Shown here in pieces: positions 1 through 64,000 of a DNA stretch of 64,000 bases. The DNA is taken from NCBI GenBank assembly GCA_050287605.1, contig JBNKCG010000037.1, positions 5,389 through 69,388 on the forward strand, given 5' to 3'. The translations under genes were made by a program, and so were the position numbers. Within the stretch, counting starts at the first letter, position 1. Each line of letters opens with the position of its first letter. This DNA comes from Gammaproteobacteria bacterium. Its GTDB lineage: Bacteria > Pseudomonadota > Gammaproteobacteria > QQUJ01. The notes beneath the pieces were generated by a model that saw nothing but the letters and a program-made list of their open reading frames with translations, was not told the DNA's origin and did not search any database.

Positions 1-452
1 AGGTTGCAGGCGTCCAGACGCCCGCCCAGTCCGACCTCCAGGATGACCACGTCCGGCTCGGCGCGCATGAAACCGTCGACGGCGGCGAGGGTGGCGAACT
101 CGAAATAGGTGAGTGCTGCGTCGCCGCGCACCGTGTCGACGCGCGCGAACGCCTCGCACAGCGCCGCATCGTCCAGCTCCGTGCCCCCGATTCGCACCCG
201 CTCGTTGTAGCGCAGCAGATGAGGCGAGGTGTAGGCGGCTACCCGATAGCCGGCTGCCCCCCAGATCGCTTCCAACAGCGCCACGCTGGAACCCTTGCCG
301 TTGGTTCCCGCGACGGTGACCAGCGGCCAGGGCGGCGCCGGATGCCCGAGGCGCTCCCAGACGTCGCGGACGCGCTCCAGCCCCAGATCGATGCGCGCGG
401 TCGAACCGCTGTCCAGCCAATCGAGCCACTGCTGCAATCGGGTAAAACGCAT
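1..452 (-). CDS. folC: Folylpolyglutamate synthase / dihydrofolate synthase FolC, 5' part only (3' end lies beyond the window start)
   Basis: Minus-strand translation from the ATG at 452 gives MRFTRLQQWLDWLDSGS...VTVAGTNGKGSSVALLEAIW...YTSPHLLRYNERVRI. The GTNGKGS P-loop and SPHL motif are typical of FolC and Mur ligases. Lies downstream of accD as in E. coli and Pseudomonas. Absent from the ORF track because it runs off the window edge. Confidence 0.8.
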   Translation of the reverse strand, partial: MRFTRLQQWLDWLDSGSTARIDLGLERVRDVWERLGHPAPPWPLVTVAGTNGKGSSVALLEAIWGAAGYRVAAYTSPHLLRYNERVRIGGTELDDAALCEAFARVDTVRGDAALTYFEFATLAAVDGFMRAEPDVVILEVGLGGRLDACN

Positions 453-502
453 GGCGGAGATCGACCTCGCGCGGCGCGAAGCGGGACGGCGCCGCCGTCG
501 GT

Positions 503-1363
503 TCAGGCAGGTTGCTTGGTGAAGATGGCGAGCAGGCTGGCGATGCGTTCGCGCAGGTCGCGGCGGTCGACGATCATGTCCACTGCCCCGTGGGTCAGCA
601 GGAACTCGCTGCGCTGAAAGCCCTCGGGCAGGGTCTCGCGCACCGTCTGCTGGATGACCCGCGGACCGGCAAATCCGATCAGTGCCCCCGGTTCGGCGAT
701 GTTGACATCGCCCAGCATCGCGAGGCTGGCGGAGACGCCACCGGTGGTGGGATCAGTGAGCACCGAGATGAAGGGGATCCCGTTTTCGGCCAGCCGCGCC
801 AGAGCAGCGCTGGTCTTGCTCATCTGCATCAGGGAAAACAGCGCCTCCTGCATGCGCGCCCCGCCGCTGGCGGAGAAACAGACCAGGGGGATGCGCTCCT
901 CCAAAGCGATATGCGCACCTTGAACGAAGCGCTCGCCCACTACCGAGCCCATGGACCCGCCCATGAAAGCGAACTCGAAGGCCGCGGCCACCAGCGGACG
1001 GCCTTTCAGCGCCCCTTTCATCACGATCAGCGCATCGGTCTCGCCGGTACCCTTCTGCGCCTGGACGATGCGGTCACGATACTTTTTGCTGTCGCGGAAT
1101 TTGAGGACGTCTACCGGCTCCAGCTTGGCGCCGATCTCCTCGCGCGGTTCGGCGTCGAGAAACCCATCGAGACGCTTGCGCGCTCCGATGCGCATATGGT
1201 GGGCGCACTTGGGGCATACCTCCAGATTGCGCTCCAGCTCGGGGCGATAGAGGATGGCGTTGCACGCGTCGCACTTGGTCCACAGCCCCTCGGGGACGGC
1301 GCGTTTCTGTCCGCCACCTTCGGTGCGAATGCGGCTCGGCATCAGTTTTTCAAACCAGCTCAT
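503..1363 (-). CDS. accD: Acetyl-CoA carboxylase carboxyltransferase beta subunit
   Basis: 286 aa. N-terminal zinc ribbon CDACNAILY...CPKCAHH and carboxyltransferase domain [14 protein letters not shown]. Conserved accD-folC pairing. Confidence 0.95.
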
Positions 1364-1432
1364 CGCGTTATCGACCTTTTCGGCTGGGCCGGCGGGAGGC
1401 TCCGCGGGCCATTATAAGTGATCCGGCCCGTC

Positions 1433-2248
1433 TCAGACGGCCGCGCGCTGCGGCAGCGCGGCGCGCATCTCGGCGACCAGCGAGGTGACGGCCAGGGTCA
1501 GCGCCTCGGTATCGGCGGCGTGTTCTTCCACCAGCGCCACCAGCGCACTGCCGACGATAACCGCATCGGCCACACCCCCTACGGCTGCCGCCGACGCGGC
1601 GTCCTTGATCCCGAACCCTACCCCGATGGGCAGAGCCGTATGCGGACGGATGCGCTCCAGTGCCTCGGCCACCGCGCGGGTATCGAGGCTGGCGGCGCCG
1701 GTAACGCCCTTGAACGAGACGTAGTAGAGAAACCCGCGCGCATGGCGCGCGATGGTTTCGATCCGCCCGGCGTTGCTGGTGGGCGCCACCAGATAGATGG
1801 GATCGATGCCGTGTTCGCTTAGCGCCGGACCGAACTCGCCCGCCTCTTCCGGCGGCAGATCCACCGTAATGACGCCGTCCACGCCCGCCGCTGCGGCCTC
1901 GCGCGCAAAACTGGCATAGCCGAGCACTTCGATGGGGTTGAGATACCCCATGAGGACCACCGGGGTCGCACTGTCCTGGCTGCGAAACGCGCTCACCATG
2001 GCGAGCACCTGACGCAGGCTGACGTGGTGTTCAAGAGCGCGCTCGGCGGCGCGCTGGATCACCGGACCATCGGCCATGGGGTCGGAAAAGGGTACGCCCA
2101 GCTCGATGACGTCGGCCCCGGCGGCAACCAGGGCGTGCATCAGCGGCACCGTGGCATCGGGCCCGGGATCGCCGGCGGTAATGTAGGTCACCAATGCGGC
2201 ACGCCCTTCGCCGCGCAGCACCTGAAAGCGTGACTCGATGCGGCTCAT
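1433..2248 (-). CDS. trpA: Tryptophan synthase alpha chain
   Basis: 271 aa. [20 protein letters not shown]...[17 protein letters not shown] is a typical TrpA N-terminus. The ATG overlaps the trpB stop by 4 nt (ATGA). Confidence 0.95.
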
Positions 2249-3459
2249 ATGGCGATCCCCTCCAGCGCGGCGACGGTGTGGATGTCCTTGTCCCCCCTTC
2301 CCGAAAGGTTGACCACGATCACCCGATCAGGACCCAGCTCCTGCGCCAGCCGCTCGGCGTAGGCAATGGCATGGCTGGACTCCAGCGCCGGCATGATGCC
2401 CTCGACGCGGGTGAGGCGGTGAAAGGCCCGCAACGCGTCGTCATCGCTGGCGGCGACGTAGTTGGCGCGGCCGCTGTCCTTGAGCCAGGCGTGCTCCGGA
2501 CCCACGCCGGGGTAGTCGAGACCGGCGGAGATGGAGTGGGTCTCGATGATCTGCCCGTCGCCATCCTCCATCAAATAGGTACGGTTGCCGTGCAGCACGC
2601 CCGGACGACCGGCGCAGAGCGGCGCCGCGTGGCGGCCGCTGGCCAGGCCGTCGCCGGCGGCTTCCACGCCGTACAGCGCCACAGACGTATCCGCGAGGAA
2701 GGGGTGGAACAGGCCGATGGCATTGGAGCCACCGCCGACACAGGCCACCAGCGCGTCGGGCAGACGCCCTTCGGCCTCGAGGATCTGGGCCCGCGCCTCG
2801 CGGCCGATCACCGCCTGAAAATCGCGCACCATCATGGGATACGGGTGCGGGCCGGCGACGGTGCCGATGATGTAGAAGGTGTTGTCCACGTTGGTGACCC
2901 AGTCGCGCATCGCTTCGTTGAGCGCGTCCTTGAGGGTCTTGGAGCCCGACTCCACCGCCACCACCCGGGCGCCCAGCAGACGCATGCGGTAGACGTTGAT
3001 GGCTTGGCGCTTGATGTCCTCCGAGCCCATGTAGACCACGCACTCCAGACCCAGGCGCGCCGCCACGGTGGCGGTGGCCACCCCGTGCTGGCCGGCGCCG
3101 GTTTCGGCGATGATGCGGGTCTTGCCCATGCGCCGCGCCAGCAGCGCTTGGCCGATGCAGTTGTTCACCTTGTGGGCGCCGGTGTGGTTGAGATCTTCGC
3201 GCTTGAGATAGATGCGCGCACCGCCGATCTCGCGGCTCAGACGTGACGCAAAATAGAGCGGCGACGGGCGGCCCACATAGTGGGCGAAATCGGCATCCAT
3301 TTCCGCCAGGAACTCGGGATCGGCGCAGTAGCGCCGGTAGGCGTCGCGCAACTCCTCCAGCGGCTGCATGAGCGTCTCGGCGACGAACTGTCCGCCGTAG
3401 GGTCCGAAATGCCCGCGCTCGTCGGGCAAGGTTGCGCCGGTTTCAACGGCCTTCTGCAT
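2245..3459 (-). CDS. trpB: Tryptophan synthase beta chain (start chosen at MQKAV; the ORF extends to 3498)
   Basis: [16 protein letters not shown], the PLP-site HTGAHKVNN and GGGSNAIG motifs. The ORF-track start at 3498 adds 13 non-conserved residues. Overlaps the trpF 3' end. Confidence 0.9.
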
Positions 3460-4069
3460 TACGTACTCCTCGAATAAAGGCGGCGATCTTAGCGGCATCC
3501 TTGATCCCCTTGGACGCCTCCACCCCGCCGCTCACATCCACCGCATCGGGATGGACTTGGCGGATCGCCTCTGCCACGTTATCCGGCGTCAGCCCGCCGG
3601 CCAGCACGATGGGTCGCGAACGCGTTGCGGGAATCCGACCCCAATCGAAGCGCATCCCGGTTCCCCCGTAGACACCCGGCTGGTAGGCATCCAGCAGAAT
3701 ACCCGCCGCGTCGGCGTAGTCGGCCATCACCCGCTCCAGCACTACCCCTTCGCGCATGCGCACTGCTTTGAGGTAGGGGCGGCGATAACGGCGGCATGCG
3801 TCCGGTGTCTCGTCACCGTGAAACTGCAGCATCCCCAGCGCAACCTGCTCGAGTACGTCTTCGACGAATGCGGGTTCAGGATTGACGAACAACCCCACCA
3901 CGGTAACCAGGGGCGGTAGCTGCTCCACCACCGCCCGCGCCTGTTCGACGCTGGCGTTACGCGGACTCGGCGGATAGAACACAATGCCGATGGCATCGGC
4001 CCCCAACCGAGCGGCGTCCACCCCGTCTTCGGGGCGGGTGATGCCACAGATTTTGATGCGTGTGCCCAC
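3443..4069 (-). CDS. trpF: N-(5'-phosphoribosyl)anthranilate isomerase
   Basis: 208 aa. [16 protein letters not shown]...[15 protein letters not shown]...QFHGDE...[11 protein letters not shown] is a TrpF TIM-barrel signature. Confidence 0.9.
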
Positions 4070-4215
4070 GGAATCGGCTGTCAGAAAAGGCGTTGAGCGT
4101 ACCAGAAATTCGAGCGAACCAATACTCGCAATTCAACCATACAGCGGCACGCCCGGGGCGCGCCTCGCGTCAGTCCGCGATACACCAGAACACCTCGCAT
4201 CACGGCCTCTGCGGT

Positions 4216-4983
4216 TCATCCAAGCGGCAACCCGAAGCGCGCCGGGTATTCCACCGCCATGAAGTAGAGCCCCTGCGGCGGAGCGGTCACGCCACCGAGG
4301 GACCGATCCCGGTACTCCAACACTTCGCGGGACCATTCGGGTTCACGCTCACTGCTGCCGATGGTGATCAACACGCCCGCGATGTTGCGAACCATGTGAT
4401 GCAGAAACGCGTTGGCTTCGATGTCGATGGCGATCACGTCACCGCTGCGTTCGACGCTCAGGCGGTGCACGGTGCGCACCGGACTCTTTGCCTGGCACGC
4501 CACCGCGCGGTACGAGGAAAAATCGTGCTCGCCGAGCAGATACTCGCCGCCTGTCTGCATGCGCCGGGCATCCAGCGGTTTGTGGATCCAGCTCATGCGG
4601 TTGCGCTGCAGCCCAGGGCGCACCCAGCGGTTGAGGATCAGGTAGCGATAGTGGCGTTTGACCGCGCCAAAGCGGGCGTGAAAATCATCCGCTACCGGTC
4701 GGGCCCAGGTTACCGTGAGATCCGGCGCAAGATTGGCGTTGCTGCCCAGTACCCAGGAGCGCTCGCTGCGCGCCGCATCAGTATCGAAATGCACGACCTG
4801 TCCGACGCCGTGCACGCCGGCGTCGGTGCGTCCGGCGCAAACCACCTGTATCGGGTGGTCGGCCACCCGGGAGAGCGCTTGCTCGAGGCATTCCTGCACG
4901 GTGCGCACACCCGCTTGGCGTTGCCAGCCGCTGAAGTCGGTACCGTCGTATTCGACGCCCAGCGCAACTCTCACTACCCGCAC
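4216..4983 (-). CDS. truA: tRNA pseudouridine(38-40) synthase
   Basis: 255 aa. LGVEYDGTDFSGWQRQ...VVCAGRTDAGVHGVGQVVHFD has the catalytic Asp in the RTDAGVH motif. Confidence 0.9.
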   Translation of the reverse strand: MRVVRVALGVEYDGTDFSGWQRQAGVRTVQECLEQALSRVADHPIQVVCAGRTDAGVHGVGQVVHFDTDAARSERSWVLGSNANLAPDLTVTWARPVADDFHARFGAVKRHYRYLILNRWVRPGLQRNRMSWIHKPLDARRMQTGGEYLLGEHDFSSYRAVACQAKSPVRTVHRLSVERSGDVIAIDIEANAFLHHMVRNIAGVLITIGSSEREPEWSREVLEYRDRSLGGVTAPPQGLYFMAVEYPARFGLPLG

Positions 4984-5000
4984 CTCGGCACGATGGAATC

Positions 5001-5032
5001 GTCCAAAACGAAAGGAGGGTCAGAGACCCTCC
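5001..5032 (-). terminator. Putative rho-independent terminator downstream of fimV
   Basis: 9-bp perfect stem aggagggtc / gaccctcct with a 3-nt loop. On the minus strand it is followed by tcgttttgg. Lies between the fimV stop (5091) and the truA start (4983). Confidence 0.45.
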
Positions 5033-5090
5033 TTCAACTGTCGGCGCAAACCCGCCGTAAGGGGCGGCTACCGCGCTACTGACCCGCGAT

Positions 5091-7991
5091 CTAGAGACTG
5101 GCGAGCAAATTCTCCGCCTCTTTGCGCTGCGCATCGCTGCCCTCTTTGGTGACCTCGTCGAGGATGTTGCGCGCGCCATCGGCATCACCCATATCGATAT
5201 AGGCCTTGGCCAGATCGAGCTTGGTTGCCACCATATCGGCTTCGCCGTCGCTCCCGCTCTCGTCCAGCGGTACGGCCGTGAAATCCAGGACCGCGGTCGA
5301 TTCGAGATCTTCGGTCGGTTCGGCGACGTGAGCGCCGCTGAGATCGGCTTCGTCCTCGTCGGGGACATCGGGAACCTCGAGCCCCATCCCGGTAATATCC
5401 CACTCGATGGAGAAATCGCGGTCTTCCGCCATCGAGGCATCGTCCGGCTCCACCGCCGCCGGCTCCTCGGCCTCGGCCGCCGGTGCGCCGGCTTCCTGGC
5501 GAAGTTTGTCGGTGTCGGTCTGGATGGTATCCAGTTCGAGATCGAAATCGGTCGAGCTGAGATCGGTGGCCGCGCTCGGCTCGTTGCCGAAATCGAGGTC
5601 CAGTCCGGAATCCTCCTCCTCGGCGGCAGTAGCCCCATCGAAGGCGAGATCCAGTCCCTCCTCCTCTTCGTCGTCCTGATCCGCGCCCAACAGCGTGGCA
5701 TCGAATTCCAACGCCTGCGACGGCTCACCCTCGATCTCGGGCAGCTCAAGCTCAGCTTCCTCTTCCGCCTCACCTTCACCGAGGTCAAAATCGAAATCCA
5801 GGCCTTGGTCATCCTCAGCCGCGGCTTCGGCATCCGCTTTCGCCTCGACGGCCCTTGCATCGAATCCGCCCATGTCGAATTCCACGCTCATGTCGTCATC
5901 GTCGGAGACCGCGGCCTCGGACTCAGACTCGGCCTGCGCCGCTTCACCGAACGGATCGAAGTCGATCCCGGTGTCCAGCGCTCCCGGCGGCAGCGTACTT
6001 TCGGCATCTGCCATCATGCCCGACCCGCCGCCGAACAGCGGATTGCCCGGACAGAGATCCTGGCCCATGAGCTGCAGCTTGTCCCACTCGGCGCCGCCGG
6101 CCGCCTGCAGTTCGCCGTGCACCTCTTCCACGACCGCCTCGAAGGCTTCACGGTCACGGGTGGCAAAATAGACCTCGAGAAGCTTGCCCTTCAGATCGGT
6201 GCGATCCGGGTGCTCTTCGAGCGTGCCCTTGATCAGCTCCTCGGCCTGCTGATAGCGTCCGTAGGCGAGGTAGACGTCTGCCTCGGCGATTACCTGCTCG
6301 ACGCCGCCCTTCTCCTCGTCGGACGCACGCGGCTCCTCTGCCTCAGGCTCATCGAAATCGGCGACCTCCATGGCTTCCGCGGCTGCCAAGATGTCGTCGT
6401 CGAGCACGACACCCTCCGCCCCGCCGTCATCGTCGGCAAAGGCGGTGCTGAAATCGGACGGTTGCGCCGCACGATCGCCACGGTGACGCACCATGAAGAA
6501 CAACAACAGCACCAGCAACAGCACGCCGCCGCCCACCGCGCCGAGCATGACCGGATCTCCCATCAGGATACCCAGCAGGTAGTCGCCGAAGCCTTTGGAG
6601 CTGGGTGCGGGCGCCGGGACCGGCTGCGGTGCGGGCGCGGGGGGAGTTGGTGTCGCTGCCTGGGGCGGCGGACTGGCCGCCTCGCCTTGCGTCGTCTCGG
6701 CCGCGGGCGCAGGCTGCTCGGCAGCGGGGGCCGCCTCGGAGCTGGCCGTCTCAGGCATCGCGGGCTCGGTTGCCGATGCGGCGGGCGTCTCCGTCGGCGC
6801 CGGCTCCGCGGCGGCAGGGGCGGATTCCGTCATCGCCGGCGCAGCCGCTTCCGCAGGGGTACCCTGCGCGCCTTCCTGCGCCTGCTTCAGCTGTGCCTGC
6901 AACGCGGCAAGTTCGTCGACCTTCAGCGTCACCATACGCTGCATGTCCGCCAGCTTCTCTTCCAGTTCGGAGACCTGGTTACGCAGCTCTTCGTTCTCCA
7001 GCCGCCGCGCTTCGGCCGCCTCCTTGGCTAGCGCCAGTTCGTGGTCCAGCCCGCCGGCTCCGCCGCCTGCGGCCTGTTCGCTGCCGGCGCCCCCACCCTC
7101 GGCGCCATCCTCGCTCTTGGGTGCCACCACCTCCAGGCGCGGTTGGGGTGCGGAAGCCATGGCCCCGGAATCGCCGCTCCCCGCGACGCGCTGCTGGCGA
7201 TAGGTCCGCCACTCGGCCACCTGGCGTCGTACCTCGGCGACGGCCTCCGCCTGATCGACGCTGAGCGCCTCCTGGGCGCTCGGGATGCGCAGCACGTAAC
7301 CCTCTTTCAACAAGTTGATGTTGTCGTTGATGAAGGCGTCGGGATTGGCGCGCAGGTAGGCCAGCATCGCCTGTTGTTCGCTCACCGACGCGCCGGCGAG
7401 CGTATCGCGCGCGATGGTCAGGAGATTGTCACCGCGGCGCACGCGATATTCGTCGGCTGCCGCCGGCATCATCCGCGTCGCGGGCATGGCGCGCGGCATG
7501 GTGGTCGATTGGGTCGGCGTCGCCGGCATCGTGGACTGCATAGGGGCCATCTGCGGGGGAGCCGCTGTGGGAGCCTGCACCGCCGGGGCGGCTTCGCGGG
7601 TTACGACGGGGGGATCCAGCAGCAGTGTGTACTCGCGCAGCAGACGGCCGTTCGGCCATTCAACCTTGAGCAGAAAACTGACGAAGGGCTCGCGAAACGC
7701 CTCCTTGGTGGTGATTTTGACGATGGTCTTGTCACCGCGCTGCGCGGTGGCGAAATTGAGACTGGCCAGGATAAAGGGACGATCGAGCCCGGCCTGTTCG
7801 AACTCTTCCCGCGACGCCAAGTTGACGCGCAGCTTTTCCAGGTCGCCGGGTTCCACGGAGCGCAATTCAACCTCAGCGTCCAACGGTTCGTTCAGTCGCG
7901 AATGTAGCGTGATTGCGCCGAGTCCGAGGGCGTGCGCGCCAGCGATGGGCAACAACGCAATCGCCAACGCCAACAACAGCTTCCGAAACAT
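5091..7991 (-). CDS. fimV: FimV-family peptidoglycan-binding protein (type IV pilus assembly / polar landmark), start at MFRKLLL
   Basis: Signal peptide, then a LysM motif (YRVRRGDNLLTIARD...LLKEGYVLRIP). Has a central Ala/Pro/Glu-rich low-complexity region, a single TM segment (LLGILMGDPVMLGAVGGGVLLLVLLLFF), a very acidic repeat region and the conserved FimV C-terminal motif KLDLAKAYIDMGDADGARNILDEV. Position between asd and truA matches Pseudomonas. The ORF-track start at 8096 is an over-extension. Confidence 0.8.
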   Translation of the reverse strand: MFRKLLLALAIALLPIAGAHALGLGAITLHSRLNEPLDAEVELRSVEPGDLEKLRVNLASREEFEQAGLDRPFILASLNFATAQRGDKTIVKITTKEAFREPFVSFLLKVEWPNGRLLREYTLLLDPPVVTREAAPAVQAPTAAPPQMAPMQSTMPATPTQSTTMPRAMPATRMMPAAADEYRVRRGDNLLTIARDTLAGASVSEQQAMLAYLRANPDAFINDNINLLKEGYVLRIPSAQEALSVDQAEAVAEVRRQVAEWRTYRQQRVAGSGDSGAMASAPQPRLEVVAPKSEDGAEGGGAGSEQAAGGGAGGLDHELALAKEAAEARRLENEELRNQVSELEEKLADMQRMVTLKVDELAALQAQLKQAQEGAQGTPAEAAAPAMTESAPAAAEPAPTETPAASATEPAMPETASSEAAPAAEQPAPAAETTQGEAASPPPQAATPTPPAPAPQPVPAPAPSSKGFGDYLLGILMGDPVMLGAVGGGVLLLVLLLFFMVRHRGDRAAQPSDFSTAFADDDGGAEGVVLDDDILAAAEAMEVADFDEPEAEEPRASDEEKGGVEQVIAEADVYLAYGRYQQAEELIKGTLEEHPDRTDLKGKLLEVYFATRDREAFEAVVEEVHGELQAAGGAEWDKLQLMGQDLCPGNPLFGGGSGMMADAESTLPPGALDTGIDFDPFGEAAQAESESEAAVSDDDDMSVEFDMGGFDARAVEAKADAEAAAEDDQGLDFDFDLGEGEAEEEAELELPEIEGEPSQALEFDATLLGADQDDEEEEGLDLAFDGATAAEEEDSGLDLDFGNEPSAATDLSSTDFDLELDTIQTDTDKLRQEAGAPAAEAEEPAAVEPDDASMAEDRDFSIEWDITGMGLEVPDVPDEDEADLSGAHVAEPTEDLESTAVLDFTAVPLDESGSDGEADMVATKLDLAKAYIDMGDADGARNILDEVTKEGSDAQRKEAENLLASL

Positions 7992-8240
7992 GGTCACTCC
8001 CTTTTTTGCGATGTCTCGGCCCCGCTGCATGGGCGGAACCCTTGTTCGGCCCCCACCGAATGCCGCGTCAGTTAGGCCCAATATTGGAGAATGCACTTTA
8101 TATTACTTATGTAACTATATTTTACAAATACCTTTTTACCAAAACTTGAGGAAATAGAACACCTTCAAATTGAGCTGCCCCTCCCCGACCGGGAGGCCGT
8201 GGGCATCGGCAGTCGACCCGCGACCCGGTGGGCTGGCGCC

Positions 8241-8277
8241 AAAAACGAAACGGAGGCGTCCAATTGCCGCCTCCGTT
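8241..8277 (-). terminator. Rho-independent terminator downstream of asd
   Basis: 10-bp perfect stem aacggaggcg / cgcctccgtt with a 9-nt loop. On the minus strand it is followed by tcgttttt. Located 25 nt after the asd stop. Confidence 0.6.
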
Positions 8278-8301
8278 CGATCCATCCGCCTGAGGTGCGG
8301 C

Positions 8302-9411
8302 TCACCCCTCGATCAGGATGCGTAGCATCCGCCGCAGCGGCTCGGCGGCACCCCACAACAGCTGGTCGCCCACCGTAAACGCCGTCAGATACTCGTTGCC
8401 CAGGGTCAGTTTGCGCAGACGGCCGATGGGTACGTTCAGCGTCCCGGTCACCGCAGCCGGGGTCAACTCGCGCACGCTGAGGTCGCGTTCGTTGGGGATC
8501 ACCTTGACCCAGTCGTTGTGCGCGGCCAGTAGCTGCGCCACGTCCGCCAACGGGACGTCTTTACTGAGTTTGATGGTCAGCGCCTGCGAGTGGCAGCGCA
8601 TGGCGCCCACCCGCACGCAGATGCCGTCGATGGGTACGGGCCGATCGGAGCGCCCCATGATCTTGTTGGCCTCCACCTGCGCCTTCCACTCTTCGCGGCT
8701 CTGGCCGGAGGGCAATTGGGTGTCGATCCAGGGGATCAGACTGCCGGCCAGCGGCACACCGAAGTTGTCACAAGGGTAGTCGCTGCTGCGCAGGAAGTCG
8801 GAGACGCGACGGTCCAGGTCGAGAATCGCACTGGCGGGATCGTCCACCAAATCCTGGCTCACGCCGTAGACGCTGCCCATCTGCTGGATCAGCTCGCGCA
8901 TGTGCTTGGCGCCGCCCCCCGAGGCCGCTTGGTAGGTATGGGGACTCACCCACTCCACCAGATCGGCGGCGAACAGTCCGCCCATGGCCATCAACATCAG
9001 ACTCACCGTGCAGTTGCCGCCGATGTAGTCCTTTACGCCCTTGGCCAGCCCCTCTTTGATCACCTGGCGGTTGACCGGATCGAGAACGATGATGCTGTCG
9101 TCGCTCATGCGCAGCGCCGAGGCGGCGTCGATCCAGTAGCCGTTCCAGCCCGCCTGGCGCAGCTGCGGATAGATCTCCTTGGTGTAGTCGCCGCCCTGGC
9201 AGGTGATGATCACCTCCATGGCCTTAAGCGCATCGACGCTCTTGGCGTCCTGAAGCGGTGGCACGCCCTTGCCCACATCCGGACCCGCTTCGCCCAACTG
9301 GGAGGTGGTGAAGAACACCGGCTCGATAAGGTCGAAATCGCGCTCATCCCGCATGCGTTGCATAAGGACCGAGCCCACCATACCGCGCCAACCAACCAGA
9401 CCCACTCTCAT
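8302..9411 (-). CDS. asd: Aspartate-semialdehyde dehydrogenase (start at [13 protein letters not shown])
   Basis: Rossmann motif [11 protein letters not shown]. Active-site region [13 protein letters not shown] with the catalytic Cys. About 370 aa, as for gammaproteobacterial Asd. Confidence 0.9.
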
Positions 9412-9445
9412 CGCACCAACCCTCGAAGGTTCAATCAACAATACG

Positions 9446-10543
9446 CTAACCGCTCAGCGCCGCCACCACCGCGTCTCCCATCTCGCCGGTACCCACCTTG
9501 GTCATGCCCTCGGCGTAGATATCCGGCGTCCGCAGGCCCTGGTCCAGCACTTTGCTCACTGCCGCGTCCAGGCGATCGGCCAGCGCCCCTTCGCCCAGCG
9601 AGTAGCGCAGCATCATCGCCACCGACAGGATAGTGGCCAGCGGATTGGCGACTCCCTTGCCAGCGATGTCGGGCGCCGAACCGTGAATCGGCTCGTACAT
9701 GCCGATGTTCTCTGCGTTGAGGCTCGCCGACGGCAACATGCCGATGGAGCCGGTCAGCATCGCCGCGCAGTCGGAGAGAATGTCGCCGAACATGTTGGTG
9801 GTGACCATCACGTCGAACTGCTTCGGCGCGCGCACCAGCTGCATGGCGGCATTGTCCACGTACATGTGGCTCAGTTCCACTTCCGGGTAATCTCGGCCCA
9901 CCTCGATCATCACCTCGCGCCACAGCTCGGTGCACTCGAGCACGTTGGCCTTGTCCACCGAACAGAGGCGCTTGCCGCGCTTCATAGCAATGTCAAAGGC
10001 AACACGGCCGATGCGCGCAATCTCGGACTCGCTGTAGACCAGGGAGTTGAGGCCCACCCGCTGGCCGTCCTCGCGCTTGCTCACACCGCGCGGCTGGCCG
10101 AAGTAGATGCCGCCGGTCAGTTCGCGCACGATCAGGATATCGAGTCCCGCCACCACCTCCGGCTTCAGGGTCGAAGCGCTGGCGAGCTGGGGATAGAGAA
10201 TAGCCGGACGCAGATTGGCGAACAGCGCCAGCTCGGCGCGCAGCCCCAGCAAGCCGCGTTCCGGACGCACCGAATAGTCCAGCGGCTCCCACTTGGGGCC
10301 GCCCACCGCGCCGAGCAGGATCGAGTCGCAGGACTTGGCCAGCCTCAGCGTCTCCTCGGGCAGCGGCGTACCGGTGGCATCGTAGGCCACGCCGCCCACC
10401 AAAGCCTGCTCCATCTCCACCTGCAGACCGAAATCGGTGCGCAGACAGTCGAGCACCTTGACCGCCTCGGCGACGATCTCCACGCCAATCCCGTCGCCGG
10501 GGAGTACCAGTATCTTCTTGGTCATGTTTTCCTCGTTACTCAC
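9446..10543 (-). CDS. leuB: 3-isopropylmalate dehydrogenase
   Basis: [15 protein letters not shown]...NLRPAILY...NMFGDILSD...[14 protein letters not shown] are isocitrate/isopropylmalate dehydrogenase family motifs. The start may be the internal MTKK (10525). Confidence 0.92.
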
Positions 10544-10636
10544 GCAATGCGGAAACTCCCGCCTGGCCGCACGGCGCCCAAAGTATACCTTTGTGCGAGC
10601 CGCACCGCCGCGGAGAGAAACCCGGGTTATTTAAGA

Positions 10637-11287
10637 TCAGGCGGTCGCCGCGGGAAACAGCCACGGCGCTTCGGCGCGACGACGCGCCTCGTAGGCCTTG
10701 ATGTCGTCGAGTTTCTGCAGCGTCAACCCGATATCGTCCAACCCCTCCAGCAGGCAGTGCTTGCGGAACGGATCGATGTCGAAGCCGATGGCAGTGCCGG
10801 CGGGCGTGGTCAGGGTCTGCTGCTGCAGATCGACGGTGAGCTCGTAGCCGGGCTGCGTCGCCACCTCGGCGAACAGGCGATCCAATTCGGCGCTCGGAAG
10901 CACGATGGGCAGCAGGCCGTTTTTGAAACAGTTGTTGAAAAAGATGTCGGCAAAGCTCGGCGCGATCACCACACGGAAACCGTAGTCCGCCAGCGCCCAC
11001 GGGGCATGCTCGCGCGACGAGCCGCAACCGAAGTTGTCGCGCGCCAGCAGAATGCGCGCACCCTGATAGCGCGCCTGGTTGAGCACGAACTCGGCGTTGA
11101 GCGGGCGCTGGGAGCAGTCCATCCCCGGCTCGCCGTGATCGGTATAGCGCCACTCGTCGAACAGATAGGGGCCGAACCCGGTACGGCCGATCATCTTCAG
11201 AAACTGCTTGGGAATGATGGCGTCGGTATCCACGTTGGCGCGATCCAACGGCGCGACGATGGCACTCAATTTCTCGAACTTGTTCAT
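10637..11287 (-). CDS. leuD: 3-isopropylmalate dehydratase small subunit (start at MNKFEKL)
   Basis: [31 protein letters not shown] is a typical LeuD N-terminus. The upstream ORF extension (to 11329) is not conserved. Confidence 0.92.
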
Positions 11288-11302
11288 GATTTCAGCCCTT
11301 TG

Positions 11303-11389
11303 TCTCGCGCAAAGACGCAAAGCGCGCAAAGGTCGCGAAGACTCAATTCAACACCTTGGCGTTCTTCGCGTTCTTGGCGTCTTTGCGCG
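11303..11389. repeat. Imperfect long inverted repeat (hairpin) in the leuC-leuD spacer
   Basis: tcgcgcaaagacgc ... gcgtctttgcgcga (14-bp perfect arms) plus cgcgaag / cttcgcg. The arms are about 60 bp apart. Confidence 0.4.
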
Positions 11390-11402
11390 ATATCAATCTC
11401 AA

Positions 11403-12809
11403 TTAATCCCTGATATCCACAAAATGGCCCGCCAACGCGGCCGCGGCCGCCATGGCCGGGCTGACCAGGTGGGTGCGCCCGCCCTGCCCCTGCCGCCCCT
11501 CGAAGTTGCGGTTGGAGGTGGAGGCACAGCGCTCGCCCGGCTCCAACCGGTCGGCGTTCATGGCCAGACACATGGAACAGCCCGGCTCGCGCCACTCGAA
11601 TCCCGCGGCGGTGAAGATCTTGTCCAGCCCCTCGGCCTCGGCCTGCTCCTTGACCAGGCCCGAGCCCGGCACAACCAGGGCGAGCTTAACGTTAGTGGCC
11701 ACCCGTCCGCCGCGCGCCTTGACCACCTCGGCGGCCGCGCGCAGGTCTTCGATGCGCGAGTTGGTGCACGACCCGATAAACACCTTGTCGAGCGCGACCT
11801 CGCAAATCGGGGTCCCCGCGGTCAACCCCATGTACTGCAGCGCGCGCGTCCACCCTTCGCGACGCACGGCATCCGGCGCATCGGCCGGATCGGGGACCGC
11901 GGCGGTGACCGGCAGCACCATCTCCGGCGACGTCCCCCAGGTCACCTGCGGCACGATGTCGGCCGCGGCGATCTTCACCTCGCTGTCGAACACGGCATCG
12001 GGATCGCTGCTCAACGTCTGCCACGCAGCGACCGCTTGGTCCCAAAGCTCATCTTGCGGGGCGTAGGGGCGGCCCTTGAAATAGTCGATGGTTTTCTGAT
12101 CCACGGCAATGATACCGGCGCGTGCACCGGCTTCGATGGCCATGTTGCACACCGTCATGCGGCCTTCCACCGACAGCTCCCGAATCGCCTCGCCGGCAAA
12201 CTCGATGGTGTAGCCGGTGCCGCCGGCGGTGCCGATGACGCCGATGATGTGCAGCACGATGTCCTTGGCCGTTACGCCCGCTCCGGCCTTGCCCTCGACG
12301 CTGATACGCATCGCCTTGGACTTTTTCTGGATCAGCGTCTGGGTGGCCAGCACATGCTCCACCTCGGAGGTGCCGATGCCGAACGCCAGCGCGCCGAACG
12401 CGCCGTGCGTGGCGGTGTGCGAATCGCCGCAGACCACCGTCATCCCCGGCAGGGTCGCCCCCTGCTCCGGACCCATGACGTGCACGACGCCCTGACGCAG
12501 ATCGCCCATGCGAAACTCGGTAATGCCGAACTCGGCGCAGTTGGCGTCCAGCGTCTCCACCTGCAGGCGCGAGACCGGATCGGTGATGCCGCCCTCGAGA
12601 TTGGCGGTGGGCACGTTGTGATCCGGCACCGCCAGCACGGTGTCGGGACGACGCACCTGGCGCCCCGCCAGACGCAGCCCTTCGAAGGCCTGCGGCGACG
12701 TCACTTCGTGCACCAAATGGCGGTCAATATAGATCAGCGCCGTCCCGTCCTGCTCCTGGCGGACGAGGTGGGCATCCCACAATTTGTCGTAAAGAGTCTT
12801 GCCGGTCAT
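11403..12809 (-). CDS. leuC: 3-isopropylmalate dehydratase large subunit
   Basis: 468 aa. [16 protein letters not shown] start. Aconitase-family Fe-S ligand cysteines ([20 protein letters not shown]). Confidence 0.95.
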
Positions 12810-12875
12810 CGTTCCAAACTATCTAGAGAGTTTCGTGAGAGTGCAGCATCTTACGGCGCGCTGCAGCATTACGCA

Positions 12876-12917
12876 AATTCATCTTTTTCATGCTACAAAT
12901 TCATATTTTTCATAGCT
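12876..12917. promoter_or_regulatory. Tandem 21-bp direct repeat in the divergent leuC / LysR-regulator promoter region
   Basis: gcaaattcatctttttcatgc followed immediately by acaaattcatatttttcatag (18 of 21 identical). AT-rich island in GC-rich DNA. Confidence 0.35.
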
Positions 12918-12970
12918 TTAATAATCTCGTAGACTACGTTTCCTGCGTGCCGCCGGGGGGAGGAAAAGCC

Positions 12971-13840
12971 ATGGACATTGCCGCGCTCGACACCTTCGTG
13001 GCCGTCGCCAAAAGCGCCTCGTTCTCCGACGCCGCGCACCAGTTGCACCTCACCCAGCCGGCCATCAGCAAGCGCATCGCCGCCCTGGAGAGCGAGCTCA
13101 ACACCCGACTGTTCGATCGCATCGGGCGCCAGATCAGCCTCACCGAATCGGGACGCGCGCTTCTTCCGCGCGCCGAGCGCATTCTCGAAGAACTCGAAGA
13201 CAGCCGCCGCGCCCTGAGCAACCTGTCGGGATCGGTGGCCGGACGCCTCACCATCGCCACCAGCCATCACATCGGTCTGCACCGGTTGCCGCCGGTGCTG
13301 CGCTCGTTCATGGCGCACTACCCGGGCGTGGACCTGGACCTGCAGTTTCGCGCCTCGGAGGCGATCTGCGACGACGTGGAGCACGGCAACCTGGAACTGG
13401 GAATCGTCACCCTGCCCTCCACCCCGCGCGACAACCTCCAGGCACGACCGGTCTGGGACGACCCGCTGCGCATCGTCTGCGCCCGCACCCATCCCCTGGC
13501 CCGCAGCGACGGCTTCGAACTCACACAGCTCGGCCGCTATCCGGCCATCCTGACCGAGAAAGGCACCTTCACCCGCAACGTGCTGGAACACGCCTTCGCG
13601 CCGCTGGGGATCACCATCCAACCCAAGCTCGCCACCAACTTCCTGGAGACCATCAAGATGATGGTGTCGGTGGGGTTGGGCTGGAGTTGCATCCCCGAGA
13701 TCATGGTCGACGAGGAGCTGGTGATACTGGATACCGGGCAGCTCGCGCTCAACCGCGAGCTGGGCGTGGTCTGCCATCCGCGGCGCACGCTCTCCAACGC
13801 CGCGCGCGCCATGCTGCACGAGCTGGGTGTCGGCGCCTGA
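12971..13840 (+). CDS. LysR-family transcriptional regulator (divergent from leuCDB)
   Basis: N-terminal HTH: LDTFVAVAKSASFSDAAHQLHLTQPAISKRIAALESELNTRLFDR. RBS gggggagga 7 nt upstream of the ATG at 12971. The ORF-track start at 12890 is an over-extension. Confidence 0.8.
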   Translation: MDIAALDTFVAVAKSASFSDAAHQLHLTQPAISKRIAALESELNTRLFDRIGRQISLTESGRALLPRAERILEELEDSRRALSNLSGSVAGRLTIATSHHIGLHRLPPVLRSFMAHYPGVDLDLQFRASEAICDDVEHGNLELGIVTLPSTPRDNLQARPVWDDPLRIVCARTHPLARSDGFELTQLGRYPAILTEKGTFTRNVLEHAFAPLGITIQPKLATNFLETIKMMVSVGLGWSCIPEIMVDEELVILDTGQLALNRELGVVCHPRRTLSNAARAMLHELGVGA

Positions 13841-13957
13841 CCGGTTCGGTGGGCCGCGGCGGCGGCCCGGCATCCTTCACCGGACCGCCGAACAAGCATC
13901 GATCGATTGATGGCGCACCGTACCGTCCGCCCACAGCGTGGTGGCGCAGCGCCGCAC

Positions 13958-14782
13958 TCAGGCCGCGTCGAGCCGGTCCAGGTGCACGTCCATCTGCGGG
14001 AAGGGAATGGAGATGCCCTGGGCGTCGAACGCCAGCTTGATCTGCTCGTTGAGGTCGAAATAGACCGCCCAGTAGTCACCGCTGTTGACCCACGGACGCA
14101 CGTTGAAGTTGACGCTGCTGTCGCCCAGTTCACCGACGGCGATGAGCGGTTCCGGGTCTTTCAGGATGCGGGCGTCCGCGGCGATCACCTGCTGGATGAT
14201 CTCCTTGGCCTTTTTGATGTCGTCGCCGTAACCGATGCCGAACACCATGTCGACGCGTCGCGTGGCCCGCGCCGAGAAGTTGGTGATAGTCCCGCCGTAG
14301 ATGGCACCGTTGGGCACGATCACTTCGCGGTTGTCGGGGGTCTTCAGCGTGGTGCTGAACATGCTGATCTTCTCCACCGTACCCGCGGTACCCCCGGCCT
14401 CGACGTAATGGCCGAGATCAAAGGGACGGAACACTATCAGCATCACGCCGGCGGCGAAGTTCTGCAGCGAATCCTTCATCGCCAACCCCACCGCGATGCC
14501 GGCGGCACCGATCAGTGCGATGAGCGAGGTGGTATTGACGCCCAGTTGCTCCAGCGCGGCGACCACCACCACCAGCGTCAACAGGGTCTTCATAATCGAC
14601 CCCAGGAAATTGACCAGGATGGCGTCCATCTTCGCCCGGATCAGCAGATTTTTGATCACCTTGACCACGATCCCGGCAATCCATCGCCCGACCACGAAAA
14701 CGATGAGCGCCGTAACGATGTTGATTCCCCAGGGGATCAGGTAATCCACGCTCAGGTTGTTCAGATTCAATGATTCCAGCAT
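13958..14782 (-). CDS. Small-conductance mechanosensitive channel (MscS family)
   Basis: 274 aa. Three N-terminal TM helices, then the MscS signature region ALIGAAGIAVGLAMKDSLQNFAAGVMLIVFRPF and a beta-domain. Slightly lower GC than the flanks. Confidence 0.85.
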   Translation of the reverse strand: MLESLNLNNLSVDYLIPWGINIVTALIVFVVGRWIAGIVVKVIKNLLIRAKMDAILVNFLGSIMKTLLTLVVVVAALEQLGVNTTSLIALIGAAGIAVGLAMKDSLQNFAAGVMLIVFRPFDLGHYVEAGGTAGTVEKISMFSTTLKTPDNREVIVPNGAIYGGTITNFSARATRRVDMVFGIGYGDDIKKAKEIIQQVIAADARILKDPEPLIAVGELGDSSVNFNVRPWVNSGDYWAVYFDLNEQIKLAFDAQGISIPFPQMDVHLDRLDAA

Positions 14783-14932
14783 CGAGGATCTCCCTTGCTT
14801 TGTCGGTCGTTAATCTGACGAGGGCGGATTCCTTGCGTCGCATCGGGAACGGCGTCACACCGGCAGCTACGCGCAACTTTTCAGAACCCATATAACAGTA
14901 GCTGCAAATCGCGGTGCCGGCCCGCACACGCA

Positions 14933-15866
14933 TCAGCAACAGTCATAGGTATCACGCCGACCTTGCTCTCCGTGGAGAAAACGCTTCTGGATCCACAGGT
15001 ACTGTTCCGGCGCCAAGCGCACCAGTTCCGTCAGTGCCGCGTTGATACGCGCGGTGTCGAATACCGGATCGCCACCCGGAAAATCCTCCAGCGCCGGCAG
15101 AAACACCAGCCGGTAGCCGCTGCCGTCGCTGCGGCGCAACGCCGCAAAGGGAACCACGGCCGCATCGCCCAGTTTGGCGAAACGCGCGGTGGCGGGGTTA
15201 CTGGCTGCCGGCACCCCCATGAAATCGACGACGACGCGGTTGCCACGGGCATAGTTTTCATCGGGCGCAAACCACAGCGTGTTGCCCTCTTTGAGACAGC
15301 GGATCAGCGCGCGCACCTCCTCGCGCGGGATCACCCGCTGAAACAGCCGCTCACGTCCACCGCGCAGCAGACGATCCACCAGCGGGTCATCGTCGCTACG
15401 GTAGCTGACGCACAGCGGACGGCGGGTGCGAAACAGCCGTCCGCCGATCTCCAGCGTGGTGAAATGGGCGCTGAGCAGAATCACGCCGCGTCCGCTCTGC
15501 AGCGCCCGCTCCAGGTGCTCCCCCCCCTCCACGGAGACCAGACGGCGAAACAGCGCTTCCGGCCCCCACCAGGCAAGCGGCATCTCGAAGAACATGATGC
15601 CGATGGATTCGAAACAGCGTCGTAACAGCACGTCGCGCTCTGCCTCGCACAACTCGGGGAGCGCCAGCCGCAGGTTGGTCTCGGCGATGCGCCGCTGGCG
15701 CCCCAACAGGTGCTGCAGCAGATGCCCCAGGTGCCTGCCCAGCGCCAATTGCCAGCGGAACGGCAGGCGGATGAGCAGGTAGCGGAACAGCCCGACCATC
15801 AGCCACGCCGGCCAGTAGCGCGGCGCCCAGGGATTGGCGGTGCGTTGCACGTTGCGCTCTTCCATC
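14933..15866 (-). CDS. Lipid A biosynthesis lauroyl/myristoyl acyltransferase family (LpxL/HtrB-like), start at MEERNVQ
   Basis: HX4E catalytic motif (SAHFTTLEIGG), the LWFAPDEN motif and an N-terminal membrane anchor. The ORF-track 461-aa version is over-extended into the upstream MFS gene. The ATG at 15866 lies 4 nt after the MFS stop. Confidence 0.8.
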
Positions 15867-15870
15867 GTGC

Positions 15871-17049
15871 TCACGCCTCCTGGCCCACCGGTACCACCGG
15901 TTCGCGCACCCAGGCCCAACTGACGAAAAACCCCATTACGGCCGCCAGCGCCGCGGCGTAGAAGGCCCAGGCGGGGGCGAACCCCTCCCAGAAATAGCCC
16001 GCGTAGAGACTGCCGACGGCGCCCCCCACGCCGAAACTCATGCTGCTGTAGAGGGCCTGCCCCCGCCCCTGCAGCCGCCCCGGAAAGAAACGGCGCACCA
16101 GGTCGATGGCCGAGGCGTGATAAGTGCCGAAGGTGGCCGCGTGCAGCAGCTGGGCAATCAACAACAGCAGCGGGGAATCGACAAACGCGCCGATCAGCCA
16201 CCAGCGCACGCCCGCCAGGGCCATGCTGATCAGAAGCAGCGCGCGCGCGCCGACACGCGGCAGCCAGCGATGCATGAGGAGAAACACCACGATCTCGGCG
16301 ATCACCCCCAGCGCCCACAGCTGTCCGATCACGGGACGCGAATAGCCGTGATCCTCCAGGTAGAGGGTGAAAAAGCCGTAGTACGGTCCGTGGCTGGCCT
16401 GCAGCAGCGAGCAGGCGACGATCAGTGCCACCACCGGCGGACTGCGTAGCGTGCGCCGCAGCGACACCGCGGGCAGGTGACGATGGTCCGCCAGACGCTC
16501 CGGGACGAAGAGGCTAAAGAGCCAGATCGCGGCGAACAGGCCGATCAGAATTCCGGGCAACACGACAGTCTGGTAACGATCGAGCAGCGGACCCACGACG
16601 ACCACCGTGCCGATGAAACCCACCGACCCCCACAGGCGGATGCGGCTGTAGCGGTGGGCCTGCTCGCCCAGGTAGCCCAGGGTGATCGCCTCGAACTGCG
16701 GCAGCGAAGCGTTCCAGAAGAAACTGAACAGCAGCATCACCGCCGCCAGCCACCAGTAGCTGGAGCCCAGCAGCACGCCACCGAAGCTCGCCAGCGCAGC
16801 CAGCGACGCCAGCCGCACCACCCGGATGCGCCGTCCGGTATGGTCGGCAATCCAGCCCCACACGTTGGGGGCGATGATCTTGGTGGCCATGAGCAACGCC
16901 AGCAGCTCGCCGATCTCGCGCGCGCCGAAGCCCTGATCGCGCAGGTAGAGCCCCCAATAGGGCAGCAGCGCCCCCAGGGTGGCGAAATAGAAGAGGTAGA
17001 AACCCGACAGGCGCCAGTAGGGAGCAGCGGCCGCTGCAGCCACCATCAA
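15871..17049 (-). CDS. MFS transporter, HcaT / MFS_1-like family
   Basis: 392 aa and 12 predicted TM segments. Strong similarity in conserved blocks to E. coli HcaT ([37 protein letters not shown]). The start overlaps the aroC stop (ATGA). Confidence 0.8.
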
Positions 17050-18143
17050 GGTTGCGCCGGAATGACCGGCGTGGCGGAACGCACCTCGGCGTTCTGACCG
17101 CGATGGCGCAGGCAGTGATCCATGAGCACGATGGCCAGCATCGCCTCCACGATGGGCACGCCGCGGATACCGACGCAGGGGTCATGACGCCCGGTGGTGA
17201 CCACCTCCACCGGCGCCCCCGTGACGTCCACCGAGGCGCCCGGAAGGCGGATGCTGGAGGTGGGCTTGAAGGCGACACTGGCCGTGATCGCCTGCCCCGA
17301 GGAGATCCCGCCCAGTACGCCCCCCGCATGGTTGGAGAGAAAGCCTTCGGGCGTGATGAGGTCGCGATGCTCGCTGCCGCGCTGTTCGACACTGGCAAAA
17401 CCGGCGCCGATCTCCACCGCCTTGGCGGCGTTGATGCCCATCAGCGCGTGGGCGATATCGGCGTCGAGGCGATCGAACACCGGCTCACCCCACCCCGGCG
17501 GTATCCCCTCGGCGACCACGTTGACCCGCGCCCCCACCGAATCGCCCGCCTTGCGCAGCTCGTCCATAAAGGCTTCCAGCTCGGGTACGCGCTCGGCGTC
17601 GGGAAAGAAAAAGGGGTTCGTCTCCACCGCCGCCCAGTCCAGGCGTTCCGCCCGCAGCGGGCCCAGGGCCGCCAGATAGCCGCGGATGGTGATGCCGAAC
17701 CGCTCGTGCAGGTACTTCCTGGCGATGGCGCCGGCCGCCACGCGCATGGCGGTCTCGCGCGCCGAGGAGCGTCCACCACCGCGATAGTCGCGCACCCCGT
17801 ATTTCTGCTGATAGGTGTAGTCGGCGTGACCAGGGCGGAAGCGGTCGGCGATCGTCGAGTAATCCTTGGAGCGCTGATCCTCGTTGTGGACGAGCAGCCC
17901 GATGGGCGTGCCGGTGGTGCGCCCTTCAAACACCCCGGAGAGGATCTGCACGGCGTCGCTCTCACGCCGCTGCGTGGTGTGACGCGACTGGCCGGGTTTG
18001 CGCCGGTCGAGATCGCGCTGCAAATCCGCCGCGTTCAGCTCCAGCCCCGGCGGGCAACCGTCGACGATGCAGCCGATGGCCGGGCCGTGGCTCTCGCCGA
18101 AGCTGGTGACGGTGAAAAGCTTGCCGATGGTATTTCCAGACAT
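17046..18143 (-). CDS. aroC: Chorismate synthase
   Basis: 365 aa. [18 protein letters not shown]...RRKPGQS...[10 protein letters not shown] are canonical AroC motifs. Confidence 0.95.
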
Positions 18144-18191
18144 GGGGTTTCTTCGGTTGTTGTTCTCGGCCTATCGGGGGTGGTTGCGCGT

Positions 18192-19580
18192 CTAGATCAC
18201 CTTGGAAAAACGCCGCTCCTGCCCCTCGCGCAGGTAGCGGTCGAAGACCATGCAGACGTTGCGGATCAGCAGACGGCCTGCAGGCTGCACCTGGATGCCG
18301 GCGGTATCGAGCGTGATCAAACCGTCGCGCTCCAGACTACGGCACTCTTCCAACTCGGTGTGGAAGTAGTCGCTGAAACGGGTGCCGTACCGCGCCTCCA
18401 CCCGGGCGAAATCGAGATGAAAATGGCAGATCAGCTCGGTGATCACCGCGCGGCGCAGCTTGTCGTCGGCGTTCAGTTCGAGGCCGCGGAACACCGGCAG
18501 CTCGCCGGCGTCGATACGCGCGTAGTAGCCCTCCAGGTCGCGGACGTTCTGGGCGTAACAGTCACCCACCTGACTGATGGACGTGGCCCCCATGCCCACT
18601 AGGTCGCAGTCGGCGTGGGTAGAGTAACCCTGGAAGTTGCGATACAGCGTCCCCTCGCGCTGAGCGACCGCAAGCTCGTCGTCTGGGCGTGCGAAGTGAT
18701 CCATCCCGATATAGACGTAGCCGGCCTTGGCCAGCCGTTCGCCGGTGAGTTGCAAGATGTCGAGCTTCTCCGCCGGTGACGGCAGCTCCTCGGCATTGAT
18801 GCGCCGTTGGGGCTTGAACAGATCGGGCAGGTGCGCGTAGTTGAACACCGACAGGCGGTCGGGGTGGTGGGCGATCACCTTGTCCAGAGTCTGTGACCAG
18901 CGCGCCAGGTTCTGATGCGGCAGACCGTAGATCAGGTCGACGCTTACCGATTTGAACCCTTCGGCACGCGCCGCGTCCAGCACGCCCCAGGTCTGCTCCT
19001 CGCTCTGCAAACGATTGACCGCCTGCTGCACCTGCGGATCGAAATCCTGAACACCGAGGCTCAGGCGGTTGAAACCCAACTCGCGCAGCAGGGCGATGGT
19101 GGCGTGGTCCGCTTCGCGCGGGTCCACCTCGATGGAGTATTCGCCACTGTCATCGTCACGCAGTTGGAAGTGCTCACCGGTCACGCGCATCAGTTCGCGC
19201 ATCTGCTCGTGGCTGATGAAGGTGGGCGTACCGCCACCCCAGTGCAGCTGATCCACCGTACGTTCGCGGTCGAACAGCGCGCCCTGCAGTGCGATCTCAC
19301 TATGCAGTCGCGCCAGGTAGGGGCTGGCCAGGTTTCGATCCTTGGTCACCACCTTGTTGCACGCGCAGTAGTAGCAAACGGTGTCGCAGAACGGGATGTG
19401 GAAATAGAGCGATAGCGGCGGCTTGGGGCGAACGGCGCTGGTGCGCGCCGCCCAGTCGCGGTAGTCCGCCGCGCCGAAGCCGTCGTGAAACTGCACCGCG
19501 GTGGGATAGGAGGTGTAGCGCGGTCCCGACTTGTCGTAGCGTTTGATCAGATCGAGATCGAATACCAGCGATTGATCCAT
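18192..19580 (-). CDS. hemN: Oxygen-independent coproporphyrinogen III oxidase (radical SAM)
   Basis: 462 aa. GPRYTSYPTA and HIPFCDTVCYYCACN (CX3CX2C radical SAM cluster plus the HemN fourth Cys). Confidence 0.92.
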   Translation of the reverse strand: MDQSLVFDLDLIKRYDKSGPRYTSYPTAVQFHDGFGAADYRDWAARTSAVRPKPPLSLYFHIPFCDTVCYYCACNKVVTKDRNLASPYLARLHSEIALQGALFDRERTVDQLHWGGGTPTFISHEQMRELMRVTGEHFQLRDDDSGEYSIEVDPREADHATIALLRELGFNRLSLGVQDFDPQVQQAVNRLQSEEQTWGVLDAARAEGFKSVSVDLIYGLPHQNLARWSQTLDKVIAHHPDRLSVFNYAHLPDLFKPQRRINAEELPSPAEKLDILQLTGERLAKAGYVYIGMDHFARPDDELAVAQREGTLYRNFQGYSTHADCDLVGMGATSISQVGDCYAQNVRDLEGYYARIDAGELPVFRGLELNADDKLRRAVITELICHFHLDFARVEARYGTRFSDYFHTELEECRSLERDGLITLDTAGIQVQPAGRLLIRNVCMVFDRYLREGQERRFSKVI

Positions 19581-19622
19581 GGAGGGCCTCGGGCGGTCAG
19601 GGCCGCGCGCGGTGCGCGGCCG

Positions 19623-20558
19623 CTAGCGAAATGCGTGGCGGTGTTCGTCGAGCTGCGCGGCGGTGAGCAGAAACACGCCGTGCCCCCCGCGTTCGAATTC
19701 CAGCCACAGGAAAGGCACCTGTGGAAACCGCTCTACCAATGCGGTTTCACTGTTGCCGACTTCGCACACCAGTATACCACCCGGCGTCAAATGGTCGGCT
19801 GCTTCGCTCAGGATGCGCACCACCACATCCAGCCCGTCGTCGCCCGCTGCCAGCCCCAACACCGGTTCGCGGTGGTACTCTTCGGGCAGCGCGGCCATAT
19901 CCTGCGCATCCACGTACGGCGGGTTGCTGACGATGAGGTCGTAGCGCTCGCCGCCCAGGGCCGCGAACAGGTCCGACACCTGGGCGCGGACCCGCTCCCC
20001 CACCCCATGCTCGGCAATGTTGCGCTCCGCGACTGCTACGGCATCGGAGGAGATATCCACGGCATCCACCTGCGCCTCCGGAAAGGCGTAGGCGCAGGCG
20101 ATGCCGATGCACCCGCTGCCGGCGCACAGATCAAGAATGCGCTGCGGAGGCAGTCCCTCCAGCCACGGCTCGAAGCCGTGCTCTATCAGCTCGGCGATAG
20201 GCGAGCGGGGCACCAGCACCCGCTCGTCCACGTAGAATGAAAGCCCGGCAAACCCGGCGCGGTGGGTCAGATAAGGTAGTGGCAAACGCTCTTCGACACG
20301 GCGCCGGAACAGTGCCAGCACAGCCGCACGTTCGGAGCGCGTCAGACGCGCCGCCAGGTACTCCTGCGGCAGGGAGTGATCGAGGTGCAGCGCGGCCAGC
20401 GCCAATGCCAGCGCCTCGTCGATGGCGTTGTCCGTCCCGTGACCGAAACTCAGGCCAACCGCCTCAAAGCGGCTGGCGCCCCAGCGCACCACGTCGCGCA
20501 GCGTACGCAGTTCATCCATGGCGGCGGCGTAGGTGGCGCTGGTCGGGAGTGTGTTCAT
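19623..20558 (-). CDS. prmB: 50S ribosomal protein L3 glutamine N5-methyltransferase
   Basis: 311 aa. SAM-binding [11 protein letters not shown] and the catalytic NPPY motif (VSNPPYV). Near aroC as in E. coli (aroC-prmB). Confidence 0.85.
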
Positions 20559-20671
20559 GGGTACCGGGCCCGAATCAAAGGGGCGCTACCATAGCGCGAG
20601 TCGCATCGGGGATGCCACCACTGTTTGCCAAGCACGCCGGCGTGCGCAGCGCCGTGCCACGGATCCGCGGC

Positions 20672-20977
20672 TCAGCGGATTTTGAACAATTGGTGGAAAT
20701 TGGAAATGGTGAGTATGTTGCGAATCTGCGTCGGACAGTTGACGATGTCGATATCCGACTGGTCCCCGCCCGCCCGTTCGCGCAGCAACAGCAACATGCC
20801 CAATGCCGAACTGTCCAGCGAGTCGGTCTTCTGCAGGTCGATCTGGTAGTGCACCTGCTTGGCGTCCACGCGCTCGTACGCCGCACGAAACTGCTGGTGA
20901 AGATTGAAATCGAATCGGCCATCGATGGCAATGGTATAGATTTTGCCGTCTTCCGACAGGTTCGCCGTCACTGACAT
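20672..20977 (-). CDS. STAS-domain protein (anti-sigma-factor-antagonist-like), start at MSVTANL
   Basis: 101 aa with STAS-like features (IAIDGRFDFNLHQQFR...DSLDSSALGMLLLLRE). RBS gaggaag upstream of the ATG at 20977. The ORF-track start at 21082 is an over-extension. Confidence 0.65.
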   Translation of the reverse strand: MSVTANLSEDGKIYTIAIDGRFDFNLHQQFRAAYERVDAKQVHYQIDLQKTDSLDSSALGMLLLLRERAGGDQSDIDIVNCPTQIRNILTISNFHQLFKIR

Positions 20978-21212
20978 TGGGCTTCCTCGCCACTGTACGT
21001 TTTTATGCGCAGATGCCCCACCCCCGCCGCGCAGCCGACGCATCTGCAAACCACTTACCCGCTTAGGGGTTTCAGCCCCCACAACTGTTCGCCTATCATA
21101 ACGCCCCTGCCCGCTCGTTGGCCAATCCCCGACACCGGCGCCCGCTCGCGTTCACGCAAGATTTCTGCATAATCGCGGCTTTTCCACACCACGCAACAGG
21201 AAGTCCTACACC

Positions 21213-22880
21213 ATGGCGCAATACGTCTACACCATGAGCCGCGTCGGCAAGGTGGTACCGCCCAAACGCGAGATATTGAAAGAGATCTCGCTCTCGTTCT
21301 TCCCGGGCGCCAAGATCGGTGTCCTGGGACTCAACGGCGCCGGCAAGTCAACGCTGCTGCGCATCATGGCCGGCATCGACACCGACATTCTCGGCGAGGC
21401 CCGCCCCCAACCCGGATTGCGGATCGGCTACCTGCCCCAGGAGCCGCAGCTCGATCCCGCCAAAGATGTGCGCGGCAACGTCGAGGAGGCCGTCGCCGAA
21501 GTCAAGCAGGCGCTGCAACGCCTGGACGAGGTGTACGCAGCTTACGCCGATCCCGATGCCGATTTCGACGCCTTGGCGAAGGAGCAGGCGCAGCTGGAAA
21601 ACCTGATCCAGGCCGCCGACGGCCACAACCTGGAACGCAAGCTGGAGATCGCCGCCGACGCATTGCGGCTCCCCCCCTGGGATGCCGACGTCACCAAACT
21701 CTCAGGCGGCGAACGGCGCCGCGTCGCACTATGCCGCCTGCTGCTCTCGGCACCCGACATGCTGCTGCTCGACGAGCCTACCAACCATCTGGATGCCGAA
21801 TCGGTGGCCTGGTTGGAGCGCTTCCTGGGCGAGTTTCCCGGCACCGTGGTGGCCGTCACCCACGACCGCTATTTCCTCGACAACGTCGCCGGCTGGATTC
21901 TCGAACTGGATCGAGGCCACGGCATTCCCTGGCAGGGCAACTACTCCTCGTGGCTGGATCAAAAGGAAAAACGCCTAGAGATGGAGGAGAAACAGCAAAG
22001 CGCCCACGTCCGCACCATGAAGAACGAGCTGGAATGGGTGCGCGCCAATCCCAAGGGCCGCCACGCCAAAAGCAAGGCGCGTTTGCAACGCTACGAAGAA
22101 CTGGCATCGCAAGAGTTTCAGAAACGCAACGAGACCCAGGAGATCTATATCCCGCCCGGTCCGCGGCTCGGCGACCTGGTCATCGAAGCCGAGGGGCTAA
22201 CCAAGGCCTATGGCGACCAGGTGCTTTACGATCAACTCAGTTTCTCCGTCCCAAAAGGGGCCATCGTGGGCATCATCGGGCCCAACGGCGCGGGCAAGTC
22301 GACTCTGTTCCGACTGATCACCGGTCAGGAGCAACCCGACAGCGGCACGTTGCGGGTCGGCGAAAGCGTGCAGATCGCCTACGTCGATCAATCGCGTGAC
22401 TCTCTCGACGCTGCCAAAACCGTCTGGGAAGAGATCTCCGACGGACAGGACATCATCACCGTCAACAACTACCAGCTCCAGTCGCGCAGTTACGTGGGAC
22501 GCTTCAATTTCAAGGGCACCGACCAGCAGAAGCGCGTCGGCGATCTCTCCGGCGGGGAGCGCAACCGCGTGCATCTGGCAAAACTGTTGCGCAGCGGTGG
22601 CAACGTGTTGCTGCTCGACGAGCCGACCAACGATCTCGACGTGGAGACGCTGCGAGCGCTGGAAGAGGCGGTGCTCGCCTTCCCCGGCTGCGCGATGGTG
22701 ATCTCCCACGACCGCTGGTTTCTCGACCGCATCGCAACCCACATCCTCGCCTTCGAAGGCGACAGTCAGGTGACGTTCTTCCAGGGCAACTACACCGACT
22801 ACGAAGAGGACCGCGTGCAACGCCTGGGCGCCGAAGCTGCACAGCCGCATCGCATCAAATACAAACGACTGGAAAACTGA
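21213..22880 (+). CDS. ettA: Energy-dependent translational throttle protein EttA (ABC-F ATPase)
   Basis: 555 aa. Near-identical N-terminus to E. coli EttA ([23 protein letters not shown]). Two ABC ATPase cassettes ([18 protein letters not shown]; [18 protein letters not shown]). Confidence 0.95.
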
Positions 22881-22923
22881 AGCTCCACCGCGTAGAAGTG
22901 TAATTCCGCAACAATCCGACCGG

Positions 22924-23829
22924 GTGCTTGCGATGAGCAAAAAAGAACATAAACAAAAATCGAACGGCAAACTCCAACAGATGCTGGACTCCGCGCTGTC
23001 ACTCCTGGGGCGCATCGACCGCCTGCTTCCGCAAACCGGCAGCGCACCACAGTGGGAGCATTTTATCGCGTTTCGCTGGCGGCGGCGCCACGGCCCCGGT
23101 TGGTTGGAGGGGGTCAACCACCCGCACCTACTACGGCTTGGCGATTTGCTCTGTATCGATCGTCAGAAAGAGACGATACGCCGCAACACCGAACAGTTCG
23201 TGCGCGGCACACCCGCCAACAACGTGCTGCTGTGGGGATCGCGAGGTACCGGCAAATCGTCACTCATCAAGGCGCTGCTCAACGAGTACGCCGACGCCGG
23301 GTTGCGGCTGATCGAAGTCGACAAACACGATCTGTTGGATCTGCCGGACATCGTCGACCTGGTGTGGGATCGCCCCGAGCGCTTCATGCTGTTTTGCGAC
23401 GATCTGTCGTTCGAAGCCGAAGATCCCAGCTACAAAGCGCTCAAAGCACTACTGGACGGTTCCATCAGCGCGGCGCCCGACAACCTCCTCATCTACGCCA
23501 CCTCAAACCGCCGCCACCTGCTCCCCGAATACTTCGACGAGAACCTCGAGGCGCGCAACATCGGCGGCGAGATCCATCACGGTGAAGCGGTCGAGGAGAA
23601 GATTTCGCTCTCCGACCGTTTCGGGCTCTGGGTCTCGTTCTATCCGTTCCGACAGGAGGAGTTTCTCGAGATCGTGCACTGCTGGCTGCAACGCTTCGAC
23701 GTCGACCTTGCCGACCGCGAGACGGTGGATCGCGCTGCACTACAGTGGGCGCTGTCGCGCGGTTCGCGCAGCGGGCGCACGGCGTATCAGTTCGCGCGCG
23801 ACTGGGCGGGCAGTCACCGACACGCATAG
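22924..23829 (+). CDS. AAA-type ATPase of the DUF815 family (function unknown)
   Basis: Walker A GSRGTGKSS and Walker B MLFCDDLSF. The family assignment is from memory of the DUF815 (PF05673) architecture. The start could be 22933 (MSKKEH). Confidence 0.7.
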   Translation: MLAMSKKEHKQKSNGKLQQMLDSALSLLGRIDRLLPQTGSAPQWEHFIAFRWRRRHGPGWLEGVNHPHLLRLGDLLCIDRQKETIRRNTEQFVRGTPANNVLLWGSRGTGKSSLIKALLNEYADAGLRLIEVDKHDLLDLPDIVDLVWDRPERFMLFCDDLSFEAEDPSYKALKALLDGSISAAPDNLLIYATSNRRHLLPEYFDENLEARNIGGEIHHGEAVEEKISLSDRFGLWVSFYPFRQEEFLEIVHCWLQRFDVDLADRETVDRAALQWALSRGSRSGRTAYQFARDWAGSHRHA

Positions 23830-24176
23830 CCAACTGCCGCTTACTCCACTGGATACCCGTTGTTCCGCACAATTTCAACGACACCCATCACGCTTGCAAA
23901 CAAAATGCAATCGACGGAAGTGCGCTGTTATACCGACAGTCGGCCCCCGTTTGTCACGCCCTGAGCCGAACTGAAACCGTTGCAATACCTCCTCGGTCCG
24001 TCAAGCAATCAGTCAACCCGCTAGATTTCACGCGCATCAATCAGATGCGCTTTTGTACTAAAAATTGCTGCTCGACCGGTACCCGCAGAAACCCCGCAAG
24101 AAACGCCAGCGCTATCACACTCATGTCGTGAGCGAACCTCCAAATATACGCAAAACTTAATGCCATTTCCGCCATC

Positions 24177-24210
24177 GCGTTGCGAGTGTGATTTCACACG
24201 CAACGGCGCG
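24177..24210. promoter_or_regulatory. Imperfect palindrome in the long AT-rich leader of the repeat-lipoprotein gene
   Basis: cgcgttgcgagTGTGAttTCACAcgcaacggcgcg. The inner TGTGA/TCACA arms are flanked by gttgcg/cgcaac. Lies 75-105 bp upstream of the GTG start. Confidence 0.35.
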
Positions 24211-24282
24211 CACCGCGTAGCGATACGTTGCTATCCGAACAAGCTGGATGCACTCCAGTGATGTCGGCAAGAGGATGTAGAC

Positions 24283-26148
24283 GTGATCGCCACGACCGTG
24301 CTTAGAAGTACCACCCTGGTACGCATCGCCACCGTTGTACTGAGCAGTTCGCTACTGGCGGCCTGCCTCGAAGTGGATCCCCAACCCAACAACGATGCCA
24401 AAGCGTCCGCCATCGGCGTCCCTGCGGCAGCGCCGACCGTTACCCTGGCGGCAACGCCCGATTCGATCAGTTCGGGGTCGTCGACCACCTTGTCGTGGTC
24501 GAGCAGCAACGCCACCTCCTGCGCGGCCTCGGGCGGCTGGGCGGGCGACAAGTCCACCTCGGGCAACGAAACCAGCGCGGCGCTGACCAGCACCAGCACC
24601 TTCACCCTGACCTGCAGCGGCGAAGGCGGCAGCACCAGCGAATCGGTCACCGTCGCGGTCACGCCGGCCCTCGCGCCCGAAGTCACCTTAACCGCGAATC
24701 CTGCCACCGTGGTCTACGGAAGCCGATCAACGCTGCAGTGGGATTCCACCAATGCCGACTCCTGCACGGGGTCGGGCTCGTGGTCAGGAAGCAAAGGCAA
24801 AAAGGGCAGCGATCAAACCGACGCGCTCACATCCGACAGCACCTACACGCTGACCTGCAACGGCCCAGGCGGAAAGAAATCCAAATCGGTGACGGTAACC
24901 GTTACCGATCCACCTCCCGCTGCGCCCACGCTTTCACTGGATGCCAACCCCACGTCCATCGCCTATCAGGGCAGCACCACCGTCACCTGGTCGACGACCA
25001 ACGTCACCGGCTGCTCAGCCTCCGGCGCATGGTCCGGCAGCAAGGCCGGCAGCGGCAGCCAGAGCTTCAGCTCGCTAACCAGCGACCGCACTTACACGCT
25101 GGCGTGCACGGGCGACGGCGGCTCCGTCACCCGCTCGGTCACGGTTGCCGTCGCCGCGCCCCCTGCACCGACGCTGTCGCTGAGCGCCAACCCCACTTCC
25201 GTGGACTACAACAACACGTCGACGCTGAGCTGGACGACCAGCAACGCAACGTCGTGCAGCGCTTCGGGTGGATGGAGCGGCGCCAAGAGCACCGCAGGCG
25301 CAGAAAGCGTAGGCCCGCTCACCAGCAGCGCCAGCTACACGCTGACCTGCTCGGGCACCGGCGGCAGCATCTCCCGCACGGTGGCCGTGAACGTGGTGGC
25401 GCCGGCCGCCCCCGGCGTCAGTTTCTCCGCAAGCCCCACCTCCGTCGCAGCGGGCGACAGTGCGACGTTGACCTGGTCCGCGACCGACGCCACCAGTTGC
25501 AGCGCCTCCGGGGCGTGGTCAGGCGGCAAAGCGACGTCAGGCAGCGAGTCGGTGGGCCCCATCAGCTCCACCAGCACGTACACGCTGTCGTGCACCGGCC
25601 CCGGTGGCACCACCAGCCGCAGCCGTACGGTATCGGTTGCGGCCGCGCCCAGCGTAACGCTGAGCGCCAACCCCACCTCCGTACTCTCCGGTGGATCGAC
25701 GACGTTGACCTGGTCGACCTCCGGCGCCACCAGCTGCACGGCATCCGGCGCCTGGACCGGATCCAAGTCCACCTCCGGCAACCAGACGATCGCTTCGCTG
25801 ACCAGCGACAGCACCTTCACCCTTGCCTGCACGGGGACGGGAGGCACCACGACGCGCTCGGCGACCGTCACCATTACCACCGCCTCTGCACGCTCGGTGC
25901 AAATCTCCTGGGATGCACCCACCACGCGTGCCGACGGGTCAACTCTCACCAACCTGGCGGGTTTTCACATCCACTACGGAACCGCATCGGGCAACTACAC
26001 GCAGGTGATCAACGTGGATAATCCCAGCCTAGCGAGTTACACCATCGACAACCTGACGAACGGCACCTACTACTTCTCAGTCACGGCCTATGACACGGAT
26101 GCCTTGGAGAGCGATTTCTCCCTCGAGGTGAGCACGACGCTGAATTGA
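24283..26148 (+). CDS. Secreted lipoprotein with six tandem two-cysteine beta-sandwich repeats and a C-terminal fibronectin type III domain
   Basis: GTG start with RBS aagagga 7 nt upstream. Signal peptide with lipobox LAAC. Six repeats of about 76-82 aa with the consensus L.ANPTSV..G.STTL.WST.NATSC.ASGAWSGSK..SG..S...LTS..TYTL.CTG.GG...RSVTV.V. C-terminal FN3-like domain (VQISWDAPT...YYFSVTAYD). Confidence 0.8.
   Translation: MIATTVLRSTTLVRIATVVLSSSLLAACLEVDPQPNNDAKASAIGVPAAAPTVTLAATPDSISSGSSTTLSWSSSNATSCAASGGWAGDKSTSGNETSAALTSTSTFTLTCSGEGGSTSESVTVAVTPALAPEVTLTANPATVVYGSRSTLQWDSTNADSCTGSGSWSGSKGKKGSDQTDALTSDSTYTLTCNGPGGKKSKSVTVTVTDPPPAAPTLSLDANPTSIAYQGSTTVTWSTTNVTGCSASGAWSGSKAGSGSQSFSSLTSDRTYTLACTGDGGSVTRSVTVAVAAPPAPTLSLSANPTSVDYNNTSTLSWTTSNATSCSASGGWSGAKSTAGAESVGPLTSSASYTLTCSGTGGSISRTVAVNVVAPAAPGVSFSASPTSVAAGDSATLTWSATDATSCSASGAWSGGKATSGSESVGPISSTSTYTLSCTGPGGTTSRSRTVSVAAAPSVTLSANPTSVLSGGSTTLTWSTSGATSCTASGAWTGSKSTSGNQTIASLTSDSTFTLACTGTGGTTTRSATVTITTASARSVQISWDAPTTRADGSTLTNLAGFHIHYGTASGNYTQVINVDNPSLASYTIDNLTNGTYYFSVTAYDTDALESDFSLEVSTTLN
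24436..25899 (+). repeat. Six in-frame tandem repeats of about 225-250 bp (diverged), encoding the repeat domains of the lipoprotein
   Basis: Periodicity visible in the translation. The opposite-strand and other-frame ORFs across this block (for example 25335..25952) are artefacts of the repeats. Confidence 0.75.
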
Positions 26149-26156
26149 CGGATCAC

Positions 26157-26795
26157 TCATCCGCGCTGTTGCGAATGGGAGGCCGGAGGCGGGGCGAACA
26201 GATTCGCTCCGCCTCTCAGCAGGCGATACCCCAACAGCAACGCGAGGATGACGGCGTAGATCAGCGGTTCGCGCAAGTCCGCCTTCACCAGCCACAGAAA
26301 ATGCACGACCCCGCCCACCGCGGTCGCATAGACCAAACGATGCAGCCGTTGCCAACGCTTTCCCCCCAGGCGACGCATCATCGTATTGGTGGATGTCACC
26401 GCCAGGGGAATCAGAAGCACGAAGCTCGTGAATCCGATAGTGATGTAGGGGCGCTCAGCGATGTCGTCGACGATGTGCTCCCAGGCGAAAAACTGATCGA
26501 GCACGAGATAGGTCGCGAAATGCAGCAGCGCATAGAAAAACGCGAACAGCCCGAGCATGCGGCGAAAGCGCATCACCCACGTCCAGCCGCAGAGACTCCT
26601 GAGCGGCGACACCGCCAGCGTGAGAAGCAGCATCCTGAGCGTCCAATCGCCGGTAAAACGGGTGATCGCTTCAATAGGATTGGCGCCCAATCGATCCGCC
26701 AGCCCCTTCCATAGCAACCACCCAAACGGCACCAGCGCCAACGCGAACAGCAGCGGCTTTCCCACCCGGTTGATGCGTTGCTGCATCGTCAGCAT
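26157..26795 (-). CDS. msrQ: Protein-methionine-sulfoxide reductase heme-binding subunit MsrQ (YedZ)
   Basis: 212 aa. Six TM helices with conserved His residues. Located immediately downstream of msrP. Confidence 0.85.
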   Translation of the reverse strand: MLTMQQRINRVGKPLLFALALVPFGWLLWKGLADRLGANPIEAITRFTGDWTLRMLLLTLAVSPLRSLCGWTWVMRFRRMLGLFAFFYALLHFATYLVLDQFFAWEHIVDDIAERPYITIGFTSFVLLIPLAVTSTNTMMRRLGGKRWQRLHRLVYATAVGGVVHFLWLVKADLREPLIYAVILALLLGYRLLRGGANLFAPPPASHSQQRG

Positions 26796-26829
26796 GACGC
26801 GTTGGGCAACAGCGTTTCGCGATCCGGCA

Positions 26830-27780
26830 TCAGAAAAACTTCCTTAAATCCATCGCGCTGTAGAGCGACGCCACCTGCTCGGCGTAGCCGTTGAAGGGCA
26901 ACGTATCGCGTTTGAAGAACTCACCCAGCCGTCGCTCCCGTTTCTGGCTCCAGCGCGGATGATCCACCGCGGGATTGACGTTGGAATAGAACCCGTACTC
27001 ATGCGGAGCCACCCGGTTCCAGGCAGTCTGCGGCTGCTGTTCGCTGAAGCGAATCTTGACGATGGACTTGATACTCTTGAATCCGTATTTCCACGGTACC
27101 ACCAACCGCAACGGTGCTCCGTTCTGATTGGGCAATACCTCGCCGTACATTCCCACCGCCACAAACGCCAGCGGATGCATCGCCTCATCGATGCGCAGCC
27201 CCTCGCGATACGGCCAGTCGAGCACCGACCGCAGCTGACCCGGCATCTGCTTGGGATCGAACAGGGTTTCGAACTCGACGTACTTGGCCGCCGAGGTGGG
27301 TCGGAAACGTTTGAGCAGCGTCGCCAGCGGAAACCCCACCCATGGCACCACCATCGACCATGCCTCCACACAGCGGAATCGATAGATACGCTCCTCGTAC
27401 TGCATATTGGCGAGCAAATCGTCGACGGCGAAGCTCCCGGTCGTTTCCGCCTCGCCTTCGACCGTGACGGTCCACGGCCGTGTTTTCAGCAGGTGCGCCA
27501 GTTGCACGGGATCGTCTTTGCCGGTACCGAATTCGTAGAAGTTGTTGTAACTGGTGGCGGCGAGTTTCTTGGTCACCTCTTCATCGGTGGAATACGCGGG
27601 ATTGGGCGTGAACTCCAGCGCCGCCCCTTGCGCCTCCGCGGCGAGCAGCAGCGCGGGTGCCGGCATCAGGGTGCCAATGGCGGCCAACGCCGAGGTGCGC
27701 AGGAATTCCCGCCGGGCGGCATACACGTCGGGTGGCGTGATCTCAGAGGGACTGATGTCGCCAGGGGTCTTTATCAACAT
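26830..27780 (-). CDS. msrP: Protein-methionine-sulfoxide reductase catalytic subunit MsrP (YedY, molybdopterin)
   Basis: Twin-arginine signal ([16 protein letters not shown]). Sulfite-oxidase-family Mo domain. 34-nt gap to msrQ. Confidence 0.9.
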
Positions 27781-28015
27781 GAACGCGCTCCTGTGGCCGG
27801 TGGGTAAACATCGCCGTATCTGAGGATCAGCTTATCCAGTCAAGCGCACCGCAATCCTCACGTAAAGTTCACAATATCGCCGCACCGGCGATCTTCACGC
27901 TCCCCACGGGTGGCGCTTCGCCGAAAACGCGCGCCGTGGAATCTGTCTCCCCGTGCGCACGGCTGGTGTACGCTTGCGGGAAATTCATCACTGGCTGTGA
28001 CAAAGGACCAAATCC

Positions 28016-28825
28016 ATGAGAATCGTGCGCTTTTGCGACTCTGGCGGTACCGTGAACCTGGGTGAGGATCTGGGTGACGGGAACGCACGTCTGCTTTCGG
28101 GATCGCTCTTTTCAGGCTTGTCGAGCACCGACACCGTTGTTGCCATCGGCAAGCGACTCGCGCCACTGGAACCCACCAATATCTTCTGCATCGGCAAGAA
28201 TTACGTGGCGCATGCGCAGGAGATGGGTTCCGAGGCGCCGGAAATGCCCATCGTTTTCATGAAGCCCACATCGGCGCTCAACCACCCCGACGCGCCCGTC
28301 GCCATCCCGGCGGCGTGCACGCATGGCCCCGAGGTGGACTACGAAGCGGAACTGGTGGCGGTAATCGGCAAGGCGGCGCGCAACGTGCCGCGCGAGCGGG
28401 CACTCGACTACGTGCTGGGCTACACCTGCGCCAACGACGTCTCGGCGCGCTGGTGGCAGAAGCAAGGCAGCGGCGGACAATGGATACGCGGCAAGGGCTT
28501 CGACGGGTTCTGCCCCCTAGGGCCGGTGCTGGTCACCGTCGACGAGATCCCCGACCCGCAAAACCTCACTGTACGCTTTCGGCTCAACGGCGAGCTGCTG
28601 CAGGACGGCCACACCCGCCAGATGATGTTTCCAGTGGACTACCTGATCGCCGAGCTGAGTCGCGACCTCACGCTGCTGCCCGGCACCGTCATTCTCACCG
28701 GCACGCCGTCCGGGGTGGGTGCCGCCCGCGACCCGCAGGTGTTTCTGAAACCGGGCGACCGCATGGAGACCGAGGTCGAGGGCATCGGTACGCTGGTCAA
28801 CCACGTGGTCGCGGCGCAGGGCTAA
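28016..28825 (+). CDS. Fumarylacetoacetate hydrolase (FAH) family protein
   Basis: 269 aa. FCIGKNYVAHAQEMG...DYEAELVAVIGK...GTPSGVG is a FAH-fold signature. Confidence 0.85.
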   Translation: MRIVRFCDSGGTVNLGEDLGDGNARLLSGSLFSGLSSTDTVVAIGKRLAPLEPTNIFCIGKNYVAHAQEMGSEAPEMPIVFMKPTSALNHPDAPVAIPAACTHGPEVDYEAELVAVIGKAARNVPRERALDYVLGYTCANDVSARWWQKQGSGGQWIRGKGFDGFCPLGPVLVTVDEIPDPQNLTVRFRLNGELLQDGHTRQMMFPVDYLIAELSRDLTLLPGTVILTGTPSGVGAARDPQVFLKPGDRMETEVEGIGTLVNHVVAAQG

Positions 28826-28858
28826 TCCGAGCGCGCTCGGAGGGGACGACAAAAAGAA

Positions 28859-28889
28859 GGGGTGCCGGTGAGGCACCCCAAGATTTTTC
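28859..28889 (+). terminator. Rho-independent terminator (potentially bidirectional) after the FAH gene
   Basis: ggggtgcc-ggtga-ggcacccc followed by aagatttttcgg. The reverse complement is followed by ttcttttt. Confidence 0.5.
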
Positions 28890-29050
28890 GGAGAACCGTC
28901 GCGCAGAGGAGGAGCGAGAGGCAATCGAGATAATGACGGTTCACCCGCTTATCACAGTGCATCGCGCGTGCCAAAAATAAAAAATCTATAACTATTATAA
29001 AGTTACCCGAATATTACCGCGACGACGGCCGTAAACAAGTGCCAATGCGG

Positions 29051-29075
29051 GCAAAAAACGGCAGATACCTGCCGC
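29051..29075 (-). terminator. Rho-independent terminator downstream of purL
   Basis: On the minus strand: cggcag-gtat-ctgccg followed by tttttt. Located 30-50 nt after the purL stop. Confidence 0.55.
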
Positions 29076-29103
29076 TGCGCGTCACATTTTCGTCACACCT
29101 CGT

Positions 29104-32100
29104 TCAACCGAGGTAGGCGCGCGCATTGCGAAACAGACGCATCCACGGGCCGTCGGCCCCCCACTCGGCGGGATGCCACGAGTTTTGCACGGTGCGGAAC
29201 ACCCTTTCCGGGTGCGGCATCATGATGGTGAAGCGTCCATCGGGCGTGGTGAGTCCGGTAATCCCGGCCCCCGATCCGTTGGGGTTGGCCGGGTAGGCCT
29301 CGGTGGGCTCTCCACGGTTGTCCACAAAGCGCAGCGCCACCAGGCGTTGGTCCAGCAACTGCTGCGGATCAACGTCCGCAGCGAACTCGGCGCGCCCCTC
29401 GCCGTGGGCCACCGCGATGGGCATGCGCGAACCGGCCATCCCGGAGAGGAACAGCGACGGCGAGTCCAGGACCTCGACCAGCGAGAAGCGCGCCTCGAAC
29501 TGTTCGGATTCGTTGCGCACGAAATGGGGCCACTGCTCGCTGCCCGGAATCAGCTCGTGGAGATTGGAGAGCATCTGACACCCGTTGCACACACCGAGGC
29601 CAAAGGTATCGGGACGGGCGAAAAAGGCGGCGAATTCGTCGCGCGCGCGGGCGTTGAAGAGGATCGACTTGGCCCACCCCTCGCCCGCGCCCAGCACGTC
29701 GCCGTAGGAGAACCCACCGCAGGCGGCAATACCGTGAAAATCGCCCAGCACTTGGCGCCCGGCAATGACATCGCTCATGTGCACGTCGACGGCCGTGAAA
29801 CCCGCCTGATCGAAGGCTGCGGCCATCTCGACCTGACCGTTCACCCCCTGCTCGCGCAGGATGGCGACACGCGGACGCGCGCCACCGGCGACGTAGGGAG
29901 CCGCCACGTCCTCACTGGGATCGAAACTGAGGGCGACGTTGAGACCGGGATCATCGGCATCCAGCAGCCGGTCGTACTCCTGTTGCGCACAACGCGGATT
30001 GTCGCGCAGCGCCTGCAAATGGAAGGTCGTTTGCGACCACAGGCGATGCAGGTCCTGGCGCGCCTCGTCCAGCAACGTGCGTCGCTCGTGGCGGACACGC
30101 AGGCGCCCCTCGCCGTTGAGGGCACCGATGACGTGGCTGTACTTGCCGAGCCCGGCATCCTGCAACCACTTGATCACGGCATCGGCATCGCAGTGGCGCA
30201 CCTGCAGGACGGCGCCCAACTCCTCGCAGAACAGTGCGGCAACCGGATCATCGCCCAGGTCGTCCAGATCCACGTCGACACCGCAGCGGCCCGCAAACAT
30301 CATCTCGCACAGCGCAGCCAGCAGCCCGCCGTCGGAACGGTCGTGGTAGGCCAGCAGCAGTTGCTCGCGAGCCAAGTCCCGCACCGCCTGGAAGAACGCC
30401 TTGAAGGCCTGGGGATGATCCAGATCGGGCGCGCGGTGCCCCACCTGCTTGTAGACCTGGGCCAGCGCCGAGCCGCCCAGGCGGTTGGCGCCGCGCCCCA
30501 GGTCGATGAGGATGAGATCGGTATCGCCCAGATCGGTGCGTAGCTGCGGCGTCAGCGTGCGCCGCACATCCTGCACCGGCGCGAACGCCGAGACGATGAG
30601 CGACAGCGGCGCGGTCACCGCCTTGGGTTCGCCCTGCTCATCCCAGACGGTCTTCATGGACATGGAATCCTTGCCCACGGGGATGGCGATCCCCAAGGCC
30701 GGGCACAGCTCCAACCCCACCGCCTTGACCGTATCGAACAGCGCGGCATCCTCCCCCGGATGCCCGGCCGGTGCCATCCAGTTGGCCGAGAGGCACGCCT
30801 CCTCAATGCGGCTCACGTCGGCCGCTACGAGATTGGTCAGCGCCTCGCCGATGGCCATGCGCCCTGAGGCCGCCGGGTGCACCAAGGCAACGGGGGTACG
30901 CTCGCCCATGGCCATCGCCTCGCCGGCGCAGGTGCGGTATCCGCTGGCGGTCACCGCCACGTCGGCCACCGGCACCTGCCACGGCCCCACCATCTGGTCG
31001 CGCGTCACCAGACCGGTGACGGTGCGATCGCCGATGGTGATCAGAAAGGTCTTGTCCGCCACCGTGGGCAGGCGCAGCACGCGACGCACCGCATCGCCGA
31101 TATCGATCCCTGCCGTCTCGAATTCCGGTTTGGGATGGGGGTGGTGATTGACGTCGCGCAACATTTTGGGCGGCTTGCCCAGCAGCACCTCCATGGGAAT
31201 GTCGATGGGGGTGTTGTCGAAGTGGGCGTCGCCCACCACCAACTGGCGCTCTTCCGTGGCCTCGCCCACCACCGCGTAGGGGCAACGTTCGCGCTCGCAC
31301 AGCGCCTCGAACTCCGCCAGGCGCTCACGTTCGACGGCCAGCACGTAGCGCTCCTGCGCCTCGTTGCACCAGATCTCCTTGGGCGACATGCCCGGCTCAT
31401 CGTTGGGGATGGTGCGCAGCTCCATACGCCCGCCGCGGGCACTGTCGTTGAGCAACTCCGGCAGCGCATTGGAGAGTCCGCCCGCCCCCACGTCGTGAAT
31501 GGAGAGGATGGGATTGGCGCCACCCAGCGCCCAGCAGCGGTCGATCACCTCCTGGCAACGGCGCTGGATTTCGGGATTGCCACGTTGCACGGAAGCGAAG
31601 TCGAGATTCTCCGCACTGGCTCCGCTGGCCACCGACGAGGCGGCCCCGCCACCCAGGCCGATGAGCATGGCCGGTCCGCCCAACACGATGAGGGGCGTAC
31701 CCGGTGGAATCTCGCGCTTGGCCACATGGTCGGCCCGGATATTGCCCAGCCCCCCGGCGATCATGATGGGCTTGTGATAGCCGCGCACCTCGGGGCCCTG
31801 CGGCCCGGGCACCTGCTCTTCGAAGGTGCGGAAATAGCCGCACAGGTTGGGACGACCGAATTCATTGTTGAAGGCAGCGCCGCCGATGGGTCCCTCCAGC
31901 ATGATCTCCAGCGCGCTGGAGATACGCTCCGGCTTGCCGTAGTGCCCCTCCCAAGGCAGTTCGGAACCGGGAATGCGCAGATTGGAGACGGAGAAACCTG
32001 TCAGTCCCGCCTTGGGTTTGGAGCCGCGCCCGGTGGCACCCTCGTCGCGGATCTCCCCTCCCGAACCCGTGGCCGCGCCGGGAAACGGCGAGATGGCGGT

Positions 32101-33003
32101 GGGGTGGTTGTGGGTCTCCACCTTCATGAGGATGTGGATCTCCTCGTCGCTGTAGCGGTACTCGCCGCTGGCGGCGTCGGGATAGAAACGTCCCGCGCGG
32201 TGCCCCTCCATGACCGCGGCGTTGTCCTTGTAGGCGGAGAGCACGCCGTCCGGGCTGCAACGGTGGGTGTTGCGGATCATGCCGAACAAGGTGTGATCCT
32301 GACGCTCGTGATCGATGATCCAGTCGGCGTTGAAGATCTTGTGCCGGCAATGCTCGGAGTTGGCTTGGGCGAACATCATCAGCTCCACGTCCGTGGGATT
32401 GCGGCCCAGCGCCTGGTAGTTCTCGATGAGATAGGCGATCTCGTCGTCGGACAGCGCCAACCCCAGTTCCGCATTGGCCCGCTGCAGGGCCGGTGCCCCG
32501 CCACCCAGCAGATCGACCCCGCCCAAGGGGGCCGGTTCGGCATGCGAGAACAGCGCGTGCGCCTCTTCGAGGTCGCTCAGCACCGTCTCGGTCATGCGGT
32601 CATGGATCAGCGCCTCGGCCGCCGTCAGCTGGGTCTCGTTCAGCGCCTCGCCGCGCTGGGTGGCGAAGTAGTAAACAACGCCGCGCTCCAGACGCCGGAT
32701 CTTGTTCAGCCCACAGTTGCGCGCGATGTCGGTGGCCTTGCTCGACCAAGGCGAGATGGTCCCGATGCGAGGTACCACCAGGCGCATCTGCCCCTCGGGC
32801 TCCACGGTCTGGCCGCGCGGGCCGTAAGTGAGCAGGCGTTCCAACACGCCGAGCTCCTCGCGCTCCAAGCGCTGTTCCAGCTCGGCGAAGTGAACGAACT
32901 CCGCCGCCACCCGGGCGATCTCGGATACCCGCGAACGGAGCTGCTGGAGGAGTTTTTCGAGGCGGAACGGAGAAAGGGCAGCGCTACCACGCAGTCGCAG
33001 CAT
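29104..33003 (-). CDS. purL: Phosphoribosylformylglycinamidine synthase (single-chain large PurL)
   Basis: 1299 aa. N-terminal [22 protein letters not shown]-synthase-like domains and a C-terminal glutamine amidotransferase domain ([10 protein letters not shown]). Confidence 0.97.
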
Positions 33004-33097
33004 CGGATTCTCTGGCGGTCGGACGGTGGAGGAGAAGGAGGCGTAATGATACTGGAAGCCGGTGACGGCTTAAACCGCGAAAACCCCAAAAAAACCG

Positions 33098-33214
33098 ACT
33101 TACCACAAAGTGCACGAAGTTAAACTGCAGAAAACCAGCCCCCGCCTTCAATCAATTCACGAGTCTTTATGCCGTTTGTCGTTTTTCTAACTTTGTGAAC
33201 TTCGTTTACTTTGT
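33098..33214. promoter_or_regulatory. Pair of 19-bp inverted repeats in the AT-rich purL upstream region
   Basis: ccacaaagtgcacgaagtt (33098-33116) and aacttcgtttactttgtgg (33196-33214) match 17 of 19. The second copy also contains the direct repeat actttgtg x2. Confidence 0.3.
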
Positions 33215-33261
33215 GGTCAAGATTTTCAAGAAGTTAGGGATGGCGGCGAAACAGTGCCCCA

Positions 33262-34035
33262 TCAATCCACCTCCACCCAATCCAGCCCCGTCTCCTGATC
33301 GGCCACGCGCAGCCGCCCAAGGTCGCCCAGCACGGCATGCAGGGCGGCCACGGCGAGATCGGGGTGGTTGTTCTTCTCGCTGAGGTGCGCGGCGATCACG
33401 CAGCGCAGCCGCGCGTGGTCGAGTCGAGCGAGCAGATCGGCTGCCTGCTGGTTGTTGAGATGCCCCCAGTCGCCTCCGATGCGGCGTTTGAGCTGTGGCG
33501 GGTAATCGCCCCGACGTAGCAGATCGGCATCGTGGTTGCATTCCAGCAGCAACGCATCGCAGTCGGCCAGGCACTCCAGCACATGGGGGGTAACGCTGCC
33601 GATGTCGGTGAGCACCCCAAAGCGGCAGCGCCCGTCATCGATGACGAATTGGGAGGGTTCGCGGGCGTCGTGCGGCACCGGAAACGGATACAGGGAGACT
33701 CCGTTGAGCGCAAAGGGGTGATGCGAGGAGAAGATCCGCACGTCGAGGTCCACCGCGGCGCTGAACGCCGACGCGGTACCCGCCGTCATCCACACCGCCA
33801 ACCCGTGACGCCGCGCCAAGCGCTCAACGCCGGCGATGTGATCGCTGTGTTCGTGCGTGACCGCGATGGCGGTAAGATCGTCCGGGGAGCGTCCCAGGCG
33901 GTTCAGGCCCTGCCGCACGCGGCTCAGCGAGAGTCCGCAGTCGATCAGCAGGCACAGATCGCCGCTTTCAACCAGCGTGGCGTTCCCCCGGCTGCCGCTG
34001 CCCAACGAAGCGACGCGCATGCGAGAGGCTGCCAA
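33262..34035 (-). CDS. MBL-fold metallo-hydrolase
   Basis: Metallo-beta-lactamase motif VTHEHSDH plus downstream His/Asp ligands. The start may be 34020 (MRVASLGSGS). Confidence 0.75.
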   Translation of the reverse strand: MAASRMRVASLGSGSRGNATLVESGDLCLLIDCGLSLSRVRQGLNRLGRSPDDLTAIAVTHEHSDHIAGVERLARRHGLAVWMTAGTASAFSAAVDLDVRIFSSHHPFALNGVSLYPFPVPHDAREPSQFVIDDGRCRFGVLTDIGSVTPHVLECLADCDALLLECNHDADLLRRGDYPPQLKRRIGGDWGHLNNQQAADLLARLDHARLRCVIAAHLSEKNNHPDLAVAALHAVLGDLGRLRVADQETGLDWVEVD

Positions 34036-34057
34036 CGACGCCGACCGAGACGGTCGA

Positions 34058-35242
34058 TCAGCGCAGCTGCTCCTCCAGCAAGGCGAGTATCTTGCCGGCC
34101 GCTTTGGTGGTGTCGGGCGACGCCTCTTTTTCCGGACTGACGCTGACGCGCGTGGTAGTGCCGCCCGCCGCGGTCAGCTGCACCAGAAAGCGCGCGTTCT
34201 CCAGCGCAGCCTTTTCATCGTCGCGCCAGAAGGCGAGTTTGGCTAGTAGTCCCGGTTGTTTGGTCAGCTCGCCCAGCGGCTCCGCCGAGCGCACCAGGTA
34301 GGTACCCTGACGCTGATCGCGGTCCTCGACCACGAAACCGAGATGGTCCAGCGCAATGCCGGTCAAGCGCCACGCGCGATCGATGTGTTCGTCCACATCC
34401 AGCACACGGCCACCGTCCGGACCGTCGACCAGGCGGGCCCGCGGTTCGGCGGGCGTCGAAGTGGCGGCGAGCTGCTGCTTCGCCTGCTCCTCTCCCACCC
34501 CCAGGTAGACCATGAGCCGGTTGAGGAATTCCGCCTCCAACTCCGGGTTCGACGGGCGAGGGGCCCAGAGCGTCTGCTCGCCGCTGGAAAACTCACCGTT
34601 ATCACGGCCGGTGACCACCTGTTCGACCCCCCACTGGGAGAGGAAGATCTCCGTGGTTCCCGGCCGGGTGCCACGCTCGAGGCGCACACGATACTTGTCA
34701 CGGGTTGGGGCCGAATAGAGAAAGTCGAATACCTTGCCGAACCAGCGGCGTAGCGCCCCCTGAGGAATGTCGGCGCGGTTTTCCGCCCAGTCGGTCTCGA
34801 TGATGCCGAGACGCGGGTCTTCGCGCTTGATGAGAAACCCCTGGTTGAGCCAAAACTCCCGCACCGCCGGCCAAACCTTCTCCGGCGGCTGGTCCACTAC
34901 CAGCCAGCGGCGGGCGCCGTCCTGCTCCACGCGCACCGATTCCGGGCGCGGCAATACACTGGAACCGACCGTTTGCGCATCGGCGTTCTGCGCATCGGAA
35001 AAGCTCGAATAAGTCGCCGTGCCCAATGCGTTGGCCGGCGCGAGATCCCCGCCACCGCGCGCTTCGACCTGGGTCAGGTCGGGTGGGATATCCAGCCGCC
35101 CGACGGTACGCGACTGGCGGTAGTCGACGCGCCGCTCGCGTACAAAACCGTCGCCGCTGCAGCCGACAAGTTGCGCCAGCAGCGGGGTCAGAATCAGGAG
35201 CGTGGTGAAAAGCCGTACCGGCACTGCGCGGAAAGAGAGCAT
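34058..35242 (-). CDS. bamC: Outer membrane protein assembly factor BamC (NlpB lipoprotein), start at MLSFRAV
   Basis: Signal peptide with lipobox LVGCS. Blocks similar to E. coli BamC (VWPAVREFWLNQGFLIKREDPRLGIIETDWA). The start overlaps the dapA stop (TGATG). Conserved dapA-bamC synteny. Confidence 0.8.
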   Translation of the reverse strand: MLSFRAVPVRLFTTLLILTPLLAQLVGCSGDGFVRERRVDYRQSRTVGRLDIPPDLTQVEARGGGDLAPANALGTATYSSFSDAQNADAQTVGSSVLPRPESVRVEQDGARRWLVVDQPPEKVWPAVREFWLNQGFLIKREDPRLGIIETDWAENRADIPQGALRRWFGKVFDFLYSAPTRDKYRVRLERGTRPGTTEIFLSQWGVEQVVTGRDNGEFSSGEQTLWAPRPSNPELEAEFLNRLMVYLGVGEEQAKQQLAATSTPAEPRARLVDGPDGGRVLDVDEHIDRAWRLTGIALDHLGFVVEDRDQRQGTYLVRSAEPLGELTKQPGLLAKLAFWRDDEKAALENARFLVQLTAAGGTTTRVSVSPEKEASPDTTKAAGKILALLEEQLR

Positions 35243-36117
35243 CACAGGGCGCCCGCCTCCCGCATCGCTGCGCGTAGGGGTTCGTGGAAACGCTCCGCCA
35301 GTGGCGTCAGCGGCAACCGGATGCCTGCGGGGATCAGGCCCATCTCCACCAGTCCCCACTTGACGGGGATGGGATTCGACTCCAGAAACAGGTTCTTGTG
35401 CAACAGCGCCAAACGGTTGTTGATGGACTCGGCGCCCGCGCGATCACCCCGCAGCGCCGCAGCACACATTTCGTGCATCGCCTTGGGCACCACGTTGGCG
35501 GTCACCGAGATGTCGCCCTTGCCGCCGGCCAGGATCAGCTCCATGGCGGTGGCATCGTCACCGCTGTAGACGTCGACTCGGTCCCCGCAACGTTGCAGGA
35601 TCTCGCGGGCACGCTCGACGCTACCCGTCGCCTCCTTGACCCCGACGATGTTGGGGATGGGCGCTAAGCGCTCCACGGTCTCGGGCAGCATGTCGCACGC
35701 CGTGCGTCCGGGTACGTTGTAGAGGATTTGCGGAATGGCCACCGCTTCGGCGATCGCCTTGAAATGCTGGTACAGCCCCTCCTGGGTCGGCTTGTTGTAG
35801 TAAGGGGTGACCAACAGGCAGGCATCGGCACCCACTTGCATCGCGCCCTGGGTCAGTTCGATGGCCTCGCGGGTCGAATTGGCGCCGGTACCGGCAATGA
35901 CGGGGATGCGTCCTTTGGCCAGGTCCACGACGCGACGGATGACGTCGAGATGCTCTTTCTCATCCAACGTCGCCGACTCGCCGGTGGTGCCCACGGCAAC
36001 GATGGCATCGGTGCCGTTCTCCACATGGAACTCCACCAGCCGCGCCAGGGCTTCGACATCCACGGCCCCGTCGAGCTGCATGGGGGTGACCATGGCCACC
36101 ATGCTCCCCTGAAACAT
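35242..36117 (-). CDS. dapA: 4-hydroxy-tetrahydrodipicolinate synthase (start at MFQGSMV)
   Basis: [13 protein letters not shown]...[11 protein letters not shown]...YNVPGRT with the catalytic Lys region. The ORF-track 369-aa version is over-extended. Confidence 0.92.
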
Positions 36118-36368
36118 TTCGCTCTCCCCGCATCTACGGAAATAGGGCATGGTACTGACCCACCCCGGCGAAGACAAGGCGCCTCGCGGGCCAAGCCGAA
36201 TGGGCTGCCCCTGACCACCTTGCTGAGATCGATTCGGGTGCAACAGGTTCCCCGCACGGCGCGCCCAGTTATCGCCCGGCAGGCGGGATGGTACACTTGC
36301 GCCACGGTTGATCCGGCACCAAAGCGATCCGGTTCCGCCGAACCACCCCACGAACCGACGGAAACTGC

Positions 36369-36899
36369 ATGCTCAACTATCTCGTCATCTCCGCCCTCGG
36401 TGAAGATCGCCCGGGCATCGTCGACCGGCTCTCCAAGGCCGTGCTCGACGGCGGCTGCAACATCGAGGACAGCCGCATGACCGTTCTCGGCGGAGAGTTC
36501 GCGGTCATCCTGCTCATCTCCGGCCAGTGGAACAACATTGCCAAAGTGGAGAACAGCCTGGAGCGCACCGGCGCCGAACTGGGACTCACCGTCACCGCCA
36601 AGCGCACCGACGGGCGGCGCCCGCGCCACGACCTGATGCCTTACGCGGTCGACGTGGTTTCCCTGGACCACCCCGGTATCGTCTACAACCTCGCGCATTT
36701 TTTCTCGGCGCGCGACATTAACATCGACGACATGACCACCAGCAGCTACGCTGCCGCCCACACCGGTGCACCCATGTTTTCGGTGCGGCTGGTGGTGGAC
36801 ATTCCCTCCGAGTTGCAGATCGCTGCGCTGCGCGACGAGTTCCTGGACTTTTGCGACGAACTCAACGTCGACGCCGTGATCGAACCGCTAAAGTCGTAA
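36369..36899 (+). CDS. gcvR: Glycine cleavage system transcriptional repressor GcvR-like (tandem ACT domains)
   Basis: 176 aa. [23 protein letters not shown] and a second ACT domain. Divergent from dapA and upstream of bcp, exactly as in E. coli. Confidence 0.8.
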
Positions 36900-36937
36900 T
36901 CCGACGCCGCCCATCCGTCCAGCAAGAGGAACCCCCG

Positions 36938-37405
36938 ATGCCAACACCCGTCATCGGCAAACCGGCCCCGGCTTTCGACCGACCCGCCACCGGCGATCAA
37001 TCCATTTCGCTCGCCGGTTTGAAGGGCCGCCACGTGGTGCTCTACTTCTACCCCAAGGACAGCACACCCGGCTGCACCCGCGAAGGGCAGGATTTTCGGG
37101 ACAACATCAAGGCTTTCGCCAAACTCAACACCGTCGTCTTGGGCGTCAGCCGCGACAGCCTCAGGGCACACGAAAACTTCAAGGCCAAGCAGGCGTTTTC
37201 GTTCGACCTGCTATCCGACCAGGATGAAACCCTGTGCCGTGCCTACGACGTCATCCGTCCCAAGAAGATGTACGGCAAAGAGGTGATCGGCATCGAGCGC
37301 AGCACCTTCCTGATCGACGCCAAAGGCATCCTGCGCCGTGAATGGCGCAAGGTGAAGGTCGACGGCCATGTCGCCGAAGTGCTCGCGGCGGTGAAGGAGC
37401 TGTAA
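36938..37405 (+). CDS. bcp: Peroxiredoxin Bcp (PrxQ-type thiol peroxidase), start at MPTPVIG
   Basis: Active site FYPKDSTPGCT. RBS aagagga upstream of the ATG at 36938. Confidence 0.9.
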   Translation: MPTPVIGKPAPAFDRPATGDQSISLAGLKGRHVVLYFYPKDSTPGCTREGQDFRDNIKAFAKLNTVVLGVSRDSLRAHENFKAKQAFSFDLLSDQDETLCRAYDVIRPKKMYGKEVIGIERSTFLIDAKGILRREWRKVKVDGHVAEVLAAVKEL

Positions 37406-37480
37406 CCTGGTCGCCGCATTCCACAAGGCCCGCAACGCGCGGGCGTTTCCATCACGATTATCACTCCTCCACGGTGAGCC

Positions 37481-38887
37481 ATGATCAAAAGCGCTGCCGG
37501 TAAACGGCTGTACGTTCTCGACACCAACGTGCTGATGCACGACCCCGCCGCCATCTTCCGTTTTCAGGAGCACGACGTGTTCCTGCCCATGGTGGTGTTG
37601 GAAGAGCTGGATGCCAATAAACGCGGCACCTCGGAATTGGCGCGCAACGTGCGGCAGGTGAGCCGCTTTCTCGACGATCTGATGAGCGGCGCCAGCAAGG
37701 AGGAGATCGACCGCGGATTAGCGCTCCCCTCCACCATCAACGGCAGCGATCCGGAAGCGCAGCGCGGCAAGCTCTTTTTCCAGACCGAGATCCTCAACTC
37801 ACCGCTGCCCGACTCCCTGCCCGGCCACCGCCACGACAACGAAATATTGGCCACCGCCCTGGCATTGCAGAACCAGCGCGACGACGTGGTGGTGCTGGTC
37901 TCCAAAGACATCAACCTGCGCATCAAAGCCTCGGTGCTGGGCGTTCCCGCCGAGGACTACCGCAGCGACCAGGTCCTGGACGACATGGACCTGCTGTTCA
38001 CCGGCTACGCGCAGCTGGAGACCGAGTTCTGGGACAACCACGCCAAATCGCTGGAATCTTGGCAGGAGGAGGGACGCAGCTTCTACCGTGTCACCGGTCC
38101 CGAGGTCAGCAGCTGGCATCCGGCACAATTTGTCTACCTGGAGGACGAGAGCAAGTTTGAAGCCATCGTGCGCCAAACTGAGGGTGAAAGCGCGGTAATC
38201 GAAGTGGTCGAGAACTACGGCCAGCAACAGCACTCGGTGTGGGGCATCAGTGCGCGCAACCGCGAACAGAACTTTGCGATGAACCTGCTCATGGATCCCG
38301 AGATCGATTTCGTCTCCCTGCTGGGTGCCGCCGGTACCGGCAAGACGCTGCTCGCGCTGGCCACCGGCTTGGCGCAGACCTTCGAAGCGAATCGCTACAT
38401 CGAGATCATCATGACCCGCGTCACCGTGCCCCTGGGCGAGGACATCGGATTCCTGCCCGGTACCGAGGAGGAGAAGATGACGCCGTGGATGGGAGCGCTG
38501 ATGGACAACTTGGAGGTGCTCACCAAGAGCGAGGTGGGCGGCGAGTGGGGACGCTCCGCCACCGCCGATCTGCTGCGCAGCCGCATCAAGATCCGCTCGC
38601 TGAACTTCATGCGCGGGCGCACCTTCCTCAACCGTTTCATCATCCTCGACGAAGCGCAGAACATGACGCCGAAACAGATGAAGACGCTCATCACCCGCGC
38701 CGGCCCCGGCACCAAGGTGGTGTGTCTCGGCAACGTGGCGCAAATCGACACGCCCTACCTCACCGAGACTACCTCGGGACTGACCTACGCGGTGGACCGT
38801 TTCAAGCACTGGCCGCACAGCGGACACATCACGCTGAAACGGGTCGAGCGCTCGCGTTTGGCCGACTACGCATCCGAGGTCTTATAG
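37481..38887 (+). CDS. PhoH-like ATPase with N-terminal PIN domain (PhoH2/YlaK-type)
   Basis: N-terminal PIN (LYVLDTNVLMHDP...VVLEELD). C-terminal PhoH P-loop GAAGTGKT with Walker B IILDEAQN. Confidence 0.85.
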   Translation: MIKSAAGKRLYVLDTNVLMHDPAAIFRFQEHDVFLPMVVLEELDANKRGTSELARNVRQVSRFLDDLMSGASKEEIDRGLALPSTINGSDPEAQRGKLFFQTEILNSPLPDSLPGHRHDNEILATALALQNQRDDVVVLVSKDINLRIKASVLGVPAEDYRSDQVLDDMDLLFTGYAQLETEFWDNHAKSLESWQEEGRSFYRVTGPEVSSWHPAQFVYLEDESKFEAIVRQTEGESAVIEVVENYGQQQHSVWGISARNREQNFAMNLLMDPEIDFVSLLGAAGTGKTLLALATGLAQTFEANRYIEIIMTRVTVPLGEDIGFLPGTEEEKMTPWMGALMDNLEVLTKSEVGGEWGRSATADLLRSRIKIRSLNFMRGRTFLNRFIILDEAQNMTPKQMKTLITRAGPGTKVVCLGNVAQIDTPYLTETTSGLTYAVDRFKHWPHSGHITLKRVERSRLADYASEVL

Positions 38888-39110
38888 GCTCCACGCGCGC
38901 TGGCAAGAGGAGGAATCCGCCCCGGCAGGGATCGGCCCCCCTTCGTCGCCAATAACCACGGAAGGCGCCAGCTAAATATTTTCGACTGTCAGTCGATGAA
39001 CTCCGATAGGTAGGGCGCACCGCTCATGGGTACGTGCGAACCGATCACCGTGGCGACGGGCCATGAACGCCCGCTGACGGCCGAATGTTACTCACACAGG
39101 AGGTGAATGG

Positions 39111-40262
39111 ATGGCCCACGACAGAATCCGCACAGCGCACACCCGCGCTACCGAGGCCCGCGAAGCAGCACGCGAATTCCACGCCGGTGTCGCCCAACCG
39201 GAGATGGCGCTGGTGGTCTTCTTCTGTTCCAGCAACTACGATCTCGAAGCCCTGGCCGACGAACTCAATCGCCTGTTCGGTGCAGTGCCGTTGGTCGGGT
39301 GCACCACGGCCGGCGAGATCGGTCCGGCTGGATACATCACCAAAAGTCTCACCGGTGCCAGTTTCCCTGCCAGCACCTGCACCGCGGTGGCGGGACTGTT
39401 GGAAGGTCTACAACAATTCACACCAGAGTCCGGCCGCGAATTTGCCCAAGAGCTGCTACGTGAACTGGAGGATTGTCGCAATCCAGGCAATACGGGAAGT
39501 CCCTTCTCCCTGTTGCTGATCGACGGTCTGTCAATCCGCGAAGAGCCCGTAGCCCGCGCCCTTCAGGACGGGTTGGGGCGAATCCCGGTGATCGGCGGTT
39601 CAGCCGGCGATGACCTCAAATTCGAACGCACGTGGGTATTTCACGGCGGCGCCTTCCATACCGACAGCGCCGTGCTGGCGCTGGTCTGCACTCGTTTTCC
39701 CATGACCCTGCTCAAGACCCAGCACTTCGTCTCCACCGACGAGCGCATGGTGGTAACCGAGGCCGATTCTGCGCGCCGCATCGTTCGCGAAATCAACGGC
39801 CTGCCAGCCGCCGAGGAGTATGCCCGACTGGTCGGAATGACCCCCGGAAATTTGCAACCGATGCACTACGCCGGTTCGCCAGTGGTGGTTCTGATCGATG
39901 GGGCCGACTACGTACGCTCTATCCAGAGCATCAACGACGACGGCAGTATCACCTTCTACTGTGCCATCGAGGAGGGACTGGTGCTACGCGTTGGGCGTGG
40001 TGTCAATCTGCTCGAAGACCTGGAAAAGGCGCTGGCGCAGGTGCGCGAAGAGGTAGGCACACCGCAACTGATGTTCACCTGTGACTGCATCCTGCGCAGT
40101 TTGGAGATCGATCAGTTGGGCGAAAAGCAACGTGTCGGAGAGGTACTGCGCAACCACAACGCTATCGGTTTCAGCACCTACGGTGAACAATACGGGGGAC
40201 TGCACGTCAACCAGACCTTGACCGGCATCGCCATCGGCGGATTACTCGAGGACGAGGTGTGA
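39111..40262 (+). CDS. Stand-alone FIST-domain sensor protein
   Basis: 383 aa with the FIST N and FIST C organisation and no output domain. RBS aggagg 6 nt upstream. The stop overlaps the downstream histidine kinase start by 4 nt. Confidence 0.75.
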   Translation: MAHDRIRTAHTRATEAREAAREFHAGVAQPEMALVVFFCSSNYDLEALADELNRLFGAVPLVGCTTAGEIGPAGYITKSLTGASFPASTCTAVAGLLEGLQQFTPESGREFAQELLRELEDCRNPGNTGSPFSLLLIDGLSIREEPVARALQDGLGRIPVIGGSAGDDLKFERTWVFHGGAFHTDSAVLALVCTRFPMTLLKTQHFVSTDERMVVTEADSARRIVREINGLPAAEEYARLVGMTPGNLQPMHYAGSPVVVLIDGADYVRSIQSINDDGSITFYCAIEEGLVLRVGRGVNLLEDLEKALAQVREEVGTPQLMFTCDCILRSLEIDQLGEKQRVGEVLRNHNAIGFSTYGEQYGGLHVNQTLTGIAIGGLLEDEV

Positions 40263-41392
40263 TCATGGAACGAGAGGACAACGAAGCGGCCATGCACGGT
40301 GAGATCGCGCGCCTCAACAAGATCATCAACGCACTCATGAACCGCGCGGAGCGCGACATGACCGCGCAGGGTTCCGACTTCGGGCTGTTTCAAACCACCA
40401 TCGTTTTGGAAGGCCAGGTACGCAATCGCACCCGGGAGTTGGAGGCTGCACTGCGCGAAAACGAAGAGATGACCCGCGCCCTGCGCAACACCAAGGAACG
40501 TCTGGAACGGGAAAAAGAGGAGCAGCGTCAACTGCTGAACAAGCTTGAGGAGGCGCACACTCAGTTGCTCCAGTCGGAGAAACTGGCTTCCATCGGTCAG
40601 CTTGCGGCCGGCGTCGCCCACGAAATCAACAACCCCATTGCCTTCGTCAACTCCAACCTGAACACTCTCAGCAAAGATATCGCTGGGCTGATGCAACTCG
40701 TCGACGCCTACGAGGCGTGTGAAGCGGCATTGGGGGACAAACCCGAACTTCTGGCCCCGCTGCAGGCGATCAAGCAGCAAGTGGACATCGAATTCATACG
40801 CGGCGACATCCTCAGCCTCATCGACGAATCTATCGACGGCACCCAGCGGGTACGACGCATCGTGAGCGACTTGCGCGACTTCTCGCGCCCAGGCGATCAG
40901 GAGTGGCACGAAGTCGATCTGCATCAGGGCATCGATAGCACCCTCAACGTGGTGCGCAACGAGATCAAACACAAGGCTGACGTCATCCTGGAGTACGGCG
41001 AACTGCCGCCGGTGAAATGCCTGCCGTCGCAGCTCAACCAGGTATTTATGAATCTACTGGTCAATGCCTCCCAGGCCATCCCGGAACGCGGAACCATCAC
41101 CATCCGCACCCGGTGCGAACGCGACCAAGTCGCCGTCGAGATCGCCGACACTGGCTCGGGGATGTCGCCCGAGGTCATGGCCAAGGTATTCGACCCGTTC
41201 TACACCACCAAGCCGGTGGGCAAGGGTACCGGACTGGGCCTTTCGGTCTCCTACGGCATCATCGAACGACACGGCGGACACATCGATGTGCAGAGCGTTC
41301 CCGGAAGCGGAACCACCTTCACAGTCTGGCTACCTGTGGAGCCGGCGGCGTCTCGGGAAAACCAAGCCACGGCAGGAAGGGGGGAAATTTAG
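40259..41392 (+). CDS. Soluble sensor histidine kinase (coiled-coil + HisKA + HATPase_c), no TM segment
   Basis: H-box GVAHEINNP, N-box LLVNASQA, G-boxes DTGSGM and GKGTGLGL. Confidence 0.9.
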   Translation: MIMEREDNEAAMHGEIARLNKIINALMNRAERDMTAQGSDFGLFQTTIVLEGQVRNRTRELEAALRENEEMTRALRNTKERLEREKEEQRQLLNKLEEAHTQLLQSEKLASIGQLAAGVAHEINNPIAFVNSNLNTLSKDIAGLMQLVDAYEACEAALGDKPELLAPLQAIKQQVDIEFIRGDILSLIDESIDGTQRVRRIVSDLRDFSRPGDQEWHEVDLHQGIDSTLNVVRNEIKHKADVILEYGELPPVKCLPSQLNQVFMNLLVNASQAIPERGTITIRTRCERDQVAVEIADTGSGMSPEVMAKVFDPFYTTKPVGKGTGLGLSVSYGIIERHGGHIDVQSVPGSGTTFTVWLPVEPAASRENQATAGRGEI

Positions 41393-41686
41393 CGAACACG
41401 CAACCAGCGAACCAAAGACCACTCGCCACAAAGCACGTGAAATACCAACGCGTGAGCACCCGAAAGAATCCTCACTCCCACGCAATCTGGGATATGCATG
41501 GCATTGGCGTCCCTGGCTACGGGATCAAATCCGGCCGGACGATGGCGTTGGTGTTTCGACCAGCCCTCAAGAAATAGGAAAACGAGTTAGCCCGAATCCG
41601 TATTCTCAACTTCGCGCACTTACGTGCGACTCGTGGCTACGGATTTCGCTTTTACCAAATGCAAAGCCCTGCGCACCGCTGATGCC

Positions 41687-42778
41687 TCAGGTTCCATCCG
41701 CCACCGTCGGCGCCTCACCAGGCACTCGTGGCCACGCATGCAGCACCGCCTGAACCAATGTTGCCAGCGGAATCGCGAAGAACACGCCCCAGAACCCCCA
41801 CACCCCGCCGAACACGAGCACGGCGGTAATGATGGCGACCGGGTGCAGATTGACCACTTCCGAGAACAGCAACGGTACCAGCAGACTGCCGTCCAGGCCC
41901 TGGATCACCAGGTAGGCAAGCATCAGGTACCAAAAATCGGGCGTCAGGCCCCACTGCGAATAGGCCACCAGGGTCACCGGAAACGTCACCACCACCGCGC
42001 CCACGTAGGGGACCAACACCGAGATGCCGACGACGAAACTCAGCAACGCCGCGAATTTGAGCCCCATGACGGTGAAGGTGATGTAGCAGGCCACCCACAC
42101 CACCAGGATTTCCCAGAATTTGCCGCGGATGTAGTTACCGATCTGCAGATCGACCTCTTCCCACACCTGATTCGCCAATCCGCGTGCTCGCGGCATGTAG
42201 CCGCTGATCCAGACGATGATCTTCTCCTTGTCTTTCAACAAAAAGAACACCAACAGCGGCATCAGCACCAGATAGACCAGCAGCGTGAACAGCCCAATGA
42301 TGGAGGCCAGCGAATAGGAGAGCATGCGCTGGCCCCAGTTAGCGAGTTCGCCGCGCACGTGACCCAGCACCGCGTTGATCTCGGACTCGGAAATGATCTG
42401 CGGGTAGGCCTGCGGGAGACGCAACAACGCCTTCTGGCCCTCGTTGATCATGACGGGCAGGTCCTGCACCAGTTGCGTCAACTGCCGCGACAGCAGCGGC
42501 AGCAATCCGAACAGGGTAATGACCAGCAGCGCGAGAAACGCTGTGTAGACCAGGATGACCGTCGGCAAGCGCAACGCCCCGCGACGCACCAGCAGACCCA
42601 CCACACCCTCCAGCAGGTAGGCAATGATGATGCTGGCGATGAGGGGTGCGATCATGGTGCCGAACACCAGCACGATGCCGAAGCCCACCACCAGCAGAAA
42701 CGCCAGCATCATCGCCTCGGGGTTCGAGAGGTGGCGGGCGTACCAGTTGCGCAGTATCTCAAGCATTGCGGGGAGCAT
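41687..42778 (-). CDS. AI-2E family transporter (PerM/YdiK/TqsA-like)
   Basis: About 360 aa, multiple TM helices. The start is chosen at MLPAMLEILRNW. The ORF-track N-terminal extension is Arg/Ser-rich and unlikely to be real. Confidence 0.8.
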   Translation of the reverse strand: MLPAMLEILRNWYARHLSNPEAMMLAFLLVVGFGIVLVFGTMIAPLIASIIIAYLLEGVVGLLVRRGALRLPTVILVYTAFLALLVITLFGLLPLLSRQLTQLVQDLPVMINEGQKALLRLPQAYPQIISESEINAVLGHVRGELANWGQRMLSYSLASIIGLFTLLVYLVLMPLLVFFLLKDKEKIIVWISGYMPRARGLANQVWEEVDLQIGNYIRGKFWEILVVWVACYITFTVMGLKFAALLSFVVGISVLVPYVGAVVVTFPVTLVAYSQWGLTPDFWYLMLAYLVIQGLDGSLLVPLLFSEVVNLHPVAIITAVLVFGGVWGFWGVFFAIPLATLVQAVLHAWPRVPGEAPTVADGT

Positions 42779-43130
42779 CTTTATCGGTTTGATAACGCTG
42801 GTAGTGGTCGGCGAACAACGCCTCGAGATCGTCGATGACCGCGACGGCATCGCGCCCCTGCAGCGTATGCTCCGCCAACAAACCGGCCGCACGGTGCAGC
42901 AGCGCCTGCGCCTCGATCATGGGATAGGTACTGCGCAGACGGCGCAGCGCAGCGACGACGGTTTCGTGGGCGGGCCGCTCCAGCGCGACCGGTTCTTCGT
43001 GCGGTGCCGAATCGTCAATTGCCACTCCCGCGCGGTCGGCGAGGAACTCGGCCAGCACCAGCAACGTCTCCCGATCGCGTGCTTCGAGGAGGCGAAAGCG
43101 AGCCAGCAGTCGATCTTCGGCGTCCGTCAC
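42759..43130 (-). CDS. Hypothetical protein (123 aa, acidic/helical)
   Basis: Fills the gap between the LysR regulator and the AI-2E transporter. No recognisable motif. Could be a spurious GC-rich ORF. Confidence 0.35.
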   Translation of the reverse strand: MTDAEDRLLARFRLLEARDRETLLVLAEFLADRAGVAIDDSAPHEEPVALERPAHETVVAALRRLRSTYPMIEAQALLHRAAGLLAEHTLQGRDAVAVIDDLEALFADHYQRYQTDKDAPRNA

Positions 43131-43195
43131 TCGTCAACACCTCTGCAGCCGCGACCAGCGGCAGATCAGCGAACGGCAGACTATGCGATACGTCA

Positions 43196-44107
43196 TCAGG
43201 CGCGGTCGTTGGGGTGTTCTTCGCAATAGCGCTGGGCGAACTCGTGCAGTTTGTCCATCACGCGATGCCGGAACTGCTGTTTCTGATGCACGAAAGAAAA
43301 CTCGCGCTCCAGGGGTGGATCGAGGGGAATCACCCGCAGCGTCCCCAACTGCACCTCTTTGTGCAGCGTGGCACGCGAGATGATCGACACCCCCATGCCC
43401 GCCTCCACCGCGCCCTTGATCGCCTCGGGATTGCCCAACTCGATGGAGATGTTGAGACTGCCAGGGTCGCGGCCGCATTTCTCCAGATAATTGGCGATCA
43501 CCTCGCGGGTACCGGAACCCTCCTCGCGGGCGATGAACGGATAGTCCAACAGATCGCCGATCTTGAGCTTGCGCGAATCGGCCAGGGCATGATCGGGCGG
43601 CAGGATCACCACCAGCTGATCGACGCGGCACACCTCCACCGCGAGATTCTTGTTGGCCACCGGCCCTTCCACCACACCGAGATCGATGGTGTTGCCCTCG
43701 ACCATCGAGACGATGCCTTCGGTGTTGCTCACCTTGAGCTGGATACTGACCTCGGGGTAGTGGCGTTTGAAGTCGCCCAGCAGCGCGGGCAGCATGTACT
43801 CGGCGATGGTGGTGCTGGCGCCGATGGTGAGCACGCCGCTGAGATCGCCGGTCATCTCGCGTACCGAGTTGTCCATCTCCGTATAGAGTTCGAAGATGCG
43901 ATCGGCATAACGATGCACCAGCTTGCCCGCCTCGGTGAGGCTGATGCGGTTGTGGGTGCGATCGAACAGGCGGGTGCCGAAGTACTCCTCCAACTGGCGC
44001 ACCTGAAAGGTCACCGCCGGTTGGGTCATGTGGAGCGTTTCGGCCGCCTTGGTGAAGCTCAACAACCGCGCAACGGTGCGAAAAACCTGTAGCCGTCGAT
44101 CCGCCAT
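43196..44107 (-). CDS. LysR-family transcriptional regulator (start at MADRRLQ)
   Basis: HTH LQVFRTVARLLSFTKAAETLHMTQPAVTFQVRQLEEYFGTRLFDR plus a C-terminal substrate-binding domain. Confidence 0.85.
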   Translation of the reverse strand: MADRRLQVFRTVARLLSFTKAAETLHMTQPAVTFQVRQLEEYFGTRLFDRTHNRISLTEAGKLVHRYADRIFELYTEMDNSVREMTGDLSGVLTIGASTTIAEYMLPALLGDFKRHYPEVSIQLKVSNTEGIVSMVEGNTIDLGVVEGPVANKNLAVEVCRVDQLVVILPPDHALADSRKLKIGDLLDYPFIAREEGSGTREVIANYLEKCGRDPGSLNISIELGNPEAIKGAVEAGMGVSIISRATLHKEVQLGTLRVIPLDPPLEREFSFVHQKQQFRHRVMDKLHEFAQRYCEEHPNDRA

Positions 44108-44248
44108 AGTCCGTCCTGTCTCCGCAACCCCGTCAGACGACACATCGGACCTGTTCGCGACGCAGCGTGTGCGGGGTCTGTTTCTTATATCAGACCCCGC
44201 ATGGTATCAACTATCCTGATCCTCCAAAAGACGACCTTATCACGTGGC

Positions 44249-47200
44249 TCACTCGCCATCACCTACGTAGCTGCGCTGCATGGCGGCGTAATACATGATG
44301 GGGATCACCACCAGGGTGAGCAGCGTCGAGACCAGGATGCCGAAGATCAGCGCGATGGCCAGCCCGTTGAAAATGGGGTCATCGAGAATGAAGAACGCAC
44401 CCAACATGGCCGCCAGCGCCGTCAGCACGATGGGACGCGCGCGCACAGCGCCTGCGCGGATCACCGCTTCGGCAAACTCGACGCCACGTGCCAGCTCCTG
44501 GTTGACGAAATCCACCAGCAAGATGGAGTTGCGCACGATGATGCCCGCCAATGCGATCATGCCGATCATCGAGGTGGCGGTGAACTGCGCCCCGAGCAGC
44601 GCATGGCCGGGCAGCACACCGATCACGGTCAGCGGGATGGGCGCCATGATGATCAGGGGTACCAAGTAGGAGCGAAACTGTGCCACGACCAGCAGGTAGA
44701 TCAACACCAAGCCGACGGAGTAGGCAATGCCCATGTCGCGGAAGGTCTCGTAGGTCACCTGCCACTCGCCGTCCCACTTGACACTGTAGCGATACGGGTT
44801 GTCCGGCTGGGCGATGAGGTGCTGGGGCAACAACCCGACGCCTTCGATGGGATCTTGCATCAGATCGGCGTAGATGCTGAACATCCCGTAGAGCGGGCTG
44901 TCGAGCTTGCCCGCCAGATCACCGGTGACGAACACCACCGGCAGCAGATCCTTGTGGTAGACCACCTGCTCGCGCTGCCCCGATACCACCTCCACCACCT
45001 CGCCCAGCGGCACCAGCGCCCCGCTGCGGCTGCGTAGCCGCAGGTCCAGCAGCGACGCCAGCGCAGCCTTGTCGGCCACCGGGAACTCCAGACGCACCGG
45101 GATGGGGTACTTGGCTTTGGTGTCGTGCAGGTAGGTCACATCTTCACCGCCCAGCGCCGCGCTGGCCGCTGCCACCACATCCTGCTGGGCGATCCCCAGG
45201 TGCGCCGCGCGCTGGCGGTCGACGCGCAGCACCCATTTGGGCGCCGCGGTCTCGATACTGTCGTCCACATCCACGACGTCCGGCGTGGCGCTGAAGCGCT
45301 TGCGCAGTTCACGCGCCACCGCCACCTGACCGCTGTATTCCGGTCCATAGACCTCGGCCACCAACGGCGACATCACCGGCGGCCCGGGCGGCACCTCCAC
45401 CACCTTGACGTTGGCGCCCATGCGCTCGCCGATGGCGGCTAACGGTCCGCGCACCGCCAACGCGATCTCGTGACTCTTGCGGTGACGCTGGGATTTGTCC
45501 ACCAGGTTGACCTGGATATCGCCCACGTTGGCACCGCGCCGCAGATAGTATTGGCGCACCAGACCGTTGAAACTGATGGGCGAGGCGGTACCCACGTAGG
45601 CCTGGAAATCGGTCACCTCCGGCACCTTGGCGATCTCGGCGCCCAGTTCGGTCAGCACTGCGGCAGTGCGTTCGACGGCGGTGCCTTCGGGCATGTCCAC
45701 CACCACCTGAAACTCCGACTTGTTGTCGAAGGGCAGCATCTTCAACACCACCCATTCGACCACCGCCATCCCTCCCGACAGCGCGATGAGCACTACCATG
45801 GCCAGGGCCAGCAGCCGGCGCCGGCGGCGCCCCTTTTCGGCATCCAGAAACGGACCCACCAGGCGCTGGAACAGGCCGTAGAGCTGCGGCTGCTCCTCCT
45901 CGCCGTGCGCGTTGTGGGAGTGGGCCTGGTGGCGCAGCATGCGGTGCGTAAACCACGGCGTCACCACAAAGGCCACCGCCAGCGAGATCAGCATACCGGC
46001 GCTGGCATTGATGGGGATGGGGCTCATGTAGGGCCCCATCAGGCCGGTGACGAAGGCCATGGGCAGCAGCGCCGCGATCACCGTGAAGGTGGCGAGAATG
46101 GTGGGGCCGCCCACCTCGTCCACGGCAATGGGGATGGCCTCGATCAACGACTTGTCGCCCATGGCCCAGTGGCGATGAATGTTCTCCACTACCACGATGG
46201 CGTCGTCCACCAGGATGCCGATGGAGAAGATCAGCGCGAACAGCGAGACGCGGTTGAGGGTGAAACCCCACGCCCACGAGGCGAACAGCGTAGCCGCCAA
46301 GGTGATCACCACCGCGCTGCCCACCACGACGGCTTCGCGCCGCCCCAGGGTGAACAGCACCAGCAGCACCACCGAGGCGGTGGCGAAGATCAGCTTCTTG
46401 ATCAGCGTCTTCGCCTTGTCGTCGGCGGTGGCGCCGTAGTTGCGCGTGACCGTGGCGTGTATCCCCTCGGGAATAAAGGTGCCGCGCAGCGCCTCGAAAC
46501 GCTGGATCACCTGGTCGGCAATGGTGACGGCGTTGGTGCCGGGCTTCTTGGCCACGGCAATGCTAACCGCTGGGAAAGTGCCCTGTTCGGCGATCCCCTT
46601 CGCTGCGGCAGCCGGCCCGGTGCCGAACCAGACGTACTGCTCGGGCTGATCGGGACCCAGGGTCACCTCGGCCACGTCTTCCAGGTAGACGGGCGCATCG
46701 CCGTGCATTCCCACGATGAGCCGCGCGACCTCCAGGGGAGTGGAGAGAAACTGCCCCGCCTGCACCGTGATTTCGCGGTCGTCCGCCACCAAGGCGCCCG
46801 ATTCGGCGGAGCGGTTGGCACCGCCCAAGGCCTGGCGCAGGTCGTCGAGGCTGACGTTCAAGCCGGCCATGCGCTGCGGATCGAACTCCACGTGCACCAC
46901 CCGGTCGGGACCGCCGATGGAGTCGATGTCGCGCGTGCCGGGGACGCGCTTGAGTTCCGCCTCGATGGCGTGGGCGACGCGCAGCAGGTCGTCGGCACCA
47001 CGGTTGGGATCGTCGGTCCACAAGGTACCGGCGACGATGGGCACGTCGTCGATGCCCACGGGCTTGATGATGGGCTGCCCCACGCCGAGGTTGGCGGGCA
47101 GCCAATCCTGATTGGAGTAGATGGCGTTGTAGAGGCGGACGATGGAGCGGGTGCGGTCCTCCCCCACCACGAACTGGATACTCAGCACCGCCTGACCGGG

Positions 47201-47476
47201 GCGCGACAGCGAATAGATGTGCTTGACCCCCTCGATCTCCGAGAGCACCTGCTCCAGCGGCGTGGTGACCAAGTGCTCAACCTCGTCGGCTGCAGCACCC
47301 GGGAATGGGACGAACACGTTGGCGAGGGTGACGTTGATCTGCGGCTCTTCCTCGCGCGGCGTGACCAATACCGCAAACAGCCCCAGCAACAGCCCCACCA
47401 AGGCCAGCAGCGGGGTAATCTCGCTGTGCAGGAAAGCGCGCGCGACGCGCCCCGAGATGCCCAGATTCCCGCTCAC
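44249..47476 (-). CDS. RND efflux transporter permease (AcrB/HAE family)
   Basis: 1075 aa. 12 TM segments and two large periplasmic loops. N-terminal GISGRVARAFLHSEITPLLAL. Confidence 0.92.
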   Translation of the reverse strand: MSGNLGISGRVARAFLHSEITPLLALVGLLLGLFAVLVTPREEEPQINVTLANVFVPFPGAAADEVEHLVTTPLEQVLSEIEGVKHIYSLSRPGQAVLSIQFVVGEDRTRSIVRLYNAIYSNQDWLPANLGVGQPIIKPVGIDDVPIVAGTLWTDDPNRGADDLLRVAHAIEAELKRVPGTRDIDSIGGPDRVVHVEFDPQRMAGLNVSLDDLRQALGGANRSAESGALVADDREITVQAGQFLSTPLEVARLIVGMHGDAPVYLEDVAEVTLGPDQPEQYVWFGTGPAAAAKGIAEQGTFPAVSIAVAKKPGTNAVTIADQVIQRFEALRGTFIPEGIHATVTRNYGATADDKAKTLIKKLIFATASVVLLVLFTLGRREAVVVGSAVVITLAATLFASWAWGFTLNRVSLFALIFSIGILVDDAIVVVENIHRHWAMGDKSLIEAIPIAVDEVGGPTILATFTVIAALLPMAFVTGLMGPYMSPIPINASAGMLISLAVAFVVTPWFTHRMLRHQAHSHNAHGEEEQPQLYGLFQRLVGPFLDAEKGRRRRRLLALAMVVLIALSGGMAVVEWVVLKMLPFDNKSEFQVVVDMPEGTAVERTAAVLTELGAEIAKVPEVTDFQAYVGTASPISFNGLVRQYYLRRGANVGDIQVNLVDKSQRHRKSHEIALAVRGPLAAIGERMGANVKVVEVPPGPPVMSPLVAEVYGPEYSGQVAVARELRKRFSATPDVVDVDDSIETAAPKWVLRVDRQRAAHLGIAQQDVVAAASAALGGEDVTYLHDTKAKYPIPVRLEFPVADKAALASLLDLRLRSRSGALVPLGEVVEVVSGQREQVVYHKDLLPVVFVTGDLAGKLDSPLYGMFSIYADLMQDPIEGVGLLPQHLIAQPDNPYRYSVKWDGEWQVTYETFRDMGIAYSVGLVLIYLLVVAQFRSYLVPLIIMAPIPLTVIGVLPGHALLGAQFTATSMIGMIALAGIIVRNSILLVDFVNQELARGVEFAEAVIRAGAVRARPIVLTALAAMLGAFFILDDPIFNGLAIALIFGILVSTLLTLVVIPIMYYAAMQRSYVGDGE

Positions 47477-48519
47477 CGAGCCGCCCTTCCCTGCTTGAGC
47501 ACCAGCGCCGCTTCCACCGGGTCCAGCGCCACGCGCTCGTTCTCCTGCAGACCGGCCAGGACCTCAATCTGGTCATCCGGTCCCGGCGCGCCGACCCGGA
47601 TCTGGCGCAGGGAGACCGCGCCGTCGTCAGCCACCACGTAGGCAGCGGTCAGCTCACTGCGGCGCACCACCGCCGAGCGCGGGATCAGCAGCGTGCGCCG
47701 CTCGCCCGTCGGCACCTCGACCTTCACCAACATGCCCGGCTGCAGTCCCTCGATGCGCGGCGGCAGCTCCACGCGTACCTGCACCGTGTGGGTGGCGGGA
47801 TCGGCGAAAGGGAACACCGTGATCTGCGGCCCGGGCACCGCGAGCGGCGTGCCGTCGGGCAGCAGGACGATGACACCCAGCTCACGATTGAGGTGAGCGA
47901 CCACGCGCTGCGGCAGTGCGGCGGTGACGCGCAGCTGATCCAGCGACAACCCGGTCATCAACGGCTGGCCCACGGTGACCGATTCGCCCACCTCCACCAT
48001 GCGCTTGACCACGATCCCGGCGTAGGGGGCACGCACCTCGGTATATCCCAACTGCTCCTCGGCGCGCTGCACACCCGCCGTAGCCGAATCGACTCGCGCC
48101 TTGGCGGCCTGCAGATCGGCCTTGGCTCGGTCCAGAGCGGACTTGGCCACCAGCTTGCGCGCGTAGATCTGCTCGACGCGTTCGAATTCGGTCTGCGCCT
48201 CGCTGAACCGGGCTTCGGCCTCACGCAGGGCAGCCTTTGCCGACTCGCTCTGCGCGCGCTGCTCGGTGTCCTTGAGACGGATGATCACCTTGCCGCGCGG
48301 CACGTAGTCGTGCACGTCGAAGTTGATGGCGACGATGCGCCCGCCGATCTGAGCCGACACCGTGGCCTGATTGACCGCTTCGACGGTGGCATCGAAGGTA
48401 CGCTGCTCCGGCAGCGTCTGGTAGGCCAGCGTGGCGGTCTGCAGCTCGGCCGCGCCCGCCAGCACGCTCCAGGCCAGCGTGACGGGGAGAATCAACCAAC
48501 GTTGGAAGGGGCTCTGCAT
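47473..48519 (-). CDS. RND efflux periplasmic adaptor (membrane fusion protein)
   Basis: Signal/anchor, coiled-coil hairpin, lipoyl and beta-barrel blocks (YTEVRAPYAGIV). 4-nt overlap with the RND gene. Confidence 0.9.
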   Translation of the reverse strand: MQSPFQRWLILPVTLAWSVLAGAAELQTATLAYQTLPEQRTFDATVEAVNQATVSAQIGGRIVAINFDVHDYVPRGKVIIRLKDTEQRAQSESAKAALREAEARFSEAQTEFERVEQIYARKLVAKSALDRAKADLQAAKARVDSATAGVQRAEEQLGYTEVRAPYAGIVVKRMVEVGESVTVGQPLMTGLSLDQLRVTAALPQRVVAHLNRELGVIVLLPDGTPLAVPGPQITVFPFADPATHTVQVRVELPPRIEGLQPGMLVKVEVPTGERRTLLIPRSAVVRRSELTAAYVVADDGAVSLRQIRVGAPGPDDQIEVLAGLQENERVALDPVEAALVLKQGRAAR

Positions 48520-48561
48520 CGTTCGGCTCTCTCAAGGTCTGAGTAAAGTGGACGCCATTCT

Positions 48562-48581
48562 ATATTAGAATCTTCTAATAT
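48562..48581. promoter_or_regulatory. Perfect AT-rich palindrome (candidate operator) upstream of the RND efflux operon
   Basis: atattagaa-tc-ttctaatat: 9-bp perfect arms with a 2-bp centre, 43 bp upstream of the adaptor-gene ATG. A striking AT island in GC-rich DNA. Confidence 0.4.
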
Positions 48582-48602
48582 GCCAATATCCCACCCACCC
48601 CG

Positions 48603-49250
48603 TCACGCCAGCAGGGCCGCCACGATACCGGTGATGAAGATCCCGTCGAAAGTGCCCGCCCCGCCGATGGAGGCCATCGGCGCCCCCATGTGGCGGATGT
48701 CGTCCAGGCGCAGCAGATCGGCCCCGATCAGCACCCCCAGCGTTCCGCAGACGTATGCCAGCGGGGCGCTGGCGCCGGGATCCAACGTCACCCCCACCGC
48801 CGCCGCGGCCAGCGGCGCAACGAACAGCGGCAGGCCGATCCCCATCCCCGGGATGGGACGGCTCACCCAGCGGCAGAGCAGCGCCACCAGCGCGCTACCG
48901 ACCACGGCCGCACCGCCATGGATTTCAGTGTTGCGCAGCAGATAAAGGCTGAAAAATACCGGAATGACACAGCCCCCGGCATTGACCATTAGCAATGTCC
49001 GGCCGGGGCGGAAATGGGGCGGCAACAGGAGCGAACGGCGTCGGTACCGGTCCAGCAGACCCGGCGACGGCGGATCCGAGCGGATATAGAACAGCGGCAG
49101 ATTCACCACACTGCCCACCAGCGAGCTCAGCAGCAGCAGAAAGCCGGCGTCGGCCGAGAGGCCCAGCTTGTCGAAGGCGACGCTCAGCAGTCCGATCTGG
49201 ACCATGAACACGACCGCGACCACCAGCATCACCAGGAAGACAAGCGGCAT
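48603..49250 (-). CDS. DUF1614-family integral membrane protein
   Basis: MPLVFLVMLVVAVVFMVQIGLLSVAFDKLGLS is a typical DUF1614 N-terminus (from memory), with several TM helices. Confidence 0.6.
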   Translation of the reverse strand: MPLVFLVMLVVAVVFMVQIGLLSVAFDKLGLSADAGFLLLLSSLVGSVVNLPLFYIRSDPPSPGLLDRYRRRSLLLPPHFRPGRTLLMVNAGGCVIPVFFSLYLLRNTEIHGGAAVVGSALVALLCRWVSRPIPGMGIGLPLFVAPLAAAAVGVTLDPGASAPLAYVCGTLGVLIGADLLRLDDIRHMGAPMASIGGAGTFDGIFITGIVAALLA

Positions 49251-49300
49251 CGGGAGTGAGCATCCTTTCTGTTCGCGGGAGCGGCGCCCGCGCACCCCGC

Positions 49301-51421
49301 TTAGGCGCCGCGGGGTTGTCGTCGCGTCAGGGTAACGAATTCGGCCGCGCCGAGCGGTTTGCTGAAATGATAGCCCTGATACGCGTCGCAGCCATGCGTG
49401 CGAAGAAAGTTCAGTTGTCCCTCCTGCTCCACACCCTCCGCGATCACGTGATGGCCAAAGCGCTGCGCCATGGCGAGGATGGTCTCGACGATGGTCGCAT
49501 CGTTGATATCGCTCAAAATACCGTCGACGAAAGAACGGTCGATCTTCAACACCTCAACGGGCAAGCGTTTGAGATACATCAGCGACGAATAGCCGGTGCC
49601 GAAGTCGTCGATGGCGAAGCGAATGCCCAACTCGATCAGGCACTCCATCTTGAACGCCGCATCCTCGACGTCGTGAACCAGCACGCCTTCGGTGAGTTCC
49701 AGCTCCAGAAAGCGCGCGTCGACGCCGCTGTCAGCGATGATGGTCGCCGCGCGCTCGACGAAATCCCACTGGCGGAACTGCTTGGGGCTGACGTTCACCG
49801 CCAGGCGGAATCCCGGCCCGATGATCCCCTCTTCGCTCCAGCGGCGAATCGAGCGGCACGCTTCGCGCAGCACCCAGTCGCCCACCGCCACGATGATGCC
49901 GGTCTCTTCGGCGACGGGGACGAAGTCGCCCGGGGACACCATGCCCCGGCGCGGGTGGCGCCAGCGCAACAGCGCCTCCGCGCCGATGATCCGGTTGCTC
50001 CCGATCTCAACCTGGGGTTGGAAGTGGAGCATCAGTTCGCCGCGTCCCAGGGCGTAGTGCAGATCGGTCTCGATCTCCAGGCGGCGTGTGGCCGCCAGCT
50101 GCATGCCGGGCAGGTAGAAATGAAACTCGCCGCTGCCCGCCCCTTTGGCCCGGTAAAGCGCGGTGTCGGCCTGTTTCAGCACTTCGTCCGCACCGGAGAC
50201 GCTCATGGGAAACAGCGCGATGCCGACGCCGGCGGTGGTGCGCAACTCGTGATGGCCGACGCGAAACGGCCGGTCGATGGCCGCCAGCACCTTTTCGGCC
50301 ACCGCTTGCGCGTTCACCGCCGCGCGCTCCGCCGCTGCCGGCAGTTCGGCCAGCAACACCACGAATTCGTCGCCGCCCACCCGCGCCACGGTATCGGTGG
50401 CGCGCAGCGTGTTGCGCAAGCAGACGGCAACCGCCTGCAGCAGCGCATCGCCCATGGCCGGTCCCAGCGAATCGTTGATGGTCTTGAAGCGGTCGAGATC
50501 GATCAACAGCACCGCCCCCATGTGGTCGTGGCGCTCGGCGTTGGCCAATGCCTGCTGCAAGCGGTCACGCAGCAACCTACGGTTGGGCAGCTGGGTGAGT
50601 GGATCGAAGTAGGCCGATTGGCGCAGCTCACCGTCGCGCCGTTCCAGCATACCGAAACCGGTAACCAGCCCCGCCATGCCCAGCAGCCACAGGAATCCGT
50701 GTCCCAGAGTGAGCGCCGCCTCGCGCCCGGGCGGCCAGGCGCCGCCCGGCTCCCCCACGGGAACGCTGACGCTGACACCGCCCAGCACCTCGCCCACCTG
50801 CAGGCCCTGCCCGCCGTGACAGACCAGGCAGCCCTGCTCCACATGGCGCGGCCGCATCAGCCGATAGCGCGGCTCAGCGCCCGCCGTCACCGCTTCGCCC
50901 ACCTCGTCGACGCCACGCTGAAAACGCAGCAACGCGCGCTGCTCCCAGCCATCGGGCCGATGGTCTGGGCTGAGCGGGCGCAGGCTGGCGACGTGAACCG
51001 CGGCCCCGCCGCTGAGGTGCGGAGATTCGCCGCCGTGAAGCAGGCGCATGAAATACGAAGCGTTGGGCAGCGTGAGCGCAACAACCGGGTCGGTGGTGAC
51101 GTCGCGCTCGCGAAGAGGGTGCAGATCGGCGTCAGGAGCGGCGCCCTCCCCGGCACCGGCGTAGACCCCGCCCAGTCCCGCGACCAAGTCTCGGGCAGCC
51201 AGATCCCGCTCCAACAGCACCGCGGCCTGAGCGCGCGCCTGCGCGACCAGACCTTGTCGGTTGAGGTGTAGGTTCCAGCTCAGGGAAGCGACCACGGCGC
51301 CGGTCCACACGACCACCAGGAACCCACGCCAAAGGGACAGGCGTGACGCCTGCGCGGGATCCTTGTGGGCGGGCGTACGGCGGTCGGAGTGAGGGATGCG
51401 GCTGCGGTCGCCGTCCGTCAT
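49301..51421 (-). CDS. Diguanylate cyclase/phosphodiesterase (GGDEF-EAL) with a periplasmic heme-c-type (CXXCH) sensor domain
   Basis: TM, then a periplasmic about 200-aa domain containing CLVCHGG (CXXCH), resembling the Tll0287/DUF3365 heme-PAS sensor. A second TM precedes GGDEF (RVGGDEF) and EAL (EALLRW, DDFGTGYSS). Confidence 0.9.
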   Translation of the reverse strand: MTDGDRSRIPHSDRRTPAHKDPAQASRLSLWRGFLVVVWTGAVVASLSWNLHLNRQGLVAQARAQAAVLLERDLAARDLVAGLGGVYAGAGEGAAPDADLHPLRERDVTTDPVVALTLPNASYFMRLLHGGESPHLSGGAAVHVASLRPLSPDHRPDGWEQRALLRFQRGVDEVGEAVTAGAEPRYRLMRPRHVEQGCLVCHGGQGLQVGEVLGGVSVSVPVGEPGGAWPPGREAALTLGHGFLWLLGMAGLVTGFGMLERRDGELRQSAYFDPLTQLPNRRLLRDRLQQALANAERHDHMGAVLLIDLDRFKTINDSLGPAMGDALLQAVAVCLRNTLRATDTVARVGGDEFVVLLAELPAAAERAAVNAQAVAEKVLAAIDRPFRVGHHELRTTAGVGIALFPMSVSGADEVLKQADTALYRAKGAGSGEFHFYLPGMQLAATRRLEIETDLHYALGRGELMLHFQPQVEIGSNRIIGAEALLRWRHPRRGMVSPGDFVPVAEETGIIVAVGDWVLREACRSIRRWSEEGIIGPGFRLAVNVSPKQFRQWDFVERAATIIADSGVDARFLELELTEGVLVHDVEDAAFKMECLIELGIRFAIDDFGTGYSSLMYLKRLPVEVLKIDRSFVDGILSDINDATIVETILAMAQRFGHHVIAEGVEQEGQLNFLRTHGCDAYQGYHFSKPLGAAEFVTLTRRQPRGA

Positions 51422-51628
51422 TTATTGTTATCCCCTGCTTTCGTCACGCGGATCGATCAACGGCATACCCCGCAGTGGCCTCGCTCCCGGCCAACGCGGT
51501 CTGTCAAACGTGTCAAAGGGGATATCGGCCACCGCGGCCCAAACATTTAGGGCGCGGACGTCGGGAGTATTTCCACAGTGAAACGCGGGCGAGAGATAAC
51601 CCGCAATGCGGTCAGGCGAGCGGCGGGA

Positions 51629-51946
51629 TCACCCGCAATTGCAGGCGCGCAGAAATTGACCGGGAAGCAGCAGATTGAAGCGCGCGATACCCTCTTCTTC
51701 GCGAACGCGGTTGAAGACCTCGCAGCTCATGCAGGAGAGGCGGCTGGCAGCGAACGAACCCTGGACGATGCCGTCGCTGTAGGTGCCAGCGATCGCCCAG
51801 CAGATGCGACCACCGTTGACACCCCCGTTGAGACCGTCGGCGTCGCAGGCGGCCGCGGTGGCGCAGACCCCCAGCAGCTCTGCCGCCGCACCGCCGGGTT
51901 CACGTCCGCAGCCCTTGATCTGCCAACAGTTGAGTCGTTCGCTCAT
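51629..51946 (-). CDS. Small cysteine/tryptophan-rich protein with two CW motifs (two-CW-like metal/redox-binding domain)
   Basis: 105 aa with 9 Cys: NCWQIKGCG...CATAAAC...RICWAIAGT...CMSCEVF...ACNCG. Strong RBS ggaggagg 7 nt upstream of the ATG. Composition is unlike antisense-artefact ORFs. Confidence 0.6.
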   Translation of the reverse strand: MSERLNCWQIKGCGREPGGAAAELLGVCATAAACDADGLNGGVNGGRICWAIAGTYSDGIVQGSFAASRLSCMSCEVFNRVREEEGIARFNLLLPGQFLRACNCG

Positions 51947-52174
51947 GACACCCCTCCTCCGGTAGGCGCGGTATCCGTCCCCTGTGTTTATACCTCGTTA
52001 TGGATAGAGGGCGGACTCGAACGTAGTAGGCGAGATTCCGGCGCCGGTTGCAAACACAATATTGAATCGGGATATAGAGGGGAGTTATTGACGATTATCA
52101 GGAACAGCTCCGAAGGCGGTCCGGCGGCCCGCACAGGACGACGCTGCCCGCGCGCAATGGGCCGGCAAGTCTAG

Positions 52175-53482
52175 CTACCAGTAGCTCAGGGCGTTGGCGT
52201 AGAGCTCCGCGAGCACGGTCTGGTCCACGGGGCGCGGCGCGTTCTTCAACAGCCGCTGCTGGGCGTAGGCCCCCTCCACCAGTCCGCCGATATCGCCCGC
52301 ATCGTAGCCCACACCGCCAACGCCGTTAGGCATCGCGGTGGCACGCATCAACCCCTCCAGGTGCCGGGCCACCAACTCACCGGCATCCTCCGGGGCCACG
52401 TCGCGCACCTCGGCGCCCAGCAGCTGAGCCCCTTCCAGGTGACGTTCGGGACAGGCGCTGCCGGTAAAGCGGAACGCCGCGGGGGCGTTGACGATGACCG
52501 ACATACCGTGGGGGCAGATGGGTTCGTCCGCAGGATAGCCCTCGGGCTGGAACCCCTTCACCAGACCCGCCACCGAGTAGGACATGCCGTGGGGGATGTG
52601 GACTCCGGCATTGCCGAACGCCAGGCCGGCCAGGGTGGCGGCGAACATCATGCCGTCGCGCGCCTCGTGGTCGGCGGCGTCGGCCACCGCGCGCACCAGA
52701 AAGCGCCCCGCCAACCGCAGCGCCTCGCGGCAGCCGATGTCGCTCCAGGGGTTGGCCCCCTGGCTCATGGGCCGCAGGTGCGGCTGGTCGGGTCGCGCGC
52801 GCTGCGTGTAGGGGATGGCGGTGAAGCTCTCCAGGGCGTGGCTCAACACGTCAAAGCCGCTGGCCGCCACCACATTGGCCGGCAGCGTATAGGTGGTAGT
52901 GGGATCGATGACCGCCCGGGTGGGGCGTAGCGCGCGGTGGGCGATGCCGGTCTTGGCGCGCATCGCCAGCAGATCGAATACCGCGATGCCGGTGCATTCG
53001 CTGCCGGTACCGGAGGTGGTCGGGCAGGCGATGTGCGGCTTCAACGGCCCCGGCGGGGCGATGCCGTTGCCGATGGGCGGGTTGACGTAGTCCATGAACT
53101 CGGCCGGCCAGGTGCTGTAGAGGTTGGCCGCCTTGCAGGTGTCGATGACCGAGCCACCGCCCACGGAGACGAAACCGTCAAAATCGCCTTCGCTGGCAAA
53201 GCGTGCCGCGGCGGCGAACGAGCGGTCCGTAGGCTCGACCCGCACCTCGTCGTAGACCGCGACGTCCACCCCGGCCGCGCGCAGCGACTCCTGCACGCGC
53301 GCCACGTGGCCTTGCGCCACAACCCCGGCGTCGGTGTAGAGCGCCACCCGCCGGAGTCCCAGGACGCGCGCATCGTCGCCCACTTCGCGCAGGGCGCCGG
53401 GACCGAATTTGATCGCCGAGGCGTCGACGCTGAACACCTCATCGCCGTGCTCGGTCAGCGCGTAGTAGTGACAGCAACCCAT
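52175..53482 (-). CDS. Iron-containing alcohol dehydrogenase family protein (hydroxyacid-oxoacid transhydrogenase-like)
   Basis: 435 aa. [14 protein letters not shown](P)-binding motif and His-rich metal site ([14 protein letters not shown]...HG). Confidence 0.85.
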
Positions 53483-53523
53483 GAAACCACCCTCCTCCCG
53501 GCCGTGCGCACGGATCAGTCTGT

Positions 53524-53794
53524 TTAGGGCCTGTTAACACTAGTCGCATAGGCCCTGCTGAGTCTCATTTTTTGTCCAGCAAGGCAGAATGAGCGAGGTG
53601 TAGCCCCGCTACATGAGCGAATGATAACGCCGCTGGGCGGAAAAGGAGGCTCAGCCCTTCGGGTTGCACCTGAAAACACGCCACTCGGCGTTGCTCGTCG
53701 CTCATTTGGAGTTACCAAACTTCGCTCCTCGCGCCTGGATTGGCGCGTTTTCAGGCACAACAGGACCTATGCGACTAGTGCTAACAGGCCCTAA
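53524..53794. mobile_element. MITE-like miniature inverted-repeat element (about 271 bp) with 29-bp terminal inverted repeats
   Basis: Left end ttagggcctgttaacactagtcgcatagg. Right end cctatgcgactagtgctaacaggccctaa (28 of 29 complementary). Nested internal inverted repeats (cctgaaaacacgcc / ggcgcgttttcagg). No ORF. The PilZ TAG stop lies within the right end. Confidence 0.5.
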
Positions 53795-54072
53795 GTCGCC
53801 TCTTGCGGAGGCTCCTCTACGAAGCGTAGCCCGATTCCGGTAGGTTCCAGGCGCACCACCTCCATGGTCACCACCGGCAGATCATCCACCGGGCCCTGGA
53901 CCTGGCCCTGCACCACGGTGCCCACGGGCGGGATAGGATCGCCGCTGGTGATGAGGAAGACTCCGCCATCCGACACGTCGCGGGTGGTGAAGATCACCGA
54001 ACCGATGGAGTCGTGCCAGACGCGTACCTTGATGCTGACCGCCGTGCGTAAGTGTTGTCGTTTTTCGTGCAT
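53791..54072 (-). CDS. PilZ-domain protein (c-di-GMP binding), start at MHEKRQHL
   Basis: 93 aa. RxxxR motif (RQHLR) and D-x-S-x-x-G motif (DVSDGG). Confidence 0.75.
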   Translation of the reverse strand: MHEKRQHLRTAVSIKVRVWHDSIGSVIFTTRDVSDGGVFLITSGDPIPPVGTVVQGQVQGPVDDLPVVTMEVVRLEPTGIGLRFVEEPPQEAT

Positions 54073-54152
54073 AGCGACGCCGCTGAAGTGATGTTGTCGG
54101 GTGGGCACACGATACCGCGCCCCGCGCCAAGAGTATCAGCCCGGCAAGGATT

Positions 54153-55265
54153 TTACCCCCCCGGTAGCGTGGGGAAACCGGGTCGCGGCCCGATATCGAA
54201 GCGGTCGCGCTCGTACAGCGGGCGGCTCTGCACGTAGGCGAGCAACAGCATCACCAGCGATTCCAGCGCGTCGCAATGGATGCGCTCGTAACCGTGCGAA
54301 GCGTCGATGCCGAAGCAGATGAGAGAAGTGCGCAGGTCGTTACCCGCCTCCACGGCGGCCGCGCTATCGGAACGGTAGTAGCGGAACACGTCACGCTGGT
54401 GGGGAATGGCGAACTCCTTGCACAACTCCAGCAGCCGGTGGGTGAGGTGATAGTCGAACGGACCGGTCATGTCGGCCATAGCGACGGTGACGCCGAATTC
54501 GCTGGAGTTCTGTCCCGGTGCAGTGGTGCCGTTATCAATAGTCACCATCTCGGCGACGTCCTGGTGCAGAACCGCCGAGGCGCCCGACCCCACCTCCTCG
54601 GAGATGGTGAACAGCAGATGACAATCCACCGGCAGCACGATGCCCCCCTCGCGCACCGCCTTGGCGAAGGCGAACACCACCGCCGCACCCGCTTTGTCGT
54701 CCAGGTGGCGCGAGTTGATGAAGCCGTTGTGGTGAAACTCGGGGATGGGGTCGACGGCGATGATATCGCCCACGTGAAACCCCAGCCGCATCAGGTCGGC
54801 GCGGCTGGCGCACATCTCGTCCACGCGCACCTCGACGTTGTCCCACGCCACCTTCTGGCTGTCGACCTCGGGTCCGAAGGTGTGTCCCGACGCCTTGAGC
54901 GGCAGCAGCGTGCCGCGGTAGGGGCGCTCGTCGGTAAACACCGTGACGCGGGCACCTTCGGCAAAGCGCGCGTTCCAGTGACCGATGGGCACCACCTCCA
55001 AGCGTCCGTTCTCCTTGAGCCCCTTGACCATGGCGCCCAGGGTGTCGAGGTGGGCGACAATGGCGCGATCGGGGCTGGAGCGTTCGCCGGCAATGGTGGC
55101 GCGGATGGCGCCGCGCCGCGTCAACTCGAACGGAATCTCCAGCCGCTCCAACTCATCGCAAGCCAGGTGCACGATACGGTCGGTATAGCCGGTGGGGCTG
55201 GGCGTCTGCAGCAGACGGGCGAGGATGTCCAGCAGATAGCCGCGATCGATGGCAGGGAGGTTCAT
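54153..55265 (-). CDS. M42-family peptidase of the NAGGN (N-acetylglutaminylglutamine amide) osmoprotectant system
   Basis: 370 aa. M42/FrvX-type metal ligands (IVAHLD, DDKAG, ISEEVG, HCD). Third gene of the conserved asnO-ngg-M42 trio. Its ATG overlaps the ngg stop (ATGA). Confidence 0.8.
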   Translation of the reverse strand: MNLPAIDRGYLLDILARLLQTPSPTGYTDRIVHLACDELERLEIPFELTRRGAIRATIAGERSSPDRAIVAHLDTLGAMVKGLKENGRLEVVPIGHWNARFAEGARVTVFTDERPYRGTLLPLKASGHTFGPEVDSQKVAWDNVEVRVDEMCASRADLMRLGFHVGDIIAVDPIPEFHHNGFINSRHLDDKAGAAVVFAFAKAVREGGIVLPVDCHLLFTISEEVGSGASAVLHQDVAEMVTIDNGTTAPGQNSSEFGVTVAMADMTGPFDYHLTHRLLELCKEFAIPHQRDVFRYYRSDSAAAVEAGNDLRTSLICFGIDASHGYERIHCDALESLVMLLLAYVQSRPLYERDRFDIGPRPGFPTLPGG

Positions 55266-57013
55266 GCGCGGTATTCCCGATGCAGCGTGCGTGGGGCGGT
55301 TTGCGGAAACAGCAGGTCGACGAAGCGCTGCGCCGTCGGCTGCGGTTCGTGATTGGCCAGCCCGGGCCGCTCGTTGGCTTCGATGATCACGTACTGCTCG
55401 CCGGCCACGTCGGGTACCAGGAAATCGAGCCCCACCACGGGGATGTCCAGCGCCCGCGCCGCCGCTTCCGCCGCCTCGCGCAGTCGAGGATGCAGGCGCG
55501 CCGTCACGTCGTGGATGGTGCCGCCGGTATGCAGGTTGGCGGTCTTGCGCACCGCCAGCTCGCGATTCACCTCCAGTACGTCGTCGAGCTGGTAGCCGCT
55601 GGCACGCACGCAGCGTTCCGTCTCGCCGTCGAGCGGAATGCGGCTCTCGCCGCCGGTCGCCGCCGCGCGTCGCCGGCTCTGCTTTTCGATGAGCTGGCGG
55701 ATGGTGTGGCGGCCCGTGCCGGTGACCGCAGCAGGGCGACGCACGGCCGCCGCCACCACCTCGTATCCGATCACGATGATGCGCAGATCCTGGCCCTCCA
55801 CATAGCGCTCCAGCAGTACCGTATCGCAGTGGCGACGCGCCAGCTCCACCGCCTGCTCCAGCTCCGGAGCCGCGCGAACGTCGACGCTAATCCCCATCCC
55901 CTGCTCGCCGCGCGCCGGCTTGACCACCAGTCGCTGGTACTTGTCGAGAAACGCCTCGCTCTCTGCGCGCGACGCGGCGATCTGCTGCGGCAGAACCGAC
56001 AGCCCCGCCTCCGCCAGCAGGCGGCGTGTCACGCGCTTGTTGTCGCAGCGGCTCATGGCCACCGCCGTGGTGAGCTCCGACAGCGATTCGCGGCAGACGA
56101 TGGTGCGGCCGCCCAGCGAGAGGCTGAAGTAGTTCTCTTCTGTGTCGATCACCTCCACCGCGATGCCGCGGCGGCGCGCCTCGTTGACGATGATGGTGGC
56201 GTAGGGGTTGAGTTGCTCTTCCGGTTTGGGAGCGATGTAGAGCGGTTCGTTGAAGGCGTTTTTGTGCTTGAGCGCAAACACCGGCACGCGCACGAAACCG
56301 AGCTTCTCGTAGAGGGCGATGGCGTGACGGTTGTCGTGCATCACGGAGAGATCGAGGAAGGTACGGCCGCGAGTGAGGTAGGACTCGGCGAGAAAACGCA
56401 CCATCGCCTCACCGACGCCGGGGATTCCACACTGCGGGTCCACCGCCAGACACCACAGACTGGCGCCGTTCTCCGGATCGTTAAACGCTTGGCGGTGATC
56501 GACACCGGTAACCGTGCCGACGATCTGCCCGCTGCCCACCTCTTCCGCCACCAGATAAGCGAGCGTGCGCGAATCGCGTTTCCGCCACAAAAAGCCCGGC
56601 TCCACCTGCACCATTCTGCGCTTGGCGTAGAGCGCGTTGATCGCGGCCGCATCATCGTGCGACAGCATGCGGCGTACGATGAACCCCTTGGGCACTTCGT
56701 CGCTGGGCTGATAGCGGTCCAGCCACAATCGGTAGGTGTGCGAGGGATCGAGGAACAGCTCCTGCGGCGCCATGGCGATCACCACATGGGGATCGCGCAG
56801 GTACATGCCGATGTCGCGCCGTCCCGCCTGCTCGGACTGCAGCATGCGCGCCAGCTCCACGTTGCTGGCAAAGGTGTGGGCGAAGACCAACCGTCCCCAA
56901 CCGCAATCGACGGCGATGTTGGACTCGTACTGATCCGCAGCCGGCCCCTGCAGATGGCGCCAATTCTGCACCGAGGGGGCGTTGCGGCGTTCGAAGCGGT
57001 GTTTTTTGACCAT
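55262..57013 (-). CDS. ngg: Bifunctional GNAT acetyltransferase / ATP-grasp (RimK-like) N-acetylglutaminylglutamine synthetase
   Basis: N-terminal GNAT plus a C-terminal ATP-grasp domain. Start chosen at MVKKHRF (GGGAGGG RBS 9 nt upstream). The ORF-track start at 57082 overlaps asnO. Confidence 0.85.
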   Translation of the reverse strand: MVKKHRFERRNAPSVQNWRHLQGPAADQYESNIAVDCGWGRLVFAHTFASNVELARMLQSEQAGRRDIGMYLRDPHVVIAMAPQELFLDPSHTYRLWLDRYQPSDEVPKGFIVRRMLSHDDAAAINALYAKRRMVQVEPGFLWRKRDSRTLAYLVAEEVGSGQIVGTVTGVDHRQAFNDPENGASLWCLAVDPQCGIPGVGEAMVRFLAESYLTRGRTFLDLSVMHDNRHAIALYEKLGFVRVPVFALKHKNAFNEPLYIAPKPEEQLNPYATIIVNEARRRGIAVEVIDTEENYFSLSLGGRTIVCRESLSELTTAVAMSRCDNKRVTRRLLAEAGLSVLPQQIAASRAESEAFLDKYQRLVVKPARGEQGMGISVDVRAAPELEQAVELARRHCDTVLLERYVEGQDLRIIVIGYEVVAAAVRRPAAVTGTGRHTIRQLIEKQSRRRAAATGGESRIPLDGETERCVRASGYQLDDVLEVNRELAVRKTANLHTGGTIHDVTARLHPRLREAAEAAARALDIPVVGLDFLVPDVAGEQYVIIEANERPGLANHEPQPTAQRFVDLLFPQTAPRTLHREYRA

Positions 57014-57030
57014 CTGAGGCATCCCTCCCG

Positions 57031-58806
57031 CTAACCGATCTCCTGCCCCTGCAACCACAGCTCCAGCAGTGCCACCTGCCACAGCTTGGAACCGCGCAGG
57101 GGCGTGATGTGTTGTTCGGGCGCCGCGAACAGCTCGTCAATGTAAGCGGCGTTGAACAACCCGCGCTCGCGCGCCGCCCGGTTGTCCAGCGTGTCGCGTA
57201 CGTACTCAAGAAACGACCCCTGCAGGTACTTCAGAGCGGGCACCGGAAAATACCCCTTGGGACGGTCGATCACTTCGTGAGGAATGAAATTGCGCGCCAC
57301 CTCTTTGAGAACGTGCTTGCCGCCGTGGGCCACCTTGTGTTCGGCAGGCATGCGCGCAGCCAGCTCCACCAGCTCGTGATCGAGAAACGGCACGCGCGCC
57401 TCCAAGCCCCACGCCATGGTCTGGCTGTCGACGCGCTTGACGGGGTCGTCCACCAGCATGACGGTGGTATCGAGGCGCAGCGCCTTGTCGATGGGATCGA
57501 CGGCGTCATCGCTGGCGAACTGCTCGTGCAAAAAGCGCCGGCTGTGATCGTCGCCACGCCACGTTTCACCCACCGCGCGGCAGTACTCGGCGTGATCGCG
57601 GTCGAAGAACACCCGCGCGTAGTCGCCCTCAGGATCGGCACTCTCCATCAGCGGCGGATACCAGTGATAGCCGGCGAAGACCTCGTCGGCGCCCTGTCCG
57701 CTCTGTACCACCTTGACGTGCTTGGCCACCTCGCGCGACAGCAGATAGAAGCCGATATTGTCGTGGCTCACCATCGGCTCGGACATGGCACGGATGCAGT
57801 GCGGCAGCTGCTCCAGGGTCTCGCGTGCGTCGACGCGGATCTGATGATGGCGGGTCGAAAAACGCTCCGCCACCAAGTCGGAATACCGGAACTCGTCGCC
57901 CGCCTCGTCATTGACGGATTCGAAGCCGACGGAAAAGGTGTTGAGCCCCTGCTGCCCCTGTTCGGCCAGCAGCCCGACGATGAGGCTGGAATCCACCCCG
58001 CCGGAAAGCAGCACGCCCACCGGCACGTCGGCCACCAAGCGCCGCTTGACCGCCGTCATCAGCGCATCGGCGAGCAGCGCCTGCCACTCGCCGACACTAC
58101 GCCGCCGATCGGCTTCGCTGCGTTCGAAACGCAGGCTCCAATAGCGGTGCTCGGTAGTGCGCCCATCCGGTTCGACGCGCATCAGGGTAGCCGGCGGCAG
58201 CTTGCGCGCACCGCGCAGTATCGTCAGCGGTGCCGGCACCACCGAGTGGAAGCTCATGTAGTGATGCAGCGCCACCGGGTCGACGGCGGTGTCGAGTTCA
58301 CCGCCCCGCAGCAGCGCCGGCAGCGTCGAGGCGAACCGCAGCGCACCGTCTCGCAGGCAATAGTAGAGCGGCTTGATGCCTAGCCGGTCGCGCCCCAACA
58401 ATACCCGTCCCGAGTCGCGCTCCCACACGGCAAAGGCAAACATGCCGTGAAAGCGCTGCACGAACGCTTCGCCCCAGGCGTGATAGGCCTTCAACACCAC
58501 CTCGGTGTCGCCATTGGAGAAGAAACGGTAGCCCTTTCCCTCCAGTTCACGGCGCAGCTCGGGGTAGTTGTAAATCATGCCGTTGAACACGATCCCCAGC
58601 CCCAACTCGTTGTCCACCATGGGCTGCTGGGCGTGCTCGCTCAGATCGACGATCTTCAGCCGCCGATGCCCGAACGCCAACCGCCCCTGGTGAAACTGAC
58701 CGCCGGCATCGGGACCGCGCGGCGCCAGCGCCGCGCTCATGGCGGCAACCGCGCCGTTATCGGCCAGTTGTTGATCGAAGCGAATCTCTCCTGCTATTCC
58801 ACACAC
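57031..58806 (-). CDS. asnO: Asparagine-synthetase-family glutamine amidotransferase AsnO (NAGGN pathway)
   Basis: MCGIAG N-terminal nucleophile Cys. SGGVDSS PP-loop. 591 aa. Confidence 0.9.
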   Translation of the reverse strand: MCGIAGEIRFDQQLADNGAVAAMSAALAPRGPDAGGQFHQGRLAFGHRRLKIVDLSEHAQQPMVDNELGLGIVFNGMIYNYPELRRELEGKGYRFFSNGDTEVVLKAYHAWGEAFVQRFHGMFAFAVWERDSGRVLLGRDRLGIKPLYYCLRDGALRFASTLPALLRGGELDTAVDPVALHHYMSFHSVVPAPLTILRGARKLPPATLMRVEPDGRTTEHRYWSLRFERSEADRRRSVGEWQALLADALMTAVKRRLVADVPVGVLLSGGVDSSLIVGLLAEQGQQGLNTFSVGFESVNDEAGDEFRYSDLVAERFSTRHHQIRVDARETLEQLPHCIRAMSEPMVSHDNIGFYLLSREVAKHVKVVQSGQGADEVFAGYHWYPPLMESADPEGDYARVFFDRDHAEYCRAVGETWRGDDHSRRFLHEQFASDDAVDPIDKALRLDTTVMLVDDPVKRVDSQTMAWGLEARVPFLDHELVELAARMPAEHKVAHGGKHVLKEVARNFIPHEVIDRPKGYFPVPALKYLQGSFLEYVRDTLDNRAARERGLFNAAYIDELFAAPEQHITPLRGSKLWQVALLELWLQGQEIG

Positions 58807-58893
58807 AAATCACTACCTGCAAACGAGATGAATGGCATCCGCAATCGAATGGCTGCGCATTCGGCGGGACGTTGAATTGATAGGGATGCGAGT

Positions 58894-59409
58894 TCAGCCG
58901 GCGGCTGGGGATGACTCATTGCCGTTGGCATCCAGGATGGCACCAGGGGTCAGCACCGGTGACGCGTCCAACTCCTGGGCGTCCATCATGGCGGCTACGC
59001 GCTGCAGCGTCGCCAGCATCTGCGTACGTTCCCACTCCTGCAGTTGGCGGAAACGTGCCGCAAACGCATCCTGCAACAGCGACGGTGCCTTCTTGATCAG
59101 CTGATCCGCCGCCGGTGTGGGATAGACCAGCACACGGCGCTTGTCGGCAGACGAACGCGAGCGCATCACCAGGGCCCGCTTTTCCAGCCGGTCGAGAATA
59201 TCGGTCACCGTGGCCTGGCTGAGATTGACCCGCTGGGCGAGTTCACCCACCGCCGTGCCCGGCTGTTCGAGCAGGCTCTTGAGGATGAGGGCTTGCGGAC
59301 CGGTGATGCCGTGGTGCTGGATGAGTTTGCGCGAGTGCAGATCGATGGCGCGCACGATGCGCCGGATAGCCACGAGGACCTCCTCGCACTGATCCTTTTC
59401 GGAAATCAT
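58894..59409 (-). CDS. MarR-family transcriptional regulator
   Basis: Winged helix GITGPQALILKSLLEQPGTAVGELAQRVNLSQATVTDILDRLEKRALV. Located upstream of asnO-ngg. Confidence 0.85.
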   Translation of the reverse strand: MISEKDQCEEVLVAIRRIVRAIDLHSRKLIQHHGITGPQALILKSLLEQPGTAVGELAQRVNLSQATVTDILDRLEKRALVMRSRSSADKRRVLVYPTPAADQLIKKAPSLLQDAFAARFRQLQEWERTQMLATLQRVAAMMDAQELDASPVLTPGAILDANGNESSPAAG

Positions 59410-59492
59410 GTTCCCCGGCTGGTTAGGAGTTGAGCGGTGTTAATCTATCGGACACGATGGATTAATTCAAGCGGCACTTACAAATCAAATAA

Positions 59493-59518
59493 TTGAAAAT
59501 CAAAAGATTCAATGAATC
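59493..59518. promoter_or_regulatory. Two short palindromes in the AT-rich marR promoter region (candidate MarR operators)
   Basis: ttgaaaatcaa and gattcaatgaatc (perfect 6-bp arms), 85-110 bp upstream of the marR ATG. Confidence 0.3.
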
Positions 59519-59588
59519 ATCGCCACTATTTTGGCCATCCACCGCCCGACAATCGCTCCGATTTAATTCGAACACGGTGGGAATTGCG

Positions 59589-61412
59589 CTACACGTTGGC
59601 GGCAACCGGCGCGCCTTCGCCCTCCGCCGCCTCGCGCCGCTCCTCGAGCTGCAGCTCCCACATGGCGGCGTAGCGCCCCGCTTGCGCCAGCAGGGCGTCA
59701 TGGGTGCCTCTCTCGATGATGCGCCCCTCCTCCAGCACCAGGATCTGGTCGGCATCGACCACGGTGGAGAGCCGGTGGGCAATGACCAGCGTGGTGTGAT
59801 GCTCGGCCAGCTCCTTGAGCGCTCTCTGGATGACCTGTTCGGAGTGCGAATCCAGCGACGAGGTGGCCTCGTCGAAGACCATGACGTGCGGACTCTTGAG
59901 AATGGCGCGCGCGATAGCCACGCGCTGCTTCTCCCCACCCGAGAGTTTCAGGCCGCGCTCGCCCACCACGGTCTCGTACCCCTGCGGCAACGCGGCGATG
60001 AAGTGGTGGATGTGCGCCAGCTGCGCCGCCCGCTCCACTTCCTCGCGCGACGCGCCGGGACGACCGTACTGGATGTTGTAGAAGACCGACTCGTTGAACA
60101 GCACCGTATCCTGCGGCACGATGCCGATGGCGTCGCGCAGGCTCTCCTGGGTCACCGCACGCACATCCTGTCCGTCGATGAGCACCCGCCCCGCGCTCAC
60201 GTCGTAGAAGCGGAACAGCAACCGCGCCAGGGTAGACTTGCCCGACCCGCTGGGCCCCACCACCGCCACCTTGCTCCCCGCCGGTACGACGAAATCCACC
60301 GCGTGGAGAATGGGACGGTCGGGGTTGTAGCTGAAATCGACCTGCTCGAAACGGATCTCGCCGCCGCGCACCTGCAGCGGCGCTGCGTCGGCGCTATTGT
60401 GGATCTCGGGACGGCGCTCCAGCAGCTCGAACATCATCTCCATGTCGGAGAGCGCGTGCTTGAGCTGACTGTAAACCACGCCGAGGAATCCGAGGGGAAT
60501 GAACAGCTGCAGCAAAAAGGCGTTCACCATCACCAGGTCGCCCAGACTCAGCGTTCCCGTCACCACACCGTCAGCGGCGAGAATCATGATCAGCGTCACC
60601 GCGATGGCAATGATCGTTCCCTGGCCGAAATTGAGCGCCGACATGGAGGTCTGGGTCTTGACCGCGGCATCCTCCCACTCGCGCAGGCTGGCGTCGTAAC
60701 GCTGCAGCTCGTAGCGCTCGTTGCCGAAATACTTCACGGTCTCGTAGTTCATCAGGCTGTCGATGGCCTGACCGCTGGCCTGGGAGTCCATGGCGTTCAT
60801 GCGATGGCGAAACTGGATGCGCCAGTTGGTCACCGCAAATGTGAAAGTGATGTAGAGCACCACCGCCCCGAAGGTCACCACGCTGAACCAGACGTTGAAA
60901 CGCGTGGCCAGGATACCCGCCACCAGCACGAACTCGACGATGATGGGCAAAACGCTGAAGACCATGAAATTGAGCAGCGTGCTGGCCGCCTGGGTGCCGC
61001 GGGTAATGTCGCGCGACAAGCCGCCGGTCTTGCGCTCCAGGTGATAACGCAGCGACAGCGTGTGCAGGTGCTCCAAGGTCTGGTGCGAGAGTACCCGGAC
61101 GATGCCCTGGCGCACCTTGGCGAACACCCCGTCGCGCAGCTCGTTGAACAGGGCCCCCGCCAGGCGCAGCCCACCGTAGCCCACCAACAGCGCCAGCGGC
61201 ACCACCAGCAACTGATGGCGCGTGCTATCCAGGGCATCCACCAACTCCTTGAGCACAAGTGGCACCGCCACAGCAGCCACCTTGGCGAATATCAGGCATG
61301 CCAGCGCCAGTGCGGTACGTCCCTTGTAGTGCCACAGGTAGGGCAGCAGCGAGCGGATGGTGCGCCAGTCGTTACGGTTCTTGCGCGGGGGTGCGGTGTA
61401 GCGTACGTGCAT
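59589..61412 (-). CDS. ABC exporter, fused transmembrane + ATPase (Atm1/MsbA-like type I exporter), start at MHVRYTAPP
   Basis: Six TM helices. Walker A GPSGSGKST, signature LSGGEKQRV, Walker B VMVFDEATS. Confidence 0.88.
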   Translation of the reverse strand: MHVRYTAPPRKNRNDWRTIRSLLPYLWHYKGRTALALACLIFAKVAAVAVPLVLKELVDALDSTRHQLLVVPLALLVGYGGLRLAGALFNELRDGVFAKVRQGIVRVLSHQTLEHLHTLSLRYHLERKTGGLSRDITRGTQAASTLLNFMVFSVLPIIVEFVLVAGILATRFNVWFSVVTFGAVVLYITFTFAVTNWRIQFRHRMNAMDSQASGQAIDSLMNYETVKYFGNERYELQRYDASLREWEDAAVKTQTSMSALNFGQGTIIAIAVTLIMILAADGVVTGTLSLGDLVMVNAFLLQLFIPLGFLGVVYSQLKHALSDMEMMFELLERRPEIHNSADAAPLQVRGGEIRFEQVDFSYNPDRPILHAVDFVVPAGSKVAVVGPSGSGKSTLARLLFRFYDVSAGRVLIDGQDVRAVTQESLRDAIGIVPQDTVLFNESVFYNIQYGRPGASREEVERAAQLAHIHHFIAALPQGYETVVGERGLKLSGGEKQRVAIARAILKSPHVMVFDEATSSLDSHSEQVIQRALKELAEHHTTLVIAHRLSTVVDADQILVLEEGRIIERGTHDALLAQAGRYAAMWELQLEERREAAEGEGAPVAANV

Positions 61413-61550
61413 CGATATTCCGTGGGCCTGCTTCGGTGGGGTGACCCGGGGCCGCACAGTGTAGCCCGAAACCCGGCCACTCTCACCCGCACACCGCCGC
61501 CCGTCCTGGTGAACCCACTGAAAAACGGTGTCTTTTCGCCTTTACTCACC

Positions 61551-61556
61551 TATAAT
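61551..61556 (+). promoter_or_regulatory. Candidate sigma70 -10 hexamer (TATAAT) for fmdB-aspS
   Basis: Perfect tataat 76 nt upstream of the fmdB ATG. The -35 is weak (tgtctt). Confidence 0.3.
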
Positions 61557-61632
61557 CGTCGGGCTTGAATTGGACTTGGCGCGCACCCATATTTCGTCCC
61601 AAGTCACCGAATCCGTTGCACGAGGTATCCCT

Positions 61633-61905
61633 ATGCCGATCTACGAATACGCCTGCACCGACTGCGGCCACGAACTGGAGGCCATCCAGAAGATGAGCGA
61701 TGCACCGCTCACCGACTGTCCCCAGTGCGGGAAACCGGCACTCAAGAAGCTGATCTCCGCAGCCGGTTTCCGCCTGAGTGGCAGCGGCTGGTACGAGACC
61801 GATTTCAAGAAAGACGGTCAGCGCAACGTGGCCAAGAAGGACAAGGAACCGCCGGCGTGTGCCGACTCCAAGAGTTCGACCTGCGCCTCGTGTGTCGGCG
61901 AATAG
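61633..61905 (+). CDS. FmdB-family zinc-ribbon protein (start at MPIYEYAC)
   Basis: MPIYEYACTDCGHE...CPQCG is the canonical FmdB zinc-ribbon N-terminus. The Gly/Ser/Cys-rich tail ends CASCVGE. Confidence 0.7.
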   Translation: MPIYEYACTDCGHELEAIQKMSDAPLTDCPQCGKPALKKLISAAGFRLSGSGWYETDFKKDGQRNVAKKDKEPPACADSKSSTCASCVGE

Positions 61906-61925
61906 TCCGCAGACAGATCACCCAT

Positions 61926-61960
61926 CCAAGGCCGGGCTCTGCCCGGCCTTGGTCGTTTTG
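61926..61960 (+). terminator. Rho-independent terminator between fmdB and aspS
   Basis: 12-bp GC-rich stem ccaaggccgggc / gcccggccttgg with loop tctg, followed by tcgttttg. Confidence 0.6.
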
Positions 61961-62049
61961 AGGCCTAGCCCCCACCTGCCTTGCCTACCACCCCCACAAA
62001 CCCGTAACATTTCTCGTTTTTCCCGACGCCCAAACAGGACCGAAGCCCC

Positions 62050-63822
<1,773 letters not shown>

Positions 63823-63824
63823 AG

Positions 63825-64000
63825 GTGGGAACCACGGCGCAACGATTCAAACGTCCGGTTTCGGTACTGGTGGTCGTAGCCACGGCGGCGGGCGACGTAT
63901 TGATAATGGAACGCACCCAACCGCGCGGCTTTTGGCAATCGGTCACCGGCAGCCTGCACGACCATGAAACGCCTGCTGCCGCCGCGCGACGCGAGCTGCT
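63825..64000 (+). CDS. nudB: Nudix hydrolase NudB-like (dihydroneopterin triphosphate pyrophosphatase), 5' part only; putative GTG start
   Basis: VGTTAQRFKRPVSVLVVVATAAGDVLIMERTQPRGFWQSVTGSLHDHETPAAAARREL matches E. coli NudB (YKRPVSILVVI...FWQSVTGS). The aspS-nudB order is as in E. coli. The frame runs off the window end. Confidence 0.6.
   Translation, partial: MGTTAQRFKRPVSVLVVVATAAGDVLIMERTQPRGFWQSVTGSLHDHETPAAAARREL

Follow-up and report, generated by a model that had tools for sequence, protein, structure and literature searches.

The locus analysed here, an open reading frame at positions 24283-26148 of the + strand in a 64,000-nt stretch of DNA (hereafter the window), raises the question of whether it encodes a genuine envelope protein and, if so, what such a protein may do. 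As read directly from the sequence, the frame opens with a GTG start codon, preceded at a distance of 7 nt by a Shine-Dalgarno-like AGAGGA (24270-24275, +), and encodes a protein of 621 amino acids, of which 230 (37 %) are Ser or Thr. Long open reading frames in other frames overlap the gene (24495-26021 on the + strand; 24231-24707 and 25335-25952 on the - strand), and in a 2.9-Mb genome the annotation of the member of the orthologue's cluster (P0319) is limited to an FN3 fragment of 83 aa. Both observations would fit a non-functional gene, whether a pseudogene undergoing decay or an artefact of composition or repeats. However, the overlapping frames are by-products of composition, the GC3 of the gene (0.82) is similar to that of its neighbours, the exact protein is present in an independent assembly, and the structure models described below are of high confidence.

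The homologues argue against an artefact or pseudogene as well. In a set of 13, six modules were found throughout, with total lengths of 616-625 aa and 104 invariant alignment columns, among them all 13 cysteines (Cys28 and the 12 cysteines of the repeats). The earlier note had raised the prospect of pseudogenes in relatives; the full-length homologues are, however, intact. In addition, the upstream gene order ettA-DUF815-[gene] is kept in two orthologues (68 % and 55 % identity). This linkage, the only one that is conserved, looks like inherited synteny; a more distant six-repeat homologue (P0027) lacks it. As judged from the sequence data, conservation already effectively refutes a non-functional gene, a reading that we consider extremely improbable.

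Upstream of the gene we observed an inverted repeat, CGTTGCGAGTG / CACACGCAACG (24178-24205, +; core GTGTGA-TT-TCACAC), located within a block that is conserved relative to the upstream region of the 68 %-identity orthologue. The only exact site for GTGTGANNTCAC in the window is this inverted repeat, which may represent an operator or a 5'-UTR hairpin. A CRP site at the upstream TGTGA..TCACA was ruled out, as the spacer comprises 2 nt instead of 6 and the motif occurs once. An Rfam search of the whole window gave no match. Inferences based on an operon were likewise ruled out by a terminator-like hairpin following the upstream DUF815 gene and by the convergent orientation of msrQ downstream.

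[quoted passage not shown] All 13 sequences of the alignment have Cys28, and all 12 homologues show a signal-peptide-like N-terminus with a lipobox-like context, so that the lipobox signal proposed in the earlier note was substantiated. The protein would accordingly leave the cytoplasm through Sec and receive its lipid modification at Cys28. Residue +2 of the lipobox is Leu and not Asp, which, by the E. coli Lol rule, would point to the outer membrane as destination. Surface exposure of a Gram-negative lipoprotein cannot be read from the sequence. Beyond Cys28, a stretch of about 22 residues (aa 29-50, LEVDPQPNNDAKASAIGVPAAA; 24367-24432, +) is poorly conserved and of low pLDDT, residues 1-46 remaining below 50 in the full AlphaFold2 model, and is predicted to form a disordered, flexible tether.

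The tether is followed by six tandem repeats: Repeat 1 (aa 51-131, 24433-24675, +; Cys80/Cys111), Repeat 2 (aa 132-214, 24676-24924, +; Cys161/Cys192), Repeat 3 (aa 215-295, 24925-25167, +; Cys244/Cys275), Repeat 4 (aa 296-376, 25168-25410, +; Cys325/Cys356), Repeat 5 (aa 377-455, 25411-25647, +; Cys406/Cys437) and Repeat 6 (aa 456-536, 25648-25890, +; Cys485/Cys516). The previously suggested number of six repeats is therefore retained, whereas their length had to be revised from 76-82 to 79-83 aa. The two cysteines are separated by 31 residues in all six copies, and 20 columns are invariant among the copies, including the contexts NATSC.ASG.WSG..K and T(Y/F)TL.C.G.GG, in agreement with the two invariant cysteines in fixed context described previously. 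The N-A-T preceding the first cysteine was rejected as an N-glycosylation sequon, N-x-S/T being present in three of the six repeats and the Asn being conserved at 71 % in the family. A family profile scored each of the six repeats at 89-99 bits (i-E 1e-29 to 1e-32) and retrieved no further copy in the 64-kb window.

The copies share 55-66 % identity at the DNA level and 47-64 % at the protein level, and Tandem Repeats Finder detected neither the ~243-nt period nor any other long-period DNA repeat. Repeats 2-6 each match their counterpart at the same position of the array in the five nearest orthologues (56-77 % identity), and for Repeats 3-6 this positional orthology extends to all seven closest, down to 55 % identity; in the five most distant members of the homologue set the positional order is not kept. 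The intact gene and the shared order of repeats in the closer homologues (55-77 %) thus indicate that the array is old and stable, and these data bear out the view that the repeats are diverged and do not stem from a recent duplication.

No Pfam or NCBIfam model covers the repeat, Repeat 4 alone matching no family at E <= 1, and no PDB sequence match covering it was obtained, sequence and profile searches yielding weak FN3/Ig noise. The repeat matched no characterised family, in line with the inability to assign it in the earlier note. I-set or Ig_2 appeared as cumulative sub-threshold matches in a few relatives, and a T9SS C-terminal domain was discarded, as the NCBIfam T9SS sortase match was non-significant (E 0.039, 14 bits vs a cut-off of 40) and the hosts are Gammaproteobacteria. 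Modelling of Repeat 4 on its own with AlphaFold2 gave an all-beta, eight-strand beta-sandwich with a pLDDT of 97.4, consistent with the Ig-like appearance noted earlier. The solved fold nearest to one repeat is the PKD domain of 1l0q (TM 0.72), all PDB Foldseek E-values being above 1e-3. On the basis of these models, the repeat would represent an Ig-like (PKD-like) two-Cys module. Its cysteines lie in the predicted strands C (residues 29-34) and F (residues 55-63), whose register brings the two cysteines face to face. As strands C and F are neighbours in one sheet, the strand register suggests that the pair probably differs from the disulfide of classical immunoglobulin domains, which links strands B and F across the two sheets and goes with a core Trp, and each module would probably be stapled by one buried disulfide between these neighbouring strands.

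The C-terminal part (aa 537-621 and stop codon, 25891-26148, +) was assigned to a fibronectin type III domain based on Pfam, structure models and stand-alone homologues. The Pfam fn3 match (PF00041, aa ~529-614) passes marginally, with 25.2 bits vs a cut-off of 25, and precomputed Pfam annotation gives PF00041 for the orthologues. The best PDB sequence matches of this domain are weak (E 0.003-0.2) and comprise FN3 domains of integrin beta-4, neogenin and DCC. In the full model, aa 537-620 form beta strands arranged as a beta-sandwich, in line with the seven-strand sandwich expected of FN3, with block pLDDT values of 69-89 over aa 531-620, which together with the fn3 score upholds the terminal FN3-like domain previously proposed. 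The domain is not clearly better conserved than the repeats, a point against the binding-head model proposed below. Altogether, the full AlphaFold2 model contains seven confident beta domains with a pTM of 0.35, indicating that a fixed inter-domain packing is absent from the model.

Taken together, these results confirm that the gene is real and encodes a conserved, predicted bacterial envelope lipoprotein composed of six diverged two-Cys modules and an FN3 domain. Such a build is nothing unusual among envelope and surface proteins, tandem Ig-like-repeat lipoproteins being a familiar class.

A profile search detected the repeat in 31,866 protein clusters, especially among Patescibacteria and uncultured Gammaproteobacteria of soil and freshwater, but also in cyanophage virion proteins; in a single-sequence search of IMG/VR, two viral contigs were found to encode relatives at 37-41 % identity. 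Cultured carriers include, for instance, Nevskia, Hydrocarboniphaga, Steroidobacter and Duganella guangzhouensis. The family consensus reads ...LxWSSxNAtSCxASGxWSGxK..., and both cysteines are kept in 820 of 831 family repeats, with only 4 other cysteines in match columns. The architecture lipobox-(repeat)n-FN3, with n = 5-10, was encountered in 51 of 121 top proteins, and lipoproteins carrying FN3 only (n = 0) share 57-61 % identity with the FN3 domain of the window protein. Fusion partners within the family include PF13204/PF12904, GH5, SGNH and Malectin domains. These proteins, for which a Pfam or NCBIfam model is lacking, are now labelled 'hypothetical' or just 'FN3 domain-containing', and a curated repeat model would provide annotation for many large surface proteins.

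These architectures suggest a model in which the protein is an extracytoplasmic, lipid-anchored stalk-and-head, with the FN3 domain as binding head and a glycan or matrix as possible ligand, a proposal to which we assign an even chance. Six PKD-like, Ig-like modules connected by short Pro/Ala-rich linkers would form the stalk and, at an assumed length of about 4 nm per module, the geometry of the six modules and FN3 would correspond to a beads-on-a-string rod of ~25 nm. FN3 would be the conserved distal head, to which binding is most likely due. Since the number of modules beneath this head varies among relatives (0 or 5-10), the stalk may mainly set reach, and the family thereby offers a natural experiment on reach versus function. 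Candidate ligands would be the exopolysaccharide or matrix of the cell itself, or another glycan surface, as suggested by family members that are encoded in polysaccharide-synthesis loci or fused to glycoside-hydrolase-like, esterase or malectin domains.

The genomic context provides a lead in the same direction. Stand-alone FN3 lipoproteins adjoin Asn_synthase, Bac_transf, PMT_2, flippase and Wzy_C genes of exopolysaccharide gene clusters; P0001, P0012 and P0020 adjoin Bac_transf, and P0023 is located within a GT2/PMT_2/flippase cluster and has a DUF5060+Collagen_bind_2 protein as neighbour. A polysaccharide-family gene is present within 8 kb at 12 of 79 loci, roughly twofold over a rough expectation, which makes the glycan link a weak one that stems in part from the shared ancestry of the loci. 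If true, the link to exopolysaccharide would point to an unstudied matrix-associated lipoprotein. The window gene itself and its close orthologues reside in a housekeeping neighbourhood, with polysaccharide genes absent nearby, and the same holds for the neighbourhoods of P0031 and P0054.

This housekeeping neighbourhood, in which envelope genes are represented by the adjacent msrPQ and by bamC at a distance of ~8 kb, would also fit a fixed-length periplasmic spacer or tether, whose modules act as a ruler and whose FN3 domain contacts peptidoglycan, the other membrane or an envelope machine. The strict count of six modules at 616-625 aa among the 13 homologues, the positional order kept for most repeats in the seven closest and the predicted disulfides are in accordance with such a role in the periplasm. 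However, at ~4 nm each, the 0 or 5-10 modules encountered across the family span too wide a range for one periplasmic distance, and, on that assumption, the ~25-nm rod together with its tether would be as long as, or longer than, the periplasm is typically wide. Moreover, the repeat is abundant in Patescibacteria, in which an outer membrane is not expected, and occurs in phage virion proteins. A periplasmic spacer appears unlikely to us.

In the other direction, the lipoprotein might be flipped to the cell surface and serve as a classical surface-exposed adhesin, whose Ig-like array and FN3 tip bind external surfaces or cells. The non-Asp residue at +2 of the lipobox, a general build shared with the Lig proteins (lipobox and tandem Ig-like repeats; PMC2892007), the resemblance to TasL (PMC9040878) and the best matches of the whole-protein model, which are extended tandem-Ig filaments such as GhpA, all argue for this reading. 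By contrast, no surface-export system, partner gene or T6SS was found near the window gene, Big_2 or other adhesin domain models are unmatched, and the carriers are environmental, uncultured Gammaproteobacteria without host context. Furthermore, the number of repeats is fixed at six and their positions are kept across orthologues of 55-77 % identity, whereas adhesin arrays are often variable and homogenised. We regard an adhesin as possible, with a lower probability than the stalk-and-head model although a higher one than the periplasmic spacer. The label of a surface-displayed adhesin given in the earlier note is a plausible conjecture, and a periplasmic or a matrix/polysaccharide-associated role is equally possible.

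A bolder extension of the stalk-and-head model, which we consider improbable, sees in the two-Cys repeat the mark of a large, so far uncatalogued family of PKD-like stalk domains (>31,000 clusters in Gammaproteobacteria, Patescibacteria and phages) and in lipobox-(repeat)n-FN3 proteins an unrecognised, length-tunable envelope component, whose head would dock on exopolysaccharide, capsule or the corresponding machinery. In that case, stalk length (0 or 5-10 modules, six in the lineage of the window) would set the distance of the polymer layer from the membrane.

Several known systems can be compared with this protein. PKD domains (PF00801, PF18911, PF22352; exemplified by the domain of 1l0q, a surface-layer protein of Methanosarcina, and by those of the collagenase ColG, 2y72 and 4tn9) likewise are tandem extracellular beta-sandwich modules of ~80 aa, and the F-G segment of the repeat, TYTLTC.G.GG....V.V.V, is similar to the PKD profile over the C-terminal half of the latter. 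K319L-like_PKD (PF22352) is weakly matched by 14 of 105 family repeats, the repeats of P0100 together reaching 49.5 bits, whereas the repeats of the window gave no match to PKD Pfam models even at E <= 10, short of the gathering score. The conserved WDFGDG-type motif of PKD domains is replaced by C.ASG.WSG in the window repeat, and the near-invariant cysteine pair of the family is not known as a PKD hallmark.

Leptospira LigA/LigB, lipoproteins that act as surface adhesins and bind extracellular-matrix proteins (PMC2892007), likewise combine a lipobox, a long run of ~80-90-aa Ig-like repeats (12-13 tandem Big_2) and a distinct C-terminal part. In contrast to these, the window repeat has a conserved predicted disulfide, one FN3 domain forms the tip and the organisms are environmental; Big_2 (PF02368) matched neither the window protein nor any of the 105 family repeats. 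Vibrio fischeri TasL is a large putative outer-membrane lipoprotein, a location predicted because a Lol-avoidance signal is lacking; its FN3-like repeats at the C-terminus are proposed to extend outwards from the cell and to establish contact, and it is needed for cell-cell contact (PMC9040878). TasL is associated with type VI secretion and encoded by a gene of >10 kb in a T6SS island, in contrast to the 1.9-kb window gene with its different type of repeat, the comparison being one of general build.

The closest structural matches found for a single repeat are cyanophage virion structural proteins (among them S-PM2 Q5GQB5 and S-RIM44 A0A1D7SEY9; TM 0.87-0.88, rmsd 1.2-1.3 A over 79 columns, 25-32 % identity), which belong to a phage particle, are not lipoproteins and whose structures are also predictions. 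Among the solved structures matched by a single repeat, the Deinococcus HPI S-layer protein (8cka, 28 % identity) ranks second, and the best matches of the whole protein are fragments of the Aureispira grappling-hook protein GhpA (E 1e-17, 19 % identity). GhpA leaves the cell by type IX secretion, and HPI assembles into a lattice. Both are of very different size from the window protein and, at a whole-protein TM of ~0.2, the likeness is confined to the type of domain; like the protein described here, both are built as extended arrays of Ig-like beta-sandwiches.

The ORF listing of the window places a 621-aa reading frame at exactly 24283–26148 on the forward strand, with a GTG start and the sequence AGAGGA 7 nt upstream of it. 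The N-terminus of the encoded protein, MIATTVLRSTTLVRIATVVLSSSLLAAC, comprises two arginines, a hydrophobic core and the lipobox L-A-A-C, in agreement with the lipobox signal proposed in the earlier note and making Cys28 the predicted acylation site. Serine and threonine together account for 37% of the protein. Since the GC3 of the gene (0.82) is similar to that of the adjacent genes, 24283–26148 is the correct frame, and the overlapping ORFs, all Arg/Gly-rich, are compositional by-products. These three long other-frame or antisense ORFs (24495–26021 on the forward strand, 508 aa; 24231–24707 and 25335–25952 on the reverse strand, 158 and 205 aa) were accordingly rejected as genes, being by-products of a high-GC, periodic coding sequence.

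A search of 5.8 billion proteins returned more than 3,181 matches to the window protein at E ≤ 1e-5, and a set of 616–625-aa proteins shares its layout at 43–77% identity. When 13 sequences are aligned, 104 columns prove invariant, Cys28 and the twelve cysteines of the repeats among them. The two close orthologues at 68% and 55% identity share the upstream order aroC-hemN-prmB-STAS-ettA-DUF815 followed by the gene, and an identical protein is present in a second, independent assembly. Relatives thus carry full-length conserved homologues where the earlier note had allowed for a frame-shifted pseudogene; together with the kept synteny and the exact protein in the independent assembly, these led us to reject a pseudogene or artefact, and, in view of the invariant columns, a non-functional ORF is hardly credible. 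Fragments were encountered in the 90% cluster of one orthologue (P0007), whose sole representative in a 2.9-Mb genome, P0319 (QKK11962.1), is an ORF of 83 aa that spans the FN3 domain, and in which P0321 and P0322 are 90-aa and 226-aa fragments from other assemblies; these could reflect frameshift, assembly error or genuine truncation.

When units are bounded 29 residues ahead of each first cysteine, the array resolves into R1 (aa 51–131), R2 (132–214), R3 (215–295), R4 (296–376), R5 (377–455) and R6 (456–536). The six two-cysteine repeats described previously are therefore present, with a Cys-Cys spacing of 31 residues in 6/6 units and 20 invariant columns; their length, earlier given as 76–82 aa, measures 79–83 aa. 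Pairwise identity among the six is 47–64% in protein and 55–66% in DNA, and Tandem Repeats Finder detected no period of ~243 nt in the DNA; the view that this is a diverged, non-recent duplication therefore stands. A repeat profile run against the window found exactly six copies, all within this gene (89–99 bits each), and no further copies elsewhere in the 64 kb. R2–R6 each match best the same-numbered repeat in the five closest orthologues (56–77% identity), and R3–R6 are positionally matched in all seven orthologues down to 55% identity, indicating that the six-module array is older than these lineages and has not been homogenised. More distant six-repeat homologues keep the count, the positional signal being gone.

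The sole Pfam report for the window protein is the C-terminal fn3 domain, marginal at 25.2 bits against a cut-off of 25, in line with the terminal FN3 noted before. Pfam gave nothing significant over any of the repeats, NCBIfam nothing for the protein, and PDB sequence and profile searches only noise, so that the earlier inability to name the repeat family was justified. When 105 diverse family repeats were scanned singly, 14 weakly matched K319L-like_PKD (best E 3.6e-5), with scattered matches to Ig_2, Big_7, CARDB and others; the repeats of one relative, P0100, jointly reached 49.5 bits on the K319L-like_PKD model, but over its C-terminal half only. The modelling of a single repeat, suggested by the earlier note, was carried out on repeat 4 using AlphaFold2 with a 105-sequence alignment, and yielded a very confident all-beta model of eight strands (mean pLDDT 97.4, pTM 0.83). 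Foldseek against the PDB gave no match below E 1e-3; above that value, the best match (TM 0.72) lay in an archaeal surface-layer protein, the PKD domain of 1l0q, followed by the Deinococcus HPI S-layer, ColG PKD, GhpA and Fc-receptor/CD4/LILR Ig domains. Among predicted viral structures (BFVD), the resemblance was far greater: repeat 4 matched virion structural proteins of T4-like cyanophages (Q5GQB5 and A0A1D7SEY9; TM 0.87–0.88, rmsd 1.2–1.3 Å, 25–32% identity) and a phage protein annotated as 'PKD domain containing', and two IMG/VR viral contigs encode relatives at 37–41% identity (L098 3001–3252; L099 3001–3225). In fold, the repeat is thus nearest to PKD domains and cyanophage virion protein domains; formally it does not qualify as a PKD domain, having neither an HMM match nor the WDFGDG motif. 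Given this nearest fold and the absence of a library match, we place the repeat, on its predicted structure, within the Ig-like beta-sandwich class as a PKD-like domain for which Pfam and NCBIfam have no dedicated model.

Among 831 family repeats from 120 proteins, the first cysteine is present in all and both in 820, with only four other cysteines in match columns. In the repeat-4 model the pair lies on strands 29–34 and 55–63, and the register 30+61 sets the cysteines opposite each other on strands corresponding to C and F, with Ala32, Tyr57 and Leu59 on the same face. Strands C and F adjoin within one sheet of Ig/PKD sandwiches; because this register places the cysteines on these neighbouring strands, the model suggests a buried intra-sheet C–F disulfide and not the classical B–F inter-sheet Ig bond.

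A profile scan of 1.84 billion cluster representatives found the repeat in 31,866 proteins at E ≤ 1e-3, and in 16,446 when the threshold was E ≤ 1e-10; it is thus part of a very large domain family covered by neither Pfam nor NCBIfam. Each of the best 120 matches has 5–12 copies. The largest carrier seen, P0121 (4,314 aa), combines 47 repeats, the most in one protein, with N-terminal Malectin (carbohydrate-binding) domains. Most genomic carriers belong to uncultured Gammaproteobacteria (Steroidobacteraceae, Nevskia, Stagnimonas, Hydrocarboniphaga, Panacagrimonas), with many Patescibacteria and others. The proteins, where a source names them, are called 'fibronectin type III domain-containing' or 'hypothetical', or bear a generic and mistaken label, for example 'trimeric autotransporter adhesin'.

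In the full-length model (mean pLDDT 84.7), seven confident beta domains follow a disordered signal peptide and tether (residues 1–46), in keeping with the lipobox, six repeats and terminal FN3 correctly read at the outset. The models show R1–R6 as six confidently predicted, independently folding beta-sandwiches with a conserved cysteine pair. The pTM of 0.35 denotes no fixed packing between domains, which are joined by short linkers rich in Pro and Ala (PALAPE, DPPPAAP, AAPPAP, VAPAAP, AAAP). Compared over its whole chain, the model comes closest to extended tandem-Ig arrays, among them GhpA, contactins and titin, a likeness of domain type only given the low TM-scores. Ig and FN3 modules span ~3.5–4.5 nm per domain, from which we infer an extended rod of ~25–30 nm.

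Such a rod could also act as a periplasmic tether of fixed length, which we consider improbable; the number of modules it contains varies across the family. The lipobox-(repeat)n-FN3 layout, with FN3 at the extreme C-terminus, occurs in 51 of 121 sequences analysed (n = 5–10); another group carries an extra ~340-aa N-terminal region ahead of the repeats, in which the same-layout relatives P0075, P0092 and P0105 have a GDSL/SGNH esterase domain. The FN3 alone (last 87 aa) matches 66 proteins of listed lengths 67–152 aa. Ten of these (127–152 aa) were read, and eight have no more than a lipobox (ALSGCGGG) joined through a Gly/Ser/Ala-rich linker to a single FN3 at 52–61% identity, all opening with MTNAKRGRG or a close variant and stemming from Steroidobacteraceae where a source is named. 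With 0 or 5–10 modules between lipobox and FN3, the sequences show that the lipid anchor and terminal FN3 are the constant parts and that the stalk differs between lineages, being fixed at six in that of the window. The head is conserved about as much as R3–R6, and R1, R2 and the tether less.

Some family members lie near polysaccharide genes. In Steroidobacteraceae MAGs, stand-alone FN3 lipoproteins (lipobox, Gly/Ser linker, one FN3; L089 8001–8405, L090 751–1155, L091 8001–8423; 134–140 aa, 52–58% identity to the window FN3 tail) are divergent from an Asn_synthase/Bac_transf/PMT_2/flippase/Wzy_C cluster. Downstream of them lie a 169–187-aa protein, with an FN3 match in L091, and a ~640-aa protein, with a DUF4382 match in L089 and L090. 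Relatives with 9–11 repeats (P0001, P0012, P0020) adjoin the gene of a Bac_transf initiating transferase and have GT2, epimerase and sulfotransferase genes in the vicinity, and P0023 lies within a GT2/PMT_2/epimerase/Asn_synthase/flippase cluster beside a DUF5060+Collagen_bind_2 protein. Among the domains fused to family members are PF13204/PF12904 (glycoside-hydrolase-like), GH5, SGNH esterase, RHS and Malectin. P0027 is a six-repeat+FN3 homologue at greater distance (45% identity); upstream of it, a divergent neighbour (L086 6645–7328, reverse strand) encodes a weak PEP-CTERM-domain protein, loosely another exosortase/exopolysaccharide link. Polysaccharide-type neighbours were found neither at P0027, P0031 or P0054 nor at the orthologues of the window gene. 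Only 12 of 79 genomic loci have a polysaccharide-family gene within 8 kb, about twofold over a rough expectation from general knowledge of gene counts, and several of the positive loci are probably orthologous to one another; the link to glycan or matrix can serve as a lead but does not amount to a result.

The window is a housekeeping region from a Gammaproteobacterium, at ~64% GC, with accD, trpAB, truA, fimV, asd, leuBDC, aroC, hemN, prmB and ettA before the gene and msrQP, FAH, purL, bamC, bcp and an RND pump after it. The 1,001-aa FimV-like protein (5091–8096, reverse strand; FimV_N + TPR), amid accD, trpA, trpB, truA, asd and leuBDC, is consistent with a Gammaproteobacterium with type IV pili. 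A terminator-like hairpin (24032–24050) lies between the upstream DUF815 ATPase gene and our gene, and msrQ is convergent on its 3' end, the stop codon (26148) being only 8 nt from the end of the msrQ ORF (26157), with no such hairpin found between them. The gene thus looks monocistronic from its layout, so that its neighbours carry no functional hint. Two non-coding blocks upstream (24120–24210) are conserved with the 68% orthologue; one contains the inverted repeat CGTTGCGAGTG/CACACGCAACG (24178–24205; core GTGTGA-TT-TCACAC), which occurs once in the window, is not conserved upstream of the 55% orthologue and may act either as a regulator site or as a hairpin in the 5'-UTR.

We favour a lipid-anchored stalk and head, a reading that, as a whole, we give an even chance. 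The protein would be exported by Sec and acylated at Cys28, and Lol would sort it to the outer membrane, residue +2 being Leu, by the E. coli rule. The six sequential cysteine pairs would be oxidised in the periplasm, and a semi-rigid stalk, some 25 nm long, would set the reach of the FN3 binding head. The ligand of this head might be exopolysaccharide or matrix from the cell itself, or else some other glycan surface; a glycan ligand, taken alone, is a tentative proposal. A surface adhesin akin to Lig or TasL is rather unlikely, so that the reading in the earlier note finds support in its architecture but not in its adhesin label. The window protein resembles Leptospira Lig proteins in working principle, both joining a lipobox to tandem Ig-like repeats (PMC2892007), but is not a member, as it is without Big_2 domains. 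It likewise resembles TasL of Vibrio, which is a putative lipoprotein of the outer membrane with C-terminal FN3-like repeats proposed to mediate cell contact (PMC9040878), but stands outside a T6SS context and is again not a member. The gene product is therefore one more tandem Ig-like-module envelope lipoprotein, a known class, to which it adds a repeat representing a very large domain family outside both Pfam and NCBIfam.

Follow-up and report, generated by a model that had tools for sequence, protein, structure and literature searches.

A periplasmic sCache_heme domain fused to GGDEF and EAL domains, a predicted heme-c sensor for cyclic di-GMP control

Gene, topology and genomic context

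The window, the 64-kb stretch of DNA analysed here, encodes a 706-residue protein (the query) in which two transmembrane (TM) helices enclose a sensor domain and are followed by a GGDEF and an EAL domain (Table 1). Its open reading frame begins with an ATG about 10 nt downstream of an AGGGGA Shine–Dalgarno-like motif and has a GC3 of 0.82, which is typical for the genes of the window. A promoter and terminator scan of positions 47400–54300 gave nothing exceeding chance. In the window as a whole no Rfam family was matched at the gathering threshold, and hence no c-di-GMP riboswitch.

Table 1 Features of the sensor gene and its neighbours
Feature	Coordinates	Strand	Evidence
Complete sensor gene, TM1–sCache_heme–TM2–GGDEF–EAL	49301..51421	-	ORF listing, Pfam, full-length orthologues
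TM1, residues 31–51, WRGFLVVVWTGAVVASLSWNL	51269..51331	-	Hydropathy, AlphaFold helix
sCache_heme (Tll0287-like/DUF3365, PF11845) periplasmic sensor, residues 58–221	50759..51250	-	Pfam, AF2, Foldseek, hhalign
NASYFMRLLH, residues 120–129, conserved helix, predicted wall of the distal heme pocket	51035..51064	-	Family conservation, extrapolated mapping
CLVCH heme-c attachment motif, residues 198–202	50816..50830	-	Translation, conservation, model
TM2, residues 235–257	50651..50719	-	Hydropathy, AF2 helix
GGDEF diguanylate cyclase domain, residues 270–430	50132..50614	-	Pfam E 1.2e-45, motifs
EAL phosphodiesterase domain, residues 453–689	49355..50065	-	Pfam E 7.3e-71, motifs
DUF1614 membrane protein gene	48603..49295	-	Pfam E 1.9e-50
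PilZ gene	53791..54108	-	Pfam E 9e-11

Both TM segments are long helices in the AlphaFold model, with Kyte–Doolittle values of 1.60 over residues 33–51 and 1.62 over residues 235–253, and W39 and W49 of TM1 are each at least 95% conserved in the family. The six Lys and Arg residues among the N-terminal 29 positions fit an N-in topology; this basic N-terminus and the two flanking hydrophobic helices predict that the sensor domain is extracytoplasmic, as covalent heme attachment requires. The initial annotation had placed a periplasmic domain of about 200 residues between two TM segments, and the arrangement holds with a segment of roughly 183 residues (about 52–234). In the AF2 model TM2 continues as an unbroken helix into the GGDEF domain through a 12-residue linker, 258–269 (the helix covers protein residues 231–269, model residues 204–242). 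No HAMP or PAS domain separates TM2 from GGDEF, and Pfam finds no domain at residues 221–270.

The gene for a DUF1614 membrane protein follows the sensor gene after 5 bp, or after about 50 bp if an internal ATG is taken as its start, and the two are probably co-transcribed. On the other side, 2.37 kb upstream, a PilZ gene retains its RxxxR and DxSxxG motifs. Both neighbours were placed correctly by the initial annotation, but the functional links that it implied for them find no support in comparative context. DUF1614 adjoins the sensor in a single related lineage (L002), whose copy of the sensor is a pseudogene; it is absent beside the four other orthologues, whose contexts are unrelated, and we therefore rejected it as a functional partner. 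An NAGGN osmoprotectant cluster has the PilZ gene at its tail; 44 bp separate the gene from the cluster and 308 bp from its next neighbour. A role as dedicated receptor of the sensor enzyme was set aside as unsupported. Within the 64-kb window there are no genes for cytochrome c maturation (ccm), N-oxide metabolism, sulfur oxidation or CO metabolism.

The periplasmic domain belongs to the sCache_heme family

The periplasmic region matches PF11845 with 53.1 bits (cutoff 24.1; E 6e-14) over nearly the whole profile (positions 4–144 of 144), and the same profile is matched by all 68 closest relatives. A word-indexed homologue search with the sensor gave one match only, and the family was collected by exhaustive phmmer, which returned 4,707 representatives; the top 150 relatives are all multidomain proteins that carry the sensor domain at the N terminus. 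Structure prediction agrees with the profile match. In a Foldseek search of the PDB, the AF2 model (pLDDT 87.1, pTM 0.79) found as its best match Tll0287 (5B82; E 8.9e-5, probability 1.00, TM score 0.57 on the target). Next came two heme-c sensor domains of Geobacter, 3B42 (E 3.3e-3, probability 1.00) and 3B47 (E 0.053), which occupy hits 3 to 5, and after them further Cache-type periplasmic sensors. A profile search of the PDB also put 5B82, 3B42 and 3B47 on top, with marginal scores, and single-sequence phmmer against PDB sequences gave nothing relevant. When the query's subfamily was compared with stand-alone Tll0287-type proteins by hhalign, the probability was 96.5% for an alignment that is confined to residues 137–222 and includes the CXXCH motif.

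The likeness to Tll0287 and DUF3365 that the initial annotation had noted is thus borne out by a positive Pfam search for DUF3365, which assigns the region to a Tll0287-like and not to a non-heme fold, and by the Foldseek match to 5B82. Its description as a heme-PAS fold follows an older classification: the DUF3365/Tll0287 family was moved in 2026 from 'heme-PAS' to the Cache superfamily and named sCache_heme (bioRxiv 10.64898/2026.02.01.703092).

Heme-attachment motif and predicted distal pocket

The periplasmic segment contains exactly two Cys residues, C198 and C201, both in the CLVCHGG sequence; translation bears out the single motif described in the initial annotation. Going by this motif, we take C198 and C201 to form the thioether bonds and H202 to be the proximal ligand. 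The CXXCH is 99% conserved in the family and is modelled on a short helix (196–205) between strands 183–193 and 212–221, that is, before the last strand. It is invariant, with C198, C201 and H202, in 150 of the 150 closest family representatives, and all six orthologue lineages, counting that of the query, have kept it. Loss of the motif among orthologues would have spoken against the heme-c assignment made initially; its invariance in relatives and orthologues argues that it did not arise by chance. The five further orthologue lineages range from 39 to 67% GC and keep the sensor–GGDEF–EAL order as well as the CXXCH, and full-length orthologues share this architecture at 43–61% identity. A scan of genome contigs yielded an unrelated GGDEF match in an Acidobacteriaceae metagenome-assembled genome but no orthologue.

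The helix predicted to line the distal side of the heme carries Y123 and R126, which are invariant or nearly so in the family. Position 124 is Met in 127 of 151 relatives and Phe throughout the query's clade. By extrapolation F124 would correspond to the distal Cys68 of Tll0287, a match that is ungapped and not directly aligned, as the hhalign alignment does not reach it. The conserved VC(M/A/R)PVG motif of stand-alone Tll0287-type proteins is absent from the query, and because the query has no distal Cys, Cys/His ligation of the Tll0287 type cannot apply. Met125 was also considered as a conserved distal ligand and rejected, since position 125 is M, V or T among orthologues. M189 and H143 are conserved in the query's subfamily.

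Cyclase and phosphodiesterase domains with intact motifs

The GGDEF and EAL domains are intact as judged from their sequence, and Pfam and motif inspection uphold the RVGGDEF, EALLRW and DDFGTGYSS motifs reported initially. In the GGDEF domain the RVGGDEF active site is preceded by an RxxD I-site (RATD, 340–343); the RATD-x5-GGDEF stretch reads RATDTVARVGGDEF (340–353). The 'GH..GD' motif of this domain is 'GPAMGD' in the query alone among the aligned orthologues. The catalytic and loop-6 motifs of the EAL domain are complete: EALLR at 482, NVSP at 543, ELELTE at 573, DDFGTGYSS at 605, KIDRS at 626, EGVE at 662 and QGY at 682. Which of the two activities prevails cannot be read from the sequence. 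The query stays below the NCBIfam equivalog cutoffs for DibA (477 bits against 980), DosP (317 against 857) and PRK10060 (357 against 782), and these alignments are confined to residues ~259–699, leaving the sensor uncovered.

Comparison with characterized heme sensors

Nitric oxide (NO)-responsive c-di-GMP systems include H-NOX with a HaCE-type GGDEF–EAL partner and NosP-associated kinases, and O2 is sensed by DosC/DosP. The proposed function of the query resembles these systems in that a heme-based gas input would act on GGDEF/EAL enzymes. Unlike the sensor predicted for the query, those of the H-NOX, NosP/FIST, globin and PAS types lie in the cytoplasm, hold heme b without a covalent bond and have other folds, and Pfam finds none of these domains in the query.

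With a GGDEF–EAL output fused to the sensor and no distal axial Cys, the query would be placed by its sequence in Cluster 2 of sCache_heme, the signalling type, to which the Cache_heme–HAMP (CHH) receptor of Pseudomonas azotoformans belongs. The two share a two-TM topology, a periplasmic Cache fold, a CXXCH helix before the last strand, the absence of a distal Cys and a fused cytoplasmic signalling module; they differ in that GGDEF–EAL joins TM2 directly in the query, whereas the CHH receptor has a HAMP domain and a Ser/Thr-kinase partner. Tll0287 of Thermosynechococcus elongatus (Cluster 1) belongs to the same Pfam family and is the best structural match, but is soluble and stand-alone, has Cys68 and His145 as its axial ligands and shows redox-type properties, whereas the query is membrane-anchored and has enzymatic outputs. 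The Geobacter sulfurreducens chemoreceptors GSU0582 (3B47) and GSU0935 (3B42) likewise place a heme-c sensor in the periplasm, flanked by two TM helices, and act on a cytoplasmic output; unlike the query, they signal as methyl-accepting chemotaxis proteins (MCPs) through HAMP, have a shorter domain of ~130 residues that forms domain-swapped dimers, and use a His/Met or His/water redox-linked switch. In sequence they resemble the query only marginally (profile E 0.16–0.41). GGDEF/EAL fusions are among the frequent sCache_heme architectures (10.64898/2026.02.01.703092), and our literature search found no characterized sCache_heme–GGDEF–EAL protein.

Proposed mechanism and signal

The best explanation of these features, and in our judgement a likely one, is a periplasmic sCache_heme heme-c sensor that controls the attached GGDEF–EAL c-di-GMP enzyme. 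The protein would insert N-in and expose the exported TM1–TM2 loop to the cytochrome c maturation machinery, which would link heme to C198 and C201, with H202 on the proximal side. With no Cys on the distal side, we expect that position either to stand empty or to be occupied by a ligand that binds weakly and can be exchanged. The Cache domain would then be altered by a small molecule that binds the heme, in the likeliest case NO, or by a redox-linked change of coordination, and TM2, as a continuous helix, could relay the change straight to GGDEF. The balance between diguanylate cyclase activity (GGDEF, with product feedback at the I-site) and phosphodiesterase activity (EAL) would shift, and with it the level of c-di-GMP.

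As to the signal, the biochemistry of the family points, by analogy, to NO or a redox-linked ligand switch in preference to O2. A signalling-type sCache_heme without the axial Cys releases NO with a koff of about 6e-4 s-1 and forms no stable O2 complex (10.64898/2026.02.01.703092), and NO binding is transmitted across the membrane (10.64898/2026.02.01.703092; 10.64898/2026.05.25.727664). This combination of high-affinity NO binding and no stable O2 complex is known only from the P. azotoformans receptor (10.64898/2026.02.01.703092; 10.64898/2026.05.25.727664), so that the precedent is one characterized receptor with a HAMP output, likened to the query by architecture. In the Geobacter domains, NO and CO displace the distal Met (PMC8396549). 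On these analogies NO is the signal that we would name, at a little under an even chance, and another heme ligand (CO, sulfide or O2) seems rather unlikely. In place of the Met found in most of the subfamily and of the ligand Cys of Tll0287-type proteins, the query's clade has Phe124, so its heme may be five-coordinate; we suggest, tentatively and as less likely than not, that the clade with this invariant residue forms a dedicated periplasmic sensor of NO (or sulfide) with a heme like that of cytochrome c', coupled through the continuous TM2 helix to a bifunctional cyclase/phosphodiesterase.

Alternative readings

Foremost among the alternatives, and possible although we doubt it, is a redox-potential sensor in which the change between ferric and ferrous heme drives a ligand on and off, as proposed for GSU0582 and GSU0935, to control c-di-GMP turnover; the protein would then report periplasmic redox poise or the availability of electron acceptors. 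In the Geobacter domains, which are the best structural matches after 5B82, Met60 is the distal ligand of the reduced heme and comes off on oxidation, with midpoint potentials of -156 and -251 mV (PMC8396549). The Met that prevails at the extrapolated distal position in the query's subfamily and the conserved M189 and H143 would suit such a switch, as would the rapid autoxidation of a signalling-type family member (10.64898/2026.02.01.703092). Yet the query's own clade has Phe in place of that Met, next to the variable position 125, the Geobacter domains are distant relatives, and in the one tested signalling-type receptor NO moved the output more than oxidation or reduction alone (10.64898/2026.05.25.727664).

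The ligand could also be another small periplasmic molecule, such as sulfide, polysulfide or CO, which we consider quite unlikely. The authors of the family's biochemistry concede that the true signal may be a different heme ligand (10.64898/2026.05.25.727664), a review ties Tll0287 to sulfide metabolism and reports CO binding by the Geobacter domains (PMC8396549), and one orthologue contig (L005) carries a DsrC gene. Set against this, the window lacks sulfur-oxidation and CO-metabolism genes, and the signalling class offers no biochemical precedent.

It is improbable, if anything a shade more so, that a drifted sensor has left the protein decaying or blind to its signal, as a constitutive c-di-GMP enzyme or a pseudogene in the making. 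The suspicion comes from the closest lineage (L002), where two in-frame stops interrupt the gene and TM1 is missing, between flanking genes that are intact. Recoding as the cause of these stops was rejected because they differ in codon (one is TGA, the other TAG) and TM1 is lost too. With the gene lost there to nonsense mutations, the sensor could have drifted or be one that cells can do without. Between query and L002 the sensor gene is 61% identical, against 64–89% for the neighbouring genes. Of the 57 family columns with a conservation of 90% or more, the query departs from 8, which puts it 2.4 SD under the mean of the family; five of these substitutions are private (N97D, G113V, T145A, N154H and Y207L) and three are clade-wide (W79L, P121A and A122S), and the His-to-Pro change in 'GH..GD' adds to the private ones. 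Against decay, the frame is intact over 706 codons with the ordinary GC3 given above, no heme-binding or catalytic motif has been lost, and the conserved-column score of 49/57 matches that of an intact clade-mate (P0002, 48/57).

Very improbable is an oxygen sensor analogous to DosC/DosP in the periplasm: the query is a heme-linked GGDEF–EAL protein whose output module resembles that of DosP, and the heme-c chemoreceptor DcrA has been proposed to sense O2 or redox state (PMC8396549), but the DosP match is far under its cutoff and covers residues 265–695 only, excluding the sensor, and the tested sCache_heme proteins form no stable oxy complex, autoxidize and make superoxide (10.64898/2026.02.01.703092; 10.64898/2026.05.25.727664).

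Discussion

The sensor protein is a real but ordinary member of an already described family, of the kind that routine genome annotation yields, and it raises no question beyond those of the 2026 sCache_heme papers. Because its architecture has been catalogued but not studied, the compact query, which has neither HAMP nor PAS, would be a sensible choice for a first biochemical characterization, as would its orthologues.

To our knowledge, heme-based control of c-di-GMP is known only from cytoplasmic heme-b sensors (H-NOX, NosP, globin and PAS). A periplasmic sensor with covalently bound heme c on a GGDEF–EAL enzyme would shift the gas or redox control of biofilm formation and motility into the periplasm. 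If the five-coordinate reading of Phe124 is true, the query and its clade would provide the first extracytoplasmic, heme-c gas switch for c-di-GMP, and cells could respond to NO produced by denitrification or by a host while it is still outside the membrane.

A predicted heme-c Cache domain fused to GGDEF and EAL

The sensor gene starts at an ATG preceded by a Shine–Dalgarno-like AGGGGA, and its codon composition (GC3 = 0.82) is usual for genes of this 64% GC window. Structure prediction renders both hydrophobic stretches of the protein as long helices, and the six Arg or Lys residues among its first 29 fit an N-in orientation that places residues ~52–234 in the periplasm. This segment contains two cysteines only, C198 and C201, both in CLVCHGG. 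Open reading frame, hydropathy and cysteine count thus agree with the initial annotation of two transmembrane (TM) segments enclosing a domain with a single CXXCH motif.

Features of the sensor protein, its neighbourhood and the rest of the window
Feature	Position	Strand	Evidence or content
Sensor ORF	49301..51421	-	longest ORF there, 706 aa
Sensor hydrophobic stretches	residues 33-51 and 235-253		1.60 and 1.62, Kyte-Doolittle, 19-residue window
GGDEF	sensor residues 270-430		Pfam E 1e-45; RVGGDEF present
'SLGPAMGD'	protein residues 319-326; window 50477-50491, residues 311-315 region	-	orthologue alignment
EAL	sensor residues 453-689		Pfam E 7e-71
DUF1614 gene	48603..49295		Pfam E 2e-50
Two-CW domain protein, small, Cys-rich	51629-51946	-	NCBIfam NF045718, 89.9 bits
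PilZ gene	53791..54108	-	Pfam E 9e-11
NAGGN (N-acetylglutaminylglutamine amide) osmoprotectant cluster, complete	54153-58806	-	amidotransferase, Ngg synthetase, M42 peptidase
Sensor pseudogene, closest orthologue	L002:2131-4155		61% identity, syntenic locus
MsrPQ pair, periplasmic methionine-sulfoxide reductase	26157-27780	-	NF003767 474 bits, NF003831 196 bits
508-aa ORF	24495-26021	+	GC3 0.72, gene-like codon composition
122-aa ORF	3551-3919	+	GC3 0.76, gene-like codon composition

In Pfam, residues 58–221 match the Tll0287-like family PF11845 (formerly DUF3365) with 53.1 bits, the cutoff being 24.1, and span profile positions 4–144 of 144. When residues 28–268 were compared exhaustively by phmmer with 1.84 billion cluster representatives, 4707 relatives passed E ≤ 1e-3, of which 761 reached E ≤ 1e-30. 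Each of the best 150 of the 4707 (proteins of 290–1400 aa) matches at residues ~20–250 and carries CXXCH, with C198, C201 and H202 invariant and Y87, R126 and R187 essentially so; H143 (140/151) and M189 (145/151) are near-invariant among these relatives. An AlphaFold2 model built from a 21-sequence alignment was confident (pLDDT 87.1, pTM 0.79) and consists of a long N-terminal helix and a β-sheet core, with the CLVCH helix (196–205) inserted ahead of the final strand. Foldseek placed Tll0287 of Thermosynechococcus elongatus (5B82) first among PDB entries and as the sole significant match (E 8.9e-5, probability 1.00, TM 0.57 target-normalised), followed by two heme-c sensor domains of Geobacter, 3B42 (E 3e-3) and 3B47 (E 0.05), and then by Cache-type periplasmic sensors such as LuxQ, CitA, DcuS and KinD. 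A sequence-profile search of the PDB again put 5B82, 3B42 and 3B47 on top, yet with E values of only 0.16–0.41. [quoted passage not shown]

Both output domains are intact, as first annotated, by Pfam match and by motif. The GGDEF domain has an RxxD I-site (RATD, 340–343) five residues upstream of RVGGDEF, and EALLR, NVSP, ELELTE, DDFGTGYSS, KIDRS, EGVE and QGY complete the EAL domain. On the best-supported reading, the protein is a two-TM heme-c Cache sensor controlling GGDEF–EAL, in which the periplasmic domain would modulate a bifunctional output by way of an unbroken TM2 helix. Attached heme, the identity of its ligand and passage of the signal are predicted from the biochemistry of the family.

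Orthologues and conservation

The query and the 67 relatives closest to it, 68 proteins in all, each match PF11845; histidine-kinase ATPase (42), PAS (~37) and GGDEF (9) are among the other domains that they carry. EAL is found in 2/68, the query and a clade-mate, P0002, so GGDEF–EAL is a minority output within the subfamily. Scanning metagenome contigs for this clade, together with tblastn, recovered full-length orthologues of like architecture: intact ones 49% identical to the query over 680 aa (L007; contig GC 54%), 52% over 662 aa (L008, L009 and L011, which are the same; 67%) and 44% over 695 aa (P0002, recovered as L005; 62%), one cut by a contig end (L010; 43% identity, contig GC 39%) and the pseudogene (L002–L004; contig GC 57%). 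All keep the CXXCH, GGDEF and EAL motifs, and in every one TM2 joins GGDEF directly, without HAMP or PAS. A clade motif, N-S-S-Y-F-x-R-L-x-H, occupies residues 120–129; in it F124 and H129 do not vary, and position 125 is M, V or T.

Of 57 family columns with conservation of 90% or more, the query agrees at 49 (family mean 54.8 ± 2.4; P0002, 48). Its private substitutions are N97D, G113V, T145A, N154H, Y207L and, in the 'GH..GD' motif that is highly conserved in GGDEF domains, His to Pro ('GPAMGD'); that His is kept in 5/5 orthologue lineages and lost in the query only. We read this pattern as suggesting a divergent clade plus some extra drift in the query, rather than clear decay.

Distal side of the heme and candidate signals

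With no third Cys in the periplasmic segment, Tll0287-type Cys/His ligation is excluded. The stand-alone Tll0287-type proteins that were retrieved carry a conserved Cys in VC(M/A/R)PVG, 23 residues ahead of LKYRNP, the same spacing as from Cys68 to L91 in Tll0287. Profile–profile alignment shows these proteins and the query subfamily to be homologous (probability 96.5%, E 1e-9) over query residues 137–222 only, so the placement of Cys68 at residue ~124 is an ungapped extrapolation. Most close relatives have Met at residue 124 (127/151) and the others a different hydrophobic residue, which is Phe in the whole GGDEF–EAL clade; this pattern fits a pocket-lining role or variable ligation. The clade could have a five-coordinate heme like that of cytochrome c'; H129, H143 and M189 are candidate ligands.

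About half of sCache_heme members are stand-alone, Cys/His ligated and redox-like ('Cluster 1'), and the remainder ('Cluster 2') have a histidine kinase, MCP, GGDEF/EAL or cyclase as fusion partner; a Cluster 2 receptor of P. azotoformans has no axial Cys, and its NO release is slow (koff ~6e-4 s-1), its autoxidation fast and a stable O2 complex absent (10.64898/2026.02.01.703092). According to a May 2026 preprint, NO binding to this receptor is relayed across the membrane, and redox change alone, whether oxidation or reduction, acts less than NO (10.64898/2026.05.25.727664). By analogy, NO is the likeliest signal here, at slightly under an even chance, and heme redox state the next likeliest, at a lower chance. 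The MCP sensor domains of Geobacter are proposed to work by a redox-linked on/off switch at Met60, a ligand that NO and CO displace as well (PMC8396549).

Genomic neighbourhood

Pfam confirmed the DUF1614 and PilZ genes at the positions first annotated, but the partnerships implied for them find no support in the comparison. The order PilZ, Fe-ADH, sensor, DUF1614, MFP, RND and LysR is shared with L002–L004, three assemblies of identical DNA that is also carried by L006 (JGI samples 3300027557, 3300003817 and 3300003829). Their neighbour genes are intact and 64–89% identical to those of the window. The sensor there is a pseudogene with two in-frame stops, TGA in place of the W245 codon (TM2) and TAG in place of an EAL-domain Gln codon ('FQPQ'), and its TM1 is degraded or lost; DUF1614 is thus kept where the sensor is not. 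The contexts of the other four orthologues have nothing in common with the window or with one another.

The PilZ gene begins 44 bp past the stop of the M42 peptidase gene that ends the NAGGN cluster; 308 bp lie between PilZ and the Fe-ADH gene, and two other genes stand between PilZ and the sensor. The peptidase and the two genes upstream of it all exceed NCBIfam equivalog cutoffs (TIGR03104, 1013 bits, cutoff 570; TIGR03103, 892, 569; TIGR03106, 566, 398), and the stand-alone PilZ protein keeps the c-di-GMP-binding motifs RxxxR and DxSxxG. Through PilZ, c-di-GMP may be linked to osmoprotectant synthesis by the NAGGN cluster. The PilZ gene is also retained in L002.

An interval of 207 bp separates the sensor gene from the two-CW gene upstream; the syntenic relative has a 226-bp gap in its place, and the literature searched made no mention of this domain. 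Transcription signals around the sensor gene were none above chance. The remaining window is ordinary core chromosome (leuCDB-asd-fimV-truA-trpBA-accD, purL, msrPQ, aspS). MsrPQ repairs periplasmic oxidative damage and shares the window with the heme sensor, with no evidence for a connection. The 64 kb contain no cytochrome c maturation or N-oxide genes, Rfam gave no family at gathering threshold across 1–64000 (no tRNA, riboswitch or sRNA family), and the 508-aa and 122-aa ORFs had no match in Pfam or NCBIfam.

The sensor belongs to a known, recently described kind, and its annotation, as corrected, is routine. A full-text literature search turned up no characterised fusion of a heme-c sensor with GGDEF/EAL; as an example of an architecture already catalogued but uncharacterised, the protein has some worth as an experimental target.

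Follow-up and report, generated by a model that had tools for sequence, protein, structure and literature searches.

Is a small cysteine-rich protein that is encoded beside a c-di-GMP enzyme the dedicated sensory partner of that enzyme, or does it belong to a wider family for which this neighbor is only one setting among several? The question is raised by a locus in a stretch of 64,000 nucleotides, hereafter the window, from a gammaproteobacterial metagenome-assembled genome (MAG). A first-pass annotation of this DNA had described a two-CW (2CW) protein that stands alone instead of being fused to a histidine kinase, and it had proposed that this protein senses redox state or metals and feeds the signal into the neighboring GGDEF-EAL enzyme. 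The features of the locus, all of which lie on the minus strand, are the following.

49301 to 51421, minus strand: gene for a membrane protein with Tll0287-like, GGDEF and EAL domains (Pfam scores of 53.1, 155.6 and 238.7 bits, respectively)
51422 to 51628, minus strand: spacer between the 2CW and GGDEF-EAL genes, 207 bp (222-285 bp in relatives)
51629 to 51946, minus strand: 2CW gene, encoding a stand-alone two-CW domain protein of 105 aa, with an ATG start
51960 to 51953, minus strand: Shine-Dalgarno sequence GGAGGAGG, 6 nt before the ATG of the 2CW gene
51947 to 52174, minus strand: intergenic region upstream of the 2CW gene, 228 bp (151-228 bp in all relatives)
52057 to 52064, minus strand: palindrome CAATATTG, inside the upstream block that is conserved among the closest relatives
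52175 to 53482, minus strand: gene for an enzyme of the Fe-ADH family (Pfam Fe-ADH and ADH_Fe_C), named hydroxyacid-oxoacid transhydrogenase (HOT) after homologues of 70-88% identity in NCBI/JGI records
53791 to 54108, minus strand: gene for a single-domain PilZ protein of the c-di-GMP receptor family (PF07238, 42.4 bits), two genes upstream of the 2CW gene

Evidence for the 2CW gene

The properties that the first-pass annotation had read from the open frame were all found again in the sequence. The 105-residue protein contains nine cysteines (C7, C13, C28, C34, C49, C72, C75, C102 and C104), exactly two Cys-Trp dipeptides (in NCWQIKGCG, residues 6-14, and RICWAIAGT, residues 47-55), one CxxC pair (C72-M-S-C75), one CxC pair (C102-N-C104) and no histidine, and its gene is preceded by a strong ribosome-binding site. 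The motif GGAGGAG is kept upstream of the gene in three relatives (L001, L003 and L099), and the sequence at this place is GGAGAGGAG in L008. Compared with the copy in L001, which is 89% identical, the gene shows 60 nucleotide differences, 43 of which are at third codon positions. This bias toward third positions, together with 39 synonymous against 12 non-synonymous codon changes, indicates that purifying selection acts on the gene. Spurious long open reading frames that overlap real genes are numerous in the window, the GC content of which is 64%, and the gene is missing from the locus of one relative; however, the idea that the frame arose by chance in GC-rich DNA and is unexpressed has virtually no probability left, given the match to the two-CW model (E = 1e-25), the hundreds of homologues in several phyla, the synonymous bias of the divergence and the conserved ribosome-binding site. 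The 2CW gene is real.

The protein is probably cytoplasmic because neither a signal peptide nor a transmembrane segment could be recognized on reading its 105 residues. The gene probably has a promoter of its own in the 228-bp upstream region, as suggested by the block conserved there and by the length of this gap across the relatives, all of which have it. A simple scan of positions 51200-52400 detected neither a sigma-70 promoter consensus nor an intrinsic terminator, and Rfam gave no match at the gathering score across the window. The sole match near the gene at E ≤ 1, an archaeal snoRNA at 20 bits, is implausible, and an RNA element was rejected on this basis.

Membership in the two-CW family

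In a profile search with the NCBIfam model NF045718 (two_CW_domain), the 105-residue protein scored 89.9 bits, well above the cutoff of 35 bits (E = 9.9e-26), and residues 5-84 were aligned to positions 1-80 of the 80 positions of the model, that is, to its full length. This match upholds the two-CW identity that had been suggested from the letters, and it places the protein in a family that is catalogued but unstudied; the literature that we searched held no paper that names "two-CW" or NF045718 and no experimental characterization of the family. Six family members gave no match in Pfam even at E ≤ 10, and among the solved structures of the PDB neither a sequence match nor a fold match to the two-CW domain was found. 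The sole sequence hint from the PDB is the zinc-binding domain of TFIIH p44, which is non-significant (E = 0.17). The AF2 models, which are moderately confident (pLDDT of 79 and 77, with 57-67 over residues 51-70), predict short helices.

Six cysteines, C7, C13, C28, C49, C72 and C75, are invariant in the family with the spacing C-x5-C-x14-C-x20-C-x22-C-x2-C, and the window protein has every one of them. In an alignment of 121 stand-alone sequences, these six cysteines and W50 never vary, the conservation of W8 is at least 90%, and in an alignment of 30 sequences W8 is also invariant, as are both Cys-Trp dipeptides (C7-W8 and C49-W50). Among 56 fused sequences, C13, C28, C49, C72, C75 and W50 are invariant, and the conservation of C7 and W8 is at least 90%. 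The count of nine cysteines given by the first-pass annotation is thus correct for this protein, but as a family feature it shrinks to six. The other three, C34, C102 and C104, are non-conserved, lineage-specific extra cysteines, and so the CxC pair is lineage-specific as well. Conservation extends over the whole 80-residue domain, and a Cys-Pro motif like that of ferredoxins (GVCPAA) is present in most family members.

At two near-invariant positions (at least 90%), C57 and P29, the window protein has Ser57 and Ala29. The closest relatives share this deviation: P0001 lacks both residues, and P0005 lacks both and has a cysteine three residues later. As judged from these alignments, the two replacements are a lineage-specific deviation that leaves the family membership unaffected, and the window protein may differ from typical members because it lacks two residues that these nearly always have. 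We also considered an internal duplication of a CW-x-C unit and rejected it; a comparison of the N-half profile with the C-half profile by hhalign gave a probability of 1.9% and aligned only the four residues CWxI.

Stand-alone and fused forms

We found 326 two-CW homologues of the window protein, and the family comprises 1654 clusters at 50% identity (E ≤ 1e-3), or 998 at E ≤ 1e-10. The best 120 of the 326 homologues are all stand-alone proteins of 94-124 aa. The domain is likewise unfused at 68 of the 80 genome loci, and a length below 150 aa was found for 83 of the 150 best cluster representatives at 50% identity. The stand-alone protein of about 100 aa is the commonest form of the family, and the architecture that the first-pass annotation had taken to be undescribed is that of the majority. 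Nothing about the arrangement of the window protein is special, and within a family that is already catalogued it is an ordinary case. The best-scoring genome hits come from many phyla, all of them from MAGs, and most members belong to Nitrospirota, Desulfobacterota, Planctomycetota and other MAG lineages. The lineages in which the domain is enriched are mostly anaerobic. Unlike most members, the window protein comes from a high-GC gammaproteobacterial lineage.

The fusion partners were counted in 56 longer cluster representatives. Partners of the kinase type are HATPase_c (13), HisKA (11) and Pkinase with cNMP_binding (10); further partners are PilZ (7), REC (6), PAS (5), PP2C (4) and GAF (3), and the rarer ones are GGDEF (2), guanylate cyclase (2), STAS (2), HDOD (1) and a YcgR-type PilZNR (1). 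The domain also occurs at the C-terminal end, in REC-2CW, GGDEF-2CW and MCP-2CW architectures, and the genome loci include one hemerythrin-2CW and one 2CW-PilZ protein. The statement that the domain is normally fused N-terminally to histidine kinases is accordingly right in that such fusions exist and wrong in that many other partners, and C-terminal placements, occur as well. The proposed tie to signaling and c-di-GMP does hold at the level of the family, as the PilZ, GGDEF, HDOD and PilZNR fusions demonstrate. The PilZ protein of the window gave no phmmer match at E ≤ 10 to the PilZ domains that are fused to 2CW. Behind a REC domain one expects an output or interaction domain and not a sensor, so that the REC-2CW arrangement counts against a sensor mechanism.

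Stand-alone copies occur in chemotaxis, flagellar and two-component clusters. In L010 and L014, a CheR/Y/A/W/B cluster ends with a 2CW gene; in L009, the 2CW gene is followed by genes for an MCP, an RR-SpoIIE protein, CheW and CheA; and in L018, a hybrid histidine kinase without a sensor begins 15 bp after it. Raw counts, which do not represent independent events because related Nitrospirota/Thermodesulfovibrionia MAGs dominate them, gave Response_reg at 20 of 80 upstream neighbors (15 of these being CheB) and GerE at 6; FlgE at 10 of 75 downstream neighbors, MCP at 4, and HK, HD_5, PP2C and PilZ at 2 each; and CheW at 12 of 137 second neighbors, HisKA_3 at 5 and T2SSE at 4. GGDEF does not appear among the families matched by at least two immediate neighbors at the 80 distant loci, and it accounts for 2 of the 137 second neighbors. 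The association of the family with signal-transduction domains and genes is found in its fusions, in these neighborhoods and in the PilZ and GGDEF-EAL genes of the window.

Relation to the GGDEF-EAL gene

The first-pass annotation had correctly described the GGDEF-EAL gene as co-directional with the 2CW gene at a distance of 207 bp and as encoding a sensor with a CXXCH motif. This motif, CLVCH, lies in the Tll0287-like domain (PF11845, heme-c Cache, DUF3365) at residues 58-221, and the sensor domain is probably periplasmic because a hydrophobic segment flanks it on either side (about residues 27-50 and 236-259). The GGDEF domain has an RxxD I-site, as read from the sequence. The Tll0287/DUF3365 (sCache_heme) family has been reported to be NO-sensor-like when fused to signaling modules (PMC12889525). 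Because the heme-c Cache domain already gives the enzyme an extracytoplasmic input of its own, the regulation of the enzyme can be explained without a second sensor.

Related gammaproteobacterial MAGs contain three versions of the locus, PilZ-HOT-2CW-GGDEF/EAL, PilZ-HOT-2CW and PilZ-HOT-GGDEF/EAL. The HOT gene is the upstream neighbor in all three, the PilZ gene keeps its place two genes before the 2CW gene in all relatives, and the PilZ-HOT pair was found in L002-7, L008, L099, L101-102 and L104-107. The 2CW gene adjoins a co-directional GGDEF-EAL gene in the window, L001, L002-7 and L099; it occurs without a GGDEF-EAL gene at the locus in L008 and L101-103; and in L104-107 a GGDEF-EAL orthologue of 60% identity and the same length, 706 aa, occurs without a 2CW gene. 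Orthologues of the enzyme are present in L001, L003, L099 and L104. Neither tblastn nor blastn detected a remnant of the 2CW gene in the 226-bp spacer between the HOT and GGDEF-EAL genes of L104. The two genes are thus present or absent independently of each other at this locus, and their co-occurrence across the relatives is not that of an obligate pair.

The reading put forward by the first-pass annotation, in which the adjacent heme-Cache-GGDEF-EAL protein has 2CW as its dedicated redox or metal-sensing partner in the cytoplasm and c-di-GMP turnover is controlled through two inputs, is unlikely in our view. It draws on the adjacency and common direction of the two genes in the window and its closest relatives and on the GGDEF-2CW and 2CW-PilZ fusions found elsewhere, which link the domain to c-di-GMP modules in the manner of a Rosetta stone. 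However, the pairing is not conserved, since each gene is kept without the other, and GGDEF/EAL genes are rare around distant stand-alone 2CW genes. The spacers of 207-285 bp and the self-sufficient 226-bp upstream region also favor separate transcription, and the GGDEF-EAL gene probably has a separate promoter because that region is there in relatives without the 2CW gene. The first-pass annotation had itself held that absence of the frame in close relatives with conserved flanking genes would tell against its proposal, and this is the situation in L104-107; the absence speaks against the partnership and not against the gene being real. Because one relative does without the gene at this place, its function at the locus must be dispensable or supplied elsewhere. 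The 2CW protein is not an obligate subunit of the adjacent enzyme.

Possible function

We lean, by a little more than even chances, toward the view that 2CW is a cytoplasmic module with a metal or redox cofactor that acts on signaling proteins in trans. A small module of about 80 residues with six invariant cysteines and two Cys-Trp motifs, it behaves as a portable accessory of signal transduction that is either fused to its partners or, more often, encoded alone. In the mechanism that we infer, from the metal cofactor and its redox or metal signal to the action in trans and the identity of the partner, the cysteines would bind an Fe-S cluster or zinc, and the occupancy or oxidation state of this metal centre would alter the conformation of the domain. 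The stand-alone protein would pass its state to a signaling partner through direct contact, in the way that the chemoreceptor zinc-binding (CZB) domain acts on chemoreceptors and diguanylate cyclases. The copy in the window is an evolutionarily dispensable and probably separately transcribed gene in a neighborhood of PilZ, HOT, 2CW and heme-Cache-GGDEF-EAL genes, and its partner may be a component of the c-di-GMP system, either the cytoplasmic domains of the GGDEF-EAL protein or the PilZ protein. The six cysteines are compatible with several chemistries, including a [4Fe-4S] cluster plus a thiol pair, a Zn2Cys6 site and disulfides.

The domain might instead be a structural, zinc-stabilized adaptor or output domain for contacts between proteins, or between protein and nucleic acid, that docks signaling proteins on a shared target, for example the machinery of flagella or type IV pili or the chemosensory arrays, without sensing anything. 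REC-2CW proteins place it in an output position, and its gene recurs at the ends of che clusters, next to T2SSE/T2SSF genes and in convergent orientation to flgE/flgD. The full invariance of its cysteines is also what structural Zn modules display, and the non-significant hint to TFIIH p44 concerns a zinc-binding domain. Nevertheless, we consider this reading improbable because in kinases without any other sensor the domain stands at the N-terminus, the place of an input (L046, and L018 as a split version), because its fusion partners include many output types that are unrelated to one another, as is typical of input modules, and because no common interaction target can be identified at the locus of the window.

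A role outside signaling, as a cysteine-rich precursor peptide (a RiPP of the SCIFF or ranthipeptide kind) or as a free ferredoxin-like electron carrier, would suit a small, cysteine-rich, probably monocistronic protein and the Cys-Pro motif of most members, but it is very improbable in view of the conservation of the whole 80-residue domain without a leader/core split, the covalent fusions to kinases, PilZ, REC, GGDEF and MCP, the absence of radical-SAM or other maturase genes from the recurrent neighbors and the absence of any Pfam Fe-S or ferredoxin match even at E ≤ 10.

Returning to the metal or redox module acting in trans, we put forward a broader and more tentative proposal, which may well turn out to be wrong: the two-CW domain could represent a class of redox sensor that is new in structure and binds Fe-S or Zn through its cysteines. 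It would be the equivalent of CZB with a center of gravity in anaerobes, and it would inform two-component, Ser/Thr-kinase, c-di-GMP and chemotaxis pathways of the state of the cytoplasm (redox, O2, NO or metals). Its abundant stand-alone forms, the window protein among them, would act in trans. With about 1650 clusters at 50% identity, six invariant cysteines and ties to several signaling pathways, the family deserves notice. If it does sense metals or redox state, it would constitute a new input domain in the bacterial signaling repertoire, and the recurrent gene that ends the che clusters of Nitrospirota would be explained. The c-di-GMP node at the locus of the window, which already has a heme-c (NO-type) input on the periplasmic side, would then gain a cytoplasmic one through 2CW, and the three natural variants of the locus offer a comparative framework for communication between 2CW and the c-di-GMP enzyme.

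Comparison with known systems

The heme-c Cache (Tll0287/DUF3365) proteins resemble this system through the CXXCH domain of the GGDEF-EAL neighbor and are unrelated to 2CW. Small Cys-cluster modules that gate regulators or kinases via Fe-S clusters labile to O2, NO or redox are found in FNR (its N-terminal cluster), WhiB-like proteins, NreB and AirS. The two-CW domain is similar to these in the ferredoxin-like Cys-Pro motif that most of its members carry and in its enrichment in mostly anaerobic lineages; however, the spacing of its cysteines is different, and no similarity of sequence or fold was detected.

The closest likeness in the way a family is deployed is with CZB, as in TlpD of H. pylori and DgcZ of E. 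coli. CZB folds into a four-helix bundle and binds zinc at a 3His/1Cys site, whereas 2CW has six invariant cysteines and, in the models, short helices, and the window protein has no histidine. A sequence relationship is also absent, as no Pfam match was obtained for 2CW at E ≤ 10. We therefore rejected membership in the CZB family and regard 2CW as an analogue only. CZB is likewise a small cytoplasmic metal-thiol module, which is located C-terminally on chemoreceptors or fused to GGDEF/EAL proteins, constitutes the only domain in 27% of CZB proteins, and has chemotaxis or c-di-GMP as its outputs (PMC8262984). The two-CW family repeats this pattern with its MCP-2CW, GGDEF-2CW and 2CW-PilZ proteins, its neighbors in che clusters and its stand-alone majority, and it extends the pattern to a wider set of partners that includes Ser/Thr kinases, PP2C, histidine kinases and REC.

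The two-CW gene and its family

The minus-strand ORF at 51629..51946 is a genuine gene belonging to a catalogued but uncharacterised family, defined by the two-CW (2CW) domain. The features that bear on it are as follows.

51629..51946, minus strand: 2CW gene, ATG start, 105 codons (ORF call)
51960..51953, coding strand of 2CW (minus): Shine-Dalgarno sequence GGAGGAGG, 6 nt before the ATG, read from sequence
49301..51421, minus strand: GGDEF-EAL gene, the next same-strand gene, starting 207 bp downstream of 2CW
52175..53482, minus strand: hydroxyacid-oxoacid transhydrogenase (HOT) gene
53791..54108, minus strand: PilZ gene

The product, MSERLNCWQIKGCGREPGG...RICWAIAGT...SCMSCEVF...RACNCG, is probably cytoplasmic. 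It contains nine cysteines (7, 13, 28, 34, 49, 72, 75, 102 and 104) and no histidines; Cys-Trp occurs exactly twice, and there is one CxxC (72-75) and one CxC (102-104). The nine cysteines, the Cys-Trp, CxxC and CxC motifs, the ribosome-binding site, the 207-bp gap and the co-directional GGDEF-EAL gene with its heme-c motif were all correctly described in the first-pass annotation. Divergence from the 89% identical copy at the related locus L001 is of the coding type: third codon positions take 43 of the 60 nucleotide differences, the codon changes are 39 synonymous and 12 non-synonymous, and the Shine-Dalgarno sequence is kept.

The assignment to the two-CW domain was also correct, because the protein matches NCBIfam model NF045718 ("two-CW domain-containing protein") at 89.9 bits (E = 9.9e-26; curated cutoff 35), with residues 5-84 covering all 80 model positions. 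No Pfam model matches it, even at E <= 10, and a full-text literature search for 'two-CW' and NF045718 found nothing, probably because the members come from uncultured organisms. A homology search returned 326 homologues at E <= 1e-3. When 1.84 billion cluster representatives were searched exhaustively with a profile, 1654 clusters matched at E <= 1e-3, and 998 of them at E <= 1e-10.

Two alignments of stand-alone members (30 and 121 sequences) and one of 56 fused members give nearly the same picture. C7, C13, C28, C49, C72, C75 and W50 are invariant in both stand-alone alignments, as are N40, G42, G46, R47 and A51, and W8 is invariant among the 30 sequences and conserved in at least 90% of the 121. 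The fused proteins likewise keep C7 and W8 in at least 90% of cases, and their other five core cysteines and W50 do not vary. The near-invariant C57 and P29 are replaced by Ser and Ala in the window protein and its nearest relatives. Because C34, C102 and C104 show no conservation across the family, the functional core should be regarded as six cysteines rather than nine, and the CxC as incidental.

AlphaFold2 models computed with 121-sequence alignments reached moderate confidence both for the window protein (pLDDT 79.2, pTM 0.67) and for P0008, a canonical member (pLDDT 77.3); each model is made up of short helices, and confidence drops around residues ~51-70. Foldseek found no PDB structure resembling either model at E <= 0.001, the sole match in a PDB-sequence profile search was the non-significant TFIIH p44 zinc domain (E = 0.17), and no duplication between the two halves of the domain was detectable.

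The six cysteines would ligate a metal centre, the state of which would constitute the signal. The distribution of 2CW is biased towards mostly anaerobic lineages. This bias, the presence of six to seven cysteines and the ferredoxin-like Cys-Pro of most members suggest that the cofactor is an Fe-S cluster; a zinc site of the Zn2Cys6 type is just as possible.

Stand-alone genes, neighbours and fusions

Across 185,579 species-representative genomes, at least 499 loci were found to encode 2CW relatives, and the best 80 comprise 68 stand-alone genes and 12 fusions according to our own ORF calls. Among the best 150 representatives at 50% identity, 83 are shorter than 150 aa, 11 measure 150-189 aa and 56 measure at least 190 aa, and the 120 best homologues all range from 94 to 124 aa. 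The stand-alone form is the usual one; therefore, the novelty that had been claimed for a stand-alone architecture fails. Multiple copies, two to four per genome, occur in several cases. The best 80 loci all come from metagenome-assembled genomes (MAGs), which belong to Nitrospirota/Thermodesulfovibrionia, Desulfobacterota, Nitrospinota, Planctomycetota, Bacillota, Acidobacteriota and other lineages. The only non-bacterial locus among them, L052 (WANW01000096.1, a Candidatus Hydrothermarchaeota archaeon MAG), encodes a 93-aa stand-alone protein with 58% identity to the window protein and could represent horizontal transfer or mis-binning.

In raw counts, which include many loci from related Nitrospirota and hence do not represent independent events, the gene directly upstream encodes a receiver-domain protein at 20 of 80 loci (CheB in 15 of these) and a GerE-type regulator at 6 of 80; the gene directly downstream (75 loci) encodes FlgE (10, convergent), MCP (4), HK (2), HD_5 (2), PP2C (2) or PilZ (2); and second neighbours (n = 137) include CheW (12), FlgD (10), HisKA_3 (5), T2SSE (4), MCP (3) and GGDEF (2). 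In Nitrospirota/Thermodesulfovibrionia MAGs (L010, L014, L021, L022, L030, L034, L042, L043 and others), a stand-alone 2CW gene closes a CheR-CheY-CheY-CheA-CheW/CheZ-CheW-CheB cluster and is convergent with flgE-flgD. Another locus has the order 2CW, MCP, RR-SpoIIE, CheW, CheA. At one locus, a hybrid kinase without a sensor domain starts 15 bp after 2CW, and the pair resembles a 2CW-kinase fusion divided into two genes.

Domains fused to 2CW among 56 longer representatives (at least 190 aa)
HATPase_c / HisKA: 13 / 11
Pkinase with cNMP_binding: 10
PilZ: 7
Response_reg: 6
PAS: 5
PP2C: 4
GAF: 3
GGDEF: 2
Guanylate_cyc: 2
STAS: 2
HDOD: 1
PilZNR: 1

2CW usually takes the N-terminal position, and it was also found C-terminally after REC (P0199, P0220 and P0265), GGDEF (P0249) and an MCP signalling domain (P0172). 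Tandem double two-CW proteins occur (P0121, P0122 and P0123), and fusions among the genome loci include a probable hemerythrin-2CW (L019:4313-5125) and a PilZ fusion. 2CW is a small, probably cytoplasmic domain with invariant cysteines that has repeatedly become attached to signalling proteins with many kinds of output or come to lie next to them, and the general signalling theme proposed earlier is upheld. Alternatively, 2CW may be an interaction or output adaptor and not a sensor, a reading with which its location after REC domains is compatible. The stand-alone proteins would act in trans.

Three versions of the local locus

Relatives were ranked by how similar their copy of the flanking gene is to that of the window, as percent identity; this gene belongs to the Fe-ADH family and is named HOT by the sources.

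Arrangement of the locus
Version A: PilZ-HOT-2CW-Tll0287/GGDEF/EAL; window, L001, L002-L007, L099; HOT identity 86-88%
Version B: PilZ-HOT-2CW-DUF1614-MFP-AcrB, GGDEF-EAL absent; L008, L101-L103; HOT identity 82%
Version C: PilZ-HOT-[226 bp]-Tll0287/GGDEF/EAL-DUF1614-MFP-AcrB, 2CW absent; L104-L107; HOT identity 81%

In the window, the GGDEF-EAL gene is followed by DUF1614, MFP and AcrB. The DUF1614 membrane protein (48603..49295, minus strand; 171.6 bits) stands between the locus and the RND efflux pair (MFP, AcrB) in all three versions. Upstream of PilZ are NAGGN osmoprotectant genes (54153..57082, minus strand), encoding an M42 peptidase (TIGR03106; 565.8 bits, cutoff 397.75) and N-acetylglutaminylglutamine synthetase (TIGR03103; 892.3 bits, cutoff 569); versions B and C have an ABC transporter in their place. 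The PilZ-HOT gap, only 12-45 bp in relatives, contains in the window a single-copy, MITE-like insert of 263 bp (53528..53790), which abuts the stop codon of PilZ and is separated from the start codon of HOT by 45 bp. Its terminal inverted repeats, GGCCTGTTARCACTAGTCGCATAGG (53528-53552, plus; 53766-53790, minus), reach ~30 nt with 28/30 matching, and it has internal inverted repeats too. In the intergenic region 51947..52174, a perfect palindrome, CAATATTG (52057..52064), lies inside a conserved block, GATTCAATATTGTGTTTGCAA, ~110 nt upstream of the 2CW ATG. The palindrome is common to L001, L003 and L099, is missing from the relatives with version B, and may serve as an operator or as part of a promoter.

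PilZ and HOT are the sole neighbours of the 2CW locus found in all three versions. The adjacency of HOT may be plain synteny because this metabolic enzyme is highly conserved (70-88% identity across proteobacterial orders).

In the GGDEF-EAL protein, a Tll0287-like domain with the motif CLVCH precedes GGDEF and then EAL. Tll0287/DUF3365 has been described as a heme-c Cache domain that is NO-sensor-like when fused to signalling modules (PMC12889525). For this enzyme, "heme-based gas/redox sensing" is therefore better wording than the earlier "heme-sensing". The intact GGDEF, the RxxD I-site (RATD) five residues upstream, EAL and DDFGTGYSS, as read from the sequence, indicate that the enzyme could be bifunctional and product-inhibited. 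It is already supplied with its own extracytoplasmic input.

The first-pass annotation suggested that 2CW is a redox/metal-sensing partner that feeds c-di-GMP turnover by this enzyme. However, version B keeps 2CW alone and version C keeps GGDEF-EAL alone: in version C, neither a 2CW gene nor a remnant was found by tblastn or blastn, while the flanking PilZ, HOT and GGDEF-EAL genes stay, the last as an orthologue with 60% identity and, in L104, the same length of 706 aa. The spacers are long and length-conserved (151-228 bp before the 2CW gene and 207-285 bp after it), and the GGDEF-EAL upstream region is of comparable size where 2CW is absent. This independent persistence, the conserved spacers and the enzyme's own upstream region argue for separate transcription units rather than an obligate two-protein device. 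A dedicated partnership of 2CW with the adjacent enzyme is unlikely.

Comparison with known systems

A looser link of the window gene to c-di-GMP signalling is plausible because PilZ and GGDEF-EAL genes lie nearby and because both PilZ and GGDEF are fused to 2CW in other proteins. Overall, the earlier interpretation stands as to the domain identity and the signalling theme and fails as to the newness of the architecture and the specific partner. Interest attaches less to the window locus than to the 2CW family, with its broad signalling footprint, no solved-structure match and no literature found. Having neither a sequence match to CZB nor histidines, 2CW is not a CZB domain. CZB is its closest functional analogue: it acts on chemoreceptors and diguanylate cyclases via a redox-sensitive Zn-thiolate, and 27% of the proteins with CZB consist of that domain alone (PMC8262984).

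Follow-up and report, generated by a model that had tools for sequence, protein, structure and literature searches.

In the 64,000-nucleotide stretch of DNA analysed here (the window), a PilZ-domain gene and an Fe-ADH family gene are separated by an odd spacer of 308 nt, and the question raised by this locus is what fills it and whether it matters to either gene. A first-pass annotation had described a non-coding block of 271 bp at this position (53524-53794), bounded by near-perfect 29-bp inverted repeats with nested internal palindromes, and had proposed that it could be a MITE, a REP/ERIC-like repeat or a long structured RNA acting on Fe-ADH. The two genes are:

53791-54108, minus strand: PilZ-domain gene (PF07238, E 9e-11), likely start ATG at 54072 (93 aa)
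52175-53482, minus strand: Fe-ADH family gene, hydroxyacid-oxoacid transhydrogenase-like (PF00465, E 1.5e-41), downstream of the insertion

The block is very probably a copy of a non-autonomous MITE lodged in the TAA stop codon of PilZ, and the enzyme most likely to mobilise it in trans is a transposase of the ISSod6/ISAba31 type. This reading draws on the insertion itself, membership in a family of similar elements, the target preference of that family, IS termini that match those of the block, recent mobility of the family elsewhere and covariation in its fold. The type of element is ordinary; what is notable about the family is its presence in several phyla, a length held near 269 bp and the conservation of a complex fold.

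The terminal arms of the block, TTAGGGCCTGTTAACACTAGTCGCATAGG (53524-53552) and its opposite-strand partner (53766-53794), are identical at 28 of 29 positions, for which the expected number of chance matches is 0 (100 shuffles of the window), and in blastn the inverted repeat reaches 34-37 nt with mismatches. A repeat scan of the window returned nested inverted repeats inside the block (53663-53686/53738-53761 and 53588-53608/53686-53706); the terminal pair is absent from the list of that scan. Both the near-perfect repeats and the nested palindromes of the first-pass annotation are thus real features of the sequence. The block is poorer in GC than the window (55% vs. 64%) and folds far better than shuffled sequences on both strands (z = -10.9 and -10.2), the value in the sense direction to Fe-ADH being -156 kcal/mol (z = -10.9). 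In agreement with its description as non-coding, none of its internal ORFs (46-78 aa) has a Pfam match, and the 78-aa ORF has only six spurious look-alikes among 5.8 billion proteins. The six are 'hypothetical proteins' of the protein database (P0121-P0126), two of which come with annotations in Ca. Thiodiazotropha MAGs, and all are gene-calling artefacts translated from the MITE. The element is small and gene-free, with no transposase and no other gene.

The extent of 271 bp holds for the repeats but not for the boundaries: the core of the element is 265 bp (53527-53791) with a TA on each side, and the outermost bases of the block, T53524 and A53794, are target-site bases outside the element. 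Its parts are:

53525-53526: left TA, presumed copy of the target-site duplication, on the Fe-ADH side (sequence, and excision restoring TAA)
53792-53793: right TA, presumed copy of the target-site duplication; on the minus strand, this TA and G53791 of the element spell the PilZ TAG
53527-53791, plus strand: MITE core, 265 bp; the family orientation is that of the strand with CCCTTCGGG (family HMM)
53527-53554, plus strand: left terminal inverted repeat and 5' half of stem P1 (repeat match, alignment, fold)
53763-53791, plus strand: right terminal inverted repeat and 3' half of stem P1 (repeat match, alignment, fold)
53563-53649, plus strand: left hairpin domain P2, stem 53563-53580/53632-53649 (RNAalifold and pair counts, 74 copies)
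53598-53603/53609-53614, plus strand: P2 tip hairpin (RNAalifold and pair counts, 74 copies)
53579-53584 and 53625-53630, plus strand: P2 boxes CAAGGC and TAACGC, respectively
53652-53667, plus strand: central mini-hairpin CAGCCCTTCGGGTTGC, at the symmetry centre (alignment)
53663-53761, plus strand: right hairpin domain P3, base GTTG/CAAC at 53663-53666/53758-53761, stem 53668-53686/53738-53756
53705-53709/53715-53719, plus strand: P3 tip hairpin; the boxes in P3 are GCGTTGC and GCGCC-TGG

That the block is an insertion can be seen from relatives. Five syntenic loci (L001-L005), reached via the closest retrievable relatives of the Fe-ADH protein and belonging to two related lineages, lack the element, and their PilZ-to-Fe-ADH spacer is 38 or 45 nt vs. 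308 nt in the window. Fe-ADH is 88% identical to that of the window in L001 and L002, and 81% identical in L003-L005. The gene order of L001 is that of the window (Asn-synthase, GNAT/ATP-grasp, M42 peptidase, PilZ, Fe-ADH, a 105-aa Cys-rich ORF and a GGDEF-EAL protein), with identities of 93, 76 and 68%, respectively, for the M42 peptidase, PilZ and the 105-aa ORF. The latter (MSERLNCWQIKGCGREPGG..., 51629-51946, minus strand) lies just downstream of Fe-ADH, in the same place as in L001, where no Pfam match is recorded for its counterpart.

The gene coordinates agree with the earlier placement of the block in the PilZ to Fe-ADH spacer, where it was said to supply the PilZ TAG: this stop codon is the reverse complement of 53791-53793 and is made up of a flanking TA and the opening G of the element. 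In silico excision of 53527-53793 (the core and one TA) yields ...GAG GCG ACT TAA followed by a 41-nt spacer, such that PilZ ends in ...EAT-TAA and the locus is colinear with the empty-site relatives; with both TAs removed, PilZ reads in frame into Fe-ADH with no stop. The simplest history would be an insertion into the TA of the PilZ TAA stop codon with duplication of that TA, since loss of both TAs leaves PilZ-Fe-ADH stopless and one retained TA restores TAA. TA being palindromic, the sequence alone cannot separate a duplication from an extension of the repeat, and our call of a duplication is based on the stop-codon reconstruction together with the 2-bp duplication reported for ISAba31 (PMC4776018). 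The target of the window copy was the TA in the ancestral TAA stop of PilZ. As the first base of the element is G, this stop now reads TAG, which leaves the length of PilZ unchanged; the spacer to Fe-ADH has been lengthened from about 41 to 308 nt. PilZ is intact, its length saved by the element's own stop codon. On the other side, the purine-rich Shine-Dalgarno-like stretch of Fe-ADH (GGGAGGAGGG, 53490-53499) is intact and its start codon, 42 nt from the element, is unaltered. The odd spacer of the window is best seen as a transposon scar, not a regulator.

PilZ and Fe-ADH are probably co-transcribed, as suggested by the short spacers of the relatives. If so, 269 nt of their transcript are predicted to fold, as RNA, with an energy of about -150 kcal/mol, and an effect on Fe-ADH expression, if any, would be a side-effect of a stable structure in this probable joint transcript. 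By analogy with Correia and ERIC sequences, the element could create an RNase processing site or change mRNA stability.

Exact scans with 25 nt of the window's repeat gave no match in genome contigs or metagenome contigs; the inner part of the repeat is variable. The family was found by sensitive blastn against plasmids and then with a degenerate two-anchor pattern (the shared end plus the central hairpin), run over one genome per species, which matches at least 120 genomic stretches. The search and extraction patterns fixed the TAGG..TGTT start, the central CCYTTCGGGTT, the ...CCTA end and the flanking TA, so the invariance of these columns is partly by construction; the independently found plasmid copies (blastn) and ISs (protein search) have the same ends and TA flanks too, and five of six plasmid copies from the independent blastn have the central mini-hairpin. 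Full-length plasmid homologues of about 269 bp (64-74% identity, blastn) occur in Halomonas, in Azotobacter chroococcum and on a P. aeruginosa megaplasmid, alongside a 206-bp variant in Magnetococcus and a truncated copy on a Methylophaga IncP plasmid; family members are found on conjugative plasmids, and a search of the phage collection gave no match. Hosts among the matches listed include Gammaproteobacteria (Ca. Thiodiazotropha, Woeseiaceae, Halomonas/Vreelandella, Pseudomonas, Azotobacter, Methylophaga, Psychromonas, Colwellia, Cellvibrionaceae and Lysobacter), Betaproteobacteria (Variovorax, Nitrosospira, Comamonas and Iodobacter), Acidobacteriota (Terracidiphilus and Korobacteraceae) and one Rhodothermales MAG.

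Length is held within narrow limits, with 64 of the 90 complete copies listed measuring 268-270 bp and 70 of them 267-271 bp. The nearest relatives of the window copy among the matches listed are in a Thiotrichales MAG (86% identity) and in Ca. Thiodiazotropha (84-86%). Against the family HMM, which was built from alignment A2 (74 copies, that of the window included), it scores 225 bits on the plus strand and 112 bits on the minus strand. Among the variants, those of 180-206 bp retain the two terminal repeats and lack either the right domain (L061 4193-4374, L062 4122-4303, L112 1082-1261) or the left one (L008 2935-3140), and long variants of 282-334 bp carry internal insertions (L024, L055, L057, L104, L120).

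In six genomes, with 2-4 copies each, copies at different loci of the same genome are 97-99.6% identical, which points to recent movement of the family; the 64 kb of the window hold one copy. Together with homologues at unrelated loci in other genomes, the empty sites, the TA duplication and the IS5-family ISs with matching ends described below, these near-identical copies bear out the MITE-like reading of the first-pass annotation, and the block is not a single-copy spacer present at the same place in all relatives. Among 89 reconstructed targets, CTAG accounts for 34, TTAG for 18, CTAA for 16 and TTAA for 9, making YTAR the target in 77 of 89, and the base outside the flanking TA is non-random. 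Many copies overlap the stop codon of the neighbouring gene by exactly 3 nt, as expected if TAA and TAG stops are tolerated YTAR targets in GC-rich genomes. The repeated siting on stop codons is explained by the YTAR target, and supplying a stop is therefore a habit of the family and not a peculiarity of the PilZ locus. In the Rhodothermales MAG (L074), a copy at 7216-7482 sits on the stop codon of ftsZ (gene 5959-7218), whose TAG is made of the flanking TA and the first G of the element, exactly as for PilZ in the window.

The distribution of these copies bears on the proposal that the block is a cis-regulatory leader RNA of Fe-ADH, riboswitch-like or an attenuator, closed by the 29-bp helix. 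Its position 42 nt upstream of the start codon and its very stable sense fold would suit such a role. However, relatives with the PilZ-Fe-ADH arrangement lack the block, the family orientation is antisense to Fe-ADH, and family copies lie beside unrelated genes (ftsZ, acyl-CoA dehydrogenase/CaiB) in both orientations. Rfam 15 gives no match up to E = 10 in the region and none at gathering score in the window. We consider a leader of this kind extremely improbable and, because copies flank unrelated genes either way and the same operon of the relatives is free of the element, a dedicated Fe-ADH regulatory RNA is rejected. A match to Rfam sR39 at 53947-54002 falls within the PilZ coding sequence and, with 20 bits vs. 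a threshold of 50, is due to chance.

The termini of the family, TA followed by GGGYCTGTTRAC..., are common to IS5-family ISs of about 860-890 bp of the ISSod6/ISAba31 type, which we take to belong to the IS427 group. ISSod6 (Shewanella oneidensis) agrees with MITE copies L033 and L104 over all of the terminal 19 nt (19/19). A metagenome scan using an alignment of seven ISSod6/ISAba31-type transposases as query yielded about 55 complete ISs, mostly of 860-890 bp, with ends of the form TA-GGG(C/G/T)(C/G/T)TGTTGA(C/T)... and TA flanks, several of which match MITE terminal repeats exactly (e.g. TAGGGTCTGTTGACATTT and TAGGGCCTGTTGACAATTC). ISAba31 is described as an element of 858 bp with repeats GGGTGTGTTGACACTT/AAGTGTCAACAGACCC, a 2-bp duplication and a transposase with DUF4096 and DDE domains (PMC4776018). 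Its ends are TA-GGGTGTGTTGACAC...GTGTCAACAGACCC-TA and its transposase domains DUF4096 and DDE_Tnp_1; the copy that we retrieved, aac-TA-GGGTGTGTTGAC...GTCAACAGACCC-TA-gtt, lies on the TAG stop of a gene, and its plasmid relatives have the same kind of ends. The first-pass annotation called for a search for a cognate transposase with matching repeats, and autonomous IS5-family elements with matching terminal repeats do exist. The window's exact TTAACAC repeat variant occurs in none of the ISs found, and the link between the window copy and the ISs is made by the outer 11 nt and by bridging MITE copies with TTGACACTA.

These ISs share with the MITE the TA-GGG(N)(N)TGTTGA(C/T)... termini, the TA flanks, YTAR/CTAG-like targets and a tendency to sit on stop codons. 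They differ from it in encoding a transposase of 248-252 aa, where the MITE encodes nothing, and the likeness ends about 25 nt in from the termini: the family HMM aligns to the ISs over these ~25 terminal nt only, and blastn of ISSod6 against MITE copies agrees. The interior being unrelated to that of the ISs, the element is not a simple deletion derivative, and we rejected an origin by deletion from an ISSod6/ISAba31-type IS, as the subterminal IS sequence is missing from the MITE interior and the ends alone are common to both. A regular-expression search for a DUF4096-type motif found none in 131 family loci or in the 64-kb window. Two repeat pairs 1.3-2.1 kb apart are chance matches around ftsZ and ordinary genes. 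We propose that a DDE transposase of the ISSod6/ISAba31 type most likely moves the MITE in trans; it would recognise termini of the GGGYCTGTTRAC form and duplicate the TA within a YTAR target. On one metagenome contig (L171), an ISSod6-type IS (601-1359) abuts a partial MITE (1357-1480, family HMM positions 137-262), an arrangement that could reflect insertion of the IS into the MITE, or a chimera.

A TA duplication combined with a preference for CTAG-like targets is classically a mark of IS630, and the target counts (n = 89) could accordingly be read as the work of a transposase of the IS630/Tc1-mariner type, as for Correia or RUP, in place of an IS5-family enzyme. One copy, on the Azotobacter chroococcum HR1 plasmid (L011), is even abutted at its TA by an IS630-family IS. 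This is the sole IS630 seen, however, and its termini (GTGTTATGACACAGC) are unrelated to those of the MITE, whereas dozens of ISSod6/ISAba31-type ISs match the MITE ends over up to 19/19 nt, TA flanks included. The TA/CTAG signature here is therefore attributed to the IS5-family group, and mobilisation by an IS630-type enzyme appears very unlikely. The L011 MITE itself (about 3986-4213) has lost its left end, and the IS630-family IS (4256-5391) sits exactly at the TA of its right end, two TA-targeting elements sharing one site.

Comparison with known small elements helps to place the family. Correia elements (CREE/NEMIS) resemble it in being small, with terminal inverted repeats and TA flanks, near genes, co-transcribed and able to form long hairpins; RNase III processes Correia transcripts, which can influence the expression of neighbouring genes. 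They are, however, simple hairpins of 100-155 bp confined to Neisseria, with no identified parent transposase, whereas the present family, ~269 bp long and with three domains, occurs in several phyla and is clearly related to ISs of the IS5 family. The transposases of PIF/Harbinger elements are related to those of IS5, and the terminal repeats of Tourist elements, of the GGCCTTGTT... kind, seem to resemble GGGCCTGTT...; the use of TA-containing insertion targets is a further likeness between Tourist MITEs and our family, from which the former differ in being eukaryotic and in making a 3-bp TAA/TTA duplication. Among bacterial MITEs, TIMEs and IMU are of comparable size (250-290 bp), are found on plasmids and are mobilised in trans by a related transposase (PMC3184786, PMC4133298); they derive from Tn3-family transposons or have ISSod9-like repeats. 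Their 38-bp Tn3-type repeats starting with GGGG and their 5-bp duplication are both missing from the window MITE.

An intergenic, palindromic block at the 3' end of a gene also invites comparison with REP/ERIC-type sequences, host repeats kept for mRNA stabilisation or the binding of nucleoid proteins and not transposons. REP units measure 20-65 bp and ERIC has a 127-bp enterobacterial consensus. On inspection, size, termini and host range set the block apart from REP/BIME and ERIC: 269 bp is far above the size of REP units, the terminal repeats are of the IS type with TA flanks, the family crosses phyla and travels on conjugative plasmids, and near-identical copies in the same genome indicate recent transposition. 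We give next to no credence to a host repeat, and this part of the earlier proposal falls away.

What the family conserves beyond its ends is a fold. The consensus, derived from alignment A2 (74 copies), consists of a terminal stem of about 30 bp, the left hairpin domain, a central CC-TTCG-GG mini-hairpin and the right hairpin domain, at the base of which GTTG pairs with an invariant CAAC. The terminal stem combines the conserved repeat with a hypervariable yet complementary extension; in the left arm of P1, the outer ~18 nt are kept family-wide and the inner part is variable yet still complementary. A point overlooked in the first-pass annotation is that its repeat is part of this ~30-bp family-wide stem, with the transposase-type repeat limited to the outer ~18 nt. 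Changes on both sides are seen for 68 of the 85 predicted pairs (74 copies), including all 17 + 6 pairs of P2 (RNAalifold and pair counts). Paired cells make up 92%, vs. 35-44% in controls with the partners displaced by 1-3 columns; the covariation score is 0.577 vs. 0.09-0.14 in these controls, and none of 500 shuffles does as well. The two arms of the element are diverged reverse complements of each other, and complementarity also links the conserved boxes (CAAGGC with GCCTTG, TAACGC with GCGTTG). With DNA energy parameters the window copy takes the same architecture. Not an IS remnant, the interior is a quasi-palindromic module able to fold from either strand, and the combination of strict length and a covarying three-domain fold exceeds what mobilisation by terminal repeats alone requires.

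Several processes might account for this. The fold may be maintained if propagation is limited to copies able to fold, for example as a DNA hairpin or cruciform in which the ends come together; it may be kept because transcripts that collapse into an inert structure are better tolerated in operons; or template switching in quasi-palindromes may copy changes from one arm to the other without selection. Between close copies, changes are less dense in paired than in unpaired columns, and double changes account for 9 of 52 paired-position events. This pattern is compatible with propagation by folding and with template switching alike, and does not separate them. The family is a good test case for whether MITE structure is selected, for transposition or transcript tolerance, or is a product of template switching.

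The same features raise the possibility that the interior is a functional structured RNA or ssDNA with an activity of its own, e.g. in controlling or helping the transposase or through an effect on host transcripts, spread by the terminal repeats; this would be compatible with MITE status but claims more about the interior. Covariation is extensive in every helix, the length is near-fixed at 268-270 bp across phyla, paired columns change less densely between close copies, and boxes outside the search pattern are conserved (CAAGGC, TAACGC, GCGTTGC, GCGCCTTG, CAAC). The central loop is of the C(UUCG)G type, and the consensus fold is better on the plus strand (-116.5 vs. -94.9 kcal/mol), mainly because of the left domain. 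Against this, the single-sequence energies are equal on both strands (-154.6 and -154.0 kcal/mol) and the 74 pairs common to the predictions for the two strands show no strand bias (G-U 126, A-C 133). A raw excess of G-U over A-C (338 vs. 150) was dismissed as a strand signal, being an artefact of one-strand folding that is gone in the both-strand helices. Orientation relative to flanking genes is likewise unbiased (++ 14, -- 24, -+ divergent 21, +- convergent 16, counted with a crude purpose-made gene caller), and variants without either hairpin domain exist. The window copy has no sigma-70-like promoter and no terminator-like site; the GCGCC-loop-GGCGC-TTTT hairpin of the consensus was discarded as a terminator, as the window copy fails the terminator scan. 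No Rfam family was matched, the other family members giving only spurious hits to plant miRNA hairpins. We therefore regard an interior with its own RNA or ssDNA activity as quite improbable, and the evidence does not favour either a single-strand RNA gene or a cis-regulator.

A broader version, in which the ~230-nt interior is functional, either as a folded module whose hairpin or cruciform is recognised by a host factor or by the ISSod6/ISAba31-type transposition machinery, or as an RNA, seems unlikely to us and is put forward tentatively. If true, a need for folding would explain why the length is fixed, why the boxes are conserved and why 68 pairs covary across at least three phyla, and the family would be an undescribed class of structured mobile element and not a decaying IS remnant.

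The non-autonomous MITE that we recognise in the PilZ-Fe-ADH spacer belongs to a family that is common in environmental Gamma- and Betaproteobacteria and Acidobacteriota and is sometimes miscalled as a hypothetical protein. No named family for these MITEs was found in Rfam or the searchable literature, an ISfinder entry being possible, and an annotation model would therefore remove recurrent false ncRNA and ORF calls. An identity with Coxiella QMITE1/2 was rejected, as these are different elements. In Pseudomonas fluorescens PS691 (L049), a different palindrome of about 147 bp (4179-4325), some 2 kb from a family copy, matches the plant MIR1437 hairpin model on both strands (E ~1e-8, far below gathering score) and is presumably another MITE-like element. 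Lastly, the primers used to delete the lpg2920-21 toxin-antitoxin operon of Legionella pneumophila (PMC12457610) end in ...TTTAGGGTCTGTTGAC, and a MITE of this family, or its IS, appears to lie immediately beside that operon, on its downstream side.
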